A stretch of 64,000 nt of DNA from an uncultured Marinobacterium sp. Lineage in GTDB: Bacteria > Pseudomonadota > Gammaproteobacteria > Pseudomonadales > Balneatricaceae. Positions 1-64,000 of the stretch are shown here, one piece after another. The translations under genes were made by a program, and so were the position numbers. A model generated the notes under the pieces. The model was not told the DNA's origin and made no database searches. It saw only the letters and a list, made by a program, of their open reading frames with translations. The number at the start of each line of letters is the position of its first letter. Position 1 is the first letter of the stretch. Where the stretch lies: NCBI GenBank assembly GCA_947501565.1, contig CANMWJ010000002.1, positions 348,016 through 412,015 of the forward strand, read 5' to 3'.

Positions 1-320
1 GTGCATGAGCTGATTAACTTCTTTGAGGCTAATCTTGAGCAGGATGATCGCCAGCGTTATCTGGATGCTCTGTAAAAACACCTCAGGCTAATCGTTCTGT
101 TATAAGCGTGGCCTGGAGGGCTCCTAAGCCGGGCCACGCGTCTTTTCTCCGATTCGTTTAGAGACGCTGGAAGATGAATCTTGTCAGGCGCGTGCTGCGC
201 TCTGGTTTAACTTCCTGCCAACCGTCGATGCCCTCCCCTAATCGAATACTACCCTTCGCAACAAAAGCCGAGTAAAGTCCCGTCTTTTAATCCAACCCAT
301 CGAACTTAATTGAAGTGGCC

Positions 321-1163
321 ATGAACTTTGAGATTTTGCAGGAGCGATTCTTTAAGCTGCGCTCCAACCGAGCCTTCGAGCTTTTCGTTGTTGCCGTCAT
401 TATGTTTTCTGCACTGGTGATCGGTGCAAAGACCTATGATATTCCGGACAATGTGCTGATGGTGATCAGCTGGCTGGATGTTGGGATCACCCTCTTCTTT
501 CTGGTCGAGATTACGATCCGCTTTATCGGTGAACCGGATAAGAAGAACTTCTTCAAAAATGCGTGGAATATCTTTGATACGCTGATCGTGGTGGTGAGCC
601 TGATTCCGATTCAGGACAGCGAGATGGCGCTGGTGGGTCGTCTGATCCGTATCTTCCGCGTGTTGCGTATGGTGTCGATCGTTCCAGAGCTTCGCCTGCT
701 GCTAAACTCCCTGCTTAAGGCGCTGCCACAGCTGGGCTACGTGATCCTGCTGATGTTTATCATCTTCTATATCTACGCGGCGGTGGGTGCTTCGTTCTTC
801 GTGAATATCAACCCGACACTCTGGGGTGATATCTCGATTGCTATGTTGACGCTGTTCCGTGTGATGACGTTTGAGGATTGGACAGATGTCATGTACGAAA
901 CCATGGAGGTCTATCCGTTCAGCTGGTTGTTCTATCTGACCTTTATCTTCCTCACCACCTTCGCCTTCCTGAACATGGTGATCGGTATCGTGGTGAACGT
1001 GATGGAGAACGAACACGCGAAAGAAGCAAAGGAACAAGCGATTGCTGAAGGACAGCTGACCATCGAAGATCTTTCTAATCAGATCAATGAGTTAAAAGCG
1101 ATTATTGAAGCGCAGAATAATGCTGCTCAGCCTGCAAGAGAGACCGAAAAAGAGAAGCTCTGA
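321..1163 (+). CDS. Voltage-gated ion channel, NaChBac/NavBac-like single-domain ion transport protein with C-terminal coiled coil
   Basis: Six TM segments. S4 carries an Arg repeat (RLIRIFRVLRMV). Pore helix/filter is LTLFRVMTFEDWTDVMY. Track start 315 is GTG; an in-frame ATG at 321 gives MNFEIL. Confidence 0.75.
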   Translation: MNFEILQERFFKLRSNRAFELFVVAVIMFSALVIGAKTYDIPDNVLMVISWLDVGITLFFLVEITIRFIGEPDKKNFFKNAWNIFDTLIVVVSLIPIQDSEMALVGRLIRIFRVLRMVSIVPELRLLLNSLLKALPQLGYVILLMFIIFYIYAAVGASFFVNINPTLWGDISIAMLTLFRVMTFEDWTDVMYETMEVYPFSWLFYLTFIFLTTFAFLNMVIGIVVNVMENEHAKEAKEQAIAEGQLTIEDLSNQINELKAIIEAQNNAAQPARETEKEKL

Positions 1164-1190
1164 CGGGCCCACCAGCGCTTCTGAAACCCA

Positions 1191-1235
1191 CAAAAAAGCC
1201 GTTCAGCATCTCATGCTGAACGGCTTTTTTATTTC
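1191..1235. terminator. Bidirectional intrinsic terminator between the channel gene and aer
   Basis: Perfect 13-bp stem AGCCGTTCAGCAT/ATGCTGAACGGCT with an A-run upstream and TTTTTTATTT downstream. Confidence 0.6.
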
Positions 1236-1242
1236 CTTTCGG

Positions 1243-2802
1243 TTACTTCTCAAACGCTTTTGTCATGGATTCGAGCGAGTTGATCAGCGCGTTCAGCTCT
1301 CTGCTTGCCTGTGACGTCTGGTCAGAGGCCTTGCGGTTCTCTCCACTTAGATCACGGATAGTCCCGACGCTTGATTGAATGTCAGACACCACAGCAGTCT
1401 GTTCCTCAGACGCGGATGCAATTTGCGCACAGCGGTCGGCTACCTCCGTCATCATATTTTGAATGTTGACGAATGCAGTGTCGGTTTGGTCCGTGGCTTC
1501 CAGAACCCGGGTGGTTTCGGACTTGCTCTGCTGCATGATCTCGACGGTGCGATGCACGGCACTCTGCACTTCTTCAATGACGCGTTTGATCTCCTGCGTC
1601 GAGTTCTGGGTGCGTACCGCTAGGGTACGTACCTCGTCGGAAACCACTGCAAAACCGCGCCCATGCTCCCCTGCCCGTGCAGCTTCAATGGCCGCATTCA
1701 ACGCCAGCAGGTTGGTCTGATCAGCGATGTCATTGATCACGGCGAGCACGTTGCCGATATCATCGGCCTTGCTCTGCAACTCCATCGTTGTGCTTGAGGC
1801 ATGCTCAACGTGTTGAGCAAGGGTTTGGGTTTTCGCAGCAACGGCCGATAGCGCTTCCCGCCCTTCCGACGTGATCTGGCAGGCGCTGCCACTCACCTCC
1901 GATGTCTGGTTGGTATTGGTGGCGATCTCCTGGGACGCGAGCGCCAGCTGGGAGATAGCCGCCGCTACCTGATCGGTTTCAGCATCCTGACGACTGATAC
2001 CGTCATCCGTCCGCTGAATCGAGGTATTGGTCATGCCAACGGCGTGTTTGATGGTGTCGTTGATGTCAGCGAGTCGTCCCAACACCGTACGGTTGCGCGC
2101 GTCCTGCATCGCCAGGGCAAGCTGCACGTCGCCCAGTTCATCGTTTGAATCACAGTACACCAGCTTGATCAGGGCGTTGGAGGAGACGTTAAGCGCGTTC
2201 CCCTGCAGCACATTCAGCTGACGCAGGCGCCACGCCCAGGCTCCTGAAACCGCGACACCGGTCAGCGCGGTTATAACTGCACTCGCAACCGGGCCAGTAA
2301 TCATCGTACTTGCGGCTACGCCCGCGGTGACTATACCCAGTGACGCTAATATCGCGGTGAAGTTAATCGAACGTGACTTTAAAAGCCGGTTCAGTTTGCC
2401 GCTACGGATAGCGCTATAGATCGCTTCCGCTTTCTGTTTCTGAGCGGAAGACGGGCGCACACGTACCGATTGATAACCGATCTTCTCACCGTGTTCATAG
2501 AGCGGGGTTACGTAGGCATCCACCCAATAGTGATCGCCGTTTTTACAGCGGTTCTTTACGATGCCACGCCATGCCTGATCGTTATTTATGGATTCCCATA
2601 GGTTTGCGAACGCCTCTTTCGGCATATCTGCATGGCGTACGATGTTGTGGGGACGAGATTGCAATTCTTCGAGGCTAAAACCTGAAACACGACAAAAGGC
2701 ATCGTTCGCGTAGAGAATCTGTCCTTTCAAGTCGGTAGTAGAGATCAGCTGAATGTTGTCTGGAACCTCGACTTCTCTGTCGGTTGAAGACTGAACTTTC
2801 AT
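1243..2802 (-). CDS. aer: Aerotaxis receptor Aer: N-terminal PAS(FAD), membrane hairpin, HAMP and methyl-accepting signalling domain
   Basis: N-terminus [51 protein letters not shown]...KNGDHYWV is collinear with E. coli Aer. The MA domain follows. ATG start with GAAGGAG SD. Confidence 0.8.
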
Positions 2803-3180
2803 GATGACTCCTTCATCAGTGCAGCCTGTCTTTGAGGCGGCATCATAATTATTTGAGCATAGAACTTAGAGGAATATAGCTCAGTTTTTGAATATCTGAT
2901 ATTCAACTCAAGTGTGGAGCTGCCGATATATAAACGCAGTGTAACTTTGAAATTTTTCCCAGCATACGTGTATTTTAAATACCAAATACGTATCGTGTAC
3001 TGCGAATTTGTGCGCCTTATTAGTAGATCCTGGCTCAGACAAACCTAAGATTTCGTCATGAGGTTATGCCTAAATGATCATTCATCAACTGGTGTACATC
3101 CTTTCATGTTCGCTCTATCCTTCTGTATATAAAGCGTTTTCCTTAATAAACGCCTACTACCGGACGCAGAGAGTTTTAGC

Positions 3181-4077
3181 GTGGATGCCCAAACGACAGA
3201 TGTAGATCGGATTCTCGCACAGGCGGGGAAGATGCCCTTCCTGCAGGGCACTATGTTCCGCTTCAGCCAGATGGATCCGCTGGCCGATAACTTCAGTCAG
3301 GAGATGCTGCGGCTTTGCAAAGCGGACCCTATGCTGGCGCTCTTTCTGTTGCGTCTGGCCAACAGTGGTCGCGGAGCCAAGAATCAACCTGTCACCACCA
3401 TCAACGACGCATTGCGTAAAGTGCGCCCTCAGCGCCTTTTCCATCTGATCGATAGTGCTTCCGTTACTCGAATCTTTAGCCCCTCCAAGCCTGAGTACAA
3501 AGGCCTGTGGCAACACTCTATTGAAACAGCGGTATTTGCCGAGTTCAGTGCACGTAAAATCGAAGGTTTTAGCGTGCCCCCTGCCCTTGCGTACAACGCC
3601 GGGTTTATACACGATATCGGCCGCTTTCTGTTCCTGGAGCATACGCCTCAAACGCTGGATGACACCGAAAAGGTGGGCTGGACAACGCCGATGGAGCTAC
3701 CCGACCTTGAAAGGATGCTTTTAGGGCTCGATCATGCCGAGCTTGGATACCGAGCAGCGGAAAAATGGGGCTTGCCGAACATCCTGCAAAGAATGTTACG
3801 TCACCATCATCACTACGGGCTTTGGTTGGATAGTAACTTCCCTAAGCTCCTGCGTGAGTTGGTGGTGATCGTGCAGTTTGCAGATTTCGTCAGTGTTCTG
3901 GTTGAGAAAGATCCCGATTGGGTAGACTGGAAACCGGCTGCGCTGCGGGAGGCGATCCAGCACCGCTGTGTACACCCAAGTTGGGAGGACGTTCACCTGC
4001 CTGTTGCGGAGATGGCAGACAAGCTGCCTGCTCTGAACCGCGTATGTCAGGAGCGCCTTGCGCTTATCGGCCTGTAA
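3181..4077 (+). CDS. HDOD-domain signal transduction protein
   Basis: Histidine/aspartate-rich HD-related output domain motifs (HDIGRFLF, LDHAELGY). The 3181 start is GTG; an alternative ATG (MPFLQG) at 3232 is possible. Confidence 0.6.
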   Translation: MDAQTTDVDRILAQAGKMPFLQGTMFRFSQMDPLADNFSQEMLRLCKADPMLALFLLRLANSGRGAKNQPVTTINDALRKVRPQRLFHLIDSASVTRIFSPSKPEYKGLWQHSIETAVFAEFSARKIEGFSVPPALAYNAGFIHDIGRFLFLEHTPQTLDDTEKVGWTTPMELPDLERMLLGLDHAELGYRAAEKWGLPNILQRMLRHHHHYGLWLDSNFPKLLRELVVIVQFADFVSVLVEKDPDWVDWKPAALREAIQHRCVHPSWEDVHLPVAEMADKLPALNRVCQERLALIGL

Positions 4078-4231
4078 GGGCCGCTATCCCTTTTCCGCAC
4101 CATTCCAGCAGCGCTTCACTGGCTTGAGTAATATGTTGGTTTCCCGACTGATTTAAGAGTAGGATTTCCTTACCACAGCTGTTACGCGCTACATGAAATT
4201 ATAGATTTAAGACTAAGGAAGGAACTAAATC

Positions 4232-5458
4232 ATGAACGTTGGCGTCTTTTCCCCGGCATCACCGGATCTCAGGGTAAAAAGGAGATTCGTTTTCGCCATG
4301 TTAGCCTGCTCGTTTGGCGCAGGGAGCTCCTGCCTGAATGCCGCAGAGATTACCGAAAACCTGGTCGTGCATGGTTTTCTAAGCCAGGCCTACATCGATA
4401 CCTCCAACAATAACTTTTTTGGACGTTCCGACGGCGGTTCGTTTGATTTCCGGGAGTTAGGGATCAACGGATACTGGCAGGCTCACGAAAATCTGAACCT
4501 TGCGGCTCAGGTGATCTCCCGAAACGCAGGTCGCGAGAGCGACTCCGATCCACGTTTTGACTATGCGTTGGCCGATCTTCATTTCTACTCTGATACCGGT
4601 AATCGCAGCGGTATTCGTGTCGGCCGTATCAAAGTGCCTCTCGGGCTATTGAATCAGACCCGCGATGCGCCCTCCGCCCGTCCGGGTATATTTGTGCCAG
4701 CCAGTGTGTATTTCGATCAGTTCCGGAATGCGCTGGTATCGACAGACGGCTACACGCTGTATACGACGCTTAGCCAATCCTGGGGTGACCTGAGCCTCGA
4801 GCTCTATCAAGGCACAAGCGATCCCGGTGACCGCGAGATGGAGTACTTCGTTTTTAAACAAGACGCGCCTGGACGCTTTGATGACGCCTCCATGCAGGGT
4901 CTACAGCTTAGATATGACGCTCTGGGCAGCGGCATTCGGCTGGCACTGAGCTACAGCCGCCCTAGTCTCGATTATCAACCTGCGGCAGTGGGAGACCCTC
5001 TGCACGGCGGTGATGTGATCTCAGACATGCTGCTCTACTCAGCGCAATACAATGGCGAGAAGATCAGTTTAACGGCAGAGTTTCTGCTGATGATCAATAA
5101 CGTGAAGAACTTCGGACCGCTGTATAACGATTTCAGAGCTAAAGGCGAAAGCTACTATGTGCAGGCCGATTACCGTTACCGGCCCGATCTGACGTTTTCA
5201 GTACGTTACGGCGAACAGATCGTCAATGATAAGGATCGCGACGGAGACAAGAGCATCACCTTTAATCCCGATCATGTGGGATTCGCTCATACGGTGATGC
5301 TGGGTGTACGTTGGGATTTTGCTCCCGACTGGATTCTGCGTGGTGAGTTTCACCACACTAACGGCACCGCCTGGTTATCCGGTAGCGACAATCCAAACCT
5401 GCTATCGAACTCGCGTCGGTGGGATACGTTGGCGGTGCAGCTGGTGTATAGCTTCTGA
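4232..5458 (+). CDS. Hypothetical outer-membrane beta-barrel protein
   Basis: GGAAGGAA SD and an N-terminal signal-like region. The sequence alternates amphipathic beta-strands and ends in C-terminal ...LVYSF, a terminal aromatic. Confidence 0.5.
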   Translation: MNVGVFSPASPDLRVKRRFVFAMLACSFGAGSSCLNAAEITENLVVHGFLSQAYIDTSNNNFFGRSDGGSFDFRELGINGYWQAHENLNLAAQVISRNAGRESDSDPRFDYALADLHFYSDTGNRSGIRVGRIKVPLGLLNQTRDAPSARPGIFVPASVYFDQFRNALVSTDGYTLYTTLSQSWGDLSLELYQGTSDPGDREMEYFVFKQDAPGRFDDASMQGLQLRYDALGSGIRLALSYSRPSLDYQPAAVGDPLHGGDVISDMLLYSAQYNGEKISLTAEFLLMINNVKNFGPLYNDFRAKGESYYVQADYRYRPDLTFSVRYGEQIVNDKDRDGDKSITFNPDHVGFAHTVMLGVRWDFAPDWILRGEFHHTNGTAWLSGSDNPNLLSNSRRWDTLAVQLVYSF

Positions 5459-5520
5459 GGGTGGTGAAAAACCTCTGCCCTCAGAAACTAGGCAATACCT
5501 AAGCCTGGAAAAGAACCGCT

Positions 5521-6183
5521 CTAAAGCGGCAGGCTGAAGAGGTAACTGGTCCACCCTGCTGCCAGCAGAACAACCAAAAGGAACGGCACAACACGCACGC
5601 TATCACGGCTGACAGCGTTGCCTTTGTCCGGTTTATTACCGTGTAGCATTGCAGGGATCAGCGGATCGCGGTAACGAACTTTATGAAAGATAATTGCCAA
5701 CACGTGCAAACCCACCATGATCTGCAGAATCAGCTGGACGGTTTCGTGTATCTCTCCACCCAACTCAGCCGTCTCATCGCTTACCATCGAATAGAAAGGC
5801 CCATCCCATAGAATGTCATCGGTGGTAACCAGGCCGCTTAACACCTGCAGGGCCAGTAATACGATCAGCGCGATGACCATCATGCCGCCTGCCGGATTGT
5901 GTCCATAGTGGTGCTCAGCATTGCCACGTAGCATACGCCCCGTGTAACCCAGCGTGTGAATCGGATCGCGCACAAAGGAGCTGAATCGGGCATATGAGGT
6001 GCCGGCGATACCCCAGAATAATCGGAAGACCAGTAACCCGGAAAGCATATAACCCGCATAAAAATGCCATTCGATCAGGTTGCCACCGAGATCCCCGCTC
6101 ACGATCAGAAAGATAAAGAGCGCAACCAGTGTCCAATGAAAGATTCGGGTGGGTAGATCCCAGACTTTAACCATCGTCGCCAT
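5521..6183 (-). CDS. Cytochrome b561 family protein (CybB-like dihaem membrane cytochrome)
   Basis: Four TM helices with conserved His pairs (IFHWTLVALF...HFYAGY...HVLAIIFH). Sits downstream of cytochrome c'. Confidence 0.7.
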   Translation of the reverse strand: MATMVKVWDLPTRIFHWTLVALFIFLIVSGDLGGNLIEWHFYAGYMLSGLLVFRLFWGIAGTSYARFSSFVRDPIHTLGYTGRMLRGNAEHHYGHNPAGGMMVIALIVLLALQVLSGLVTTDDILWDGPFYSMVSDETAELGGEIHETVQLILQIMVGLHVLAIIFHKVRYRDPLIPAMLHGNKPDKGNAVSRDSVRVVPFLLVVLLAAGWTSYLFSLPL

Positions 6184-6216
6184 ACGGGTTCCTGTACTGA
6201 ATTAGATGCTATTTAC

Positions 6217-6247
6217 AAAAAAGGTCCCAACGCGAGGCGTTGAGACC
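6217..6247 (-). terminator. Hairpin plus U-run between cytochrome c' and cytochrome b561 genes (attenuator or partial terminator)
   Basis: GGTCCCAACGC/GCGTTGAGACC stem followed by TTTTTT on the minus strand. Confidence 0.4.
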
Positions 6248-6276
6248 ATTTTAAGAGCTAAGTATAACCAGTTGAA

Positions 6277-6747
6277 TTACTTGGCTTTATACTCTTTGTG
6301 GCAGCCTTTGCAAGACTTGCCAACCGGGCCGATGTTTTGGCGCAGGCTATCCAGGCCCTGACCTGCAGTTGAAGCCAGCTTCTCAGAAGCAGATGCCCAT
6401 GCTTTGTGCTTGTCCTGTACATCTGGGAAGTTGCTCCAGATGCCTGGTTTAGCTTTGGTTACGTCAGCCAGCGCATCTACGCCGTTGTCGGAACCTTTTG
6501 GCCACATCGCACCATTGTCCATGGTTGCTGCTTTCAGGATGTTTTTCGCAGAAGCTTCTGCCAGCTCAGCGTTGTACTCACGCTTGCCTTTTGCCATTGC
6601 GCCCAGAATACCCATGTTGAATTTTACAACCTGAAAGTGAGCCTGACGGGCTTCGATCTCGGTTTCAAATGGGGTTTCAGCCATTGCAGGTGCTGCAACG
6701 GTGGCCAGAACGGTTGAGCAAACCACAGCTTTCAAAACGCCCTTCAT
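6277..6747 (-). CDS. Cytochrome c' (class II cytochrome c, CycP-like)
   Basis: Signal peptide, four-helix-bundle length (156 aa) and a C-terminal CKGCH haem-binding motif 8 residues from the end. Confidence 0.75.
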   Translation of the reverse strand: MKGVLKAVVCSTVLATVAAPAMAETPFETEIEARQAHFQVVKFNMGILGAMAKGKREYNAELAEASAKNILKAATMDNGAMWPKGSDNGVDALADVTKAKPGIWSNFPDVQDKHKAWASASEKLASTAGQGLDSLRQNIGPVGKSCKGCHKEYKAK

Positions 6748-6993
6748 TGTATACGACTCCGGTAATAGTTTTGTGATTACGGCGGCAATAATAGCACCGA
6801 CATTATATTCAATGAATCTAATTTAGTGCTTTTATAACGTAAAGTTGTGTAAAAGATGTGGCAGACATTGAGCGGCTCTAGGAAATCCGTTTTCCTCAGT
6901 TGCTGCTGACGGCGAAGAAGAGTGACATAGGGGAGCTGTCAGGCCGTGGTAGGCAGTCTACCCGGCCTGATAAAGAATGGAGATGGATGTTCG

Positions 6994-7404
6994 TTAACTG
7001 GCTTTTGCGGGTACGTCGAAGTCGTAAATAACCTGCAGGATATCCGGGCAACTGAGTATTCCAACCAGCTTGCCATTCTCGACGATTGGCATCGGTCGCC
7101 AGTTATTACGGGTCATCGTATCGGCAACATCAACGATATCATCACCAGGCGCAGCCGTATGGACTTCAGTCTGCATGTAGTCACTCACTGTGCCACCGAC
7201 CTGCTTATAGTAACTACCCTGCAGGATGCGGCTCAGGCAATCCCATTCGCTCAGTAACCCGACGATTTTGCCCTGTGAATCAACCACCGGAGCACCTGAT
7301 ATGCGTCTTTCCAGCATAACCTCTATCGCTTTGAACAGCTCGGTGTCCGGGTGAAAGGTAACAAGGTTGGTCACCATATAGTCACGAACTTTTACAGATC
7401 TCAT
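6994..7404 (-). CDS. CBS-domain pair protein
   Basis: Tandem CBS motifs. Track start 7413 is GTG; the ATG at 7404 has a GAGGTGA SD. Confidence 0.7.
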   Translation of the reverse strand: MRSVKVRDYMVTNLVTFHPDTELFKAIEVMLERRISGAPVVDSQGKIVGLLSEWDCLSRILQGSYYKQVGGTVSDYMQTEVHTAAPGDDIVDVADTMTRNNWRPMPIVENGKLVGILSCPDILQVIYDFDVPAKAS

Positions 7405-7636
7405 CTCAATCACCTCAGTTCATGGTTCCCTTTTAGCGTAGCCTTTACACGCGGATTCAGCCCCTTAACAGGGGCGCCAAAACGCCGTGAGCGGCGCTTT
7501 GTAACTGAAATAAATGCAGCTAAAAGACGAAATACATGAATAATCCGCAACGCTTTTTAATAAAGAAGTCATAAAAACAGCCGAATGAGCATTCATAAAC
7601 ATATGAAATCCATTCAAGGAACATGGGTTGCGGTTT

Positions 7637-8023
7637 ATGATGACGTTAAAGCAGTTTCAAACGGGAAGTGCTGTTGCGGAGTACCTTCTCGCGCTTGTTC
7701 TGGTGCTGACAACCACCCTTATCGGGTTTGCATTTGTCAGCGACAATGTCACCAAAGAGATCAACTCTCTCACACAGGCCTTTCGGCCCTACCCACCTGA
7801 TGATGAATTGGAGTCAGCCGAAACCATCGTGCTTAACGATGAGTTTTTTTATAAGTACGGCGCTCCTGGAGCCGGCCCGGCAGAGCCGGACAGTTTTATC
7901 CGGTTGAATCCTGACGGCACGATCAGAATCTCCATTTCACCTGGAAACCTGATCCTTGGTGGTGCGATTCTGTTTGGTTTGATGTTATCGCTGCTGATCT
8001 ACCGGTTTGGTGTAAGGCGCTGA
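7637..8023 (+). CDS. Flp/Fap-pilin-like membrane protein with a long C-terminal extension
   Basis: N-terminal QTGSAVAEYLLALVLVL matches the Flp pilin G-x4-EY motif and hydrophobic helix. A second TM lies at the C-terminus. Start chosen at ATG 7637; the track TTG is at 7628. Confidence 0.45.
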   Translation: MMTLKQFQTGSAVAEYLLALVLVLTTTLIGFAFVSDNVTKEINSLTQAFRPYPPDDELESAETIVLNDEFFYKYGAPGAGPAEPDSFIRLNPDGTIRISISPGNLILGGAILFGLMLSLLIYRFGVRR

Positions 8024-8052
8024 TACCGCATCCGATACAGGTGAGCTTGGCG

Positions 8053-9381
8053 TTAGTGGACGCCGAGCTGGTTTAACCAGCGGGTGATCATAGCTTGCTG
8101 CATGGCTTCGAGCGGTAAGACCGCGAGGGTGTCTTCCAGTGACTGCCCTACCTCGCGCTGTTTTACCGCGTTAACCACCGGTGCCAACTCTATACCTGCC
8201 ATATGCCAGATGCCCAGTGGCTGATCGGGCGTGACCACGACCTCCGCTTTCACAATACGGTTGTCTTGTACCACCGGCATCGCACGAACCTCAAATGCGT
8301 CGAAGTTCTCCGTCTGGTGTAAAGGTTGTGCATCGGGCCACTGACAGCGCTGCTGCCAGAACGGTTGCTCTGGCCACTGGGTTTCCATGCCATAGAAATC
8401 CCGCCCAATACGGGCAAAGCGGTAGAACAGCGCGCTGACACGGGCTTGGTGGAACTGCTTCGCCAGCTCCGCATTATCAGGACTGCTCAGTAGTGTATTG
8501 ATAACGGCGGGTGCCTGCAGCGCAGAGGAGAGTGCCTGAAATATGCCGTTGCCTGAGAGCGGATCCACTGCCATCGCCGCATCCCCTACCCTTATCCAGT
8601 TATCACCCACCACCTCTTCGCAGAGAATCGGCGTACTTGTACGGGCATAGAACTCGCCGGTGGGTTGGGCGTTCTGCATAAAGGGTTGTGCCTGAGGCAG
8701 GCGTTTGAGGCGTTCGATACAGAAATCCAGCATCTCAGCTTTAGGCGGGAGATTGGCGCTTGCAACATCGAAGGTCAGCTGCAGATACCGCTTACCGGTA
8801 TCCGTCATCGCCATCCAGGCCCAGCCATCTTCAAAACTGACCGCTGCGGATTGCGGTACGCAAGCCTCTCCCTGCCAGTACTGCAGCAGCGAAACGGTTT
8901 CGGCGCCGCGCACGCGCGGTAGATGGGCCGACGCTGCGGAACGTCCACGCGCTTCAACCAGGAAATCTGCGGTAATCTGTTGAACCTCGGCATCCCCGCG
9001 GGTTTCGGAAACCTGCACAGCGGGGCCGTCGAGTGAAACGGCTTTTATCCGCGCGTCTATCAGCTCAACGCCAGCGTTTTTCAGATCCTGCCAGATACCG
9101 TAATCAAGCGTCTGGCGATCGATCAGCCGTTCGGTATTGGCACTGTTGCTCTGGCCGTTCCAGGTGGCGTTGCGTGCAGACGGTTGCGCCAGATCTTTCA
9201 GTGCTTCAACAAAACCCGCGGCTCGCAGGCCCTCTATAACCCGATCGGATACGCCCTCTACCGCATCAAAGGGGCGTCGCTGTGCGATCACTGTCACCTG
9301 ATAGCCGAGTCGCACCATTCCTAACGCAACAGCGCCACCAGCGGGACCTGCGCCCAGGACAACAATGCGTTTCGTATTCAT
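8053..9381 (-). CDS. qhpG: FAD-dependent monooxygenase QhpG (hydroxylates the gamma-subunit Trp for cysteine tryptophylquinone, CTQ, formation)
   Basis: N-terminal Rossmann fold KRIVVLGAGPAGGAVA. Sits in an operon with qhpF and qhpE in the QHNDH locus. ATG 9381 (MNTKRIVV) has a GGAAGAG SD; the track GTG is at 9405. Confidence 0.7.
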   Translation of the reverse strand: MNTKRIVVLGAGPAGGAVALGMVRLGYQVTVIAQRRPFDAVEGVSDRVIEGLRAAGFVEALKDLAQPSARNATWNGQSNSANTERLIDRQTLDYGIWQDLKNAGVELIDARIKAVSLDGPAVQVSETRGDAEVQQITADFLVEARGRSAASAHLPRVRGAETVSLLQYWQGEACVPQSAAVSFEDGWAWMAMTDTGKRYLQLTFDVASANLPPKAEMLDFCIERLKRLPQAQPFMQNAQPTGEFYARTSTPILCEEVVGDNWIRVGDAAMAVDPLSGNGIFQALSSALQAPAVINTLLSSPDNAELAKQFHQARVSALFYRFARIGRDFYGMETQWPEQPFWQQRCQWPDAQPLHQTENFDAFEVRAMPVVQDNRIVKAEVVVTPDQPLGIWHMAGIELAPVVNAVKQREVGQSLEDTLAVLPLEAMQQAMITRWLNQLGVH

Positions 9382-9398
9382 CACCACTCTTCCTGCTG

Positions 9399-10112
9399 TC
9401 ACCACTCTTCCTCTTCTGGCCGATAGACACCGGTACGCTGTTCTGCGCCGAAATAACTGGCGTTGGATTTAAGATGTTTGCCCAGTGCAGCGCGTGACGC
9501 TTCAGGCTGAGCAATCAGGAACTGCGCAATATGTCCGCAGATATAGGCTGTGCCGATACTGGCACCCGAGATCTCCCCGTCCAGACAGCGCACATGGGCA
9601 CCAAAGTCAGCGTATTGAGTGCCCAGCAACGACCACTCCTCTGGCGCACAACGTGCATCACCGGTCGTTCGCAGTACGCCGGGATAATGAGAGGGATACA
9701 CGGGGTCGCCTTTGGCTGGCGATGAGGCGCAAAGCAAAACGCCTTTTGCGACTGCTCGCTCAACGGCGTCGCGCAAAACATCGCGGTCAGTACGCAGGCC
9801 AAGGCTGAGGTTGATCACCTGCACGTCCTGCTCGACCAGCCAGTCGATCGCAGAGGCCACCTGTGCGGGCGTAGTGGTAAAGCGTTCGGAAAACACCTGT
9901 GCCATGTAGATCTGGGCCTTAGGCGCTAACCGATGGATCACGTCGACGATCTTGCTGCCATGGCCCAGAGTGTCGAGACTGGCGTCATCCATCCATAGGG
10001 CGTCGTCCTTCAGTACAAAGGCGGCTGAGTCAGTTACAAAGGATGCGTTATAGTCGCGGTAGCCGCTATCGACGATACCTACTTTAACAACCGCATTGCC
10101 CAGGTCAGTCAT
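9399..10112 (-). CDS. qhpE: Subtilisin-like S8 serine peptidase QhpE (gamma-subunit leader peptidase)
   Basis: VGIVDSG (Asp), HGS (His) and a Ser-containing block near the C-terminus. Short (237 aa), as expected for QhpE. Overlaps the qhpF stop by 8 nt. Confidence 0.65.
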   Translation of the reverse strand: MTDLGNAVVKVGIVDSGYRDYNASFVTDSAAFVLKDDALWMDDASLDTLGHGSKIVDVIHRLAPKAQIYMAQVFSERFTTTPAQVASAIDWLVEQDVQVINLSLGLRTDRDVLRDAVERAVAKGVLLCASSPAKGDPVYPSHYPGVLRTTGDARCAPEEWSLLGTQYADFGAHVRCLDGEISGASIGTAYICGHIAQFLIAQPEASRAALGKHLKSNASYFGAEQRTGVYRPEEEEW

Positions 10113-11835
10113 CGATCTGTACCTTTGCTGTCTGCTGAACTAGCTTGCCCTGGTCCAGTTGCAGATAGAGATCCGCTTGCGCCAGCGTTGAAGTGCGGTG
10201 GCTGATCAGAATGCGGGTACGGTCACAGAACAGCCCATCTACCGCATCGATTATCTCGCGTTCTGTCGCTTCGTCTACGGCCGACGTGGCCTCATCCATC
10301 ACCAGTACGCTAGGTTGTTGCAAAAGCGCACGTGCGATGGCGATACGCTGTTTCTGTCCGCCGGAAAGTTGCTGGCCGCGCTCACCCAACGGGGTATCTA
10401 AACCCTGCGGCAGGGATTCAATCAGTTCGCCTAAGCGGGCCTGAATCGCGGCACCCAGTACCTGCTCGTCGGTGGCGTCTGGCGCTGCATAACGGATGTT
10501 TTCGGCGACACTGCCCCGGAACAGCACGATCTCCTGGCTGACAACTGCGATACGACGGCGTAGATCCGCCAACGAGCAGTCACGCAGATTAACGCCATCC
10601 AGTTGGATTGTGCCCTGCTGCGGATCGTAGTGGCGCTGCAATAGGTCGATCAGGGTGGACTTGCCGGTACCCGATGGCCCCTGCAGTGCTACCTTGCTGC
10701 CTGCTGCGATCGTCGCGGAGGCATCCTCCAGCACGACTGCGCCTTTAGGACCGTAACGGAAGCTGATGTTATCAAGTTCGATTGTGCCGCCCTGCTCCGG
10801 CAATGCCTTGTGCTGGGTGGTTGTCTGAACGGCAACCTCTACATCACGCAACTCCATTACACGGCCCAAACTCACGGTCATACGCTGGATCGCTACGTAA
10901 AGGCCCAGCAGACTCTGCACCGGTCCGACCGCCATACCCAGATAAGTGGAGAACGCAATCAGCGCGCCAAGCTGCCACTGGCCCTCGATCACCCAGTAGC
11001 CGCCGATCAGAAACGCGCTGGCACGGGAGAGTGAGGTGAATGTGCTGGGTACTGCCTGTGTGAAGAATTCGGTGACCTGCAGTTTGAGCAGGTCACTGAG
11101 GTAGTGTTCGTTGAGCCCTTTCAGTCGATCGGACTCTTTTTTCTCCTGCCCTACCGACTGGATAAATTTCATCGCGGGCAGTGTTTCCACCAGAAAGGAT
11201 GAAAGGTCCGCCGAACGTTCGCGTAGTTTACGGGTGCGCACCTCCACCTTACGGCGCATCCAGCGCAGCCACAGTACCTCCAGCGGGATCAGCAGCGCCA
11301 CGATCAGCGACAGCTGCCAGGAGAGCGCCACCATCAACACGATCGCGCCGACAAGTCCGATAATGCTGGAAACGGCGGAGAACAGGGAGTCCACGGCAAA
11401 ACGCTGGATCTGCGCCACGTCACCATCCAGGCGGGAGAGGATGTCACCGATACGGCGTTGGGCAAAAAACGTTGGCGCCAGCTTCTGCAGATGACCGTAC
11501 ACATCGTCGCGCAGGCTGAACAGGATACGTGCCGACAGTTGCGTATGCAGATAGCGGTTAATACCGGACAATGCAGTACCGAAGATACCGACGCCGATCA
11601 TCGCCAGCGCAACCTGAACAAGCGTGCCATAGTCCTTGGCGATCAGACCGTCGTCGATCAGCATCTTGGTCAGCCAGGGCTGCATCAGCACCAGCATTGA
11701 GGCCAGCAGCGACAACCCCAGCACGCGCAGAATCGCGATCCGTTGCGGTTTTACAAACCCGAACAGCCAGTGCAGTGCGCGCTCAAGGGTTTGAGGGTCG
11801 GTGGTTTCAACGGCGCGGGCGAGCCATCTGATCAT
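10105..11835 (-). CDS. qhpF: ABC exporter (fused permease + ATPase) QhpF
   Basis: Six-TM ABC exporter fold, Walker A GPSGTGKST, signature LSGGQKQR and Walker B VLVMDEATSAVD. Confidence 0.8.
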   Translation of the reverse strand: MIRWLARAVETTDPQTLERALHWLFGFVKPQRIAILRVLGLSLLASMLVLMQPWLTKMLIDDGLIAKDYGTLVQVALAMIGVGIFGTALSGINRYLHTQLSARILFSLRDDVYGHLQKLAPTFFAQRRIGDILSRLDGDVAQIQRFAVDSLFSAVSSIIGLVGAIVLMVALSWQLSLIVALLIPLEVLWLRWMRRKVEVRTRKLRERSADLSSFLVETLPAMKFIQSVGQEKKESDRLKGLNEHYLSDLLKLQVTEFFTQAVPSTFTSLSRASAFLIGGYWVIEGQWQLGALIAFSTYLGMAVGPVQSLLGLYVAIQRMTVSLGRVMELRDVEVAVQTTTQHKALPEQGGTIELDNISFRYGPKGAVVLEDASATIAAGSKVALQGPSGTGKSTLIDLLQRHYDPQQGTIQLDGVNLRDCSLADLRRRIAVVSQEIVLFRGSVAENIRYAAPDATDEQVLGAAIQARLGELIESLPQGLDTPLGERGQQLSGGQKQRIAIARALLQQPSVLVMDEATSAVDEATEREIIDAVDGLFCDRTRILISHRTSTLAQADLYLQLDQGKLVQQTAKVQIDD

Positions 11836-11880
11836 AGGACTGGGGTACTCGGTGGAAAGCTAAAACACATATGAATCCAC

Positions 11881-11943
11881 TGTAACCGGATGTAACAGTG
11901 GGCATTCGATCACTTTGTATGAAGATGTAACAGGTTGTAACGG
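11881..11943. promoter_or_regulatory. Array of TGTAAC / GATGTAAC direct repeats upstream of the qhpFEG operon
   Basis: TGTAACC-GGATGTAACAG ... GATGTAACAG GTTGTAACGG, with 10-bp phasing. Confidence 0.4.
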
Positions 11944-11960
11944 AGCCGGTAGCAGGAAGT

Positions 11961-13886
11961 TTAGCCTTCCTGCTCCAGTTCCTGCAGTCGGCGATACAGC
12001 GTTGCACGGCTGATACCCAGTGCTTTAGCTGTGGCGCTGATATTGCCGTTATGCTCATCCAGCGCCTTGCGGATCGTCTGTTGTTCGCTCTGCTTTAGAA
12101 TACCGCCGCTACCCTGTCCCTCCGCTTCATGGTTCAGCTGGTCAAGGAAATCGTCGGTGAGGTGATCTTCGGTGATCAGCAGTTCATCCTCGTCAAGGAA
12201 CGCCAATGCCGCTTTGAGTATGGTCTCCATCTGGCGGATGTTGCCTGGCCAGCTGTAGTCAGACAAACTGGTTAACAATCCAGATTCGATCTCGACCGGT
12301 TTGCTGATCCCGCAACGTTGCTGAACCGCGCCAAGTAATTTGGCCAGAAACTCCGGCAGATCTGCCCGCTCACGCAGCGCTGGCAGTTTTACGCCCACAC
12401 CGTTCAAGCGATAGAACAGATCTTCACGGAAATCGCCCTCGGCCACCAGGGCGCGCATATCGCGGTGGGTGGCGCAGATCAGGCGGATATCCAGAGAAAC
12501 CTCTTCGCCACCGCCGAGCGGAGCAACGCGGCGTTCCTGCAATACGCGCAGCAAGCGTGCCTGCAGCGCCAGTGGCATATCGCCGATCTCATCAAGGAAT
12601 AGCGTACCGCCGTCAGCCTGCTGGAAACGGCCCACCATGCCGCCACGGCGGGAGCCGGTGAAGGCACCTTCGCGGTAACCAAAGAGTTCGGATTCGATCA
12701 GGCCTTCCGGAATTGCGGCGCAGTTAACAGCGATAAAAGGTTTGTTGGCACGAGGTCCCGCGTCGTGCAGCGCACGGGCAACCACCTCTTTACCGGTACC
12801 GGTTTCACCGTTAAGCAGTACCGGCAGGTCGTGCGCCATCCCTTTCAGAGCCATCTTCAGGCTGCGGCTTAGGCGTGGATTATTGCCTGCCACCTCGGCG
12901 AGTCCCGGACGTTTCTCTTCACCGCTGCGCTTGATGCGTTGCTCAGCGGTAAACGGCAGACTGATACGTGGTTTAGGCAGCTGAATCAGGCGGCAGTAAA
13001 GCGCGCCGTTACGGGTTTGCAGGGTATGGGGTTTGCCCTGCATCAGATGGTTGATCAACTGGGATGCGCTGATACCCAGCACCTCCTCCAGAGGCCGCTG
13101 CTTGAGAGCACCCTCCTGTACGTTCAGCAACTGGTGCGCTTGTTGGTTTGCGCCCAGCAGGTCGCCATCGGGATCAACGGCCAGTAGCCCCTGCCAGACA
13201 GAATCCAGGTATTGCTGGCGGCTATGGATAGCGATCACCGCGTTTTCATTAAAACTGGCGGAGAAAAGACGGTTCTCGATGGAACGCGCCGCCATCTGCA
13301 CCACTTCCAGTGGCTGTTGCACGCGACCGCGCAGATGGGTCATATCCAGCACACCCAGGGTGTTGCCGCTAGGGTCAAAGATCGGTGAAGAGGTACAGCT
13401 GAACTGATTCAGGCGATCCAGAAAATGCTCGTGGCCTTCGATCTTAACCGGACAAGCGTCAACCAGTGCAGTGCCCAAGGCGTTGGTGCCGCGGCTTACT
13501 TCGCTCCAGCAGACGCCGGGATTGAGGGCGTAACGTGCGGCTTTGTCCAGCGCATTGCTGTTGCCTTTTACGGCCAGAATACGGGCGTCACAATCGGCAA
13601 GCATCACCAACGCACGATCAGCGGCGTACTGACGGGTCAGCATCTCCACTTCGGGCGCAGCGCAATCCAGCAGAAGCTTGTTCTGCTCGCGCAGATCCTG
13701 CACGTCAGCGCGACTCAGTTGTTCGACGTCAACGCTGTTCTGGGTATCCAGGCCCGCATCTAAACTGCGCAGCCAGGACGCTTCGATCGGTTCGCGCAGC
13801 TGCCCACCGGGAATATCTCGCTGCAGAATCAGTTGCCGTGTTACGTCGGTACGCAACAGGTTATGGGGTTCGGTATTGATCGCCAT
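11961..13886 (-). CDS. Sigma-54-dependent transcriptional activator with N-terminal GAF sensor (AcoR-type)
   Basis: AAA+ sigma-54 interaction motifs GETGTGKE and GAFTGS, plus a C-terminal HTH (ISATAKALGISRATLYRRL). ATG 13886 has an AAGGTGGAG SD; the track GTG is at 13898. Confidence 0.8.
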   Translation of the reverse strand: MAINTEPHNLLRTDVTRQLILQRDIPGGQLREPIEASWLRSLDAGLDTQNSVDVEQLSRADVQDLREQNKLLLDCAAPEVEMLTRQYAADRALVMLADCDARILAVKGNSNALDKAARYALNPGVCWSEVSRGTNALGTALVDACPVKIEGHEHFLDRLNQFSCTSSPIFDPSGNTLGVLDMTHLRGRVQQPLEVVQMAARSIENRLFSASFNENAVIAIHSRQQYLDSVWQGLLAVDPDGDLLGANQQAHQLLNVQEGALKQRPLEEVLGISASQLINHLMQGKPHTLQTRNGALYCRLIQLPKPRISLPFTAEQRIKRSGEEKRPGLAEVAGNNPRLSRSLKMALKGMAHDLPVLLNGETGTGKEVVARALHDAGPRANKPFIAVNCAAIPEGLIESELFGYREGAFTGSRRGGMVGRFQQADGGTLFLDEIGDMPLALQARLLRVLQERRVAPLGGGEEVSLDIRLICATHRDMRALVAEGDFREDLFYRLNGVGVKLPALRERADLPEFLAKLLGAVQQRCGISKPVEIESGLLTSLSDYSWPGNIRQMETILKAALAFLDEDELLITEDHLTDDFLDQLNHEAEGQGSGGILKQSEQQTIRKALDEHNGNISATAKALGISRATLYRRLQELEQEG

Positions 13887-14127
13887 CGCCCACTCCACCT
13901 TATTGTTATTGTCTGGATTTGGGGTTGATCGGATTGGTAAAACACAGCGGTGTTACCAAACATGGATTCAAAAATACTAGCAGATTACGTTTCTGGATTC
14001 TCCTACCTGACAATCGCCGTATCCTCGATACGCGAAACGCATAAGGGTGGGCGGTGTAGCTAACGCAACCAGCCAACTACGCCGCCCTGCCGTCCCTGGC
14101 AATGGGGTAGAACGTTAAACGCGCTTC

Positions 14128-15456
14128 TTAGTAGAAGTACATCAGCACTGCCTGCAGGTACAGGTTGTCGTTGCTGTTGCCCTGAGCCGCGATGTTCGCG
14201 GTGCCTTTTGGCTCGTACAGACCGATCATCGGGCTGAATACCCAGTTGTCGTTAATAGACCACAGAGCGTACAGATCGATCTCGGTTGCGGCGTTATCCG
14301 CGGCGTTGTCTGTCTTATCGAAATCCCAGTACTGCAGGCCTACGGTCAGATCCTCACGTGGTGTCAGGGTCAGTTCCAGTCGATCAACCTCGTTACCGCT
14401 GTTGAACGGGCCGCCGTAGTTCGCTGCAACCTCACCCTGGAACCAGGTACCGAAACCGCGGGTGAAACCGAAGAACAGCGGATCGAAGGTTTCATCTTTG
14501 CTGGTGGCAGTGTTATCGCCGGAGAACTCCGCGTGGCGGTAGTTCAGGTTTGGTGTCCATGGCAGATCGGCAAAGGTCCAGCCGCCCTCCACGTACCAGG
14601 CGTCAGCGTCCTTCTCGGTCTGATCACCGCCGGTTTCTGACACGTATTCAAACGACAGGAACAGGTTGTCGACGCCCATGCTACCCTGCCCGCGCAGGCT
14701 GACTACATCCATACCGTCGCGGTTATCGAACAGTGCCAGGCCGGCGCCTACGTCCACGTCGGTGGCTTTCATGTAGGTCAGGCCCAGCGTGCCCATCGCA
14801 TCGTCGACGTACTCCAGATTCAGACCGGTCAGTTCGGTGTTCTGCTGGTACTGGTTGTCAGACTTCAGCCAGAACAGGTCGCCCCGGATCGGGCCTTCAG
14901 GATCAACTTTCAGAATTGCGGTGTTGTCGAAGCTCTTGCGGCCCGCCAGATAGTAGGCACCGCCACGGTCCAGACTGCCATTGGAGACAGAATCAAAACC
15001 TTTACCCGGGCTGATCGCATCACCGGCGATCAGAAAACCGTCGCCCAGGGTAAATATCTGTCGACCCACAGAAAGATCAACGAGGTTGTTGGAGGACTGC
15101 CAGCCAACGTAGGCGTTTTCCAGATGGATTTCGTCTTCGTCACCGGTGGTCAAACCCAGGCCGTCACCGTCGCTGCGGGTACCCAGCGCGATGACGCCGA
15201 TACCGCCATAAAGAGTGTTGCCGTTCTCCAACAGGCTGGAGCCGACGAGGTCACCTTTGATGTACGCTTCCTGCCAGGATTTTTCGCCCGGTGTGCCAGT
15301 GTAGTTCTCATCCAGCGACATTGCTGCGGCCATCGCTTCAACGTTAAATGAGATGGTTTTGCCGTTCTCTTCTGAGATGACAGCTGCCAGCAGGTTGGGT
15401 GCAAAGCATGCTGATAAAGCCATAGCAGTCAATGAGTTACGCATTGTTTTTATCAT
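14128..15456 (-). CDS. Outer-membrane beta-barrel porin-like protein (paralog of 55194..56489)
   Basis: Signal peptide MIKTMRNSLTAMALSA..., C-terminal ...LMYFY. Shares blocks (NAWYVEGGWTFAD..W.P..NYR) with the second copy. Start set at ATG 15456 with a GGAG SD. Confidence 0.65.
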   Translation of the reverse strand: MIKTMRNSLTAMALSACFAPNLLAAVISEENGKTISFNVEAMAAAMSLDENYTGTPGEKSWQEAYIKGDLVGSSLLENGNTLYGGIGVIALGTRSDGDGLGLTTGDEDEIHLENAYVGWQSSNNLVDLSVGRQIFTLGDGFLIAGDAISPGKGFDSVSNGSLDRGGAYYLAGRKSFDNTAILKVDPEGPIRGDLFWLKSDNQYQQNTELTGLNLEYVDDAMGTLGLTYMKATDVDVGAGLALFDNRDGMDVVSLRGQGSMGVDNLFLSFEYVSETGGDQTEKDADAWYVEGGWTFADLPWTPNLNYRHAEFSGDNTATSKDETFDPLFFGFTRGFGTWFQGEVAANYGGPFNSGNEVDRLELTLTPREDLTVGLQYWDFDKTDNAADNAATEIDLYALWSINDNWVFSPMIGLYEPKGTANIAAQGNSNDNLYLQAVLMYFY

Positions 15457-15517
15457 TGTTTCTCTCCGTAAACGAAACACTTTCTTATTGTTGTTTTGCT
15501 TTCTCCGGGCAAAAAAA

Positions 15518-15546
15518 CGGCCCGGGGAGGAACCCTCCCCGTATGG
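15518..15546 (-). terminator. Possible partial terminator downstream of qhpB
   Basis: Minus-strand hairpin CGGGGAGG-GTTC-CTCCCCG followed after 4-5 nt by TTTTTTT. Confidence 0.35.
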
Positions 15547-15646
15547 GCCAAGGCTTGGGATTGCTAATTGCTACCCGGAGGAGTGATCGCGGCCGAGGGG
15601 AAATACACAGCCGCGTTCGCCGTGGTGGGTCAAAGACCCGTTACGG

Positions 15647-16804
15647 TTAACGAATAAAGACCTGGGATGTAGAGATCGCCATATCGCCACCCGGCAGCTT
15701 GATGTTGCCCAGTTTCTCCATGGAGTCAGCGTCGTAGATCGCCACGTCGTCGTAGGTACCGCCCAGATACACTTTGCTACCGTCGTGGTTCATGGCGATG
15801 CAGTAGTAGGAGTGATCCAGCTCGGCGGCTTTGATCAGCTTCTGCTGTTTCACGTCGTACTTCGCCAGACGGTTCAGCACGCCGAACACCAGGTTCGGGT
15901 CTTTTGGCGACTTCATACCGGTGAAGTAGATCTCGGTGATCGGGCCGAAGTCGGTGGTTTCGGTTTCACCGGTCTCCAGATCCACGTTCAGGTAGCCGTA
16001 GATCCAGTCGGCAGTGGCCAGATCCTGCTTCTCATCCTGAAAACGCGCGGTGGTGTAAAGGATGGTGAAGTCCTTGCTCGGGGTCTGGATTGGCCAGGCG
16101 TTCAGTACGTCCGGCTGCACGTACAGCGGGCGCTCCCAGTTGCGGCTAGGCAGGTGTACGTCGTATTTACCGGTTTTCACATCCATCTTGTAGATGTCGG
16201 CTCCAGCCATATACAGGCCGCCGTCTTTACCGGTTGCCATTACGGTTACCTGACGCGGTGCCGGGAAGGTACGGACCGGCTTTGCACCTTTGCCGTCTGC
16301 GGTGTTGTAGACCGCCAGATAGGTGTCCTGCACACGGTAATGGTCACGGTTCAGCTTGGTTGGGTTGTGCATCACGTACAGCTCTTTGCCGTCCGGACTC
16401 AGCGCCATGGAGAACAGCGATTTGGTGCGGACGCTGTTCTGTCGGTCTGAGAAGGTGGTGTGGAAACTGATACTGCAATCGTCCACGTTGATGCCGTACA
16501 CGTCCTCGTAGTGGTTGGTCAGCATGTAGACAGTCTTTTTGTCCGGTGCGACCTGCAGTACACCCGGGCCGTACGCGCCCGGTACCTTACAGGTTTTCAG
16601 GAGACTGTCGGTCTGCAGATCCAGAACATGGATCTGGTTCGGGTAGTTGGCAACCACCATGTACTCCTGCCCCGCTTTCAGCGCGGGGCCTACTTTCTCA
16701 GGAGCATCAGCGTAGGTAACACCGCTGGTCAGTGTAGCTCCAAGAATACCTGCACCGGCCATCAGGCTACGCAGGGTTTTGCGCATCTTGTTTTTGTTAT
16801 TCAT
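15647..16804 (-). CDS. qhpB: Quinohemoprotein amine dehydrogenase beta subunit (beta-propeller)
   Basis: 385 aa with a signal peptide. ~45% identical to the second copy at 37183..38343. Lies immediately downstream of qhpC. Confidence 0.8.
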   Translation of the reverse strand: MNNKNKMRKTLRSLMAGAGILGATLTSGVTYADAPEKVGPALKAGQEYMVVANYPNQIHVLDLQTDSLLKTCKVPGAYGPGVLQVAPDKKTVYMLTNHYEDVYGINVDDCSISFHTTFSDRQNSVRTKSLFSMALSPDGKELYVMHNPTKLNRDHYRVQDTYLAVYNTADGKGAKPVRTFPAPRQVTVMATGKDGGLYMAGADIYKMDVKTGKYDVHLPSRNWERPLYVQPDVLNAWPIQTPSKDFTILYTTARFQDEKQDLATADWIYGYLNVDLETGETETTDFGPITEIYFTGMKSPKDPNLVFGVLNRLAKYDVKQQKLIKAAELDHSYYCIAMNHDGSKVYLGGTYDDVAIYDADSMEKLGNIKLPGGDMAISTSQVFIR

Positions 16805-16822
16805 CGCTTTGTCCTGTGCTGG

Positions 16823-17149
16823 TTACTTCTTATCGGATGGGAACACGGTGCCCAGATTGCGCCAGCTCTCGCCGGAATCCAGTGCGTTTTCGTTCCAGTT
16901 GGTGTGCGTGTTCATCATGTCCGGCACCTGCGCAGGCCACCAACATGGATCGGCACAGCCATACAGGTCGGATTCCATCGGCTGACACAGGGAGGTTACG
17001 GAACCAAACGCATCGATCTCCCAGCCCGGGTCGGTGGTGGCGGCACAACCGGCCAGTGACTGCATCGCAACCACCTCTTCCACCTGATCTTCAGCAACCG
17101 CTTTGTCCAGCAGCTGCGCTTTGTTGTTTATCGCTTTCAGATGTTTCAT
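16823..17149 (-). CDS. qhpC: Quinohemoprotein amine dehydrogenase gamma subunit precursor (CTQ-bearing, thioether cross-linked)
   Basis: 28-aa leader [10 protein letters not shown]...EEVVAM followed by a core with Cys7, Glu16, Cys27, Asp33, Cys37, Cys41, Trp43 and Asp49, all at the spacings described for the Paracoccus gamma subunit. GGAGG SD. The track ORF extends further 5' to 17224. Confidence 0.85.
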
Positions 17150-17150
17150 A

Positions 17151-18644
17151 TCAGTTTGCCCTCCGAGGCAAAATGTATTGATCGATGAAGCCCGGGTTCT
17201 CGGCCATGATGCGTGCGTACACATCGATGCCGAAATCCACCCAATCCCTCATCAGATCGCAATAGTGGTAGGTAGGACGGGTCGCATCACCGTAACGGGC
17301 GTGGCTCTCGTGGTAACAGCCGCCGGAGCAGAGGTTACGAATACGGCAGGAGGCGCAACCGGTGTTGCTGCGGTCGAGCCGTTGCGAGAGGAAATCGCCC
17401 AGTTGGGCGTGGTCCACGCCGTTCTGAATGTCACCAAAGGTGTTCAGATCGGAGCCGGTGAAACGATGACAGAGGTTGAGATCGCCCTTGTGATCCACCG
17501 CCAGCATCTTCAGGCCTGCGCCACAGGGCAGCGCTTTCTTATGGCCTTCGTGCAGGTCGGTGATCAGCTGGTGCAGGTTGGAGAAACCGATGTTGCGGTT
17601 CTCCAGCGCGGCAGCGAGATACTGCTCACCCAGCGCCTTCATGTTGTCGAACACCTGCTTGAGCTCATCGTCGGTCAGATTGAAGTAGGAGACGTCACCG
17701 GATGTCACCGGTGCAAAACCCACCTCTGCAAAGCCCAGTTCGTTGAACAGGTGGTCCCAGATACCTACCACGTCGGTGGTGCCTTTGGTCAGGGTGACGC
17801 GGGCACCGATCGGACGGCGACGGTAACCGGCCAGCAGCATCTTCGCTTTCTGGCTCACCACGTCGTATGTGCCCTGCCCGCCCACGGTGATTCGGTTCTT
17901 ATCGTGTACCGCTTTGGGGCCATCCATACTCACGGAGAGACCGAAGTTGTGTTCCGACAGCCAGGCAACGATTTCCTCGTTGAGCAGCGTGGCGTTGGTG
18001 GTCATGGTGAACTCCACCCGCTTACCGCGTGCCGGAATCTCCCGTTCGCACCATGCCACCACCGATTTGATCAGTGGCAGATTGCTCAGAGGCTCACCAC
18101 CAAAGAAGACGATGTTGTACAGGTCCTCGTCCGGAGACTCGGCCAGCATCATCTCGATCGATTGGATCGCTGTCTCGAAGGTCATCTTCTTGCCCGCAGA
18201 GGGCTTGTCCAGATCTTCCTTGTAGCAGTAGGTGCAGCTCAGGTTACAACCGGTATTCACGTTCAGCACGATGGTGTTGAGCGGGAACTGATCCACCGAT
18301 TTAGCCGCGATCTCCTCGGTCAGCGGCGAGCCGTCGCTCACCACCTCCAGTGCCATCAGTTCGCGCAGGGTGTCCGCGATCTGTTGGGCTGTGAAGCTAT
18401 CGTTCAGGTGGCGGATCAGATCCGGGCTGGTCCACTTCTCAGTGCTGTTCACGTCGCCGCGCAGGGTATCGATCACCCCGGCGGTGACACCGTCCAGCTC
18501 AAACAGAGAGCTGGTTGGGATATGGAACAGCAAGCGGCGTTCGCTCACCTGCACCAGGTGCAGGTTATGCTCGACCAGATTCAGCACGGAGCTGTTGTCT
18601 AAAGACAGCCCTGAGCCGCTGTTAAGGTGTAGTTGGGCGCTCAT
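17151..18644 (-). CDS. qhpD: Radical SAM/SPASM maturase QhpD (forms gamma-subunit thioether bonds)
   Basis: CNLSCTYC radical-SAM cluster motif and a C-terminal SPASM Cys cluster (CGAG...[14 protein letters not shown]). GAGGAGG SD. Confidence 0.85.
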
Positions 18645-18697
18645 GGCAACCTCCTCGTCATACCTCGGTTAAACGTTGTCAGGTGCAATCGCTACGC

Positions 18698-20299
18698 TTA
18701 TGGCAGCGGCGCATCGTTCCAACGTTGAACCGTAACGATCAGTTGGCCATCGCCCTGCAGGGTCTGGTCACCATCCTTAACAGACGCCACCACTTTCAGG
18801 TTACCGGCGTTGTTGGTGGACATGCGGCGTTCCGGGTTAGGCCCGGCATTGCCCGGCGTAAACACACCACTGGTAGCATCCATACGACCGGCAAAGTACA
18901 CGTCGTTGTCCGCTCTCGCCGCTTCGTCGAACGGCTCCACATGCCAGCTGGCAGGCAGGTAGCCGATACGGATGTCGTCCTCAGTACCTGGCTTACCGTC
19001 AGCACCCGCGCCCCAGGCTTCCGCTTCGAAACGGGCCTGTACTTTCGGTGTGCTACCGCCGTTACCGCCCACTCGGGCGATGGTGAACGCCGGTTGTACT
19101 TTGATGGAATCAACCTTGTTGTAGACGGCGAACTGGCCACCGTTGACGCCACCCACAGTGACGGAGTTGGCTGAGGTGGTGGCGTTCGCGTCGGCTTTCG
19201 CCAGTACGGTGACGCTGTTGTAGGTGCGTTTCAGTACTTTCTCCACGCTCACGCCGTTACCCAGGGAGACGCGCCCTTTCAGGCCTGTGCCCACGATGGT
19301 GACTTCGGTGGATTCACCCGCTTTCAGGTTTTGCGGATAAACAGCGACGATCTGGTGGTTGCCGGTGGTCGCTTTCGCCGCACTGAACTCCATACCGCGC
19401 TCATCGTGTGCCGCTTCAAATACACGGCCACTCAGGTTCATGCCGTCTTTGCTCGCTGCCAGCACCTGACGGGTAATCACACCGCCCAGGTCTATCTCAG
19501 CGCGCCATTCGAAACCGGTATAGACGATCGCTGTGCCGCTGCCTTTGAGCGGTGTGCCATCGGCCCAGGTGCCTTCCATGCTTACGCTGTAGCGGTCCCC
19601 CGCTTGCTGAGTAATCGTCATCAGGCCACTGCCGTCACCACGGCCCGGCTGATGCACGGCGAAGCTCCACTGACCGACAAAGTCGGGTTTAGCGGCGGAC
19701 TGCCACTGATCCCAGCTGTTGCTGTCCATCGGGAACATCTTGCTGAGTTTAGGCACCATCTCGTTCAACGCGATCGGGAACCAGTCGCGGTCACGCGCCA
19801 GCGCCTGATATTCGGTGGATGGCCACTGACCCAGATGGAAGTGCACCAGATGCTCCCACTCAGCTGCCGGACGGCGCTGCAGCCCGACGCGGGCACCAGA
19901 GTGGCAACGGGCGCACATCTCTTCAAACTGGCTGTCTTCGAAGGATTCCATGGTGTCGAGGCGACGTTCCATGGCGTAGCGGTAGGTGGAAGTTTCTTCC
20001 GGGGCGAGGCCCTGACGATCTGCCAGGTACTTCACCACGGTGGCACGATCGTCATCGCTGATCTGCAGACCGTGCATCATCTGCATACGGCCGATGGTCA
20101 TCAGCCAGCCTTCCGGCGTTTTGCGCTGGTGGCTGATACGGCTCCATTGGGGAGCAGCCTGATTCTCTTCAGTGTGACAGGCGAGGCATTTGCCCTGCAC
20201 GATCTTAACCGCGTCTTCCTGCGCGTAGCTCGGTAGCACGGTGGTCGTCAGAGCGGCGGTAATCGCCAGCGCCAACGGGCTTTTTATTATTGTGTTCAA
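18698..20299 (-). CDS. qhpA: Quinohemoprotein amine dehydrogenase alpha subunit (dihaem cytochrome c + beta-sandwich domains)
   Basis: Two CxxCH motifs (CLACH, CARCH) plus a signal peptide. TTG start at 20299 is preceded by a perfect AAGGAGG SD. Confidence 0.85.
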   Translation of the reverse strand: MNTIIKSPLALAITAALTTTVLPSYAQEDAVKIVQGKCLACHTEENQAAPQWSRISHQRKTPEGWLMTIGRMQMMHGLQISDDDRATVVKYLADRQGLAPEETSTYRYAMERRLDTMESFEDSQFEEMCARCHSGARVGLQRRPAAEWEHLVHFHLGQWPSTEYQALARDRDWFPIALNEMVPKLSKMFPMDSNSWDQWQSAAKPDFVGQWSFAVHQPGRGDGSGLMTITQQAGDRYSVSMEGTWADGTPLKGSGTAIVYTGFEWRAEIDLGGVITRQVLAASKDGMNLSGRVFEAAHDERGMEFSAAKATTGNHQIVAVYPQNLKAGESTEVTIVGTGLKGRVSLGNGVSVEKVLKRTYNSVTVLAKADANATTSANSVTVGGVNGGQFAVYNKVDSIKVQPAFTIARVGGNGGSTPKVQARFEAEAWGAGADGKPGTEDDIRIGYLPASWHVEPFDEAARADNDVYFAGRMDATSGVFTPGNAGPNPERRMSTNNAGNLKVVASVKDGDQTLQGDGQLIVTVQRWNDAPLP

Positions 20300-20369
20300 G
20301 GTCAGACCTCCTTTTGTTTTTGTTGTCCGGCGTTTGGATGTCCGGTGTATCTAACCTGCCCTTACACGT

Positions 20370-20386
20370 AGCGAAGCCCGTGCCAA
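20370..20386 (-). promoter_or_regulatory. Putative sigma-54 promoter for qhpADCB (cluster 1)
   Basis: Minus-strand TGGCACGGGCTTCGCT has GG-N10-GC spacing. The -12 element is TCGC rather than TTGC. Lies 70-85 nt upstream of the qhpA start. Confidence 0.35.
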
Positions 20387-20514
20387 AAAAAGAAATCTCT
20401 TTATTTACAATTGGTTACCTAAAAAATGTAGGGTTTCGGGTTATCCCGTATCGCGGTGCACACTGTTGCAGAACAAGACAACCTGTCCAAAGTTGAGACA
20501 CAGCGAGATGAGAT

Positions 20515-20591
20515 GTTGGGCATCGCGTTGCGGTGGCCAACCTACAGCGATGCGACCTATGTAGGTTGGCCATTTGGAACAAATGCCCAAC
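20515..20591. repeat. Inverted pair of REP elements (GTTGGGCATCGC...CCAACCTAC family)
   Basis: Palindromic ~31-nt units in head-to-head arrangement. Confidence 0.7.
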
Positions 20592-20714
20592 ACCCAACCT
20601 GACTCGATTTTTTACAGCCTGTCTCAGAATGTGACACACCATCAAAAACAGCATAAAAACCACTTACAAATAAAAATCCATAAAATTCAATTGGTTATGT
20701 GTATCTCGCTGTGT

Positions 20715-20730
20715 TGGCACAGCCCTTGCG
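20715..20730 (+). promoter_or_regulatory. Sigma-54 (RpoN) promoter of the aldehyde dehydrogenase gene
   Basis: TGGCAC-AGCCC-TTGCG is a consensus -24/-12 element. Located 45 nt upstream of ATG 20775. Confidence 0.6.
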
Positions 20731-20774
20731 CTACCCCGGTGACATTGCCAAAACAAAAACAAGAAGGTTTATCA

Positions 20775-22271
20775 ATGAGTTACACCGACACAGCGATGGC
20801 AGCGACCACTGCCTTTATCAATCAGGAACATAAGCTGTTAATTGGCGCAGAACGCTCACTGGCGGCTTCAGGTCGTACGATTAATGTTTACAATCCGGCC
20901 ACTGGAAAGGCGATCACCCAGGTCCCAGCAGGCGACAAAACAGAAATTGACCAGGCGGTTGCTGCTGCCCGACAGGCCTTTGATGACTCCGACTGGTCCC
21001 GCATGAAACCGGGCGACCGTGAGCGTCTGTTGTGGCGTCTGGCGGATCTGATCGAAGAGAATGCGGAACTGCTGGCGGAGATCGAATCGATCGACAACGG
21101 CAAAAGTAAAGCGATCGCACAGGCGGTAGATATCCGCCTCGCCACCGACTTCCTGCGTTATATGGCGGGCTGGGCGACCAAGATCGAAGGTCAGACCGTG
21201 AATCCAAGCCTGCCGTTTATGCCGGGCGCGGAAACCTTCGCCTACACCACCCGTGAAGCGGTAGGTGTCGTAGGCGCTATCGTGGCGTGGAACTTCCCGC
21301 TGCTGCTGGCCTGCTGGAAACTGGGCCCTGCCCTGGCAACCGGCTGTACAGTGGTACTGAAACCAGCCGAAGAAACCCCACTCACCGCCCTGAAACTGGG
21401 TGAATTGGTGCTGGAAGCGGGTTACCCGGCCGGTGTGGTGAACGTTGTTACCGGTGAAGGTCACGAAGCCGGTGCTGCCCTCTCCTCTCACCCGGATGTC
21501 GATAAGCTTACCTTCACCGGCTCCACCGAAGTGGGCAAGCTGATCGGTAAAGCGGCGATGGATTCCATGACCCGCGTGACCCTGGAGCTGGGCGGTAAGT
21601 CACCGACAATCGTAATGCCGGATGCGGACCTGACTGTCGCGGCACAAGGCGCGGCGAACGCCATCTTCTTCAACCACGGCCAGGTGTGCTGCGCCGGTTC
21701 CCGCCTGTACGTGCATAAGAAACACTTCGACCGCGTGGTGGCCGATGTCAGCGATATCGCCGCGAATCTGCCGATGGGACACGGCCTGGATATGAACGCC
21801 CAGATGGGACCGCTGGTCTCTGCTCGTCAGCAGGAGCGCGTGCAGGGTTATATCGATCAGGGTATCGCAGCAGGCGCTACCGCGACTGTAGGTGGATCGG
21901 CCTATAACGGCGAAGGTTACTACGTGAAACCAACGGTTCTGGTGGATGTGGATCAGCAGTCTGCTGTGACTCGTGAGGAGATCTTTGGCCCGGTTCTGGT
22001 GGCGATGCCGTTTGACGATATGGATGAAGCGATCCGTATCGCCAACGACAGTCAGTACGGTCTGGGTGCCAGCATCTGGTCCAACAACCTGTCGGAAGTG
22101 CACCGCATGATCCCGCGTATCAAGTCCGGCTCAGTTTGGGTGAACTGCCACACCGCGCTTGATCCGTCCCTACCGTTCGGTGGCTTTAAGCAGTCCGGTC
22201 TCGGTCGCGAGATGGGGCGTGAAGTGCTGGAGCACTACACCGAGGTGAAGTCTGTGGTGATTAATCTCTGA
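20775..22271 (+). CDS. NAD(P)-dependent aldehyde dehydrogenase
   Basis: ALDH catalytic Cys (QVCCAGS), Glu (ELGGKSP) and GxGxxG-like NAD motifs. Start reset to ATG 20775 with an AAGAAGG SD; the track ORF begins at 20574. Confidence 0.8.
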   Translation: MSYTDTAMAATTAFINQEHKLLIGAERSLAASGRTINVYNPATGKAITQVPAGDKTEIDQAVAAARQAFDDSDWSRMKPGDRERLLWRLADLIEENAELLAEIESIDNGKSKAIAQAVDIRLATDFLRYMAGWATKIEGQTVNPSLPFMPGAETFAYTTREAVGVVGAIVAWNFPLLLACWKLGPALATGCTVVLKPAEETPLTALKLGELVLEAGYPAGVVNVVTGEGHEAGAALSSHPDVDKLTFTGSTEVGKLIGKAAMDSMTRVTLELGGKSPTIVMPDADLTVAAQGAANAIFFNHGQVCCAGSRLYVHKKHFDRVVADVSDIAANLPMGHGLDMNAQMGPLVSARQQERVQGYIDQGIAAGATATVGGSAYNGEGYYVKPTVLVDVDQQSAVTREEIFGPVLVAMPFDDMDEAIRIANDSQYGLGASIWSNNLSEVHRMIPRIKSGSVWVNCHTALDPSLPFGGFKQSGLGREMGREVLEHYTEVKSVVINL

Positions 22272-22279
22272 TTTGTACT

Positions 22280-22309
22280 GCTGGCGGTGTAAGTTGTTGC
22301 ACCGCCAGC
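22280..22309. terminator. Convergent-gene hairpin between the ALDH and ECF sigma genes
   Basis: Perfect 10-bp stem GCTGGCGGTG/CACCGCCAGC. No strong U-run. Confidence 0.35.
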
Positions 22310-22322
22310 GCTGTGAGCAAGA

Positions 22323-22877
22323 TTAGCAACGCCTGCACCCAACGGCTTTTGGGTTGTAATCCATCACATTTCCTTTCCCGTCCACCTCCAGATGGCAACA
22401 ATCCTCGAATAGATCGCGCAGCTGTACCCTGCCCCGCTGCACGCGGGATTTCAGCGCGGAATAGCTGATGCCCAACTCTTCGGCATAGCTTTTTTGAGCG
22501 CGACCTTCGATATCGATTGCACGCAGAAGTTGTGCTGTTTCCGGCGGTAGCGCATCGATGAACGGAAGGATGCAGCCGCTAAGTGAGGCCTGCACCCTTT
22601 CAGGTTCAGATTCAAGGTTCCCGTACCACAGGTCATCCGCTTCTACCGGGGGCTGGCGACCACGCTTGCGGTAGAAATCGATGACCGTATTGTTTGCGAG
22701 TCGCATCAGCCAGGGTTTAAGTTTGTCGCGCGTCTGCAAGGTGCCGATCTGCTGATGGGTTTTCAACAGGATCTCCTGAAGCAGATCATCGGCGTCTGCC
22801 GGATTCGCTATTTTAGCGTGTAGCAGTGCTTTCAGGTTATCTCCGTAGGCCTGCCAGACCTGTTCAATATTCGTCAT
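22323..22877 (-). CDS. ECF-type RNA polymerase sigma factor with C-terminal Cys-rich extension
   Basis: Sigma-70 regions 2 and 4 (DLLQEILLKTHQ..., YAEELGISYSALKSRVQRGR). A CCHLEVDG...CRRC tail follows. Confidence 0.7.
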   Translation of the reverse strand: MTNIEQVWQAYGDNLKALLHAKIANPADADDLLQEILLKTHQQIGTLQTRDKLKPWLMRLANNTVIDFYRKRGRQPPVEADDLWYGNLESEPERVQASLSGCILPFIDALPPETAQLLRAIDIEGRAQKSYAEELGISYSALKSRVQRGRVQLRDLFEDCCHLEVDGKGNVMDYNPKAVGCRRC

Positions 22878-22933
22878 ATTTTTATTGAGTTTGTGACGCT
22901 GCGCCCTTTAAGAACGCAGCCAGGGTTCAGATC

Positions 22934-23635
22934 TTAACAGCAGTTCCCGGTGCTGCAGGCATCGTCTACGCTGCTGGTACACACATCGCCGCGATGCCCC
23001 AGATAGGTTTCATCCGACAGATAAAAATCGGTAAACGCTTGCTCAAAGTCTGCGGAGACCGATTGTTCAGCCAGCCCAGACGCCAGCAATGTACCCTGCC
23101 ATGTTTTCAGCTTAGGGTATGCCGCCAGGAAATCGTAACAGGTGTGTTTCTCGATCAAAGCAGCGCGGTGCAGCAGTGGCAACCAGGCCATATCAACCAT
23201 TCCCGGCCTTTGGCTCTGGAAATACGGTGTGTCAGTCAGCACATTCTCAATGGCGGCAAAAGCTTTTTCCAGTTTTACGCTACGTTCATTCAGTAACGCT
23301 TCGGTAGGACTGCGCTGGGCACTGCACTGGGTTAGATAGTTCTTAGCGGCCAGGTAGCTCCAGGCACGGTGTTGCGCGCGCCGCTCGGCACTTAGATCCG
23401 GTTGCAGTGGTCCGTACGCCTCTTCGATGTATTCGGAGATGGCATCTGACTCGAACAGTACGGTGCCGTTATCCGTGATCAGCAGCGGCACCTGTCCATG
23501 CGGAGAGATCTCCAGAAACCATTGGGGTTTGTCACGCAGGCTGATGTATTCGACCTCGTAGGGAAGGTCCTTCGCCTCCAGCAGCGCAGTGACACGTTGA
23601 ACAAAGGGGCAGATGGTAAAACTAACAACTTTCAT
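22934..23635 (-). CDS. Glutathione S-transferase family protein
   Basis: N-terminal thioredoxin-like GST fold: SFTICPFVQRV...VPLLI...ESDAISEYI. Confidence 0.7.
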   Translation of the reverse strand: MKVVSFTICPFVQRVTALLEAKDLPYEVEYISLRDKPQWFLEISPHGQVPLLITDNGTVLFESDAISEYIEEAYGPLQPDLSAERRAQHRAWSYLAAKNYLTQCSAQRSPTEALLNERSVKLEKAFAAIENVLTDTPYFQSQRPGMVDMAWLPLLHRAALIEKHTCYDFLAAYPKLKTWQGTLLASGLAEQSVSADFEQAFTDFYLSDETYLGHRGDVCTSSVDDACSTGNCC

Positions 23636-23729
23636 GTGGTGTCTTTCCTCAGGTTTTTAAGGTTCCTAGACAAAAGACGTCAGTGGTCGGGAAAAGACGC
23701 AAAAAACTGCGCGGTTCATTAAAAACTTT

Positions 23730-23799
23730 GTTGGGCATCGCTGCGCGATGGCCAACCTACGGAGCGCGTAGGTTGGCGACGAGCGAAGCGACTCCCAAC
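23730..23799. repeat. REP inverted pair (one unit of each REP family)
   Basis: GTTGGGCATCGCTGCGCGATGGCCAACCTAC + GTAGGTTGGCGACGAGCGAAGCGACTCCCAAC. Confidence 0.7.
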
Positions 23800-24069
23800 A
23801 TTTCGATGTAAATAGCAGCCCCGCAATAAGCAGCGCGCTGTAGACCTACTAAATACGCCTCCTTACAAACTTTGCAATTCTTCTGTCTCACGCCTACAAT
23901 GCCCGCCGTTTTCACTCATCTAATCTGTAAAGGAGGTTCATCATGCGACAGCACGTATCCCTTTGCAGGTCCGCTCAGGTTTAACGCTTTAGCTTCACCT
24001 TTTAGTTTTAGCCGTTAACTAACCTGACTTTGTTGGCCTGCCAATCCGCTTTTTTGTTTTTACTGAACA

Positions 24070-25230
24070 TTGGAATTGGTTATGGGCACTACACCTCAAA
24101 CTATTTCTGCATCTGTGTGCGTGATCGCCAACGACGACACATGGATCGAATCCAGCGCGGTACAGCAGCTGGAAAAAACGTCCCAACTCAAGGGCATCAC
24201 CCATGCCGCCGGCATGCCAGATCTGCATCCGGGACGCGGTTATCCGATCGGCGCGGTCTTTCTCTCTGAGGGTTATGTCTACCCTGCCCTGGTCGGTAAC
24301 GATATCGGCTGTGGTATGTCGCTGTGGCAGACTGACTTGAAAAGCCGCAAGGTCCATCTCGACAAGCTGGAGAAACGCCTGATGGGCTTAGACGATCTGC
24401 TGGACGAGAGTTGGGCCGAGCTGATCGAACGTGAACAGCAGGCGCGCGATATTAATTCGACCGCCTTTGATCGTTCACTGGGCACCATCGGTGGTGGCAA
24501 TCATTTTGCCGAGCTGCAGCAACTTGACGAGATCTACGATGCTGACGCCGTGACAGCAGCAGGCCTGATAAAAGATAAGCTGGTGCTGCTGGTACACAGC
24601 GGTTCACGTGGCTTGGGTGAACGCATCCTGCGTTCTCATGTCGACCGGTTTTCCCATGCGGGTTTACCGACCGATACCGAAGCATTTGATCAGTATCTGG
24701 ATCGTCACAATCAGGCGTTACGCTTTGCTGAGTTGAACCGCGCGTTGATCGCCCGGCGTATGCTGGAAGCGCTTAAAGCAGATGGCAGCATGCTGCTGGA
24801 TATCAACCATAACCTGGTCGAGCAGATCGATCAGGCAGACTGCAGTGGCTGGATTCACCGCAAAGGCGCGACACCAGCCGACCGTGGTCTGGTGATGATC
24901 CCTGGCTCACGTGGCGATTACAGCTATCTGGTGCGCCCGAAACCCAGCGCAAGCAGTCTCTACTCGCTTGCTCACGGCGCAGGACGTAAATGGCAACGGA
25001 CTGAATGCAAAGGCCGTCTCGATAAGCGCTACCGCGTGAAGGATCTCGAACGCACCCGTTTCGGCAGCCGGGTAATCTGCAAAGATAAAGCGCTGATCTA
25101 CGAAGAGGCACCGGATGCGTACAAACATATCGACTCGGTTATTGCTGCGATGCTGGACGCCGATCTGATCGAGCCGGTCGCACGCTTTAAACCGGTACTC
25201 ACCTACAAAACTCAGGGAGGATGTTGCTGA
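24070..25230 (+). CDS. RtcB-family RNA ligase, release-factor-H-coupled type (RtcB2)
   Basis: RtcB motifs (MPDLHPGRGYPIGAV, NDIGCGM, HSGSRGLG, HGAGR). Immediately upstream of prfH. Start is TTG 24070 or ATG 24082. Confidence 0.75.
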   Translation: MELVMGTTPQTISASVCVIANDDTWIESSAVQQLEKTSQLKGITHAAGMPDLHPGRGYPIGAVFLSEGYVYPALVGNDIGCGMSLWQTDLKSRKVHLDKLEKRLMGLDDLLDESWAELIEREQQARDINSTAFDRSLGTIGGGNHFAELQQLDEIYDADAVTAAGLIKDKLVLLVHSGSRGLGERILRSHVDRFSHAGLPTDTEAFDQYLDRHNQALRFAELNRALIARRMLEALKADGSMLLDINHNLVEQIDQADCSGWIHRKGATPADRGLVMIPGSRGDYSYLVRPKPSASSLYSLAHGAGRKWQRTECKGRLDKRYRVKDLERTRFGSRVICKDKALIYEEAPDAYKHIDSVIAAMLDADLIEPVARFKPVLTYKTQGGCC

Positions 25231-25844
25231 TGCTTATTCAGATCACCGCCGCGCAAGGTCCGGATGAGTGCGCCCGGGCGGTTTACCTCGCGCTGCAGGC
25301 GTTTTGTGACGAAGCACAACGTGCTGGCCTCTCCATCTCCCTGCTTGAGCAGGAGGCCGGCGCTAAGTCAGGAACCTATCAGTCGGTATTAGTGGCGCTT
25401 GAAGGCGATGGTGCCGAGAGCTTCATTACCGACTGGCATGGCAGCATCCAGTGGACCTGCCCCAGCCCCTACCGTCCACGTCATAAACGCAAAAACTGGT
25501 TTATCGGCTTTAATCGGTTTGAGCGCCCCTCGATCGAATCTGATATGCAGATCCGTTACGAAAGCTGCCGGGCATCCGGCCCCGGTGGGCAACACGTCAA
25601 CAAAACCGATTCGGCGATCCGGGCGACGCATATAGCGTCTGGATTATCGGTTAAGGTGCAGTCCGAGCGTAGCCAGCACGCCAATAAACGGCTGGCGCAA
25701 CAGCTTATTGCGCTTAAATTGCAGCAGGCTGCGGAACAAAGCCAGGCTGACGCACGTACCCGACAGCGGGATCAACACCTCCAGCTGGAGCGCGGTAATC
25801 CGGTCCGGGTTTACAAAGGAGAAACCTTTGTACGCGTCAGGTAG
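25230..25844 (+). CDS. prfH: Peptide chain release factor H (PrfH)
   Basis: GGQ motif (GPGGQHVNKTDSAIR). N-terminus MLIQITAAQGP resembles E. coli PrfH. GGAGG SD; the start overlaps the rtcB2 stop. Confidence 0.75.
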   Translation: MLIQITAAQGPDECARAVYLALQAFCDEAQRAGLSISLLEQEAGAKSGTYQSVLVALEGDGAESFITDWHGSIQWTCPSPYRPRHKRKNWFIGFNRFERPSIESDMQIRYESCRASGPGGQHVNKTDSAIRATHIASGLSVKVQSERSQHANKRLAQQLIALKLQQAAEQSQADARTRQRDQHLQLERGNPVRVYKGETFVRVR

Positions 25845-25997
25845 CTGGCAACTGCGTAAACGGTGGGCGGTCTCAGGCCGTCTCGCCGACTTTGTCCTCC
25901 ATCCACCGCACAGCCCTATAAAACTTTCAGCTAAATCCGTCGTTCCGCCGTTACAGAGCAAAAACAACTAAGCTGCTTTGTAAGACAGGAGAGAAAG

Positions 25998-27455
25998 ATG
26001 AAGCGTCGTACTCTGGTTAGCGGACTACTCTCTGCGCCCCTGTGGGCGCAGATACCTTTGGCATCTGCCCGCTCGCAACAAGCGCAGCTGGTCGATATGT
26101 TGGTCAACACGCCACGTGACAAACTTCAGCCCTGGGTGGTTGAGCAGATCCGCAGCGGTCGCCTGCGCAAACCGGAATTGATCAAAGCGCTGCTCAGCGC
26201 CGGTGTTAGCCATATCGAACCACGCCCCGTGGGGTTTAAATACCATGCGGTGTTGATGGTCGATGCAGCGCGACGTTTATCACTGCAAGCTGAAGGGGTC
26301 GCCAACTGGATACCGATCCTCTGGAATGTAGACTACTTCAAGCACAGTCAGGCACGCAGTCTACGCAGTTCGGGCTGGCATCTGGGAAACGCAGCGGCGG
26401 AACTGCCCTCTCTTAACAACGCCCCCAATGTTTTTAATCAGGGAATGCAGGCTAAAACCTGGTTACAGGCTGATCGCGCAATAACCCGAATGGCCCGCTC
26501 AGGTAGCATGAGCGCCGCCTTCGAGCTGATGCTGGAATGGGCGATACGTGATTTTCACTCGATTGGTCACAAAGCGATCCTGCTGAGCGGCGTGTGGCGC
26601 TGCCTGGAGTACAGCGGCTGGCGAGAGAGTGAAACCATCCTGCGCGGCGTGACATATGCCCTGCTTGCCGACGGTAATGTGTCTGCGGATCGCAATCAGG
26701 GTTGGTGGGAGCAGGACTATCCGCTCAATCTACCGTTAAGCGAACAGATTCCTGCTACCGCCTTCAGGCACGAGTATTCTGAGAAAAATACGCTGAGTTT
26801 GTTGAAGAGTTTGCGTAGCGATAATGCACGAACCAGCAGCGAACACGCGGCAGGACTGCTAAAAAGTGGCATGCCTGTTCAGGCTCTTTGGGATGCCGTT
26901 TTCCTGGCTGCCGCAGATACGGTGATGAACCGCCCTACCATACCGAGCCTGCACGCAGTGACGGTAAGCCACGCTCTGCACAGCTTATGGCAACGTACAG
27001 CAAACCCAACCATGCGCCGAGTAATTCCCCTTCAGGCGGTCAGCTACGTGGTACAGATGAAACAACAGCGATTCGGTGGTGGCTGGAACGGCCTGGATAT
27101 CCTCAATCTCAGAGCGGAGTCGCAAGCAGCTGCGTCCCTGACCGATCAATTTGAAGATCTGGGTGAGAATATCGGTACATCTCCCGAGGATGCACGACTC
27201 CTGCTGCAACGTTACCCGATCAGCGACGAATGGTGGCGTCTGAAACAGCAACTCAATCACTGGTTACTCTACAAATCTAATCAGGCTCACGACTTCAAAT
27301 TCGGTGCCGCGGTGCTGGAATCGGTGGAGTGGATCTCACCTCAATGGCGCACGCCCTACCTCGCTGCCTGCTCACGTTTATTGAAAGGCAGCAATATGCC
27401 CGATAGCGTTGAGGCCCAGAATATTGAGCTTTGGCTGGGTGATGCATTCAGTTAG
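25998..27455 (+). CDS. Hypothetical exported protein (possible Tat signal KRRTLVSGLL)
   Basis: ATG with AGGAGAGAAAG SD, signal peptide ending ASA. No recognisable domain. Confidence 0.45.
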   Translation: MKRRTLVSGLLSAPLWAQIPLASARSQQAQLVDMLVNTPRDKLQPWVVEQIRSGRLRKPELIKALLSAGVSHIEPRPVGFKYHAVLMVDAARRLSLQAEGVANWIPILWNVDYFKHSQARSLRSSGWHLGNAAAELPSLNNAPNVFNQGMQAKTWLQADRAITRMARSGSMSAAFELMLEWAIRDFHSIGHKAILLSGVWRCLEYSGWRESETILRGVTYALLADGNVSADRNQGWWEQDYPLNLPLSEQIPATAFRHEYSEKNTLSLLKSLRSDNARTSSEHAAGLLKSGMPVQALWDAVFLAAADTVMNRPTIPSLHAVTVSHALHSLWQRTANPTMRRVIPLQAVSYVVQMKQQRFGGGWNGLDILNLRAESQAAASLTDQFEDLGENIGTSPEDARLLLQRYPISDEWWRLKQQLNHWLLYKSNQAHDFKFGAAVLESVEWISPQWRTPYLAACSRLLKGSNMPDSVEAQNIELWLGDAFS

Positions 27456-27512
27456 AGTATCGCGGTAACCTATTGATAATATTAAACAATACAGGATTAC
27501 ACAGGTCAGGTA

Positions 27513-28037
27513 ATGAAAATAAGGCAATCAACCGATACGGATACGGCAGCGATCCACGATTTGCATCTCAACGCGTTTGGTGAGGAGGAAGCTGCAGTGG
27601 TTGCACAACTCGCCGTGGACCTGATGCAGGATAAGACGGCGCAACCGGCTTTGTCATTGGTGGCTGTTGATCAGGATGAGATTGTCGGCCATATCCTCTT
27701 TACCACGGTGACCGTAAGCGGATCATCGATCGAAAACGCCTATATCCTCTGCCCGCTCGCCGTAGCGAGCAAGCTGCAACGGAGTGGCGTAGGAACCGCC
27801 TTGATTCAGGAGGGGCTCGATATTTTGAAAGGACGTGAAGCTAGCTTTGTAATGGTGCTGGGTGATCCCAACTACTATTCGCGGGCCGGATTCAACGCAG
27901 ATCACAAGATCAGCCCACCCTATGAGATCGCTTATCCCGAAGCCTGGCTGGCTCAGGAGCTGAAAGACGGCGCATTGAACGGCCTGAAAGGTACGATCCA
28001 ATGTGCCGATGCACTGCACTCACCGGCACTTTGGTAA
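27513..28037 (+). CDS. GNAT family N-acetyltransferase
   Basis: Acetyl-CoA binding motif (QRSGVGTALI) and typical 174-aa length. Confidence 0.65.
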   Translation: MKIRQSTDTDTAAIHDLHLNAFGEEEAAVVAQLAVDLMQDKTAQPALSLVAVDQDEIVGHILFTTVTVSGSSIENAYILCPLAVASKLQRSGVGTALIQEGLDILKGREASFVMVLGDPNYYSRAGFNADHKISPPYEIAYPEAWLAQELKDGALNGLKGTIQCADALHSPALW

Positions 28038-28144
28038 ACCGTATGCAGCGATATCGATGAGCAGTACGGCGCCTTAAAGCATGTCTGCTTTGCCAAACTG
28101 CTCATTGCTGAAAGCGTTTAAGGGGTTAAAAGGTGTTAGAGGGT

Positions 28145-28939
28145 TTAACGACCGCTATACACCGGATCGCGTTTCTCCAGAAAGGCGTTCACCCCTTCTA
28201 CACAATCTTCCGAGTTCTGAATCAACGCAAACTGATCCATATCCGCATGGGCGCTGGTTCCGTTCAGTGCGTTAGCATGGGCGTTGATCGCCGATTTACA
28301 CATATGCACGCTGTTAGGCGGTAGCTCTGCGGTACGTCTGGCGAGTTTCATCGCCTCTTCTACCGCTGTGCCTTTTGCTACCAAGTAATCGGCAATGCCC
28401 CAGGATTCAGCGGTATTAGCAGATAGCTGCTCCGCCAACACAACGATCCGCTTCGCTCGCGAAGGCCCAACCAGGTTAGTGATACGCGGAATCGAACCCC
28501 AGCTCATATTAAAGCCGCGCTCCACCTCCGGCACATAGATATGGGTATCTTCGGCGATAACACGCAGGTCACAAGACACAGCCAATGCAGCTCCGCCACC
28601 GGCACACCAACCTTCTACGGCAACAATGGTCAGCGGTTCCAACTGCTCCCATGCGTTACACATCTTCGGACCAATCTTCAGTGCGCGTCGACGTTCAGAG
28701 AGATTACCGGTGGCGCTTTGCAGTACCTCCTCGTCTTTCAGGTCCATACCGAGACAGAAGTTATCTGCACGCCCGGTCAGTACGATGGCGCTGAGCGTGG
28801 GATCATCCGCCAACTCCTCAGCCACCGCAGTCAGTTCACGCATCAGCGCAAATGAGAGCGTATTAGCGCTGTTCTGACGGTCAAAACGTACCACAGCGAT
28901 ACGATCCTGTTTCTCTAAGGTTACCTGGCTATATCCCAT
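28145..28939 (-). CDS. Enoyl-CoA hydratase/isomerase (crotonase) family protein
   Basis: Crotonase fold motifs (CAGGGAALAVSCDLRV, NMSWG). ATG 28939 has a GAGGA SD; the track TTG is at 28975. Confidence 0.7.
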   Translation of the reverse strand: MGYSQVTLEKQDRIAVVRFDRQNSANTLSFALMRELTAVAEELADDPTLSAIVLTGRADNFCLGMDLKDEEVLQSATGNLSERRRALKIGPKMCNAWEQLEPLTIVAVEGWCAGGGAALAVSCDLRVIAEDTHIYVPEVERGFNMSWGSIPRITNLVGPSRAKRIVVLAEQLSANTAESWGIADYLVAKGTAVEEAMKLARRTAELPPNSVHMCKSAINAHANALNGTSAHADMDQFALIQNSEDCVEGVNAFLEKRDPVYSGR

Positions 28940-29050
28940 CAGCCATATCCTCTGTCGCGAAAAGTGATCTGACAATTTAGTTGATGTTTCATTGAATCGC
29001 TACAGAGAAAGAGCATGCTTGGGGTTAAACATGCAGTTGTGATTCTAGTC

Positions 29051-29131
29051 GTTGGGAGTCGCTTCGCTCGTCACCAACCTACACGATGATTGGGTTTCGT
29101 AGGTTGGCGACGAGCGTTAGCGACTCCCAAC
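29051..29131. repeat. REP inverted pair (GTTGGGAGTCGCTTCGCTCGTC.CCAACCTAC family)
   Basis: Two units in head-to-head orientation, 16-nt spacer. Confidence 0.7.
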
Positions 29132-29161
29132 ATCAACAAGTAAGCTTGTGGTACTCGAACG

Positions 29162-30172
29162 TCACACCCAAACCCTATATACCTTCTCACCAACCCTTTC
29201 ACAGCAGATCGCCACGCCGGTGATCTGCTCAATCACCGCACGATTGGTTTCAAAATGTTGTGTCGGGGTTGTGGTTGTAAACTCCCCCTTCCCTGCCAGC
29301 AGCAACGGAATCAGTAGTTGATCCGCCAGATGTTCTTCGACCTGCGCGCCGAAGTTCAGAAAACGCTTCACGCAACCGACAGAACGTCGGGCGACCTTTT
29401 CCGCTGACAAACCGACCTTTCCTGTGGTTTCAAATACGCTTTTGTGGCTACCGTGGGGGATAAGCAACATAAAGGCATTTCCCGGCCCCGGTGTGCGCAC
29501 CATACGGACCTCTGCAAGTGCATCGTTCCAGCCAGTTCTGATTCTAGCTTCCGCCACTTCCCGCTCTGCGATGGAGCGATCCAGCCTGCTGACCAGTGCC
29601 TGCATATGACCGATGTCCGATGCTGGCTTGTTAACCGATAGCGGGTGTAAGGCTGCGGGCTGAATTTCCAGATGCCAGCAACCGCCACCCGCGGGATAGA
29701 ATCCCAAGCGTTCGGTTTCGAGTTTGTACTCAAGCCCAAACGCTGCCAGCAGCGGCAGAAAGGAGCTCTGAAGAAAGGTCAGTGAAGGCGACATCCCGTT
29801 ATGGGTGCCGCCTTCGAATGTAACCCGTGAAGGGGCCTGCGCACCCATCAGCAGTGGCAGCACGGTCTGGCAGACTAGCGTAGTGCTGCCCGCGCTGCCG
29901 ATGGCGAAGTGATAGTCCCCTGCCTGAATCGGACCGGGGTTGAACCGCAGTCGCAGGGAACCCAGCTCAAGCCCGTCCATTTGTGCGTTGGTAATCTGCT
30001 GTACCGCACGCGCAGCAGTCAGGTGCTGGCGCAACAGGCCTGGTTTGGGACGCCCGGCACGGATATTAATGATTTCTATATCGATGCCGTAGAGCGCCGC
30101 CAGCGTGAGCGAGGTGCGCAGCACCTGACCGCCGCCCTCGCCCTGCGCACCGTCGATGGTCAGAAACTCCAT
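29162..30172 (-). CDS. rtcA: RNA 3'-terminal phosphate cyclase RtcA
   Basis: MEFLTIDGAQGEGGGQVLRTSLTLAAL matches the RtcA N-terminus. AGGAAAGGAA SD. The track ORF is extended 13 codons further 5' to 30211. Confidence 0.85.
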   Translation of the reverse strand: MEFLTIDGAQGEGGGQVLRTSLTLAALYGIDIEIINIRAGRPKPGLLRQHLTAARAVQQITNAQMDGLELGSLRLRFNPGPIQAGDYHFAIGSAGSTTLVCQTVLPLLMGAQAPSRVTFEGGTHNGMSPSLTFLQSSFLPLLAAFGLEYKLETERLGFYPAGGGCWHLEIQPAALHPLSVNKPASDIGHMQALVSRLDRSIAEREVAEARIRTGWNDALAEVRMVRTPGPGNAFMLLIPHGSHKSVFETTGKVGLSAEKVARRSVGCVKRFLNFGAQVEEHLADQLLIPLLLAGKGEFTTTTPTQHFETNRAVIEQITGVAICCERVGEKVYRVWV

Positions 30173-30197
30173 AACTATTCCTTTCCTGTTCCGATCC

Positions 30198-31436
30198 CTA
30201 ACCTTTAACACAGACGATCTGCTTCAGCGTCTGTACCACTTCAACCAGGTCGCTCTGCGCGGCCATCACCTTATCGATATCCTTGTAGGCGTGCGGGATC
30301 TCGTCGATCACGCTTTCATCCTTACGGCACTCCACACCATCGGTGGCGGCGATCTGGTCGTCGATGCTGAACACCTTTTTCGCTTTGGTGCGGGACATCA
30401 CACGGCCTGCGCCGTGGCTGCAGCTGTTGAAACTCTCAGGATTACCTAACCCACGCACGATAAAGGAGCGCTCGCCCATACTGCCCGGAATGATTCCCAG
30501 CTCACCCTTCTCGGCTCGCACTGCGCCTTTACGGGTGACGTAGCAGTCCTTACCGTAGTGGTGCTCGCGCGAGATGTAGTTATGGTGGCAGTTCACCGCC
30601 ATCTGTGCGGCATCAAACGGGATACCCAACTCTTTACGTAGCGCTGCGATGGCGTTATGCATCATGATCTCGCGGTTTTTACGCGCGTAATCCTGCGCCC
30701 ACTCGACCGCTTCCACGTAATCGTCGAAGTACTTGGAGCCTTCTTTCAGGTACGCCAGATCCCTGTCCGGCAGCTGGACCTGATGGCGCTCCATCTCTTT
30801 CTTCGCCAGCTCGATAAAGTAAGTACCGATACGGTTACCGACACCACGGCTACCGGAGTGCAGCATGATCCAGACCGCATCGTGCTCATCCAGACAGAGT
30901 TCCAGAAAGTGGTTCCCGGTACCCATAGTGCCCAGATGCACCACATTGTTGGTCTGTCGGATCGCCGGATGTTTCTCGCAGATACGCTCGAAGCGTGCCT
31001 GCAGGCTCAGCCACTCCTGCGCCACCAGTTCGGGGATATCCTGCCACGCACCCTTATCGCGTTTATTGCCGCGACCGCTGGTACGGCCATGCGGGACGGC
31101 GCGCTCAAAGGCAGCGCGGATACCTGCCAGATTATCGGGTAGCTGATCGGCACGCAGACTGGTTTTGGTGGCGACCATACCGCACCCGATATCGACACCC
31201 ACAGCGGCGGGGATCACGGCCCCCACCGACGGGATCACGCTGCCGATGGTGGCGCCTTTACCCAGATGCACGTCGGGCATCACGGCGATATGACGGTGCA
31301 CCAGATCCAGTTGTGCGATGTTCTCCAGCTGCTGCTGGGCGTCGGGTTCAAAGGGCACGTCGTTGACCCAGGCTTTGATCGGCACACGTCCTTTCTCGCT
31401 GATCAGCGTATAGTTGCTTGTTCTGTGCTTACCCAT
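30198..31436 (-). CDS. rtcB: RNA-splicing ligase RtcB
   Basis: 412 aa with motifs HIAVMPDVHLGKGATIGSVIP, VGVDIGCGM and HSGSRGVGN. AAGGAAAG SD. Confidence 0.85.
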   Translation of the reverse strand: MGKHRTSNYTLISEKGRVPIKAWVNDVPFEPDAQQQLENIAQLDLVHRHIAVMPDVHLGKGATIGSVIPSVGAVIPAAVGVDIGCGMVATKTSLRADQLPDNLAGIRAAFERAVPHGRTSGRGNKRDKGAWQDIPELVAQEWLSLQARFERICEKHPAIRQTNNVVHLGTMGTGNHFLELCLDEHDAVWIMLHSGSRGVGNRIGTYFIELAKKEMERHQVQLPDRDLAYLKEGSKYFDDYVEAVEWAQDYARKNREIMMHNAIAALRKELGIPFDAAQMAVNCHHNYISREHHYGKDCYVTRKGAVRAEKGELGIIPGSMGERSFIVRGLGNPESFNSCSHGAGRVMSRTKAKKVFSIDDQIAATDGVECRKDESVIDEIPHAYKDIDKVMAAQSDLVEVVQTLKQIVCVKG

Positions 31437-31472
31437 GGTTCACTTTCCTTACATTCTTTAGGTCACGGTGGA

Positions 31473-32528
31473 TCAGGTGATTTTGACCACACCGTTCATC
31501 AGGCCCTCAAGACCGCCGTATACCGTCAGGCTATCGATCTTCTCGGCCATCTTCTCCAGCGCTTCCAGCTCTTTCAGCCGCATCAGCGTTGGGTTGTTTT
31601 CCATCACCTTGGCAGTGTTGTGCAGACTACGCGTCGCGGCGGTCTCTTCACGCCGCTTGATCACGTTGGCCTCAGCCGCTTTCTGCGCCTCTACCACCTG
31701 ATTGAGGATCGCTTTCATCTCGCCCGGCAGGATGATGTCTTTCACACCCACGCTGAGCAGATTCACGCCGACCGCACTTAGGGTGTTTTGTACCAGTTCG
31801 TGCACGGTCTCATTGATATAGAGTTTATCCAGCAGCAGGTCGTCCAATGTTTTGGTGCCGACCGCTTCACGTAACGCCAGCTGCAGGGTTTTATAGACAA
31901 ACTCCTCCACCCGATCGACCTGCCGTGCTGCCAGTTCCGGATCTTCGATACGGATCGCTGCGCTGAGGTTCAGGCGCAAGCTGACCCGGTCTTTGCTCAG
32001 GATCTCCTGGCCGCTGATCTCCAGCTGCTGCTGCCGGGTATCGAAACTCTTAAGTTCGACGTTGTGCGCGAACTGCCAGTAACCGTGCAGGCCCGCCTCC
32101 AGCTTACAGTGATAGACACCGTCCACGTAGAGCAAGCCTACGTGATCCTTGGCCACGTTAAACTCTGCGACCGGTTTGATCGCCACGGTACGTTCGCTAC
32201 GGATCAGGCGTGCCGCATGGTTGGCACCCGCACGCTGCAACTGAATTAGCAGCGCCGTATCCAGCGCCAATGAATCGTTCAGATCAACGATCTCCAGAGT
32301 GCATTTGGCCGCCTCTTTCCACAGCATCAGGGTTTCACCCGGCGCAACGACACCGCGTAACCGGCCGTTCTCGTAGAGCAAACCTGCCTGCGTCTGGGTC
32401 AGGTGCCAGTGTTGCAGATGGTCTGCCAGCAGCGGATAGCTGTGATACAAACGCTCGGCATTTTTCGGCGCAAAGAACAGCTCATCGATATCAAAGTCAG
32501 TAGGTCCAACCGGCCCGGCATACGCCAT
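31473..32528 (-). CDS. SPFH/band-7 (stomatin-prohibitin-like) domain protein, first gene of the rtcBA operon
   Basis: SPFH core (FDTRQQQLEISGQEILSKDRVSL...VKDIILPGEMKAIL...EAQKAAEANV) and a coiled-coil C-terminus. No SD precedes ATG 32528. Confidence 0.65.
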   Translation of the reverse strand: MAYAGPVGPTDFDIDELFFAPKNAERLYHSYPLLADHLQHWHLTQTQAGLLYENGRLRGVVAPGETLMLWKEAAKCTLEIVDLNDSLALDTALLIQLQRAGANHAARLIRSERTVAIKPVAEFNVAKDHVGLLYVDGVYHCKLEAGLHGYWQFAHNVELKSFDTRQQQLEISGQEILSKDRVSLRLNLSAAIRIEDPELAARQVDRVEEFVYKTLQLALREAVGTKTLDDLLLDKLYINETVHELVQNTLSAVGVNLLSVGVKDIILPGEMKAILNQVVEAQKAAEANVIKRREETAATRSLHNTAKVMENNPTLMRLKELEALEKMAEKIDSLTVYGGLEGLMNGVVKIT

Positions 32529-32817
32529 AGGTGATGGATACCCGGTGTTAATACCTGTACCAGTTTCTGGTCGCGGAACATCAGCACGCGCTGGTTCTCG
32601 GCAACTTTTATACGTTTTCTGATCATCGTTTTACATCCTTATAGGGTGTTGGTAAGGGTCGTAAACTTGGGTGCATCCTCTCCCCGTACATAGCGGGAGA
32701 CGGCATCAGCTACGGCCAGTGCCTGCGGAGCGGTTGTCTGCATCCTGCTGCAACCTTTCGTTCGGCGTGGCAGTGAGCCGCCAGCGGTCTGGACGGCTTA
32801 CCAACCTGTTGTTTTTC

Positions 32818-32889
32818 AGTTTCAAGATGGGATTTGAACCCATAACAAACGAATTAAGATTCGTCGCTCTCCCGTTGAGCTACTTGAGC
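32818..32889 (-). ncRNA. tRNA-like element A in the rtc operon leader (possible YrlA-type Y-RNA module or tRNA pseudogene)
   Basis: Canonical U8-A9, D-arm GCTC-AACGGGA-GAGC and T-arm ATGGG-TTCAAAT-CCCAT. Anticodon loop is only 6 nt and the acceptor stem has 2 terminal mismatches with no CCA. Confidence 0.4.
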
Positions 32890-32905
32890 CAGTTAACCTG
32901 GCGGG

Positions 32906-32975
32906 TGCTTGAGGTGGGATTTGAACCCACGTCCGACGGGTTTCCCCGCCTGCTCTACCCCTGAGCTACAGAAGC
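32906..32975 (-). ncRNA. tRNA-like element B in the rtc operon leader
   Basis: D-arm GCTC-AGGGGTA-GAGC and T-arm GTGGG-TTCAAAT-CCCAC. 6-nt anticodon loop (GGAAAC), imperfect acceptor stem. Confidence 0.4.
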
Positions 32976-33100
32976 GATACCTTGGTTAAAGGTAACGGCT
33001 GCCTTGATGGCAGATGTGTTTGGTATACGCAGTCGCATCGCTTAGCGCATCGGCGTGTCTCAGAAACACAACCTTCAAAACACGTAATAGGTATTACAAG

Positions 33101-33116
33101 GCGTGTGCCAACTTGA
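33101..33116 (-). promoter_or_regulatory. Candidate sigma-54 promoter for the tRNA-like/SPFH/rtcBA transcript
   Basis: Minus-strand TGGCAC-ACGCC-TTGT has a perfect -24 element and correct spacing. The -12 element is GT instead of GC. Confidence 0.3.
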
Positions 33117-33260
33117 GTGGTGCCTAATGAAATTCACATAACATATTGATATTCATGAAATAAATCTGTCCCATTTTGCCATGCTGATGTTTAAGGTTTG
33201 AAACCGCACGTTTAAGCGAATATCTTTCCAGATAGATTTATATCGGTATGGATACGCTTT

Positions 33261-34859
33261 ATGAAAAAGACAGTCGCAGTCAGCCTTATCGGAACCCAGC
33301 TGGATTTCGCGGGAAAACGGGGAGATCGCTGGGCGAAGTGGCGCCCCAATGTCAGCCTCTGTAGCCAGGATGATCTGGTGATCGATGAGCTGCACCTGCT
33401 GCACGACAACCACCGCGAGCGACTGGCCCATCAAGTGATGGGCGATATCAACGCGGTATCGCCGGAAACTCAGGTTGAGCTGCACGCCAATAACTTTGTT
33501 GATCCCTGGGACTTCGAGGAAGTGTATTCCAAACTCTTTGACTGGTGCCAGGCACAGGATTTTGACCCGGACCAGAACGACTATCTGTTCCATATCACCA
33601 CAGGCACCCACGTCGCCCAGATCTGCATCTACCTGCTGACGGAGAGTCGTCACTTTCCCGGTCGTCTGATCCAGACCTCCCCGGATAAACACACGGAGAA
33701 ACATGTCGGGCGCGCACAGATCATCGATCTGGACCTCTCGCGCTACGATCAGCTGGCAACCCGTTTCGACAGGGAGCACCAGCTGGGTAGCGCTTTCCTG
33801 AAAGGCGGTATCGAAACCCGCAACAGCCAGTTCAACGCAATGATCGCCCAGATCGAAAAGGTGGCGATCCGCTCTCGCGAACCGATCCTGCTAACCGGCC
33901 CTACCGGGGCGGGTAAATCTCAGTTGGCAACACGCATCTTCCAGCTGAAAAAGCAGCGCGCGATGATCAGCGGCGATCTGGTGCCGGTAAACTGCGCCAC
34001 CCTCAAAGGTGAAAACGCCATGGCGGCCCTCTTCGGTCACACCAAAGGCGCTTTTACCGGGGCGCTGCAGGCACGCGACGGTTTCCTGAAGTCCGCTCAT
34101 CAGGGTGTGCTGTTTCTGGATGAAATTGGCGAATTGGGAGTTGAGGAGCAAGCGATGCTGTTGCACGCGCTGGAGAACAAAAGTTTCTACCCGGTGGGCA
34201 GCGATAAGGCGGTATCCAGCGATTTTCAGCTGATCGCCGGTACCAACCGCGATCTGAAGCAGGAGGTGCTGGAAGGACGTTTCCGACAGGATCTGCTCTC
34301 ACGTGTCAATCTCTGGAGTTATGAGCTGCCGGGCCTCAAAGACCGCCGAGAGGATATCGCGCCCAATATCAACTACGAGCTGATCGAATACGCCAAGCGT
34401 GAAGGCACCCACGCGGAATTCAACAAGGAAGCACGGGAGCACTTCCTGCGTTTTGCACAATCCGACAACGCGCTCTGGCAAGGTAACTTCCGCGACCTCA
34501 ACGCCGCGATCACCCGCATGTCGACGCTAGCGGATTCGTCACGCATTACGGTCGAGGATGTGGAAGCAGAGATCGAACGACTGACTAACTCATGGCAGAT
34601 CGACACCCAGCAGCACAGCGTTGAGGACTGCATCGTGCGCTACCTCTCTCCTGCAGAGATAAGCCAGCTCGACCGTTTCGATCGCAGCCAGCTCAACTAC
34701 GTGTTGGGTGTGTGCGAATCCCACAACTCGCTGGCCGCCGCCGGTCGTGAACTGTTCCAGGCCTCCAGACTGGAGAAGAAACAGACCAACGACTCCACCC
34801 GCTTACAGAAGTATCTGGCGAAGTTTGGTATTTCCAGCACTCAAATTGAAAGAAGATAA
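33261..34859 (+). CDS. rtcR: Sigma-54-dependent regulator RtcR (CARF-like N-domain + AAA+ + HTH)
   Basis: 532 aa. N-terminus MKKTVAVSLIGTQLDF is typical of RtcR. Contains GPTGAGKS and GAFTGA. Divergent from rtcBA. Confidence 0.85.
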   Translation: MKKTVAVSLIGTQLDFAGKRGDRWAKWRPNVSLCSQDDLVIDELHLLHDNHRERLAHQVMGDINAVSPETQVELHANNFVDPWDFEEVYSKLFDWCQAQDFDPDQNDYLFHITTGTHVAQICIYLLTESRHFPGRLIQTSPDKHTEKHVGRAQIIDLDLSRYDQLATRFDREHQLGSAFLKGGIETRNSQFNAMIAQIEKVAIRSREPILLTGPTGAGKSQLATRIFQLKKQRAMISGDLVPVNCATLKGENAMAALFGHTKGAFTGALQARDGFLKSAHQGVLFLDEIGELGVEEQAMLLHALENKSFYPVGSDKAVSSDFQLIAGTNRDLKQEVLEGRFRQDLLSRVNLWSYELPGLKDRREDIAPNINYELIEYAKREGTHAEFNKEAREHFLRFAQSDNALWQGNFRDLNAAITRMSTLADSSRITVEDVEAEIERLTNSWQIDTQQHSVEDCIVRYLSPAEISQLDRFDRSQLNYVLGVCESHNSLAAAGRELFQASRLEKKQTNDSTRLQKYLAKFGISSTQIERR

Positions 34860-35324
34860 CTGTATAAGAAAGGATCAGGATAGATCGATTGACCTCTTTT
34901 CCCCGGTTCAGACGACAAACAAGCGTTCATTCAATAACAATTAGTGCTAAGAACTGTATGTTTTTGGAATAAATTAGGAATTTTTCCTAGATCGCATTTC
35001 GGGATACAGGTGTACACTATTTGCACATTCAATAACCCATGAACCATTGCTCGGGGGGCACGACGATGAAAATGGGAAAATGTTGCGACCACTGCACGCA
35101 TCAGACCAGCCGGTCTGAACCACACGGTTACATGAATATGTTGTGCGAACTGGAGATCGGAACGATCTACCGTTGTGACGTGTGCGGCTCATCCTGGACC
35201 AAAAGTAACCATCGGGGATGGCTGATGTTACGGGAAGGTAGCAGACCGATAAAAACGGCGGCGGGATTCTGAGTTGTACTCCCGCCTACGCGGACCACGC
35301 AGTCTGCATACCCTGATCAACCGA

Positions 35325-36014
35325 TCAGTTACTCCCCTCTTCCAGCTCCTGTTTCAGCACACCAAAATTCTGTGCCAGATCCTGCTTAAGCTTATCCAAC
35401 ATCACCTTCGCATGTTGCACCTGCAGTTGTTCTTTATCGTCAGAGAGCGGCTGGGTGTTGGCGTGGCGTACACCGCTGACCATCACCTCCCCGGTGAGCG
35501 AATCCACCAGCTGGTATTCGAACAGGAAGGTCACATCCTGATCCCGTTTACCCAGTGCCAGTTCTGCGCCGGAGAGCAATAAACGGATCGGGATCACCTC
35601 ATTGATCTTCATCTGCTGCAGCGAAAGCGATACAGAGCTGATCACAGGGCGCAACGTCAGTACTCCAGCACCATTTTCAGACCTGAGCGGCACCTCCGCT
35701 GCATCCACCTGTGCAGCAAGAACTGCGTTGATCTCGTCACGGATCTGCGCCAATACCTCAGCACTGATCTGATCCCCTGCCTCAGGCTGTGGCTTGTAGA
35801 CCACGGGTAACACACGTACCGCGCGGTAGTCCCGCGGATTAAACCCCGGTGCAACCCAGCGCCATGCCTGCGTTTCTGAGGGAAGCTCCACCGCTTCCAG
35901 CTGCGTGTAGTTCTGGATAAAGCCGGACTGGCGCTCTTCCTTTACGCTGGTTCCGGTACAGGCAGTGATGACTGCACAGATAGAGGCGACACACAGAGTA
36001 CGTAGAATAATCAT
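35325..36014 (-). CDS. Lipoprotein of unknown function
   Basis: Lipobox VITAC after the signal peptide. AAGGAATA SD. Confidence 0.55.
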   Translation of the reverse strand: MIILRTLCVASICAVITACTGTSVKEERQSGFIQNYTQLEAVELPSETQAWRWVAPGFNPRDYRAVRVLPVVYKPQPEAGDQISAEVLAQIRDEINAVLAAQVDAAEVPLRSENGAGVLTLRPVISSVSLSLQQMKINEVIPIRLLLSGAELALGKRDQDVTFLFEYQLVDSLTGEVMVSGVRHANTQPLSDDKEQLQVQHAKVMLDKLKQDLAQNFGVLKQELEEGSN

Positions 36015-36192
36015 CGTTTAGTATTCCTTGTCACGAAAAGGGTTTGCTGGATGTGCTTTTGTGTAACACAACAATTACCGCTTACGTCAGCATAGATCAG
36101 TCTTTTCCGCGAGTTACGATAGGGACTGCAGCGATAACATGATAGACTCCGCGCCAGTTAAAATTCTAAACCTAATCAAAGGGACTTTACTC

Positions 36193-36936
36193 ATGAAGAA
36201 GCTCTTTTTCGCTGGAATCACCGGTCTGGCTGTAATGACAGCTCCAATCAGTGCGAATGCCGACTTTGCTGGTGTTTATGTTGGTGGTAGCTACTGGAAT
36301 GTCGATGCAGACGGTTCCATTGCTTCAGCGGACAAGCAGGCTGCAGATTTTGACTTCGACAAAGATGGTCAAAACAGCATTTACGTAACCATCGAGCACC
36401 CTGTGCCGTTTCTGCCTAACCTGAAAATCCGTCAGACTGACCTGGAATCCAACGGTACAGCTAACGTTACCGGCTTCGAGTTTAATAACATCACGTTCAA
36501 CGGCTCTGTTGCGACTCAGGTTGATCTTTCCCACACTGATTTCGTGCTGTACTACGAGCTGCTCGATAACATCGTCAGCGTTGATGTGGGTCTGAACGTT
36601 AAATACTTTGACGGTTCTGCAACCGTTACTTCCAATACAGATACCACTCGCGTAGATCTGAGTGCGCCGATCCCTATGGGTTACATGTCCGTTGAGGGTG
36701 TGTTGCCATTCTCCGGCTTTAGCGCAAAAGCTGAAGCAAACCTGCTCAGCATCGACGACAGCGAACTTAGCGACTACTCCGCAGAGATCCGCTACGAGGT
36801 TATCGACAACCTGGCGATCGATGTTGGTGTAACTGCTGGCTACCGTCGAATGACTATCAAGCTGGATGACATCGACGATATCGATTCCAACCTGACCTTC
36901 TCTGGTCCATACATCGGTGTTGAAGCTCACTTCTAA
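36193..36936 (+). CDS. Small outer-membrane beta-barrel protein
   Basis: Signal peptide MKKLFFAGITGLAVMTAPISANA, alternating beta-strands, C-terminal ...GVEAHF. Confidence 0.6.
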   Translation: MKKLFFAGITGLAVMTAPISANADFAGVYVGGSYWNVDADGSIASADKQAADFDFDKDGQNSIYVTIEHPVPFLPNLKIRQTDLESNGTANVTGFEFNNITFNGSVATQVDLSHTDFVLYYELLDNIVSVDVGLNVKYFDGSATVTSNTDTTRVDLSAPIPMGYMSVEGVLPFSGFSAKAEANLLSIDDSELSDYSAEIRYEVIDNLAIDVGVTAGYRRMTIKLDDIDDIDSNLTFSGPYIGVEAHF

Positions 36937-36973
36937 GCCCCTTTCCCGGCATAGAGTTGATCGATAAAAGAAA

Positions 36974-36996
36974 GGCTACCTCAGGGTAGCCTTTTT
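36974..36996 (+). terminator. Intrinsic terminator after the OMP gene
   Basis: GGCTACCCT-CA-GGGTAGCC followed by TTTTT. Confidence 0.65.
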
Positions 36997-37024
36997 AGTT
37001 TGTAGGTTTTTTAATCAGGCCAAT

Positions 37025-37096
37025 GTTGGGAGTCGCTCCGCTCGTCGCCAACCTACGGGGATCGTGTAGGTTGGACATCGCGCAGCGATGCCCAAC
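37025..37096. repeat. REP inverted pair (one unit of each family)
   Basis: GTTGGGAGTCGCTCCGCTCGTCGCCAACCTAC ... GTAGGTTGGACATCGCGCAGCGATGCCCAAC. Confidence 0.7.
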
Positions 37097-37122
37097 AATC
37101 CAACTACCCTTCCCTGACCCAT

Positions 37123-37152
37123 AAAAAAAGGCCACCCGAGGGTGGCCTTAAA
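37123..37152 (-). terminator. Intrinsic terminator downstream of qhpB (cluster 2)
   Basis: Minus-strand GGCCACCC-TC-GGGTGGCC followed by TTTTTTT. Confidence 0.7.
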
Positions 37153-37182
37153 ATGGTCGACAGAGTACGACCCCGCTTCAGA

Positions 37183-38343
37183 TCATTTCAGGCGTGCAAG
37201 ACGCAGATCGGAGGTGGACATATCACCGGTCAGCTGGATGCTGCCGATCTTCTCCAGCGTCGCTGCATCGTGTACAGAGATATCACTGGATGTACCACCG
37301 ATGTAGATGGTCTTGCCGTCACCGGTCATGTTGATGTTGTAGTAGGTGTGGTCCATCGCCTGCACACCCATGGTCTCACCGGTTTTCAGGTTGTGCTTGG
37401 AGAGCTGGTTAAATGAACCGTACAGCACATCTTTATCGTTCGGGTCGGTTACCCAGTTAAAGACGATAAACTCAAACGGTACGGTTTCGAAGCTCTCCAC
37501 CTTGCCGGTTTCGGTATCGATACGAACGTGGCCCCAGAGGAAGTCAGCCTGAGATTCGTCGCCCGGCGCACCGTTCCAGCGAATGGTGAAGTACGGCATG
37601 ATGAACTCGCCCACGTGCTCACCCATGGTATGCATCGCAAACGCATCAGGTGGAACCCACTTGTCCGGTGCACGATCCCAGTTCTGCAGCGCTTTGATCA
37701 TTCGCATCTCACCGGTTTTTGGATTGATCGCTTTCAGATCGCCGCCGCCCAGAATCACTTCACCGTTCTGCATGGAACCGATCTTGGTGATTCGACGGTC
37801 AACCGGGAAGCTACGTACCGGCTTGGCGTTCAGGCCGTCATCGGTGTTGAACACCGCCAGACGTGGCGCCATAGTTTCGAAACGGTCGGACAGCTTACGT
37901 ACCGGGTTCTGTACGGTGTACAGCTCTTTACCGTCAGCGCTGACCGCCATGGAGATAAAGCTCTTCACGGTTACGTTGTCGTAGGACTGCTTGGCGGAGA
38001 ACTTGATCTCACAGTTGGTGATATCGAAGCCGTATACGTCTTCCCACTTGTTGGTCATCACGTATGCGATGCGACCGTCCGGAGACATTGCGATACCGCC
38101 GTTGCCGAAGATACCCGGTACGTCACAGGTACGTACCAGCTGGTTGGTTTCGGTATCAACGATGTGCAGCTGGTTCGGACGGGTTACGGTCAGGATGTAC
38201 TCGTGACCACCCGCCTTCATGCCATTGATGGTGTCCGGCGTCTGGGCAACTTCGGTATTTACGGTGCTACAGCCCGCGAGCAACGCGGAAGCACCGATCG
38301 CGCCGGCCAATGCCGCACGCTTGAACATATTCGTCAGTTTCAT
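37183..38343 (-). CDS. qhpB: Quinohemoprotein amine dehydrogenase beta subunit, paralog 2 (possible lipoprotein)
   Basis: Collinear with 15647..16804. N-terminus ...ASALLAGCSTV contains a lipobox-like L-A-G-C. GGAGG SD. Confidence 0.8.
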   Translation of the reverse strand: MKLTNMFKRAALAGAIGASALLAGCSTVNTEVAQTPDTINGMKAGGHEYILTVTRPNQLHIVDTETNQLVRTCDVPGIFGNGGIAMSPDGRIAYVMTNKWEDVYGFDITNCEIKFSAKQSYDNVTVKSFISMAVSADGKELYTVQNPVRKLSDRFETMAPRLAVFNTDDGLNAKPVRSFPVDRRITKIGSMQNGEVILGGGDLKAINPKTGEMRMIKALQNWDRAPDKWVPPDAFAMHTMGEHVGEFIMPYFTIRWNGAPGDESQADFLWGHVRIDTETGKVESFETVPFEFIVFNWVTDPNDKDVLYGSFNQLSKHNLKTGETMGVQAMDHTYYNINMTGDGKTIYIGGTSSDISVHDAATLEKIGSIQLTGDMSTSDLRLARLK

Positions 38344-38358
38344 CGGATTAAGCCTCCA

Positions 38359-38679
38359 TCACTCTTCCGGGAAGACGCTGTCGATCTTGCGCCAGTCTTC
38401 GTTGGCCTTAGCCACATCTTGTGACCAGTTCGGGTGACTGCTCATGGTGTCTGGCACCTGAGCGGGCCACCAACAAGCGTCGGCGCAACCGTAAAGGTCG
38501 GATTCCATCGGCTGGCAGAGAGAGCCCAGGCCACCGAACGGGTCTACTTCCCAGCCCGGATCGTTTACGGAGGTACAGCCCACGATGGACTGCATCGCTA
38601 CAACCTCTTCCACCTCGTTCTGGGAGGTCGCCTGGTCGAGCATTTTGGCTTTTTTATTGAACGACTTAAGGTGTTTCAT
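38359..38679 (-). CDS. qhpC: QHNDH gamma subunit precursor, paralog 2
   Basis: Leader [10 protein letters not shown]...EEVVAM, then QSIVGC...E...LCQPMESD...[14 protein letters not shown] with Cys/Glu/Asp/Trp spacing identical to copy 1. AAGGAG SD. Confidence 0.85.
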
Positions 38680-40117
38680 TTAAGAACTCCTTCTAGGAGA
38701 TACGTAAGCATCGAAGAACGCCGGGTTCTCGAGCATGATCCGCGAGTACGCCTCTACGCCGAAGTCCACCCAGTCTCTGAGCAGATCGCAGTAGTGGTAC
38801 GAAGGTCTCGCGGCATCGCCGTACTTCGCATAACTTTCGTGGTAACAACCACCAGAACAGATGTTGCGGATGCGGCAGGTTTCGCAGCCCGTGTTGCTGC
38901 GATCAAGACGCTGTTCGACAAACTCGCCGAGACTGGTCTTGTCGATCCCCTGGTCGACATCACCAAAGGTAGGCAGGTCCGATCCGGTGAAGCGGTGGCA
39001 AAGGTTGATACCGCCTTTGGTATCCACCGCCAGCAGGCCGACACCGGCACCACAAGGCAGCTGTTTCTTGTTGCCTTCGTGCAGGTCGGTCATCAGCTGG
39101 TGCATGTTGCCGTAACCAAAGTTACGGTTGTCCAGCGCCGCTTCGAGGTACTTTTTACCAAGGCGTTTCATGCCTGCGAACACCTCTATCATCTCCTCGG
39201 ACGTGAGGTTGAAGGAAGTGATGTCGCCGGAGGTCACGGGGCCAAAGCCCACCTCGGCAAAACCCAGACCGCTTAGGTGCTCAAAGATCGCTTCCACGTC
39301 GGTGATGCCGCGTGTCAGTGTCACACGACAACCCACTGGGCGCGCCGTATAGCGCGACAGCAGCATGTCGACCTTCTGTTTCACCACATCGTAGGTTCCC
39401 TGACCGCCCACGGTAATCCGGTTTTTATCGTGCATCGCCTTGGGGCCATCCATGGAGATGGTCAGGCCGAAGCGATGTTCGTTAAACCAGTCCACCAACT
39501 CTTCATTAAGCATGGTGGCGTTGGTGGTCATGGTGAAGCTGACCTCTGATTCCAGCGCGGCAAAACGCTCTTCACAATAGGCCACCACTTTGCGGATCAG
39601 CGGCATATTGGTCAGCGGTTCACCGCCAAAGAAAACCACGTTGTACTGACGCTGGTCGGGGGACTCCTCAAGCAGCATCTCGATCGACTTCACCGCCGTT
39701 TCGTAGGACATCTTGTTGCCCGCCGACGGTGTAGTCAGGTCCTCTTTGTAGCAGTAGGTGCAACTGAGGTTGCAGCCGGTATTGGTGTTGAGCACGATCG
39801 TCGTCAGCGGAAAGTTTTTCACTTTCTGCGGTTCGTGATTGATCTGCACTGCACCACCGTCGGAAACGATACGCAGAGACTTCAGCTCCTCAATCGTATC
39901 CATCACGTCTTCCGGCTGATAACGGCCATCGAAACGCTCACGAACCATCTGCGCAGTCACCCTTTCCTGCTCTGCAAACAGATCGATCAGATCACGGCTC
40001 AGACCGTCCAGCTCAAACAGACTGCTGGTCGGCACGTGGAACATCATCTTGCGCGTGTCCACATCCACCAGATGCATGTTTGGCTTCACCAGGGATAAAG
40101 AACCCATATCTACCTCA
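38680..40117 (-). CDS. qhpD: Radical SAM/SPASM maturase QhpD, paralog 2
   Basis: CNLSCTYC and a SPASM C-terminus. ATG 40117 (MGSLSLVKPNMHLV) has an AAGGGTGAGG SD; the track GTG is at 40140. Confidence 0.8.
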
Positions 40118-40169
40118 CCCTTATTGTTATTTCGCGTCACGCGAATCTGTCTGGAGGTTTATCCGCCGA

Positions 40170-41771
40170 TTACTCGATAATCGGTGTAACAAATTTCTGT
40201 ACGGTTACCAGCAGGTGCGCTTCACCCTGAACACTGCTGTCACCGTCCTGTACGGTGCCGACTACGGTCAGGTTGCCCACGTTGTTGGTCGACATCTTAC
40301 GTTCCGGGTTCAGACCCGCATCACCCGGCGTGAAGATACCGTCACGGTCGATGGTGCCTGCGTATTTGATGTCGTTGTCGTGCTTTGCAATCTCATCAAA
40401 CGGCTTGAGGGACCAGGCCGCTGGCATATACCCCAGACGCAGATCGTCATCAGTACCCGGCTTACCGTCAGCACCGGCGGTGTAACCCACGGCACGATAA
40501 GCAGATTTCTGTTTCGGAATCGGACCACCGGCACCACCGATACGGGCGATGGACTCAGATGGCGTGATCTCGACACGATCCAGTTTGTCGTATACCGCCA
40601 GTGCAGCGTTCGCACTAACGCGCCCCACTTTCACATCCTTAGCGCCAACACGGGCGTTAGAGGACGCTTCAACCAACAGCTGAATGCGGCTGCTGTCGCG
40701 AGACACAACACTGATCAGCTTGAGGCCACTGCCGAGCTTCACGTTACCCTTGAGGTTATTGCCGGATACGGTGATTACCTTGCGCTCACCCTGTTTGATG
40801 TAGGACGGCGTTACAGCAGCGATTGCGTTGCCTTTAACCGCCTTCACGCTGCCACCGATGATCTCGTCATCGCGTTCGAACATACGCCCTTCCAGCGCCA
40901 TGCCATCAGCAGAAGCCGCCAGCACCTGACGCACTTTTACGCCGTCGATGGTCAGGCTTGCACGCCACTCGTAGCCCGCATATACCACCGCTCGGCCTTC
41001 GCCCGTCAGCGGCGTACCGTCTGCGTAAGTACCTTCAACCGCCACAGCATAGTCATCGGCAGATTGTTTGGTTACACGCAGGGTCGCATCGAAGTTGCCT
41101 TTACCTGGCAGATAGCCGGTCATTGCCCAGCTGCCGTCCAGATCTTTCTTGGCGGCGCTCTTCCAGCTGTTCCAGGCATCGCTGTTGAATGGGTAGTCTT
41201 TCGCCAGCTTCGGCGCAACGTTAGTCAGTGCGATATCAAACCATGCGCGGTCACGGGCACCGGCGTGCAGTTCAGCCGTTGGGATCTGACCCATGTGGAA
41301 GTGAACCAGGTGTTTCCACTCGTCTTCGGTACGGCGCTGCAACGCGATACGGGCACCGGAGTGACAACGTACGCAGGTCTCCTGCAGCAACTGATCGAAT
41401 GACTCCACCACGTTTGGTTTTTTCTCCAGCAGATAACGCAGACCATCGGTTTCGGACGGTGCCAAACCTTGCGTATCGGACAGATATTTAACCAGCGTGC
41501 GTTTCTCGTCCGGTGAGATCACCAGGCCGCGCTGCTGTTGCATGCGGCTGATCGTCATCATCCAGCCTTCTGGGGTTTTGCGCTGCTCACTGATGCGCGA
41601 AAACGGCGTCGCCGATTCACCGGTCTCCGTATGACACGCCAAACAGCGATCGCGAATGATGCGTTCCGCATCCGCATCCGCAGCCTGAGCAGGTGCTGCC
41701 GCCAAACCCATCAGGGCCAGTGCACCGGTTCCCAGAAGTGCGCGCGTTGTCTTGTTATTATTCAAGGCCAT
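40170..41771 (-). CDS. qhpA: QHNDH alpha subunit (dihaem), paralog 2
   Basis: CLACH and CVRCH motifs. Signal peptide MALNNNKTTRALLGTGALALMGLAAAPAQA. AAGGAG SD. Confidence 0.85.
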   Translation of the reverse strand: MALNNNKTTRALLGTGALALMGLAAAPAQAADADAERIIRDRCLACHTETGESATPFSRISEQRKTPEGWMMTISRMQQQRGLVISPDEKRTLVKYLSDTQGLAPSETDGLRYLLEKKPNVVESFDQLLQETCVRCHSGARIALQRRTEDEWKHLVHFHMGQIPTAELHAGARDRAWFDIALTNVAPKLAKDYPFNSDAWNSWKSAAKKDLDGSWAMTGYLPGKGNFDATLRVTKQSADDYAVAVEGTYADGTPLTGEGRAVVYAGYEWRASLTIDGVKVRQVLAASADGMALEGRMFERDDEIIGGSVKAVKGNAIAAVTPSYIKQGERKVITVSGNNLKGNVKLGSGLKLISVVSRDSSRIQLLVEASSNARVGAKDVKVGRVSANAALAVYDKLDRVEITPSESIARIGGAGGPIPKQKSAYRAVGYTAGADGKPGTDDDLRLGYMPAAWSLKPFDEIAKHDNDIKYAGTIDRDGIFTPGDAGLNPERKMSTNNVGNLTVVGTVQDGDSSVQGEAHLLVTVQKFVTPIIE

Positions 41772-41960
41772 CACTCCTTAAGTTTTATTTTTCTGACGAC
41801 TTGTCTCTTCAGACTTCTGCAGGTCTGGTCGATCAAAAACCGTCGATCCGCATCCCTGTAATCCGGTATCAACCCGTCCAGCCGGGCCCGATACATTCAT
41901 AAGGGTGCGTTATCTAAGTTACGCGGGTGGTGTAAATAAAATGCCGCGCTTTTGTTAGAA

Positions 41961-41990
41961 GATGTAGGTAGATGTATCGAGATGTATCGA
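41961..41990. promoter_or_regulatory. Three tandem 10-bp direct repeats GATGTAGGTA GATGTATCGA GATGTATCGA in the qhpA2 / response-regulator divergent intergenic region
   Basis: Exact 10-bp phasing, as used by OmpR/TorR-family winged-helix regulators. Similar arrays occur at 11881..11943 and 56626..56665. Confidence 0.45.
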
Positions 41991-42139
41991 GCGATCAAAT
42001 TTGTAAAATAACCCTTTGTTTTGTTTGATAATCCCGGTGTCTGAGAGTAAATATAAAGGGGTTCAGAAGGCATCTTAGAGTGATTTTCAGAGATGCGCCT
42101 CCGAATTAGTAACATTTATTCAACAACGGATCGGTCACT

Positions 42140-42871
42140 ATGGCTTCAGACACTTCAGCCCCAGCACACATTCTGATTGTGGAAGATGATTTCGCCTCGC
42201 GCTCGCTTTTGGTGAGTTACTTCGAGAAAGAGGGCTATAGAATTACCGAGACGGAACAAGCCGACGACCTGGTAATTCTGGTGGAAGAGCAGAAAGTCGA
42301 CCTGGTCCTGCTGGATATCAATCTACCGGGAAAGGATGGGCTCACCCTCACCCGGGAACTGCGTGCTACCTCCCGCGTAGGTATCATTCTGGTCACCAGT
42401 AAAGGTGATGAGATCGACCGTATCGTTGGCCTTGAGCTGGGCGCCGACGATTACGTGACCAAACCGTTCAATCCGCGTGAACTGCTGGTGCGTGCTAAGA
42501 ATCTGCTCTGGCGCGTGCGCAGTCAGGATAAAGATCCTCGCGAAAACGCCCGTCAGATCGCAATCTGGAACTTCGAGGGCTGGTCTTTGGATGGCAGCAA
42601 ACGACTGCTCACCTCTCCCGATCAGACTAGCGAACGTCTGCCCGAGGGGGAGTTCAAGCTGCTACACGCGTTGATCAGCCACCCCGGACAGGTGCTCTCC
42701 CGCGACCAGCTGATGGACGCAATCCATGACCGTGAATGGACCCCCAACGACCGTTCGGTGGATGTACTCGTCGGTCGCCTGCGCCGCAAACTACGCGACA
42801 ACCCGGCCGATCCCCATTTTATTCTCACCGCCCACGGTGCAGGCTACATGTTTGCCGGCGAGCTGGAGTAA
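42140..42871 (+). CDS. OmpR/PhoB-family response regulator (TorR/ArcA-like)
   Basis: REC domain (ILIVEDD...DLVLLDINLPGKDG) plus a winged-helix Trans_reg_C domain (LRRKLRDNPADPHFILTAHGAGYMF). Confidence 0.85.
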   Translation: MASDTSAPAHILIVEDDFASRSLLVSYFEKEGYRITETEQADDLVILVEEQKVDLVLLDINLPGKDGLTLTRELRATSRVGIILVTSKGDEIDRIVGLELGADDYVTKPFNPRELLVRAKNLLWRVRSQDKDPRENARQIAIWNFEGWSLDGSKRLLTSPDQTSERLPEGEFKLLHALISHPGQVLSRDQLMDAIHDREWTPNDRSVDVLVGRLRRKLRDNPADPHFILTAHGAGYMFAGELE

Positions 42872-42877
42872 CACCTG

Positions 42878-45800
42878 ATGATCAATCTGCCCGGCTACCG
42901 GATCCTTAAAAATATCTACCGTGGCCGACGCAGCAGCATCAGCCGTGCCGTGCGTTTGCGCGACAACCTGCCCGTCATCATCAAAACACTGACCACCAAC
43001 CAGCCGAATGCCGATGAGGTCGGCCAGCTTCACCACGAATTTGAGCTGTTAAGCACCCTTGATATTGAGGGTGTTATCAAACCGGTTGCGCAGGAGAAAA
43101 CTGAACCCCAGGTTGCCACCATTTTTCACGACCACGACGGCGTATCGCTGCGTGATCTGATCGAACTGAAGCAGTTCTGCTGGCACGAATGGCTACCCAC
43201 TGCCGTGAGATTGGCGGAGCTGATCGGGCGTGTGCATGACGCCCAGATCATCCATAAGCAGGTGACACCGGATAACATTCTCGTTAACCCGCACACCGGC
43301 GAGTTGCAGATGATCGACTTCACCCAGGCGACCCATCTGCAGAGGGAACAGGCAAGCTGGCACTACAGCCAGATCGACAGCGAAACACTGCCCTATATCG
43401 CGCCGGAGCAGACGGGACGTATCAACCGCGCAATCGACTACCGCACCGATTTCTATGGCCTGGGTGCCACCCTCTATGAGTTGATGACCGGCCGCCCCCC
43501 CTTTCAGGAGGAGGACCGTCTGGCGCTGGTACACAGCCATATCGCCAAACAACCGGTACCGCCCCATGAGATCAACAGCGCGCTGCCGCCGGTAGTTTCC
43601 CAGATCATCATTAAATTGCTGGCAAAGGATGCGTCGGAGCGTTACCAGTCGATCTTTGGGCTGACGCAGGACCTGCGCACCTGTCAGGAGGAGTGGCAAC
43701 GTAACCAGCGCATTGCCAGTTTCAGCATCGCCTCCGATGACCGCTCCGAACGGTTTGTAATCCCTCAGCGTTTGTATGGCCGTGCAACCCTGATAAAACG
43801 GCTGCTAAGCAGCTATGACCGCACCGCGCTGGGTCAGAAAGAGATCATCCTAATCTCCGGCTATGCCGGGATAGGCAAATCCAGCCTGGTGCACGAGATC
43901 CGCCAGTACATCAATGCCCGCGGCGGCAGCTTTATCAGCGGTAAATTTGACCAGTTCCGTCGCAACCGTCCCTACGCTGCAATCCTGTTTGCGTTACAGG
44001 GCCAGATTCGTCAGCTGCTTACCGAATCGGAATCCAGCATTCATACCTGGCGAATACGCCTGCTTGAAGCGCTGGGTGATAACGCGCAGGTATTTATCCG
44101 CCTGATCCCGGAATTGGAACTGATCATCGGTAAACAACCCGATGCGCCCAAGCTATCGCTGGCCGAGGAGCAGAACCGTTTCTCGCACCTCTTTATTCGC
44201 TTGTTGCGAACCCTGGCCACAGAAGAACGCCCGCTGGTGTTGTTCCTTGATGATCTTCACTGGGCCGATCTGGCGTCGATCAGCCTGATCAACACGTTGG
44301 CACGCAACGATCAGCTGGGCCACCTGATGCTGGTTGGCAGTTACCGTGATCAGGAGGTCAGCGCTACTCACCCTCTGAGTACCACCTTTGCCAAGTTACG
44401 TGATGGCAGGGTTAACCTGCGCGAACACCGGCTTGAGCCCCTTACCCTATCGCAGGTAAATCAGCTGATCGCCGATACCCTGCATGTAACGCCGGATCGC
44501 TGCGCCTCACTGGCGCATATCAGCATGGAGAAAACCCAGGGTAACCCGTTTTTCCTCAACCAGTTTCTGGCGGCACTCTACGAGGATGGGCTGATCTACT
44601 TCGCACAGGGTCACTGGTGCTGGGATGAGGACCGGATTCGCGATCAGGAGATGACCGATAACGTGGTCGACCTGATGGTGGGCAAGATCCAGAAGTTATC
44701 GCCAAACACCCAGAAAATCTTGCAGATGGCCGCCTGTATCGGTAGCCCTTTTACGCTGCGTATTCTATCGATCGTGCATGAACGCACACCTCAGGATACT
44801 GCCGCAGACCTCTGGCAAGCGATGGCGGAGCGACTGATACTCCCGCTGGACAACAGTTATCGCCTGCACCCGCAGGGAGATGCGGCGGCGTCACGCTACC
44901 GCTTTGTACATGACCGTGTGCAGCAGGCTGCTTATAGCCTGATCAGTGACGATGAGCGTTTGCCACTGCACCTGAAGATCGGTCGACTGGCGCTGGATCA
45001 GTTTGCCCCTGAGGAGTTTGAGAACCGTATTTTCGAGGTTACCAACCACCTCAATATCGCCGCAGATCTGATTACCGAACCCGATCATCGGCTGCAGCTT
45101 GCAGAGTTAAACCTCAAAGCAGGCGTGGTTGCACGGGATGCCGCTGCATTTGAAGCAGCTTACGAGTACTTCAATACCGGGCTGGAGATGTTGCCCGCCG
45201 ACTGTTGGCAAACGCACTACGAACTCAGCCTGGCGCTTCACACCAATGCGACGGAAACAGCGTATATTCGCTCCGACTTCAGTCAGCTGGAGACACTGGT
45301 CGGCATCGTACTGGAGCACGCCCAGAGTCTGCTGGAGAAGGTACGGCTGTATGAGATCCTGATCCAGGCACATGTGTCGCGCAATGAGTTCGAAACTGCG
45401 CTGGATACGGCGTTGCAGGTGCTGGATCTGCTCGACATCAAAATCCCGAAACATCCAGGGGCGATATATACCTGGCTGACACAAAGTAAGACTCATCTGC
45501 AGTTGAAACGTCTGCCAGCCAACCGCGTGATGCAGATGCCCGCGATGGATAACCCCAACATACTGGCCGCCCTGCCGATTATGGCAAGTATGTTTGGCGC
45601 CATTAAGTTCTCAAGCTCCGAACTACGTCCGCTGATCATGGCGAAGCAGGTAGACCTGACCCTGCGTTACGGGTTGAGCCCCTCCTCCGCACAGGCGTTT
45701 GCGGGTTACGGTGGTGTCCTCTGCGGCAAGTTTAACGATCTGGATCAGGGCTACGCCCTTGGTCAGGCGGCGCTGGCGATCGATGACCGACTGCCATCGC

Positions 45801-48800
45801 GGCTTACCCACCACAAAACGCTGTCACTCCATAACGCCTATATCCGTCACTGGAAAGAGCCGCTGTCAGCGTGTCTCGATTCCCTGAAAGAGGGGTACCA
45901 CCTGGCGCTGGATTGCGGTGATATCGAATGGGGTACCTACTGCATCGCGGCCTACATCCAGTACCGCTTTACCCTGATGGAGGATCTGGATAAGAGCCAA
46001 TCTGAGCTTGAGCCGTACATGCTCAAAATGCAGGAGAGTGGCCAGAAGCAATCTGAAGAATATTCTCGCTTAGCTCTGCAAGCTATTGATTGTATTCAAG
46101 GTAATAGTGATTCTCCTGTCGAGATGAACGGCCGGTTCTACAATGAGGAATCAGCGCTTGCAGACTATCAGGAGAACAATCACCGTACAGCGGTCTGTGT
46201 CCATCATTTCTACAAGGCATTCCTGCACTACATCATGGGTGAAACCACACAGGCAGCCCAACACGGTCGTATTGCTGAAGAGTATATCTCCTCGATCTAC
46301 GGTACCTACACACAACCGTGGCTACTGTTTGTTTCTGCAATGGCTCACCTTTCAGAGGTGCCAGACGCCAGCATCCTGCATCAACAGACGCTACTGAGCC
46401 ATGCACGCCACATACTCAAGCGAACCCGTTATTGGGCGCGCCACAGTCCCGTCAACCATCATCACCATGCGTGTATGCTGGAGGCTGAGATAGCACGTGT
46501 GACCAAGCGCTATACCAAAGCGATGGACCTTTATGAGATTGCGATCAGCGCCTGTCAAAACAGCGAAAACAACTTTGATGTTGCGATCACCTACGAGCAG
46601 GCCGCAAAGCTGTATCTGGAATGGGACAAGAAACAGATCGCCCGCAACTATCTGAAGGAATCCGTCTCTGTCTATCGCAGGATCGGCGCAACGGCGAAAG
46701 TCGATCAGATGTATCGTGTTTATGCCGATCTGCTGGAGCAAACAGACAGCAGTGCCACGACCACTCAGCCCTACCGTAACGGTGTTAGTAGCCCTAGCAG
46801 TCCGAATAATCAGGAGATCGACATCACATCGGTGATCAAGGCATCCCATGTGATCGCGGATGAGATCGTACTGGACCGCCTGTTGAGTCGGCTGATGAAG
46901 CTGGCGCAGGAGAACGCTGGGGCGCAGCGCTCCATTCTGGCCCTGAAGCGTGACCTGGAACTCTGCATCGAGGCGGAAGCCAGTCTGGATAGCGATACCC
47001 GTTTCTTCGCGGGCACGCCGCTCGATCAGGGTTTCGACATTCTGCCCGTCAATATTGTGCATTACGTCGCACGCACCAAGGAGACGGTGGTGCTGGGGAA
47101 CGCGCTGGAACATGAGATGTTCATGCACGACCGCTACATCCGGGAACATAACCCACGCTCTCTGCTCTGCATGCCGATTCTTTACCACGGTGAACTGACG
47201 GCAGTGCTCTATCTGGAGAACAACGAAAGTTCGGACGTGTTTAACCGGGAGCGTCTGGAAACCCTACAGATTTTGTCGGCACAAGCGGCGATCTCGATTG
47301 AAAACGCCAAGTTATATTCCAGCCTCCAGCAGTCTGAACAGGAGTTTCGATCGCTGTTTGAGAACGCGGTAGAGGGGATCTTCCGCGCAACACCCGATGG
47401 CACCTTTGTGTCTGCCAACCCCGCGCTTGCGCAGATTCTCGGTTACGCCTCGCCGGATAAGTTTCTTAAAGCGATTACCGATATCGCCAGCCAGTGCTTT
47501 GAAGACCCGGCATCCCTTGAGCATTTCATGTCGTTCCTGAATACCGATAACGAAGTGATCAACTTTGAAACCCGGTGGCTGGATGCCAACAAGCAGCCGC
47601 TGGATGTATCGATCTCCGCCCATCGGGTGCTGAACGATCAGGGAACGGTGCTTTACTACGAGGGCTCGTTGACCGATATCAGTGAGCGTAAGAGCCGAGA
47701 GGTTGCCGAGCAGGAACGTCTTGCCGCTATCGTGGCACAGGAGAAAGCTGAAGCAGCAAGTGATGCTAAGTCGCAGTTCCTGGCTACCATGAGCCACGAG
47801 ATCCGGACGCCGATGAACGGCATTCTCGGTATGGCGCAGCTGCTGGAGCGGGGTCACCTTTCGGAAGAACAGCGCAATCAGGTACGGGCGATCTACCGCT
47901 CGGGGCAGTCGTTGCTGTCGATTCTCAACGATGTATTGGATTTCACCAAAGTAGAGGCCGGCCAGGTAACCCTGGAAGCCCACCCATTTACGCTGAAAGC
48001 ACTGGTCGATGAGAACGAAGCGATATTAAAGCCTCTGGCAGAAGATAAGGGGCTGGACCTGATCGTACGCTACGATACGGCGTTGCCGGATATGATCGTT
48101 GGTGACCGTCGCCTGCTTAACCAGATTCTGATGAACCTGTGTGGCAACGCCCTGAAGTTTACTGATCAGGGTTTTGTCGCTCTGCGCGCACGTCTGGTCA
48201 GCCGAAGCAGCGATTCAGCTCTGATTCGCTTTGAGGTCGAGGACAGCGGTATCGGGATTGCGACCGACGCTCAGGAGCGCATCTTTGAACACTTCAGTCA
48301 GGCCGACAGCTCTATCACCCGCCGTTTCGGCGGAACCGGGCTGGGGTTATCGATCTGTAAACGACTGGTCGAGCAGCAGCAGGGCCAGATCGGTTGTGAC
48401 AGCACCGCAGACAAAGGCAGCTTGTTCTGGTTTGAGATCCCCTTCCCGGTTGCCAGTGATACCGTTGCATATTCTTCCCAGACGGCAGATGCCGCACCTA
48501 TGACGCCAAAGCAGATCCTGCTGGTCGAGGATACGGAGATTAACCAGCAAGTGACCGCCGGGTTGCTGGAAGCGGACGGCCATCAGGTAACCATAGCCGA
48601 CGACGGTTATACCGCCCTCTCCCTGCACAGCGATAACCACTATGACCTGATTTTGATGGATATCCATCTACCGGATATGGACGGTATGGAAACCACCCGC
48701 CGTATGCGCAGCCATCCCAATGCTGACAAAGCGGCAGCGAAGATCGTCGCGTTTACCGCGTCAATCACTGAGGAGGAGATCCATAACTATTTTGAAGCGG

Positions 48801-49300
48801 GTGTCGACGATGTGCTGGCGAAACCTTTGCAATATGAAGAGTTGCGTCGAATGCTGAAAGAAGATGACCACTACGAGTCTCTGCCTCAGCAGACGGTGTC
48901 GCCCGTCGATTGCGCTATCACGCAAAGTGAAAAATATTCATCCCCTTCAGATAACGATCTTCTCAATCTCAATTTGCTTAATCAACATCAAACGATGCTA
49001 GGTCAGGAACGCTTTAACACGCTTATCGACCAGTACAAAACACAGGCAAACGACCTCTTCAGTCAGCTGGAGGACGCCGGACGGCGAGGCGACCGCGGAA
49101 AGGTGCGCCAGGTTGCGCATAAACTTGCCGGCGCCAGTTCTAATTTTGGTTTGGAAAAGCTCAGCGCGATCAGCAAGTTAATAGAAGATGGGTGCGAGTT
49201 CCCCGGCGATCACGATTTTATTTCACAGATAGAGAGCGCCCACGAAACCTATAATGAGAGCATTACTGAGCTGACATGCTTCGTAAATGACGCAACGTGA
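42878..49300 (+). CDS. 2140-aa multidomain sensor: Ser/Thr protein kinase - AAA/STAND ATPase - TPR-like region - GAF - PAS - HisKA/HATPase - REC - HPt (hybrid histidine kinase)
   Basis: Kinase subdomains ([26 protein letters not shown]). P-loop [14 protein letters not shown]-box [10 protein letters not shown], with N (NLCGNALKF) and G boxes ([15 protein letters not shown]). REC domain ([10 protein letters not shown]...[14 protein letters not shown]). C-terminal HPt ([11 protein letters not shown]). Confidence 0.85.
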
Positions 49301-49432
49301 ATAACCTTACAGTTTGTAACGTTTAGGAACATTGATCGCTTTCTTTATGACACTTTTGAATAAGATTTATACAGCTGTGGTGGTATAGTGTTAAACGCAG
49401 GTATCAAACACCTGTTTAGGATATGAAACAGC

Positions 49433-49540
49433 CAGATCCTCTCTCGACAAGGCAAACCCCGAGCGATCGGGGGACGCAAAGTCACGGGTCCCTAGGGAAT
49501 TAAGCAGTAAGGGATAGCCGGACCACCGAAGGAGAGCCTC
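49433..49540 (+). promoter_or_regulatory. c-di-GMP-I (GEMM) riboswitch candidate
   Basis: CCTCTCTCGACAA-GGCAAACC-CCGA(GCGA)TCGGG-GGACGCAAAG-TCACGGGTCCC...GCCGGACCACCGA-AGGAGAG. Conserved GGCAAACC, GNRA-capped P1b, ACGCAAAG junction and ACGGGYCC, with P1 closure by CTCTC/GAGAG. Lies 55 nt upstream of ORF 49596. Confidence 0.65.
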
Positions 49541-49595
49541 TTTTACGGACAATTCATTTACGAGGATCTGTAACTCATGCATTGCAGAGGTCGTC

Positions 49596-49901
49596 ATGAA
49601 ATGTTCGTCACTGTTTGCAGGCTGCGCCTTAGTGTTGCTGGCGCTTGTTGCAAACGATTCTTCAGCCGAAGCGCAACAATCATCCCTTAACGCGCTGGGA
49701 GCCAGTGCCTCTCTCCCCGTGAGCAGCTCTCCACTAGCTCAGCAGTACGCAGCCGTCTCTATCATCCAGGCGACTTCCGCCGTAGCCAGCTCAGAACTTC
49801 GTCCTAGCGAAGAGCAACGCGAAAAAGAGGAGCGCCAGCGTAGACGGCAGGAGATTCGTAAACTGTACCTCAAGCTCTTTATGGTCATGGGCGCGCAATA
49901 A
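49596..49901 (+). CDS. Small secreted/low-complexity protein downstream of the riboswitch
   Basis: Signal peptide MKCSSLFAGCALVLLALVANDSSA, an Ala/Ser-rich region and a basic C-terminus. AGAGG SD. Confidence 0.4.
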   Translation: MKCSSLFAGCALVLLALVANDSSAEAQQSSLNALGASASLPVSSSPLAQQYAAVSIIQATSAVASSELRPSEEQREKEERQRRRQEIRKLYLKLFMVMGAQ

Positions 49902-50065
49902 TCGTTTTCCGGGGCGCTTATCGGTTGTGATTCAGGTGCAGCGTATTTTGCGTGAATTCTTATCAAGCGCAGGCGTTCGCTATGGATACAGGTGTTAACT
50001 ACAATTAACAACAGTGTCTATATATTGCTCAACCGTTGATACGCACCAAACAAAGGCGCTCCCCT

Positions 50066-51076
50066 ATGAACACTCCTCACAGATTACAAAAGGGGCTGAC
50101 AACTGTTGAATATGCTGTAGTCGTAGCGGTACTCATCACAGGTATTATCAGTAGCTTCAACAATCTCGGTTCCGCCGTGGGAAACAGCATCGGCGATCTC
50201 GCTGGCATAATGGACTACGGCGATACGTCGGGTTCATCCTCCTCCTGGTATGGCGGCTCCAGCTCCGGCAGTGGCTCGGGTTCCTCCTCATCTACAAACT
50301 CCAATGACAGTTCATCTGGTGGTTACGGCGGTTCGGGTTCCTCTATAACGTCCGGTGGGGGTAGCAGTGCATCCAATCCGGATACAAGTGGCAATGGAGC
50401 CGGTGGCGTTACAGGCGGAGGGACAGATAGTGGTATCGCCGGCGGTGGCGGCACAGCAGACAGCGGTTCAGGTGTCGGTGGTGGAGGTACTTCAGGATCT
50501 GGTGGATCTGGTGGAACCTCAGGTGGCGGCGGCGCAGGTGGGAATAGCATCGCTGGCGGTGGCGGTGGATCAGGAGGCTCAGGTTCCGGAGGAAGCGCTA
50601 CGTCAGGAGGAGGTTCCGGTGGTGGTAGTTCAGTTGGTGGCGGCGGTATCGTTGCATCAACCGGGACTGGCGGTGGTTCGGGTAACGGACCAGGCAGCGA
50701 AGAATCGGCCGGCGGTGGCAGTGGCGGAAGCGGTTCTGGTAGCGGTTCTGGTACTGGCGGCACAATCACACTCACCGTTGAGGAGATCGAATATAACGGC
50801 TATGCCGCTGCAGACACCGCATCTGGTAGCACTGAAACAGGCATAGGTGGCTCCTCAGAGGAGATCGGCGGTTACGGCACCACAATGACGGCTGGTAACC
50901 ATCAGAGCAAACAGCAGATGCAGGAAGTGGCCTCGCCAAACGCAGCGCTGGGTACAACCTTCTGGTTGCTACTTCTTCTTATCTTCCCGCTTATCTGGTA
51001 CCTGTTGTCACGTATTATAAAAGATTCCGATAACACCACACCAAAACGTAAGCGCACCTCGATGCGCTCGGTGTAA
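50066..51076 (+). CDS. Flp-pilin-like N-terminus fused to a ~230-aa Gly/Ser-rich low-complexity region and a C-terminal TM anchor
   Basis: KGLTTVEYAVVVAVLITGII matches the Flp G-x4-EY motif plus helix. Long (GGS/GSG)n tracts. C-terminal FWLLLLLIFPLIWYLL. Start at ATG 50066; the track TTG is at 50036. Confidence 0.5.
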   Translation: MNTPHRLQKGLTTVEYAVVVAVLITGIISSFNNLGSAVGNSIGDLAGIMDYGDTSGSSSSWYGGSSSGSGSGSSSSTNSNDSSSGGYGGSGSSITSGGGSSASNPDTSGNGAGGVTGGGTDSGIAGGGGTADSGSGVGGGGTSGSGGSGGTSGGGGAGGNSIAGGGGGSGGSGSGGSATSGGGSGGGSSVGGGGIVASTGTGGGSGNGPGSEESAGGGSGGSGSGSGSGTGGTITLTVEEIEYNGYAAADTASGSTETGIGGSSEEIGGYGTTMTAGNHQSKQQMQEVASPNAALGTTFWLLLLLIFPLIWYLLSRIIKDSDNTTPKRKRTSMRSV

Positions 51077-51226
51077 CACCATCTCACCCAGGACACAGCG
51101 GCACCTTCTTACGCTTAACCATCTTACGCTGTGTCCTGATCGTTTGATCCATTCTCCCGTTTCAACGTACATTTAAACAAGATATATCTACCCTCCTCTT
51201 CGAATGGAATGTTAAGAAGGATCGCT

Positions 51227-52156
51227 ATGAATCGTTTTATCGCATTAATCACTTGCCTACTGGTTAGCACCAGCGTTTATGCAAACGAATGGCGGTCCAC
51301 ACTTAACCGTGACCATCCTCTGGCGGGTAGCATCTACAATCTCTCCTCACTGGAGCCGGTAACCGAAGATGTTCTTCTTCAGAGTCTTAATCGCGCCCCG
51401 GTGGTGCTGATTGGAGAAAAGCACGATAACGCCGATCACCACGTCATCGAGGAGCGGATACTCAATACCCTGCTCTCAGGCGCCGGTAACGCCTCAGTGA
51501 TCTACGAGATGCTAACGGTTGCGCGACAACCGGATATGGCAGTTCTTTCGCCACAGGACGATTCAGAGAGTCTGAAGAGTAAGTTGAACTGGAACGACAG
51601 AAGTTGGCCCTGGAAGCATTACGGGCCGGTGGTGGAAACAACGGTAAAGAACAACGCCACGCTGTTGGCAGGCAATATAACTAAAGAGCAGATACGTACG
51701 ATCTATCGTCAAGGGCGTGACGCTATACAGGCAGACGAGAAACTTCACACGGCCTTGAATATTGAGGGCGGTGTGCGCGATCAGCTGCTTGACACGGTTT
51801 ACACCGAACACTGCATGATGATGCCTAAATCGAAGCTGGCCCCTATGGTGGACATTCAACTCGCGCGGGACGCTTATATGGCGTCGGTAATTGCTACGTC
51901 GGCAGAGACTGGAAAAACGGTATTGATCGCGGGTGGTTACCACGTGAGAAAAGACAGTGCCGTTCCCCTGCATTTAAAGAAGCTGAAGCCAGAGCTTAAA
52001 CCACTGGTCGTTATGTTGGCTGAGGTTAATCCTGAAATATCTGATATCCCCGCCTATATGCTCTCTCTGCGCGAGATTGCAGATTATGTATGGTTTACAC
52101 CACGCTCAACTGATCGGGACTACTGCGAAGACCTGAAACCCGCACATAAAAAGTAA
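51227..52156 (+). CDS. ChaN-family (DUF399, haem/iron-associated) periplasmic lipoprotein-like protein
   Basis: Signal peptide MNRFIALITCLLVSTSVYA. Conserved VVLIGEKHDNADHH and GGYHV blocks. AAGAAGGA SD. Confidence 0.55.
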   Translation: MNRFIALITCLLVSTSVYANEWRSTLNRDHPLAGSIYNLSSLEPVTEDVLLQSLNRAPVVLIGEKHDNADHHVIEERILNTLLSGAGNASVIYEMLTVARQPDMAVLSPQDDSESLKSKLNWNDRSWPWKHYGPVVETTVKNNATLLAGNITKEQIRTIYRQGRDAIQADEKLHTALNIEGGVRDQLLDTVYTEHCMMMPKSKLAPMVDIQLARDAYMASVIATSAETGKTVLIAGGYHVRKDSAVPLHLKKLKPELKPLVVMLAEVNPEISDIPAYMLSLREIADYVWFTPRSTDRDYCEDLKPAHKK

Positions 52157-52167
52157 TCTGCGGATAT

Positions 52168-52551
52168 TTACCAGCGCACGACTGAGCCGTTGTCGTACAC
52201 CATGTCAGACTGGGTAAGCTGACAGTTAATAGACACCTGGTTTACCGATACCTGCATGCCTTCAGCGATCAGGTCTGCCAGTACGGCTAGCATCAGTTCT
52301 ATTGTTGTCTGCTCATTACAGTCGGGCAGCAACAGGTCAACCAATATGGGCGGCTCTCCCTGCTCGGCGTTAGAGCATGCTCTGCCATTTACCACCATCT
52401 GCGTCGGCTGCAGCGGATTCCAGACAAGTGTCAGTTGCTTGGGATTCAGCCTGAAGCGATCACAAAATCCCCCTGCAATCTCTTCCAGGCACGCCGCCGT
52501 CACTTCTGATTCAGGCTCTACTCCGCACATGCGAATTATGGGCATTGGCAC
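52168..52551 (-). CDS. Hypothetical small protein (possible tautomerase-superfamily member, N-terminal Pro after Met)
   Basis: 127-aa ORF starting MPMPIIRM. No clear motif. Confidence 0.35.
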   Translation of the reverse strand: MPMPIIRMCGVEPESEVTAACLEEIAGGFCDRFRLNPKQLTLVWNPLQPTQMVVNGRACSNAEQGEPPILVDLLLPDCNEQTTIELMLAVLADLIAEGMQVSVNQVSINCQLTQSDMVYDNGSVVRW

Positions 52552-52639
52552 ACTCCGTTTAGCGATTGATCATTAGTAAAGCACAATTTCAGGAGATCAA
52601 CGCCGGGATACCCACTATTACGTCGCAGTAATAAAGCTA

Positions 52640-52933
52640 AGCCGTAAATTACGAAATACTTCGTATTGCTGTAGTACCGGTTTAAGTCCTAAATTACTTG
52701 TAACTGCTTCGGTATCTCCAGCGAATTTACCAGCAGTCAAAGCCGAATGGGGACTTCCACTTTCAAAGCCGAAGATAAGCGGAAGTTCCAGAGAGCAAGG
52801 ATGCTCTTAGAACTACCGTAAGGAAACACGTAGTAAAGATTTCCAGCAGTGAAGAGTTTGTTCAAAGCCGAGAATTAACTTTGCACTGTACCTCTCCTAA
52901 GGGCACGCTGTGAGTGCCCTTTTCTATTTCTCC
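52640..52933 (+). ncRNA. Candidate small RNA ending in an intrinsic terminator
   Basis: ~300-nt ORF-free stretch ending in GGGCAC-GCTGTGA-GTGCCC + TTTTCTATTTCTC at 52901..52933. Contains repeated CAAAGCCGA motifs and GGA-in-loop hairpins (AGCA-AGGA-TGCT, CGT-AAGGAAAC-ACG). Confidence 0.3.
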
Positions 52934-52956
52934 CATACCAAAAGCCCAAATACATT

Positions 52957-53536
52957 GTAGGTTTGCGACGAGCGAAGCGACTCCCAACGAAACCACGCCC
53001 GTGCTTTGAGTATGAATCATAAATACCATGAGAATTGTCAGGCATCGCTGCGCTACGATGATTGGCGTATGTTTCAGATTAACTCCCCATACGCGCTGTT
53101 ATACCTGTAGGTTGGCCATCGCGCAGCGATGCCCAACAGAACCACTCCGTTTGATGTCCTGCCACAAAACCTTAGGACACGGTATTTATGAGATGTGGCG
53201 TTAGCCTATGAGTTTCAATTAAGTCGCTGCGTTGGGAGTCGCTTCGCTCGTCCCAACCTACCGGCAGATTTAAGCTTTAGTAACGATATTCGTTAGGTAT
53301 CGCTGCGCGATGACTAACCTACGATGATCGGCGGATGTGTAGCGTTCAGATTAACTCCCCTCACGCTCCGTTGTGCCGGTAGGTTGGCCATCGCGCAGCG
53401 ATGCCCAACAGATCTACTCCGCTTTAATGTTCTGCCTAAAAGCCTTAGGACACGGTATTGGTGAGGTTTGGCGTTAACCTATAAGTTTCGATTAAGTTGC
53501 TAGTGTTGGGAGTCGCTTCGCTCGTCACCAACCTAC
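52957..53536. repeat. Cluster of at least 6 REP units (both families) embedded in a ~255-bp tandem duplication
   Basis: Units at 52957-88, 53107-37, 53231-62, 53292-322 (degenerate), 53378-409 and 53505-36. The inter-REP spacers 53041-53290 and 53292-53545 are ~85% identical. Confidence 0.7.
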
Positions 53537-53543
53537 GGGAAAA

Positions 53544-53578
53544 GATAAAAAAGCGGGAATCCGTTTCCAGATTCCCGC
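53544..53578 (-). terminator. Intrinsic terminator downstream of ALDH (53698..55110)
   Basis: Minus-strand GCGGGAATC-TGGAAACG-GATTCCCGC followed by TTTTTTAT. Confidence 0.65.
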
Positions 53579-53697
53579 AAACTCCAGCATGAGAAAAGAA
53601 ATATGCCAGCACAGGGATGAAACATTGAAGGCTGTGGGACGGAAACCCGCCCCACCAATGTTGAAGAAATGACGTTGCTCAGAATTGAGCGGAGGTA

Positions 53698-55110
53698 TTA
53701 CTTGTTGATGTTCAGAGTCTGAGGCACGGTGTATTCCAGCAGGCCTTCCTGACCGAATTCGACACCGAAACCAGACATCTTGCAGCCACCGAATGGCGCG
53801 TGTGGCAGTACTTCAGCGTGACCGTTAACCCACGCAGTACCACATTCCAGACGCAGAGCCACTTTCTGTGCTTCAGCGGTGTCAGCGGACCATACAGAGC
53901 CACCCAGGCCAACTTCGCAAGCGTTTGCACGTGCGACCGCTTCATCGACATCGCTGTAACGGATTACCGGCAGTGCAGGACCAAACTGCTCTTCAGCAAC
54001 GATTCGCATCTCGTCGGTTACGTTCGCTACGATGGTTGGTGGGTAGAAGTAACCCTTGCCTTCCAGCGGCTCGCCGCCACAGAGTACGTCTGCACCCTGT
54101 TCACGCGCATCGTCAACCAGTGCTTTCACAAGTTCAAACTGATCTTTGTTCTGGATCGGACCAAAGGTCACGCCCTCTTCCAGGCCATTGCCAACATTCT
54201 GGGCATTAGCAATCGCCACCAGTTTTTCACACAGCGCGTCGTACTGGCTGTCGTGTACGTACAGACGTTTCAGTGCTGCACAGGTCTGGCCCATGTTCAG
54301 GAATGCGGTCTGGAAGATGCCTTCTGCGATCGCGTCCAGATCAGAATCTGGCAGGATGATACCGGCGTCGTTACCGCCCAGCTCCAGCGTCAGACGTTTC
54401 AGGTTGCTTGCAGCGCTGCGCATGATGGTTTGACCGGTCGGTGTGGAACCGGTGAAGACGATCTTGCGGATCTTGTCGTGGCTGGTCATGCCGCTACCGA
54501 TGCCGCTCTCACCGGTTACGATGTTCATTACACCCGCTGGCACCTCTTCGTTGATGATCTCAGCTAGCAACAGGGTGTTAAACGGCGTCATACCGGATGG
54601 TTTGGATACCACGGTGTTGCCAGTACGCAGGGCTGGCATGATGTGCCATACCGCAATCATCAGGGGCCAGTTCCACGGTGTGATGGAACCTACCACGCCC
54701 AATGGCTTGCGGTGTAGCTCAATACGTTTGTTTTCGCTGTCTTCCAGTACTTCAACCGGAATTTCCAGGTCCGCTGTGTAGCGGGTCCAGGCAACGGCAC
54801 CGCCTACTTCCGCCTGTGCCAGGAACATCGGTTTACCCTGCTCCTGAACGATTACAGACGCCAGTTCTTCAGCGTTAGCTTCGATGCGATCAGCAATACG
54901 GTGCAGTGTTGCTTTCAGTTCGTCATCGCTGGTGTGCTGCCAGGATTTAAATGCTTCCTCTGCGGCGTCAATGGCGCTGTTCAGCTGATCTACAGACGCG
55001 TACGGACACGCCGCAACAACCTCTTCGGTTGCCGGGTTGATCACGTCAAACGTGCCTCGGCCGCCTGCAACTTTCTCACCGTTGATAATCAGATTGTATT
55101 CTCTTTGCAT
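53698..55110 (-). CDS. NAD-dependent aldehyde dehydrogenase (aminobutyraldehyde/betaine-aldehyde DH-like)
   Basis: ALDH Glu (ELGGND) and Cys (GQTCAALKR) motifs. ATG start. Confidence 0.8.
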   Translation of the reverse strand: MQREYNLIINGEKVAGGRGTFDVINPATEEVVAACPYASVDQLNSAIDAAEEAFKSWQHTSDDELKATLHRIADRIEANAEELASVIVQEQGKPMFLAQAEVGGAVAWTRYTADLEIPVEVLEDSENKRIELHRKPLGVVGSITPWNWPLMIAVWHIMPALRTGNTVVSKPSGMTPFNTLLLAEIINEEVPAGVMNIVTGESGIGSGMTSHDKIRKIVFTGSTPTGQTIMRSAASNLKRLTLELGGNDAGIILPDSDLDAIAEGIFQTAFLNMGQTCAALKRLYVHDSQYDALCEKLVAIANAQNVGNGLEEGVTFGPIQNKDQFELVKALVDDAREQGADVLCGGEPLEGKGYFYPPTIVANVTDEMRIVAEEQFGPALPVIRYSDVDEAVARANACEVGLGGSVWSADTAEAQKVALRLECGTAWVNGHAEVLPHAPFGGCKMSGFGVEFGQEGLLEYTVPQTLNINK

Positions 55111-55193
55111 GGAGGTTGGTCCTTATCGATTGTTATAGCTATTAAAGCCGGGCCTCCTGCAAGACCCGGCTGGATTCGTGACCGTTACTTAAC

Positions 55194-56489
55194 TTAGAAC
55201 GGCACGATCGCCAGTACCTGGAAGTAGGTATTGGTGTCGTCATTACCCTGAGAGCTGGCCGCAGAATCAGGTGTAAAGAAACCCAGCAGAGGGCTGATGA
55301 TCAGGTTGTCGTTTACAACCCACTCTGCGTACAGGTTCAGCTCCTGCGCATCAGAACGGCCTGCAGCACCGCTGGTGTCTTCGAAATCGAAGAACAGCGC
55401 GCCGACAGTCAACAGTTCAGATGGGTTGGCTTTCACGCCGATGTGATGAACGTCCACGCCGGTGTTACCCGGACCTGCAGCTGCGTAGTTCGCCCATACC
55501 TCACCCTGGAACCAGGTGCCGTAGCCACGGTTAAAGCCGGTAAACAGCTGGTCGTAACCTTTATCGAAGCTGCTGTAGCGGTAGTTAACGCTTGGAGACC
55601 AGGCTACGTCTGCGAACGTCCAGCCACCTTCCACGTACCATGCATTGGCATCAGCAGAGTTGTTGCCCTGAGTCTGGTCTACGTATTCAGCAGACAGGAA
55701 CAGGTTTTCAACACCGGCATTACCCTGGTAACGCAGGCTGATGTTTTTCTGGCCGTCACGCTGTGGGTTATCGAATGCGCCACCGGCGATGCCTGTTGGC
55801 GTAGTGTCCAGACCTTTCAGGTACATCAGACCGAAGGTACCGATGTCGCTGTTATGCTCGACGTTAATACCTGCCATTTCAACCTGGCCCTGAGCCTTGT
55901 TGTCAGACTCGAACCAGAAAACGTCAGAGCGCAGACCGGTTTCACCGCCCACTTTCAACCATGCGGTTTTGTCGAACGCTTTACGCGCAGCCAGCCAGTA
56001 AGCACCACCACGGCTCAGTTCGGAATCAATCGCATCACCGAAGTTCAGGGAGTCACCGTTCATCAGGAAACCGTCACCGAGGGTGATGTTCTGACGACCG
56101 ATAGACAGATCAAACATATCGTTACGGAAACCCGCGTACAGATCTTCAACCTCTGTATCACGCTCATTACCGCTGGTTACACCAGACGCTTCACCGTCTC
56201 CCCATGCGCCTGCAGACAGCAGGCTTGCCGCACCGTATACAGCACCGCCAGCCATCTCCTGGCTACCGGACAAACCGTACTTGGCGTAGGCTTCGGTCCA
56301 GCTTGGTTTGCTTTCTGCGTTGCCGTAGGTCTCCTGAGAGCTGAAGTAACCTACGATCACTTCCAGATCAAAGTTCAGCTCGGTACCGTTCTCATCGATC
56401 AGGTTGTAAGCCGATGCAGTACCTGAAGCAGCAGCGATGGCCGCCCCCAGCAGGCAAGCAGATGCGCGGCGCATCATCTTGGATTTCAT
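55194..56489 (-). CDS. Outer-membrane beta-barrel porin-like protein, paralog of 14128..15456
   Basis: Signal peptide MKSKMMRRASACLLGAAIAAASGTASA. Conserved blocks NAWYVEGGWTFADV, YGTWFQGEV. C-terminal ...AIVPF. ATG 56489 has a GGAGG SD; the track TTG is at 56507. Confidence 0.65.
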   Translation of the reverse strand: MKSKMMRRASACLLGAAIAAASGTASAYNLIDENGTELNFDLEVIVGYFSSQETYGNAESKPSWTEAYAKYGLSGSQEMAGGAVYGAASLLSAGAWGDGEASGVTSGNERDTEVEDLYAGFRNDMFDLSIGRQNITLGDGFLMNGDSLNFGDAIDSELSRGGAYWLAARKAFDKTAWLKVGGETGLRSDVFWFESDNKAQGQVEMAGINVEHNSDIGTFGLMYLKGLDTTPTGIAGGAFDNPQRDGQKNISLRYQGNAGVENLFLSAEYVDQTQGNNSADANAWYVEGGWTFADVAWSPSVNYRYSSFDKGYDQLFTGFNRGYGTWFQGEVWANYAAAGPGNTGVDVHHIGVKANPSELLTVGALFFDFEDTSGAAGRSDAQELNLYAEWVVNDNLIISPLLGFFTPDSAASSQGNDDTNTYFQVLAIVPF

Positions 56490-56625
56490 CGTGTTCGTCC
56501 TCCGCAATAGCGTATTTTTATTTGTTGTTATGCTGAATCGGTGCGCTATACAGGAAGGGGAGCTGCTAACCGCATCAATTCATGACGTAAAGGTTACGTG
56601 GTGGCTGTAAACAGGATTTGCGGGC

Positions 56626-56665
56626 GATGTAGAGAGTTGTGCGTAGATGTAACGAGATGTAGCAC
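56626..56665. promoter_or_regulatory. 10-bp phased GATGTA direct repeats upstream of the porin-ALDH operon
   Basis: GATGTAGAGA GTTGTGCGTA GATGTAACGA GATGTAGCAC. Confidence 0.4.
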
Positions 56666-56740
56666 CCGTATCACACAAGCGAATTAAGAGCCTGTATTAA
56701 CCGGGTTGAAGGGGCAGATTTGTGGCCCGCCCGAAAACGG

Positions 56741-57640
56741 CTATCGGGCGGTACGCCAGAAACGACGGTTGTTGATGCTCAGGATCACACCGTCTTTGGT
56801 AATCTCCTGCAACACCAGGCCGCGTTCGATGGTATCCCCCTCCCCTAAACGCTTACCGTTGATCTTAACCATGCGCGACCTTGGCGTTTTGGAGAAGATA
56901 TGAACGGTAAAATTTAGCTCAGGGATCGTGCGCTGCACGTTGACCGGGAGCTGCTTCTGATGAGGAATGCCGTTGTACGGGTCAGGTTGTGCGGGTGCTG
57001 GAGCCGGTACCGGCTTGGCAGGTGATGCGTCGGCCAGCGCACCCACTGATGCCGCCAGCTTTTTAACCACTTCGGGTTTACTGGCTGATGCAGGCGTAGC
57101 TTTCGCGACCGTAGGTCTGGGTGGGGGTGGGGCTGTCTGAGTTGGCCTGGTGCTACGGGGAGGCGCAGAACTGCTGGTAAGCTGGTCCCGAATGGCGTTC
57201 TCAGCATAACGGGTGGGAGCGACCGACATATCGTTAGCACGCGCGCTGGCCGTACGGATCTTAACGTTCTCAACCTCCGCCAGTGCTTCTGCTGACAACA
57301 ACCAGTCATCATTGCGCAATGGGGGTTCTACCGCGGTAATGGGCAATGGAACGCTCATGCTCGAATTGGCCTGGGGTGCTACTGGGATTGGTTGCACCTC
57401 CGTCCTCACTGGTGCCGCCTGTGTCGGCGTTTCTGATGACTCAGTTAACGTCGCATAGATTCCCGCACTGCTTACCGCCAGGATAGTCACAGCCAACGCC
57501 ACGACCCCCGCCCACATATAGGGGATTGGCCTGCCATCCCGGGTCTCTACCAGCTGTAATGGTTGCGTACGGAGATCGGGAATTTCACCTCTATGGCGGT
57601 CACGATCCGAGTGTTTCAGTGCATCGAGAATATATGACAT
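56741..57640 (-). CDS. gspB: GspB/ExeB-like type II secretion assembly protein
   Basis: N-terminus MSYILDALKHSDRDRHRG matches the GspB family. TM segment then a Pro/Ala-rich periplasmic region. Directly follows gspA. Confidence 0.65.
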   Translation of the reverse strand: MSYILDALKHSDRDRHRGEIPDLRTQPLQLVETRDGRPIPYMWAGVVALAVTILAVSSAGIYATLTESSETPTQAAPVRTEVQPIPVAPQANSSMSVPLPITAVEPPLRNDDWLLSAEALAEVENVKIRTASARANDMSVAPTRYAENAIRDQLTSSSAPPRSTRPTQTAPPPPRPTVAKATPASASKPEVVKKLAASVGALADASPAKPVPAPAPAQPDPYNGIPHQKQLPVNVQRTIPELNFTVHIFSKTPRSRMVKINGKRLGEGDTIERGLVLQEITKDGVILSINNRRFWRTAR

Positions 57641-57642
57641 GG

Positions 57643-59316
57643 TTAGGCGCCTCCCTGCTTATCTTGCAGTTGAGGCACATCACTCGATGAAACCGAGTTC
57701 AGCAGAATCGCCGTATGTGGTCCAACCACCCCATCGGGCACCAGTCCATGGCTGGTCTGGAAACGTTTCACCTGCCTGACAAGGCCACTGTCGTAGGTCT
57801 GCAAGCGGAAATAACGTGGCGCCCGGCTCTGGGCCAGCGCCAACTGACGATCCAGCCAGATCACTTCAGGGCCTGTCGTACCGGGATGAATAGGCGCCTT
57901 GTAGTGCTCGGGTACCCGCCACACCACCGTATATTTGCCGACTACCCAGAGCTTCAGGTCTTCAACCTTAACACGGCGTATTTCGCCAGCGATGGAGACA
58001 CGAGCGATACCCTCTTCAACACCAATCAACGTGGCAAAAAAGTTTTGCCCTTTGGCGTTAAACAGATTAATCACTGCCGGACGGTTCAGGTTGATCAGCT
58101 CTTCCAGGCTGCCGATATTAAAGAGGCATCGTAGACCATTTGTCTGGGCAAAGCGGCACACCGCCGGTTGTTTGCGCGGCTCATACGTAAGGTTCCATTC
58201 CGCCATGAGGGTCTTGTACGCCTGTACTTCGGTTCGGGCGGTATCGGTTCCGGTAGGCCACTGCCAGTTGGCTGGATTAGACAGTTCCTGCCCCCGCGTT
58301 ACTGTAGGCTGGGATGCTTGAAGTGACTCAGCCTTGCTGATGCCGGTGTTTATCAGCTCACTGGTTACGTTTTGCGCGGACTGAATCAGCTGATTTTCAG
58401 GCAACGCGCTATACACCGTCGCACCCAACCCTACTGCCAGCAGTAAAGAAGCCGCTAAAGCCACAGGTCGGGTGATTCGGCGCTTGCCACTGGCGAGACC
58501 ATGCGACGCGCCTTCACCAAATACTTCGTTGGCGGCTTTGCCCAGCGTATTCTCTTCGACACGGTTCTCCCTTTGAACATAAGCACCGAGCAACGCCCGG
58601 TCACAGATTATGTTTACTAAGCGCGGAATCCCCTGAGTGAGCTTATACAGACGCTTAATCGATGAGGGCGGAAATAGCTGACCATCCACGCCGGCGACAG
58701 ATAAGCGATGTGCGATATAGGCCGGCAACTCCTCCTGGGAGAGCGCGTGGAGATGGTAGCGTGCGGTAATCCGCTGGTTGACCTGACGAAGCTCCGGTTT
58801 CGAGAGCTTTTCAAGCAGTTCCGGCTGACCGATCAATATGATCTGCAGCAGCTTCTGCGTGTTGGTTTCCAGATTCGTCAGCAAACGTATGGTTTCTAAT
58901 ACCTCAACTGACAGGTTCTGGGCTTCATCGATAATCAGTACCGTATGCCTGCCTGCCCGATGATTGGCGAGAAGGTGCTCGTTGATCGCATCAACATACT
59001 CCTTTAACTCACCATCTTTCGGGCAATTTATCAGCAGATCGTCGCAAATCGCATCCAAAAGCTCTGTGGCGCTGAACTGCGGATTAAGAACGAATGCGAC
59101 CTCGGTGTTTTCCGGTAACTGTTCCAGTAAGCAACGTGACACCGTGGTTTTACCGGTACCCACTTCGCCAGTGAGCAGGACAAAGCCACCGTTACTGTTT
59201 ATGCCATAGAGAAGATGAGCAAGAGCCTCGCGGTGTTGCTCACTCATATAAAGGAAGCGCGGATCGGGCGCGATCGCGAAAGGCGGTTCTGATAATCCAA
59301 AGTAGTTGCTGTACAT
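57643..59316 (-). CDS. gspA: GspA/ExeA-like AAA ATPase with C-terminal peptidoglycan-binding domain
   Basis: MYSNYFGLSEPPF...LLTGEVGTGKTT has an ExeA N-terminus and Walker A. TM segment. C-terminal PG-binding motif FQTSHGLVPDGVVGPHT. AAGGGG SD at ATG 59316; the track ORF begins at 59358. Confidence 0.75.
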   Translation of the reverse strand: MYSNYFGLSEPPFAIAPDPRFLYMSEQHREALAHLLYGINSNGGFVLLTGEVGTGKTTVSRCLLEQLPENTEVAFVLNPQFSATELLDAICDDLLINCPKDGELKEYVDAINEHLLANHRAGRHTVLIIDEAQNLSVEVLETIRLLTNLETNTQKLLQIILIGQPELLEKLSKPELRQVNQRITARYHLHALSQEELPAYIAHRLSVAGVDGQLFPPSSIKRLYKLTQGIPRLVNIICDRALLGAYVQRENRVEENTLGKAANEVFGEGASHGLASGKRRITRPVALAASLLLAVGLGATVYSALPENQLIQSAQNVTSELINTGISKAESLQASQPTVTRGQELSNPANWQWPTGTDTARTEVQAYKTLMAEWNLTYEPRKQPAVCRFAQTNGLRCLFNIGSLEELINLNRPAVINLFNAKGQNFFATLIGVEEGIARVSIAGEIRRVKVEDLKLWVVGKYTVVWRVPEHYKAPIHPGTTGPEVIWLDRQLALAQSRAPRYFRLQTYDSGLVRQVKRFQTSHGLVPDGVVGPHTAILLNSVSSSDVPQLQDKQGGA

Positions 59317-59573
59317 GGCAAATACCCCTTGGTTACAGATACAAATATAGAACCGCACCAGAAGAAATGCTCAGTATTTGTACAGCAGTAATTACACATA
59401 CCAGGGAAATATATTCATGAAACTAACAGATCTAACTGCAATGTAACGCATGTTTAATAGCAGTGTATTGCATCGTTTTCACATCCCGCTTTCTATCTGA
59501 CAACTACAATTAACGTAACCATTAGCTGTGTACTTATTAATCAATCGTCCACCTTTTACAACAGGCGACAGCT

Positions 59574-60965
59574 ATGAACCCCGTCAAACAACTCGCTCAC
59601 AGGGATGATGGAGGCATCCGCAAAGCGCTGTACGTAGACTTAGCGGAATATCACCCGAGCAACATAGATAACTTTCATTTTTCAGACTGGGCGTTGGATC
59701 GCGTGACATCTCCCCCGCGCGCCCACGACCATATTCACAACTATCAATATCTGGTGGGATTGGTTTATCTGAGCCACCTCACGGATAAACAACGGCAACA
59801 GGTAATCGACATTGTCAGTCGGGAGTACAACACCATCTGGATCGCGCTGGTCGAACACAACGACCTTCTTGATGCGAACTTCCAGCGTATGATCTGTTGT
59901 AACTTTTACGACTACTTCACACTACCGCTGGACAACAACCTTAACTATCTAAAGGCGACCTTAGGGCACGCTTACGGTATTGCGATGCTTCGTTCGCTGG
60001 AGGCACAGACCAGCCCCGACATGGACCAGGCGGAGATGGTCGGCGCCAGTGAACCGATGCGGCAGGTATTTAACGAGATCCGTAAGGTCGCGAACGTAGA
60101 TGCCCCCGTTATGATCGGTGGCGATACCGGGACCGGTAAGGAGATGGTCGCACGGGCCATTCATCAGCGCTCCACCCGTAATGAGGGGCCCTTTGTCGCC
60201 GTAAACTGCGGTGCCCTGCCCGATACGCTGATTCACGCGGAACTGTTCGGATACGAAAAAGGTGCGTTTACCGGTGCCTATAAACGTAAGATCGGGCGTA
60301 TCGAATCGGCGCAAAACGGCACCATCTTTCTCGACGAGATCGGCGACCTGCCGCTTGAGCTTCAGGTATATCTGCTGCGCTTCTTAGAACAGAAAACCAT
60401 CGAACGGCTGGGCGGTAACGAAAGTCAGCGTGTGAATGCACGTGTGATCGCAGCCACCCATATCGATCTGGAAAAAGCCGTTGAAGAGGGCCGTTTCCGG
60501 GAAGACCTCTACTACCGGTTAAATGTCCTTAACATCCAGATGCCAACGTTGGCGGAACGTTTTGAAGACATTGAGCTGCTCGCCCGCTATTTCTTCAAAA
60601 AGTTCTCCCATGAGTATGAAACCCATGTTGAAGGCTTCTCGAAACAGGCGATCGACGCGATGAATAAGCACAGCTGGCCGGGCAACATCAGGGAGATGCT
60701 TAACCGCGTAAGACGTGCCTTAGTGATGAGTGAGAACCGCCTGATTACACCGGGGGATCTTGGTCTTGGCCAGGGAGAGGAGCAACTGGAGGTGATGTCA
60801 CTGGATGAAGCGCGTAATCACGCCGAGATGCTGGCCGTAAAAAGCGGACTGCACTTCTCCCACCACAACATCACCCAGACCGCAAAGATTCTGGGTGTGT
60901 CCCGCGTCACCCTTTATCGCCTGATCGAAAAATACGGGCTCAAGAAAAATGTTTCAGCACCTTAA
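59574..60965 (+). CDS. Sigma-54-dependent transcriptional activator with uncharacterised N-terminal sensor domain (no REC)
   Basis: GDTGTGKE, GAFTGA and ESELFGY motifs. C-terminal HTH ITQTAKILGVSRVTLYRLI. Confidence 0.8.
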   Translation: MNPVKQLAHRDDGGIRKALYVDLAEYHPSNIDNFHFSDWALDRVTSPPRAHDHIHNYQYLVGLVYLSHLTDKQRQQVIDIVSREYNTIWIALVEHNDLLDANFQRMICCNFYDYFTLPLDNNLNYLKATLGHAYGIAMLRSLEAQTSPDMDQAEMVGASEPMRQVFNEIRKVANVDAPVMIGGDTGTGKEMVARAIHQRSTRNEGPFVAVNCGALPDTLIHAELFGYEKGAFTGAYKRKIGRIESAQNGTIFLDEIGDLPLELQVYLLRFLEQKTIERLGGNESQRVNARVIAATHIDLEKAVEEGRFREDLYYRLNVLNIQMPTLAERFEDIELLARYFFKKFSHEYETHVEGFSKQAIDAMNKHSWPGNIREMLNRVRRALVMSENRLITPGDLGLGQGEEQLEVMSLDEARNHAEMLAVKSGLHFSHHNITQTAKILGVSRVTLYRLIEKYGLKKNVSAP

Positions 60966-61074
60966 CAAAACTGCGCGGCGCTGACGCCGCGCAAATTCTT
61001 AACTCATTGAATTTCAGTAACTTTCATTAATGGCTTAAAGGTTGCTTAATTACCTGTAGGGGACGGAGGTAATT

Positions 61075-61386
61075 ATGCGACATAGCCCTGACAACAGAAA
61101 ACGTCATCAAGACGACGAGGCCGGATCCGGACAACACGCTGGACGACTGCCGGCCAACCACACCGTTAGGGTTGAGCATAACCTTTCGACCTCATCGCCC
61201 TACCTTGTCCCCTCTTTCCGGAGCCGCTCCCGAAGGCTCCTTCATCAGCGCGTTCACTACAGTTCCGGCCCAATTATCCTTCTGTGGGATGAAATTGATG
61301 AACGCCTGCCCTCAACCGACGAAGGCCAGATCTATGAAAACGGCCTGACCCACTCGGATGAAGACGATACAGATCAAGACATTTAA
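61075..61386 (+). CDS. Hypothetical small acidic/low-complexity protein
   Basis: Strong GGAGG SD 7 nt upstream of the ATG. No similarity recognised. Confidence 0.25.
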   Translation: MRHSPDNRKRHQDDEAGSGQHAGRLPANHTVRVEHNLSTSSPYLVPSFRSRSRRLLHQRVHYSSGPIILLWDEIDERLPSTDEGQIYENGLTHSDEDDTDQDI

Positions 61387-61826
61387 AAGACGCCTAAAAA
61401 GTTCCGCATGAACTGATCATTTTTCATTCAATAAAATTGAATTTATATTCCACAACTGTATAAGACATGATCAGTTGTAAATGATAGGATGCGCACCGTT
61501 TATACAGTTTACAGCGTGTAAAGCAGCCGAGATGGGTGACTACGTTGTGGGGAACAGCTGTTAACCTGAGGTGCCGGACTTGGGTAGGGTAGTCTGGCAA
61601 TCAGCGTTAAAGCACATGTTGTTCGTGCTGATCTGCACCCCACTATGGTCCCGTAGCACTCTCCCCTCGCCGCTTCACCGCCCCGAATGACTTACATTCA
61701 TCCACCTTGGACAAGGAAGGTCAGCGGGCACAGTGATGTTATCTGGATGCAGGGTTCTCACGACGAGATAAGTCCATTCGGTTAAACGCCTGCGGGAAAA
61801 CAGTACCGCAGTGTTACATCGGAAAG

Positions 61827-61925
61827 ATCCTCTCCGGATAAAGGCACAGCCTGTGAAAGCAGGTGTCGCAAAGTTACGGGTCCCATCTTTGTTGTGGGGA
61901 CGGCCGCACTGCCCATGGAGAGCAT
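61827..61925 (+). promoter_or_regulatory. Second c-di-GMP-I (GEMM)-like riboswitch candidate
   Basis: CCTCTCC-GGATAAA-GGCACAGCC-TGT(GAAA)GCAGG-TGTCGCAAAG-TTACGGGTCCC...GGAGAG shares P1, the GNRA hairpin, the CGCAAAG junction and the ACGGGTCCC block with the element at 49433. Lies 65 nt upstream of ATG 61988. Confidence 0.5.
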
Positions 61926-61987
61926 ACCCTCGCTGATCAGTACGTAGTTTGAGGATCTTTCGCAATTTTTTTAATGCGGAGATTCTT

Positions 61988-64000
61988 ATGACGCGTTGCG
62001 CGCCTTCACATCTGCTGGCCACCCTCGGCCTGAGTTCTGCCCTACTGCTTACACCGGGTTTTGCTGTAGCAGCCCAGCACGATAACCACGCTGGACACAA
62101 TCACGCCCATGGCAAAACACCTGATTTCGCACAATCTGCGCTGAACCGTGCTCAGGCAACCGCAGCAACCACAGACCTCATCAACGCCCGTAAAGCCTGG
62201 GCGCAGTCCCGTGGTGCTGCTAACAAAGAAGCAACGCTGGAAAAGCTGATTGCTAAGGCCGAAGCACGCCGTGAGAAACTCGCACAGCTGGTACGTCAAA
62301 ACCCGGCGGCGGCTATTGGCCTCGCACTCAACGAAGATCTACGTAACAGCATGCCCGCCGAAGTACAGGAAAAGCTGGAACAAAAGCTCGACGTACAAGG
62401 CACATTGGAATCTACCTACGAACACTTTGACGATGGCAGCTATCAGCTACGCCAGTTTGTGACCACAGCATCCGGTGAGCGCTTTGAGCTGCATACCGCG
62501 GGCAAACACAAAGAAGTTCTCACCGGACAGCAGGCTCAACTGAACGGTTTGTTGATCGGCGGCGACAGCGAGACCGACGGCCAGATTGCGATCGCGTCCG
62601 CTGACGATATCCTCACCATGGGTGCTACCGGTGGTGACAACGGAGGTACACCAGGGCCTCTGCCCAATGCATTTGGTGAGCGCAAGGTTGCTGTCATCAT
62701 GGTGAACTCCCAGGATGCGACAGACACCCCATGGACCAAAGCCCAGCTGCAGGATATGTTTTTCAATCAGGCCAGCGACTTCTTCCATGAAAACTCCTAT
62801 GGCCAGACCTGGCTGACCGGTGACGTACTTGGCTGGTACACCCTGCCGATCGATACTGCGTCCAGCTGCCCAAGCAACTTCACCGATGTCGCCGATGCCG
62901 AAGTCGCCGCCTCCGGTGTTGATCTTTCAGCATACGGCCACCTTGTCTATATCATCCCAACGACCAGCCGTTGCGCGAGCGACTCCAGTAACGTTGGCGG
63001 TGCACCTTCGCGCACTCGCATCCGTTCTGCGGACAGCATCCGCGTGGTCACCCATGAGTTGGGCCACGCACTGGGCCTTGGGCATGCCAATGCACTCGAT
63101 TGCGAAGGTGACGTGCTTTCTACCAACTGTAAGGACGCGGCCTACGGCGATATCTACGATGTCATGGGCAAAAACTTTGGCCATCTGAACGCGTTCAATA
63201 AACAAAAGCTCGGTTGGCTTGGTTACAACCAGTCACCCCCGGTGACCACAGTAACCACTGATGGTACCTACGAGATCGCACCATTGGAGAGCAACGATGG
63301 TCGCAGCAAAGCGCTTAAAATCTTCAAAGGGGTTGATTCCGCGACCGGCAAGAACAGCTGGTACTACCTGGAATACCGTCAGCCGATCGGCTTCGATGCG
63401 CTGCTGTTTGAACCAGAGCCGTACTACTACCCGGAGCAGCTTGAAAACGGTGTGGTGGTCCATACCGGTGTAGACGGTGCGTACTACAGCTACATGCTCG
63501 ATATGACACCCGACAGCTCACCCATCTCAGTATATGACCTGCAGGACCCTGTACTGGAGATCGGTAACAGCTATACAGACTCAGACGCGGGCGTAACCAT
63601 TACGCCGGTTGCCAGCGATAACAGCGGCATTACCGTGAGCATCAGCTTCACCAATGGCGGTGGTGGCGGTGACACTGGAGGCAGCACCAATACAGCACCA
63701 GTGGCAGCAAACGACACTGCCAGCACTCAGGAAGGTAACGCGGTTACCATCCCAGTGTTGTCTAACGACTACGATGCTGACAGCGACAGCCTGAGTATTA
63801 CCGGTACCAGCGGTGTTAACGGCAGTGCGCAGATCTCCGGCGGTAACATTGTCTTTACACCTAGCTACGGATTCAGCGGTACTGAGACCTTCAGTTACAG
63901 CATTTCCGATGGTAATGGCGGCAGTGACACCGCTACTGTCAGCGTAATCGTTGAAAGTGTTGCAACGAATACCGCACCTGTAGCGGCTAACGACAGTGCC
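61988..64000 (+). CDS. Secreted zinc metalloprotease-like protein (HExxHxxGxxH metzincin motif) with C-terminal cadherin-like/VCBS repeats; 3' end beyond window
   Basis: Open frame from ATG 61988 to the window end, absent from the ORF track because there is no stop. GGAG SD. Signal peptide, His-rich HDNHAGHNHAHG, HELGHALGLGHA, then repeats NTAPVAANDTASTQEGNAVTIPVLSNDYDADSDSL... Confidence 0.7.
   Translation, partial: MTRCAPSHLLATLGLSSALLLTPGFAVAAQHDNHAGHNHAHGKTPDFAQSALNRAQATAATTDLINARKAWAQSRGAANKEATLEKLIAKAEARREKLAQLVRQNPAAAIGLALNEDLRNSMPAEVQEKLEQKLDVQGTLESTYEHFDDGSYQLRQFVTTASGERFELHTAGKHKEVLTGQQAQLNGLLIGGDSETDGQIAIASADDILTMGATGGDNGGTPGPLPNAFGERKVAVIMVNSQDATDTPWTKAQLQDMFFNQASDFFHENSYGQTWLTGDVLGWYTLPIDTASSCPSNFTDVADAEVAASGVDLSAYGHLVYIIPTTSRCASDSSNVGGAPSRTRIRSADSIRVVTHELGHALGLGHANALDCEGDVLSTNCKDAAYGDIYDVMGKNFGHLNAFNKQKLGWLGYNQSPPVTTVTTDGTYEIAPLESNDGRSKALKIFKGVDSATGKNSWYYLEYRQPIGFDALLFEPEPYYYPEQLENGVVVHTGVDGAYYSYMLDMTPDSSPISVYDLQDPVLEIGNSYTDSDAGVTITPVASDNSGITVSISFTNGGGGGDTGGSTNTAPVAANDTASTQEGNAVTIPVLSNDYDADSDSLSITGTSGVNGSAQISGGNIVFTPSYGFSGTETFSYSISDGNGGSDTATVSVIVESVATNTAPVAANDSA

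Follow-up and report, generated by a model that had tools for sequence, protein, structure and literature searches.

The riboswitch under study lay in a 64-kb window (the whole stretch of DNA that was analysed), in the 5' leader of a gene for a 101-aa secreted protein, followed by a gene for a 336-aa Flp-like, Gly/Ser-rich membrane protein. The coordinates of the leader elements, the genes and the neighbouring features are collected in Table 1. A sigma-70 scan of 49250-51250 found no promoter. A minus-strand ORF at 49391-49597, which overlapped the aptamer, was set aside as a mechanical artefact. A second c-di-GMP-I riboswitch was located further downstream in the same window, at 61833-61916 (+), with RF01051 as its model and a score of 53.6 bits.

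Table 1. Positions of the leader elements, genes and neighbouring features in the window.
Feature	Position	Strand	Basis or remark
E1 CAGAUCCUC, 5' switching strand	49433-49441	+	9-nt complement to 49562-49570
P1 elements as read, CCTCTCTC with GGAGAG	49438-49445 with 49531-49536	+	read in sequence
P1 5' strand CUCUCUCG	49439-49446	+	minimum-free-energy fold pairs 49527-49529 and 49532-49536
c-di-GMP-I clan aptamer	49442-49531	+	Rfam, fold, covariation
GGCAAACC	49451-49458	+	read in sequence
Hairpin CCCCGA-GCGA-UCGGGG, GNRA loop	49457-49472	+	read in sequence
GCGA tetraloop	49463-49466	+	within aptamer
GGACGCAAAG	49472-49481	+	read in sequence
TCACGGGTCCC	49482-49492	+	read in sequence
AGCCGGACCACCGA	49516-49529	+	read in sequence
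P1 3' strand CGA-AG-GAGAG, contains E2 GGAGAG	49527-49536	+	minimum-free-energy fold, covariation
Predicted ribosome-binding-site hairpin	49545-49608	+	minimum-free-energy folds
E3 GAGGAUCUG	49562-49570	+	can pair with E1 (long-range helix) or, via its tail, with the SD region
Shine-Dalgarno (SD) AGAGG, 5 nt before ATG	49586-49590	+	sequence
Direct cargo, 101-aa secreted protein	49596-49901	+	pN/pS 0.14 against sister strain
Conserved spacer block GTGAAnnCTnnTCAAGC...CTCGnTA	49952-49989	+	common to L072, L075 and L076
Flp-like gene, 336-aa protein	50066-51076	+	pN/pS 0.26 in frame, 0.9-2.9 in other frames
12-bp inverted repeat after Flp-like gene, no U-run after	51089-51137	+	fold
T2SS-B-like gene	56741-57640	-	
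ExeA-like gene	57643-59358	-	
VpsR-domain gene	59574-60965	+	

The aptamer and its class

Rfam cmscan of the whole window gave a c-di-GMP-I clan match of 61.2 bits (E 5.3e-12), far beyond chance, and a scan of the isolated region returned the identical result. Membership of the clan (CL00126) was defined as a covariance-model score at or above the gathering score of a clan member, and the match exceeded the cut-off of 59 bits for RF03167 (c-di-GMP-I-GGC) over the full length of that model (positions 1-80 of 80). The original prediction of a c-di-GMP-I riboswitch in the leader of ORF 49596 was borne out by this match and by the GEMM-I fold, and all of the GEMM-I elements that it had listed at 49433-49540 were present; the covariance-model check that it had named also returned a clan match above the cut-off, but with RF03167 rather than RF01051 as the best model. 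The unconstrained ViennaRNA fold showed the two-hairpin GEMM-I architecture closed by P1, with the first hairpin capped by GCGA.

Relatives were collected with the DNA pattern ATCCTCTC-N4-7-AAGGCA-N18-26-CGCAAAG, which combined the 5' flank and the aptamer core and was applied to one genome per species. It matched 64 loci, 47 of them in Oceanospirillaceae (Neptuniibacter, Marinobacterium, Pontibacterium, Amphritea and Motiliproteus), with about 48 aptamers, and the remaining matches look like chance hits that hold no aptamer. Scanning metagenomes with the riboswitch pattern yielded few further members and revealed no gene arrangement beyond those already seen. In an alignment of 26 related aptamers, compensatory changes were found in 9 of the 25 pairs, the P1 pairs were kept in all 26 and the consensus was the GEMM-I fold. 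Two hairpins, a GNRA tetraloop, P1 closure and covariation, the structural marks of RF01051, were thus all found.

The Rfam consensus lines of the two models differ in their conserved letters only at GACGCGAAG (RF03167) versus GACGCAAAG (RF01051); the “GGC” of the variant's name we take, from these two lines, to denote positions 20, 47 and 92. The window aptamer reads GACGCAAAG, with an A where the RF03167 consensus has a G at the A47 position. With the Vc2 numbering mapped to the consensus, in part by way of the Vc2 sequence, the Rfam alignment placed the equivalent of G20 at G49451 (AAGGCAAAC), that of A47 at A49478 and the CC containing the equivalent of C92 at 49526-27 (CACCGAAG). In GEMM-Ib, the 3',3'-cGAMP riboswitch, an A replaces the G at position 20, and the G at 49451 separates the window aptamer from that class. 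The ligand contacts of Vc2 are G20, A47 and C92 (PMC4744006), and all three are present here.

A true c-di-GMP-I-GGC variant with altered ligand specificity would account for RF03167 outscoring the other Rfam models and for P1 flanks (CUCGA...CCGAAG) that fit the variant consensus, but this is highly improbable given the A at the sole strongly conserved difference between the two consensus lines and given the behaviour of the label itself. When 18 related loci were scanned, all of them with CGCAAAG because the search pattern required it, 11 of the 19 aptamers were labelled RF03167 and 8 were labelled RF01051; in this lineage the label therefore follows the fit of the P1 flanks and not the binding site. 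The whole-window scan also held one further, lower-scoring clan match above its own cut-off, which was hidden by clan competition. This match was placed at 49442-49531 because the best score of the second riboswitch lies below the RF03167 cut-off of 59, and it is almost certainly RF01051, whose cut-off is 35 bits. On the A in GACGCAAAG, the G/A/C contacts, the behaviour of the label and the hidden match, the element was treated as, and filed as, a canonical c-di-GMP-I riboswitch, and the aptamer would be expected to bind c-di-GMP. The riboswitch class is known, and the element is one more, ordinary member of it. Clan competition in Rfam labels canonical (A47) aptamers as “GGC”, which matters for counts of variant riboswitches.

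Four metagenome-derived contigs from the same species, about 96.7% identical overall, were used to assess selective constraint. The 295-nt leader contained no substitutions, whereas the flanking genes differed by 3.3-3.7% between strains and synonymous sites by 8-10%, and the neutral-looking spacer 3' of the second gene and its inverted repeat differed by 9.8% (13 differences, all at 51158-51205). It is therefore exceedingly improbable that the aptamer is a decaying, non-functional relic: the orthologous small-protein genes at loci L072 and L075 appear to have lost the aptamer and keep only a CUCUC...GAGAG hairpin, but here the consensus bases are all intact, the model match is full length and the leader has 0 of 295 substitutions between strains with that synonymous divergence. 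By aptamer identity, structure, selective constraint and the conservation of four leader elements described below, the riboswitch was confirmed as genuine.

Genes downstream of the riboswitch

The 101-aa protein encoded directly behind the riboswitch has a signal peptide, a middle part of low complexity and, at the C-terminus, a helix that is basic and hydrophobic and ends in RKLYLKLFMVMGAQ. Its AF2 model was poor except for the C-terminal helix (residues 72-99), and could not be used for a fold search because of its pLDDT of 59. An exact look-up of the protein gave no match, and a word-index homologue search found it in the same species only; the relatives came from the DNA-pattern scan. Inspection of the genes that follow related riboswitches brought out a family of secreted proteins, 90-119 aa long, that end in R/K-x-F/L-Y-L-x-L-L/F-M, with members in Neptuniibacter caesariensis, Neptuniibacter sp. 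PT1, a Neptuniibacter MAG and Marinobacterium arenosum, so that the family is linked to the riboswitch in both Neptuniibacter and Marinobacterium. In Neptuniibacter the small gene is monocistronic, with a PAS-GGDEF-EAL gene before it and a convergent gene after it. No Pfam or NCBIfam model matched the family, and neither cargo protein matched NCBIfam when the models for C-terminal sorting signals were included. A Pfam New_glue match to the small protein (17.5 bits, cut-off 31) was dismissed as compositional. The product under riboswitch control would be a small secreted protein whose family is unannotated.

Two observations concern the small gene in other genomes. In a Neptuniibacter MAG (L025, riboswitch oriented +), the small gene under riboswitch control is followed, 595-1615 nt downstream of the riboswitch start, by genes for another small secreted protein and for a LapG-like cysteine protease of the transglutaminase-like type (Peptidase_C93). 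The LapG-like Peptidase_C93 family is known from c-di-GMP-controlled adhesin release. At L072 (960-1090) and L075 (1-85), small-gene orthologues carry a short CUCUC...GAGAG hairpin in the place of the aptamer and keep the GAGGUCGUnAUG start region. These leaders gave no Rfam match at E values up to 10, and the arrangement looks like the loss (or gain) of an aptamer within a retained stem. The absence of the aptamer from orthologous leaders provides a natural experiment on riboswitch turnover.

The Flp-like gene is a real gene, as its pN/pS ratios show (Table 1). Its product begins with QKG↓LTTVEY (the arrow marks the Flp processing position), continues with about 200 aa rich in Gly and Ser and with ITLTVEEIEY, and has at its C-terminus a transmembrane helix, FWLLLLLIFPLIWYLLSR, and then a basic tail. 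The Flp-type N-terminus that the original prediction had assigned to this protein was upheld: the processing motif G↓xxxxEY precedes a hydrophobic helix (QKG↓LTTVEYAVVVAVLITGII), and Q-x-G-L-T-T-V-E-Y was invariant in all five family members. The Flp_Fap model (PF04964) matched the N-terminal 56 aa with 19.7 bits (E 7.5e-4) and the whole protein with 15.9 bits, both below the gathering cut-off of 32.2; it matched four of the five family members, with a best E of 8.5e-7 and all scores below the curated cut-offs, and the family profile weakly matched Flp family type IVb pilins in the PDB. A full HMMER scan recovered four homologues (P0009-P0012) of 274-288 aa with the same layout, namely a low-complexity middle, VTFTVxEIE, a C-terminal transmembrane helix FWLALLILFPxFWxxLSR and a basic tail. 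A word-index search with the N- plus C-terminal parts of the protein found the same species only, and a metagenome scan confirmed no relatives.

The protein begins like the Flp/Fap pilins of Tad (type IVc) pili, with a short basic leader and with G↓xTTVEY ahead of a hydrophobic helix. Unlike them, it is 336 aa long instead of about 50-80 aa and contains the long Gly/Ser-rich tract, the conserved C-terminal transmembrane helix and the basic tail. A tad/cpa assembly locus with a prepilin peptidase, expected beside such a pilin gene, was not seen: none of the window ORFs scanned encoded a Tad component. The C-terminal anchor argues against an assembled pilin; a second transmembrane helix points to an inner-membrane protein with a large periplasmic loop and not to a pilus subunit. 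No relevant publication emerged from a search of the literature on c-di-GMP riboswitches in front of Flp/Tad genes.

The original prediction placed the riboswitch in front of the Flp-like gene and made that gene its primary cargo. The gene does lie downstream, but the small gene is directly behind the riboswitch and the Flp-like gene starts 164 nt further on; as primary cargo it gave way to the small gene, which recurs with the riboswitch in other genera and is the sole gene of the unit in Neptuniibacter. The idea that the Flp-like gene is unique to the species and unrelated to the small gene was also dropped, because the small gene, the Flp-like gene and a ChaN-like gene are syntenic at L072/73 and L075. 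A ChaN-like gene always follows the relatives of the Flp-like gene, as it does in the window. At L072/73 and L075 the small gene precedes the Flp-like gene behind the plain CUCUC...GAGAG hairpin, and at L076 the Flp-like gene stands with neither small gene nor riboswitch.

A single riboswitch operon of both genes, with the Flp-like membrane protein as the main target, is possible but doubtful. The two genes share a strand, on which no terminator-like site separates them, the spacer is nearly invariant, with one substitution between strains, the genes adjoin in three lineages (the window, L072/73 and L075), and a strong hairpin, the inverted repeat of Table 1, follows the Flp-like gene and possibly ends the transcription unit. 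These points are offset by the monocistronic riboswitch and small gene of Neptuniibacter with its convergent neighbour, by L072 and L075, where the gene pair is present and the aptamer absent, and by L076, which keeps the upstream block when both the small gene and the riboswitch are missing; a translational switch on the first gene alone would also not control the second. Because this block is kept even in L076 and the spacer is nearly invariant, the Flp-like gene appears to have its own regulatory region, and the block at 49952-49989 is a candidate promoter or operator. Control of the Flp-like gene by read-through transcripts is possible but unproven, and the comparison of loci lends it no support.

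Expression platform and direction of the switch

The leader contained four elements, E1 AGAUCCUCUC, E2 GGAGAG, E3 GAGGAUCU and the SD region, and this design was found in about 35 related leaders and in both riboswitches of the window. In the family, E1 reads (A)AAGAUCCUCUC and its 3' half is the 5' strand of P1; in the leader under study the 3' part of E1, CUC, doubles as the start of P1. The family E3 reads (A)GAGGAUCUUU, lies 25-35 nt beyond E2 and is complementary to E1 over 8-11 nt. At least 32 related leaders, and the second riboswitch as well, repeat the pair AGAUCCUC/GAGGAUCU, and GAGGAUCU was found 100-130 nt downstream in at least 32 loci and both window riboswitches; E3 was absent from the search pattern, which was built from E1 and the aptamer core alone. 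Next to the invariant E1:E3 core, the flanking pair varied among A-U, G-U, G-C and C-G, being C-G in the window leader and A-U in most relatives. The covariation score of E1:E3 was 0.093 vs 0.068, reached by 25 of 500 shuffles, which is weak support because the core is invariant. As an alternative role, the invariant GAGGA of E3 could serve as a standby site for the ribosome.

The tail of E3 can also pair with the SD region. In the predicted ribosome-binding-site hairpin, one stretch of pairing joins UCUGUAA (49567-73) to UUGCAGA (49582-88) and another joins CAU to the start AUG. The E3-tail:SD hairpin was present in 23 of 28 distinct relatives (z < -1.64), with pairs that differ in sequence (UUCGC/GCGGA, UUUUGAA/UUCAGGA and CCUG/CAGG). 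The GAGGUCGUnAUG arrangement of the start region is shared with the orthologues at L072 and L075.

The element is proposed to be a class-I c-di-GMP riboswitch of canonical type that lies in the 5' leader of the small secreted protein gene and acts most likely as a translational OFF switch, a reading to which we give a probability of roughly 0.6. Without ligand, E1 (CAGAUCCUC) would pair with E3 (GAGGAUCUG, 49562-70) and hold it off the ribosome-binding site, so that the small gene would be translated. With c-di-GMP bound, P1 (CUCUCUCG with CGA..GAGAG) would be locked and would capture the G+C-rich end of E1, and the freed tail of E3 would close the hairpin that buries AGAGG and the AUG, so that translation would go down. 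Constrained folding agreed with this order of events at the level of the family: when P1 was forced, the predicted SD accessibility was lower in 32 of 34 leaders (mean 0.09 vs 0.22). In the second riboswitch of the window, the E1:E3 and P1 states were at most about 3 kcal/mol apart, and only the former left the SD open. The equilibrium model did not discriminate for the riboswitch under study: it predicted the SD/AUG hairpin in every state and placed the E1:E3 state 4.4 kcal/mol above the minimum, and we therefore infer the OFF direction, as well as action at the level of translation, from the family. Even with P1 in place, six base pairs of E1:E3 (CAGAUC/GAUCUG) would remain able to form, and the two states therefore do not exclude each other strictly.

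The direction cannot be read from the aptamer alone, because close homologues differ. In Vibrio cholerae, Vc2 acts as an OFF switch: once ligand is bound, its P1 represses translation by masking a remote ribosome-binding site (PMC11705072 and its reference 58), whereas Vc1, upstream of gbpA in the same species, has been reported as an ON switch. The window riboswitch shares with Vc2, the RF01051 type example upstream of tfoY, the two-hairpin aptamer, P1 closure, the GNRA tetraloop, the G/A/C contacts, the location in the 5' UTR of a gammaproteobacterial gene and the likely mode, in which P1 stabilised by the ligand would mask a distant ribosome-binding site. It differs in its lineage-specific relay of AGAUCCUCUC, GGAGAG, GAGGAUCU and SD and in its cargo, an unannotated small secreted protein. 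With Vc1 it shares a GEMM-I aptamer ahead of a secreted or surface protein gene, but the window platform predicts OFF.

The same aptamer would be an ON switch, as in Vc1, if E1 (CCUCUC) served as an anti-Shine-Dalgarno sequence that c-di-GMP draws into P1, turning translation on. CCUCU is indeed complementary to the SD AGAGG, the SD of many relatives is GGAGAG, the same as E2, and the commonest cargo of the subfamily, a cadherin-domain secreted protein, belongs to a kind of surface protein typically induced by high c-di-GMP. This reading is nevertheless unlikely: E3 offers E1 a longer (9-11 bp) and closer partner than the SD does and would win the competition for it, the SD pairs in the folds with the tail of E3 and not with E1, and forcing P1 lowered the SD accessibility in nearly all leaders instead of raising it.

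About as improbable is an action on transcription or RNA stability, through Rho-dependent termination or processing, in place of translation initiation. Neptuniibacter relatives with the same E1 in an extended P1 and a U-run directly after it have a terminator-type platform, the metagenomic relative L078 has a classical terminator, and Rho sites are often exposed when translation is blocked. However, no intrinsic terminator was found on the + strand from the aptamer to the start codon, and the SD region is what E3 is conserved to pair with downstream. The OFF switch at the level of translation is thus preferred, and the lineage-specific platform is, judged from the leader comparison, probably of this kind.

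Related riboswitches and other loci of the window

Most of the other riboswitches of the Oceanospirillaceae subfamily precede genes for secreted proteins of 770-1060 aa with a Zn-protease motif and cadherin/Big_9 domains. The second riboswitch of the window has the same E1/E2/E3/SD platform, with an 11-bp E1:E3 helix, and precedes an ORF from 61988 to the window end for a large secreted protein with an HELGH Zn-protease motif and cadherin/Big_9 domains. In another set of leaders from Neptuniibacter and relatives (L005, L006, L009, L011, L012, L014, L028, L030, L032, L037, L055, L059, L060 and L088), E2 and E3 are fused, P1 is lengthened by AGAUC/GAUCU and a U-run follows directly. P1 itself would be the terminator stem in these leaders, enclosing the whole aptamer, and the next ORF on the same strand starts 200-400 nt downstream.

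Just upstream of the second riboswitch, a VpsR-domain sigma-54 activator stands beside ExeA-like (AAA and peptidoglycan-binding) and T2SS-B-like genes. VpsR belongs to a family with a c-di-GMP-binding regulator. Synteny with Pontibacterium contigs, at about 72% nucleotide identity, extends over the region 53936-62046, this arrangement included, and makes the source of the DNA a relative of that genus. The riboswitch under study is itself immediately preceded, at 42140-49300 (+), by an OmpR-type response regulator and a 2140-aa protein with Ser/Thr-kinase, AAA, GAF, PAS, histidine-kinase, receiver and Hpt domains; the same kinase adjoins the Flp-like gene on its upstream side at L076.

Two tRNA-like elements at 32818-32975 (-) have abnormal anticodon loops (ARAGORN “tRNA-???”, 4-nt and 2-nt anticodons; Rfam tRNA only about 45 bits) and head an SPFH/Band7 - RtcB - RtcA operon that is divergent from rtcR (33261-34859). 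A second RtcB paralogue at 24070-25844 (+) is followed by an overlapping gene with an RF-1 domain (PrfH-like). Two paralogous quinohemoprotein amine dehydrogenase clusters, at 15647-20299 (-) and 37183-41774 (-), each comprise an alpha subunit, a radical-SAM maturase and a beta-propeller subunit.

As a tentative suggestion, rather unlikely as it stands, the subfamily may form a c-di-GMP regulon with two kinds of cargo, the secreted Zn-protease/cadherin proteins and the 90-119-aa secreted proteins with the R-x-F-Y-L-K-L-L-M helix, a family not described before, and in this lineage the small protein may act jointly with the Flp-prepilin-like protein, a new kind of Gly/Ser-rich inner-membrane protein with a C-terminal anchor, the two making up a new envelope or surface module under c-di-GMP control and not being unrelated neighbours. 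The leaders provide a conserved, testable four-element platform, probably translational, found in about 35 leaders of one bacterial family. Two unannotated families, the small secreted FYLKLLM proteins and the Flp-like anchored Gly/Ser-rich proteins, can now be tied to c-di-GMP signalling.

Follow-up and report, generated by a model that had tools for sequence, protein, structure and literature searches.

A c-di-GMP-I riboswitch aptamer in the leader of a secreted metalloprotease gene, with a putative translational OFF switch

The gene for a predicted secreted zinc metalloprotease in the 64,000-nucleotide stretch of DNA analysed here (the window, in whose numbering all positions are given) is preceded by what is almost certainly a functional c-di-GMP-I (GEMM-I) aptamer, which lies at 61825-61922 on the forward strand and is complete, including its closing helix P1. 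Evidence for it comes from the Rfam family RF01051, from a covariance model that we built from this riboswitch subfamily (R1), and from covariation. An initial annotation of this DNA had proposed a divergent c-di-GMP-I aptamer upstream of a gene for a secreted metalloprotease with cadherin repeats, and the RF01051 match, the covariation in 27 relatives, and the pairing of riboswitch with protease in at least five genera all bear this out. As the best explanation of the region as a whole, we lean towards a c-di-GMP-I aptamer coupled to a three-way toggle, which would act as a translational OFF switch for the protease.

The initial annotation had suggested a covariance-model search with RF01051 (c-di-GMP-I), and this gave a match at 61833-61916 (+) of 53.6 bits against a gathering score of 35, which spans the full model (1-87) and has an E-value of 1.1e-7 for the 64-kb window searched against 4227 Rfam families. 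The only other riboswitch match in the 64-kb window in the Rfam scan was at 49442-49531. R1 scored 61825-61922 at 104.3 bits, the sequence itself being in the R1 training set, and found no third aptamer copy in the 64-kb window. Weak antisense matches to RydC (E = 0.79) and RgsA (E = 9.1), seen at relaxed thresholds, were dismissed as chance. The motifs that had been pointed out at the outset were located as CCTCTCC at 61829-61835, GGAGAG at 61917-61922, the GAAA loop at 61855-61858, CGCAAAG at 61867-61873 and ACGGGTCCC at 61876-61884, with the two variant strings being GGCACAGCC at 61843-61851 and GTCGCAAAG at 61865-61873. P1 arms in common with the first element of the window (49434-49536) had likewise been described, and this holds for the 5' arm AGATCCTCTC and the 3' arm GGAGAG, but the arm of that element reads CCTCTCT and not CCTCTCC.

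The 5' strand of P1, CUCUCCGG (61830-61837, forward strand), is defined by complementarity and covariation, with C61830-C61835 pairing with G61917-G61922, and G61836 and G61837 pairing with C61914 and C61913, respectively. The first hairpin, P2 (61844-61869), and the second, P3 (61872-61910), both on the forward strand, follow from the RF01051 alignment and from covariation. P2 is made up of the closing pairs G61844-C61869 and C61845-G61868, an internal loop, a 6-bp stem, and a GNRA loop, GAAA, at 61855-61858, while P3 is short and has a bulge at G61902-G61903. The internal loop of P2 consists of ACA (61846-61848) opposite GUC (61865-61867), which departs from the AAA/GAC of the RF01051 consensus, and its outer nucleotide C61867 is kept and invariant. 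In the RF01051 alignment the 11-nt GAAA-tetraloop receptor is absent from P3, the model positions CUAA and part of UAUG being deleted. The two hairpins are separated by an AAA linker at 61870-61872, which is invariant in the relatives.

Alignment to the Rfam consensus models also assigned the forward-strand equivalents of three nucleotides of the Vc2 riboswitch. G61843 corresponds to G20 (G in 27/27 relatives), A61870, the first base of the AAA linker, corresponds to A47 (A in 26/26 relatives with a letter there), and C61912 corresponds to C92 (C in 26/26 relatives). A47 is likewise a ligand-contacting nucleotide in the Vc2 structure. Since the canonical ligand-contacting nucleotides are present, c-di-GMP binding would be expected at the P1/P2/P3 junction of 61825-61922. 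In Vc2 the G-alpha base of the ligand is contacted by G20, the nucleotide that discriminates between c-di-GMP and cGAMP, and C92 forms a Watson-Crick pair with the G-beta base (PMC6140456). Among GEMM RNAs the linker between the hairpins has been described as "virtually always AAA", and the internal loop of the first hairpin as "highly conserved" (PMC1950547).

For covariation analysis 27 copies (24 distinct) were aligned to the canonical structure, and as fitting to the model favours that structure, the figures for the 29 aptamer pairs, with 92.9% of cells standard-paired and compensatory change at 22/29 among the 24 distinct relatives, are best read against a control. When the partners were slid by 1-3 columns, ~40% of cells were paired, and 3-7 pairs showed compensatory change, so that judged from these alignments the contrast between true and slid pairings is large despite the model-fitted alignment. 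In P1 (helix 1), four of the eight pairs have changed on both sides, for example to CUCUAC/GUAGAG in one relative (L068:7606), covariation is seen at all six stem pairs of P2 (helices 2 and 3), and P3 (helix 4) has compensatory changes at 12 of its 13 pairs. Against shuffles, the folding energy of the single sequence gave no signal, with a z of -0.04 for the aptamer alone and of -1.0 when the whole leader was folded, and for the aptamer, the whole leader and the upstream leader it is the comparative evidence alone that is informative, and not single-sequence thermodynamics. A search of metagenomes with an 18-base DNA pattern returned 63 loci, of which ~20 have a real aptamer, the remainder being chance matches.

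A change of ligand specificity had been considered in the initial annotation, which pointed to two divergent positions and to a possible cGAMP-type GEMM-Ib riboswitch. Both positions lie in the middle of the P2 internal loop strands and make no ligand contacts, and the loop takes at least seven forms within the lineage under the same gene context (AAA/GAC, ACA/GUC, AAC/GGC, CAU/AAC, AAU/AGC, AAG/UGC and ACG/CAC). Because the loop varies in this manner among same-context copies, we regard the divergence as lineage noise and not as a specificity change. That the RNA is a GEMM-I variant sensing 3'3'-cGAMP or another dinucleotide, and not c-di-GMP, is very improbable, even though the ACA/GUC loop in place of the consensus AAA/GAC and the missing 11-nt tetraloop receptor could be taken to point that way, as could a score at relaxed thresholds that is slightly higher for RF03167 (c-di-GMP-I-GGC) than for RF01051 (55.7 and 53.6 bits, respectively). 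Cyclic GAMP-sensing GEMM-Ib is defined by an A replacing G20 (PMC6140456), but the element and 27/27 relatives have G at this position, and C92 is retained. Likewise, the tetraloop receptor is found in merely about half of GEMM RNAs (Weinberg et al. 2007, PMC1950547), and the internal loop is variable among close relatives. Membership in RF03167 was rejected, as 55.7 bits is below its threshold of 59, and position 47 (A61870) is A instead of the RF03167 consensus G.

The consensus line of RF03167 (GACGCGAAG) has a G after the P2 closing pairs when set against that of RF01051 (GACGCAAAG), and from these two lines "GGC" would appear to name positions 20, 47 and 92. Rfam assigned the element at 49434-49536 to RF03167 at 61.2 bits (49442-49531), yet it has A at the diagnostic position, and so does another relative, L006, which scores 75.3 bits with RF03167. 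On these alignments, the resemblance to RF03167 is one of a shared compact P3, not of the diagnostic nucleotide, and judged by their binding-site nucleotides the present element, 49434-49536 and L006 are canonical c-di-GMP-I RNAs. A decayed, non-functional relic is scarcely credible, for an internal loop that is off consensus and an unexceptional single-sequence folding energy would fit such a reading, but the element keeps its spacing from this gene across at least five genera, with compensatory changes in every helix and invariant ligand-contact nucleotides.

The protease gene begins with an ATG at 61988-61990, on the same strand as the aptamer and 65 nt from its end, is preceded by a Shine-Dalgarno (SD) sequence, GGAG, at 61978-61981, and continues past the window end (61988-64000, forward strand, from the ORF and domain matches), with the N-termini of orthologues aligning from this ATG. 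An exported protein of >670 aa with cadherin-like repeats had been predicted here, in agreement with an ORF from ATG 61988 that contains HELGHALGLGHA together with Big_9/Cadherin_5 repeats and is 858 aa in full, as given by the full-length protein P0001, which has 100% identity over the query. The N-terminus is signal-peptide-like and is followed by a HELGHALGLGH motif and three tandem-95/Big_9/cadherin-like repeats, with domain scores of 25 bits for Peptidase_M11 (cutoff 21), 81 bits for Big_9 and 148 bits for tand_rpt_95. By these sequence features the product is a secreted M11-like zinc metalloprotease with cadherin-like repeats. The closest named relatives of P0001 come from Pontibacterium, Amphritea, Aliamphritea and Marinobacterium, so that an Oceanospirillaceae-like gammaproteobacterium of marine origin is the probable source of the window. 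A paralogue of P0001, P0013, is encoded on the same contig.

An RF01051 match was found ~70-90 nt 5' of the start in 8/8 protease genes, comprising orthologues and paralogues at six loci in four named genera, and in Pseudomonas sp. SP16.1 (L119) a match lies ~135 nt 5' of the protease start. The same riboswitch-protease arrangement was seen on about a dozen metagenome contigs in the DNA-pattern search. No RF01051 match was found at the protease homologue of Vibrio parahaemolyticus, and among the distant protease homologues listed R1 matched at one of 46 loci (L006), with R1 being tuned to the subfamily and thus no test for generic GEMM-I. The association of riboswitch and protease is therefore conserved in at least five genera, but it is not universal.

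The region between the aptamer and the start codon offers two alternative pairings. The anti-sequestor strand GAAAGAUCCUC (61822-61832, forward strand), identified by complementarity, comprises the 8 nt 5' of P1 followed by the 3 nt with which the P1 5' strand begins, and forms an 11-nt perfect inverted repeat (11/11 bp) with the switching ("mid") element GAGGAUCUUUC (61951-61961, forward strand), which can pair either with 61822-61832 or with the SD region. Over 14 copies, the energy of the anti-sequestor duplex is -14.8 to -19.5 kcal/mol. No change is seen in AGAUCCUCUC, at the aptamer's 5' edge, among 9-10 orthologous copies whose surrounding stems vary, nor in GAGGAUCUU (9 nt, 61951-61959; ~30 nt after the aptamer) among 9 such copies. 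The second pairing is an SD-sequestering hairpin at 61950-61988 (forward strand), supported by folding and covariation, in which 61950-61964 pairs with 61975-61988 to cover GGAG and the A of the AUG. This hairpin has an energy of -13.6 kcal/mol in the window (z = -4.2 compared with shuffles) and is kept in 12 of the 13 copies with a defined start, at -9.5 to -18.2 kcal/mol. Its inner stem covaries (CGCAA/UUGCG, CUGAA/UUCAG, GUUA/UAAC, CCUG/CAGG and GCAUU/AAUGC), and the SD flanks differ yet still pair (GAGAUUC, GAGGUCC, GAGAGACC, GGGAUCC and GAGAUCUUU), while Pseudomonas sp. SP16.1 has the mid element GAGGAACUU and the SD flank GCCUC. From the aligned copies, both alternative pairings are conserved, and the AGAUCCUCUC and GAGGAUCUU strands would be invariant because each has two partners, one of which must stay an SD.

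Accessibility of the SD was modelled using ViennaRNA ensembles, either free or with the canonical aptamer enforced. The probability that the SD is unpaired fell from 0.23 to 0.01 in the window when the aptamer was enforced, from 0.21 to 0.01 in L048b, from 0.31 to 0.01 in L061, from 0.15 to 0.02 in L052, and from 0.40 to 0.07 in L068a. The long-range helix between the anti-sequestor strand and the mid element was also present in the unconstrained minimum free energy structure of most copies.

On this evidence, control is very probably exerted at translation initiation, and the direction of the switch is probably OFF. The transcript would start upstream of 61822. Without ligand, GAAAGAUCCUC, which overlaps the outer 3 bp of P1, would pair with GAGGAUCUUUC and the SD would be accessible, giving the ON state. 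With ligand, P1 would be locked, and its CUC withdrawn from the anti-sequestor helix, whereupon the freed GAGGAUCUU would fold onto GGAGAUUCU, and the local hairpin at 61950-61988 would bury the SD together with the A of the AUG, giving the OFF state. High c-di-GMP would in this way lead to repression of the protease. A precedent for such a direction is known from C. difficile, in which the secreted zinc metalloprotease ZmpI is repressed by the class I riboswitch Cdi-1-12 (PMC6200980). Several observations count against the OFF model. Modelled SD accessibility is barely altered in L051, L050a, L107 and the window element at 49434, and since P1 and the anti-sequestor overlap by merely 3 nt (C61830-C61832), 8 bp of the helix could persist beside full P1, an arrangement that ViennaRNA favours in L052 when P1 alone is forced. 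Furthermore, both switching strands are invariant, which leaves the long-range helix with no covariation to support it, and the neighbouring VpsR-like activator hints at induction and not repression at high c-di-GMP.

The same c-di-GMP-I aptamer could in principle work in the opposite sense, with the 5' strand of P1 blocking the SD without ligand and ligand-stabilised P1 freeing it. For such a translational ON switch, 61831-61842 and 61971-61982 are 83% complementary over 12 nt, with a 6-bp core of UCUCCG (61831-61836) and CGGAGA (61977-61982), pairing of the P1 5' strand with the SD is possible in every copy because the P1 3' strand, GGAGAG, is itself SD-like, and the adjacent VpsR-like regulator suggests a biofilm-associated locus that could be c-di-GMP-induced. 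However, the competing partner GAGGAUCUUUC has 11 perfect pairs against six, and is nearer. An ON switch would also leave unexplained the invariance of GAGGAUCUU and the conserved, covarying hairpin with the SD, and models with the aptamer enforced bury the SD instead of freeing it, all of which makes this direction unlikely. Action on transcription, through intrinsic or Rho-dependent termination and not at translation initiation, is more doubtful still. Terminators are known from 78 of 322 GEMM-I members (PMC1950547), in the window GCAAUUUUUUU comes right after GAGGAUCUUUC, and directly after P1 there is a U-run in at least one relative from metagenomes (L086). Against this, a terminator scan of 61200-62200 found no terminator-like site, the U-run of the window lies in the loop of the SD hairpin and is lacking in orthologues (which have ACCCAAU, CACACUA and similar), and the conserved hairpin ends at the SD/AUG in every copy. 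Some Rho-dependent effect may nevertheless exist. We retain translational repression by c-di-GMP as the preferred reading.

Upstream of the riboswitch lie genes for a GspB-like protein (56741-57640, reverse strand) and an ExeA/GspA-like ATPase (57643-59358, reverse strand), a gene for a sigma-54 enhancer-binding protein with a VpsR domain (59574-60965, forward strand), and a 103-aa ORF of unassigned function (61075-61386), which is preceded by a sigma-54-like promoter, TGGCTTAAAGGTTGCT, at 61031. The genes are arranged in this way in Amphritea, Aliamphritea and Pseudomonas sp. SP16.1 as well. The ~600-nt region upstream of the protease had been described as free of ORFs, and indeed nothing convincing is found there, but mechanical ORFs of 41-141 aa overlap it on both strands. 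Cross-genus identity defines a conserved upstream leader or promoter region at 61400-61824 (forward strand), in which the ~430 nt between the 103-aa ORF and the aptamer have 72-80% identity to L048 (two copies), L053 and L061. A block at ~61440-61530 is nearly invariant and conserved more strongly than the aptamer, and contains the palindrome TTACAGCGTGTAA (TTACA-N3-TGTAA) at 61509-61521, with TATAAG at 61461-61466. The 64-kb window has exactly two TTACA-N3-TGTAA sites where 0.06 would be expected, at 61509 and 49307, and each lies upstream of one of the window's two riboswitches. The conserved upstream block is rich in DNA palindromes, which are possible operators. No GG-N10-GC match was found in 61390-61830, and a sigma-54 promoter directly 5' of the window aptamer was rejected. 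In L050, a GG-N10-GC sigma-54 match lies 138 nt 5' of each aptamer.

RNAalifold analysis of five sequences paired ~61470-61530 with ~61690-61750, with many G-U pairs, and of the upstream-region pairs 91% hold in all five sequences compared with ~40% when slid, with 18 compensatory, in a structure that was derived from the same five. Single-sequence folds did not reproduce this structure, with z-scores being unremarkable on both strands, and there was no match to an Rfam family for the upstream region. In an nhmmer search the leader profile matched the five loci, L001 and part of L052, and no further homologues were found. L120 was rejected as a further leader homologue, as it is an Amphritea-type copy without that leader. 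The upstream 430 nt, which surpass the aptamer in conservation across genera, may be either a structured leader RNA or promoter/operator DNA. We consider it possible, if rather doubtful, that the riboswitch is the 3' third of a larger regulatory leader with a structured RNA domain in 61400-61824. A transcribed structured RNA in the upstream region would represent a new RNA domain in tandem with a c-di-GMP riboswitch, and if the larger-leader reading is true, the VpsR-like sigma-54 activator would add a second-messenger layer over one secreted protease.

The riboswitch class is already thoroughly known, and for a specialist the element is ordinary and leaves knowledge of the class unchanged. 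What the analysis adds is a well-supported set of c-di-GMP-I riboswitches for the little-studied marine Oceanospirillaceae, tied to one target, an M11-like protease gene that sits beside type II secretion accessory genes and a VpsR-like regulator. The three-partner platform yields a simple prediction that can be tested by mutagenesis, namely that c-di-GMP turns the protease off at translation. OFF control, if true, would parallel that of ZmpI in C. difficile and would fit the repression of matrix- or adhesin-cleaving proteases in the sessile state. There is also a caution for automated annotation, as an RF03167 call can be made for RNAs with the canonical diagnostic nucleotide.

Among known systems, the element can be compared with Vc2 (upstream of tfoY) and Vc1 (upstream of gbpA) of Vibrio cholerae, which like it have P1 and two hairpins, the first of them capped by a GNRA loop, and an AAA linker. 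The G20, A47 and C92 equivalents of this class are also present here, and in both cases the RNA is in the 5' leader of a secreted- or surface-protein gene in a gammaproteobacterium. Unlike the Vc2/Vc1 class, the present element has a short P3 with no 11-nt receptor and has ACA/GUC for AAA/GAC, and its predicted platform is lineage-specific, in the form of an invariant AGAUCCUCUC ... GAGGAUCUU ... SD. The orphan GGC variant of GEMM-I (RF03167) shares the compact, receptor-less second hairpin and an explicit P1, but has a consensus G after the P2 closing pairs where the present element, 49434-49536 and L006 have A. Likewise, the GEMM-Ib cGAMP riboswitches of Geobacter (e.g. Gs1761) have the overall fold and Rfam clan in common with the present element, but have A at the G20 position (PMC6140456), which is G here and in all relatives. 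With regard to function, the counterpart is Cdi-1-12/zmpI (PPEP-1) of Clostridioides difficile, in which a class I switch also precedes a secreted zinc metalloprotease, although the protease families are unrelated (PPEP-1 compared with an M11-like enzyme with cadherin-like repeats) and the C. difficile host is a Firmicute. There the effect is on transcript levels, and class I switches of C. difficile are in general "off" switches, whereas here sequestration of the SD is predicted. None-the-less, c-di-GMP lowers zmpI expression by -31- to -63-fold (PMC6200980), which is the same direction as that proposed for the protease described here.

The c-di-GMP-I aptamer in the 5' leader of the secreted M11-like metalloprotease gene (61825-61922) has a counterpart at 49434-49536, and since the two riboswitches have the 5' arm AGATCCTCTC in common, and the GAGGATC middle element and SD hairpin are also present in the leader of the first (its platform running up to the ATG at 49596), the first riboswitch has the platform design of the second. 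The riboswitch precedes genes for a 101-aa secreted protein with no assigned family, the product of an ORF of 346 aa and a protein resembling ChaN. Upstream on the forward strand a 2140-aa multidomain sensor (42878-49300), with Ser/Thr kinase, STAND ATPase, TPR, GAF, PAS, histidine kinase, receiver and Hpt domains, ends 134 nt 5' of the riboswitch. A TTACA-N3-TGTAA palindrome occurs exactly twice in the 64-kb window against 0.06 copies expected, at 49307-49319 and 61509-61521, which are 127 and 316 nt upstream of the first and second aptamers, respectively, and is a candidate operator common to both riboswitch loci.

Upstream of the second aptamer, the region 61400-61824 retains 72-80% identity between genera (two copies in L048, and one each in the related loci L053 and L061), with a nearly invariant block at ~61440-61530 in the same comparison. 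RNAalifold analysis of five sequences paired this block with another at ~61690-61750, with 91% of pairs kept and 18 compensatory pairs, and an Rfam search of 61400-61824 matched no family. This stretch may represent structured leader RNA or, alternatively, promoter/operator DNA. L048 (3400-4001 and 8626-9183) and L050 (3780-4100 and 9404-9730) each carry two protease paralogues that, within the one genome, hardly differ in leader, riboswitch or signal-peptide region, with the mature proteins of these paralogues showing only ~40-58% match to P0001, the 858-aa protease encoded from 61988. This near-identity hints that the 5' regions have undergone gene conversion or are under strong selection.

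A sigma-54-type promoter match, TGGCTTAAAGGTTGCT, lies at 61031-61046, just 3' of the gene for a VpsR-like enhancer-binding protein and 5' of a small ORF of 103 aa (61075-61386), for which a family search gave no match. Matches in corresponding placement were detected at L050:2948 and, in a further riboswitch-carrying locus, at L052:3220, and in L050 a TGGCAT/C-N5-ATGCT motif is present 138 nt 5' of each of its two aptamers. Elsewhere in the window, two adjoining tRNA genes are located on the reverse strand at 32822-32975 (RF00005, 45.8 and 45.2 bits).

In a metagenome relative sharing the 5' arm of these riboswitches (L086:3913-4001, reverse strand), AGATCTTTTTTCTTTTT immediately follows the P1 3' strand, which suggests that the platform of that lineage is of another kind and works by termination. 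Rfam assigned the first riboswitch to RF03167, the c-di-GMP-I-GGC variant (61.2 bits; threshold 59), despite its diagnostic nucleotide being A, as in canonical c-di-GMP-I. An RF03167 match of 75.3 bits was also detected 5' of a distant homologue of the P0001-type protease (L006:2759-2841), on a contig binned as Candidatus Binatia; here too the variant-defining position is A, not G, so an assignment to RF03167 is no guarantee that an RNA carries the variant nucleotide.
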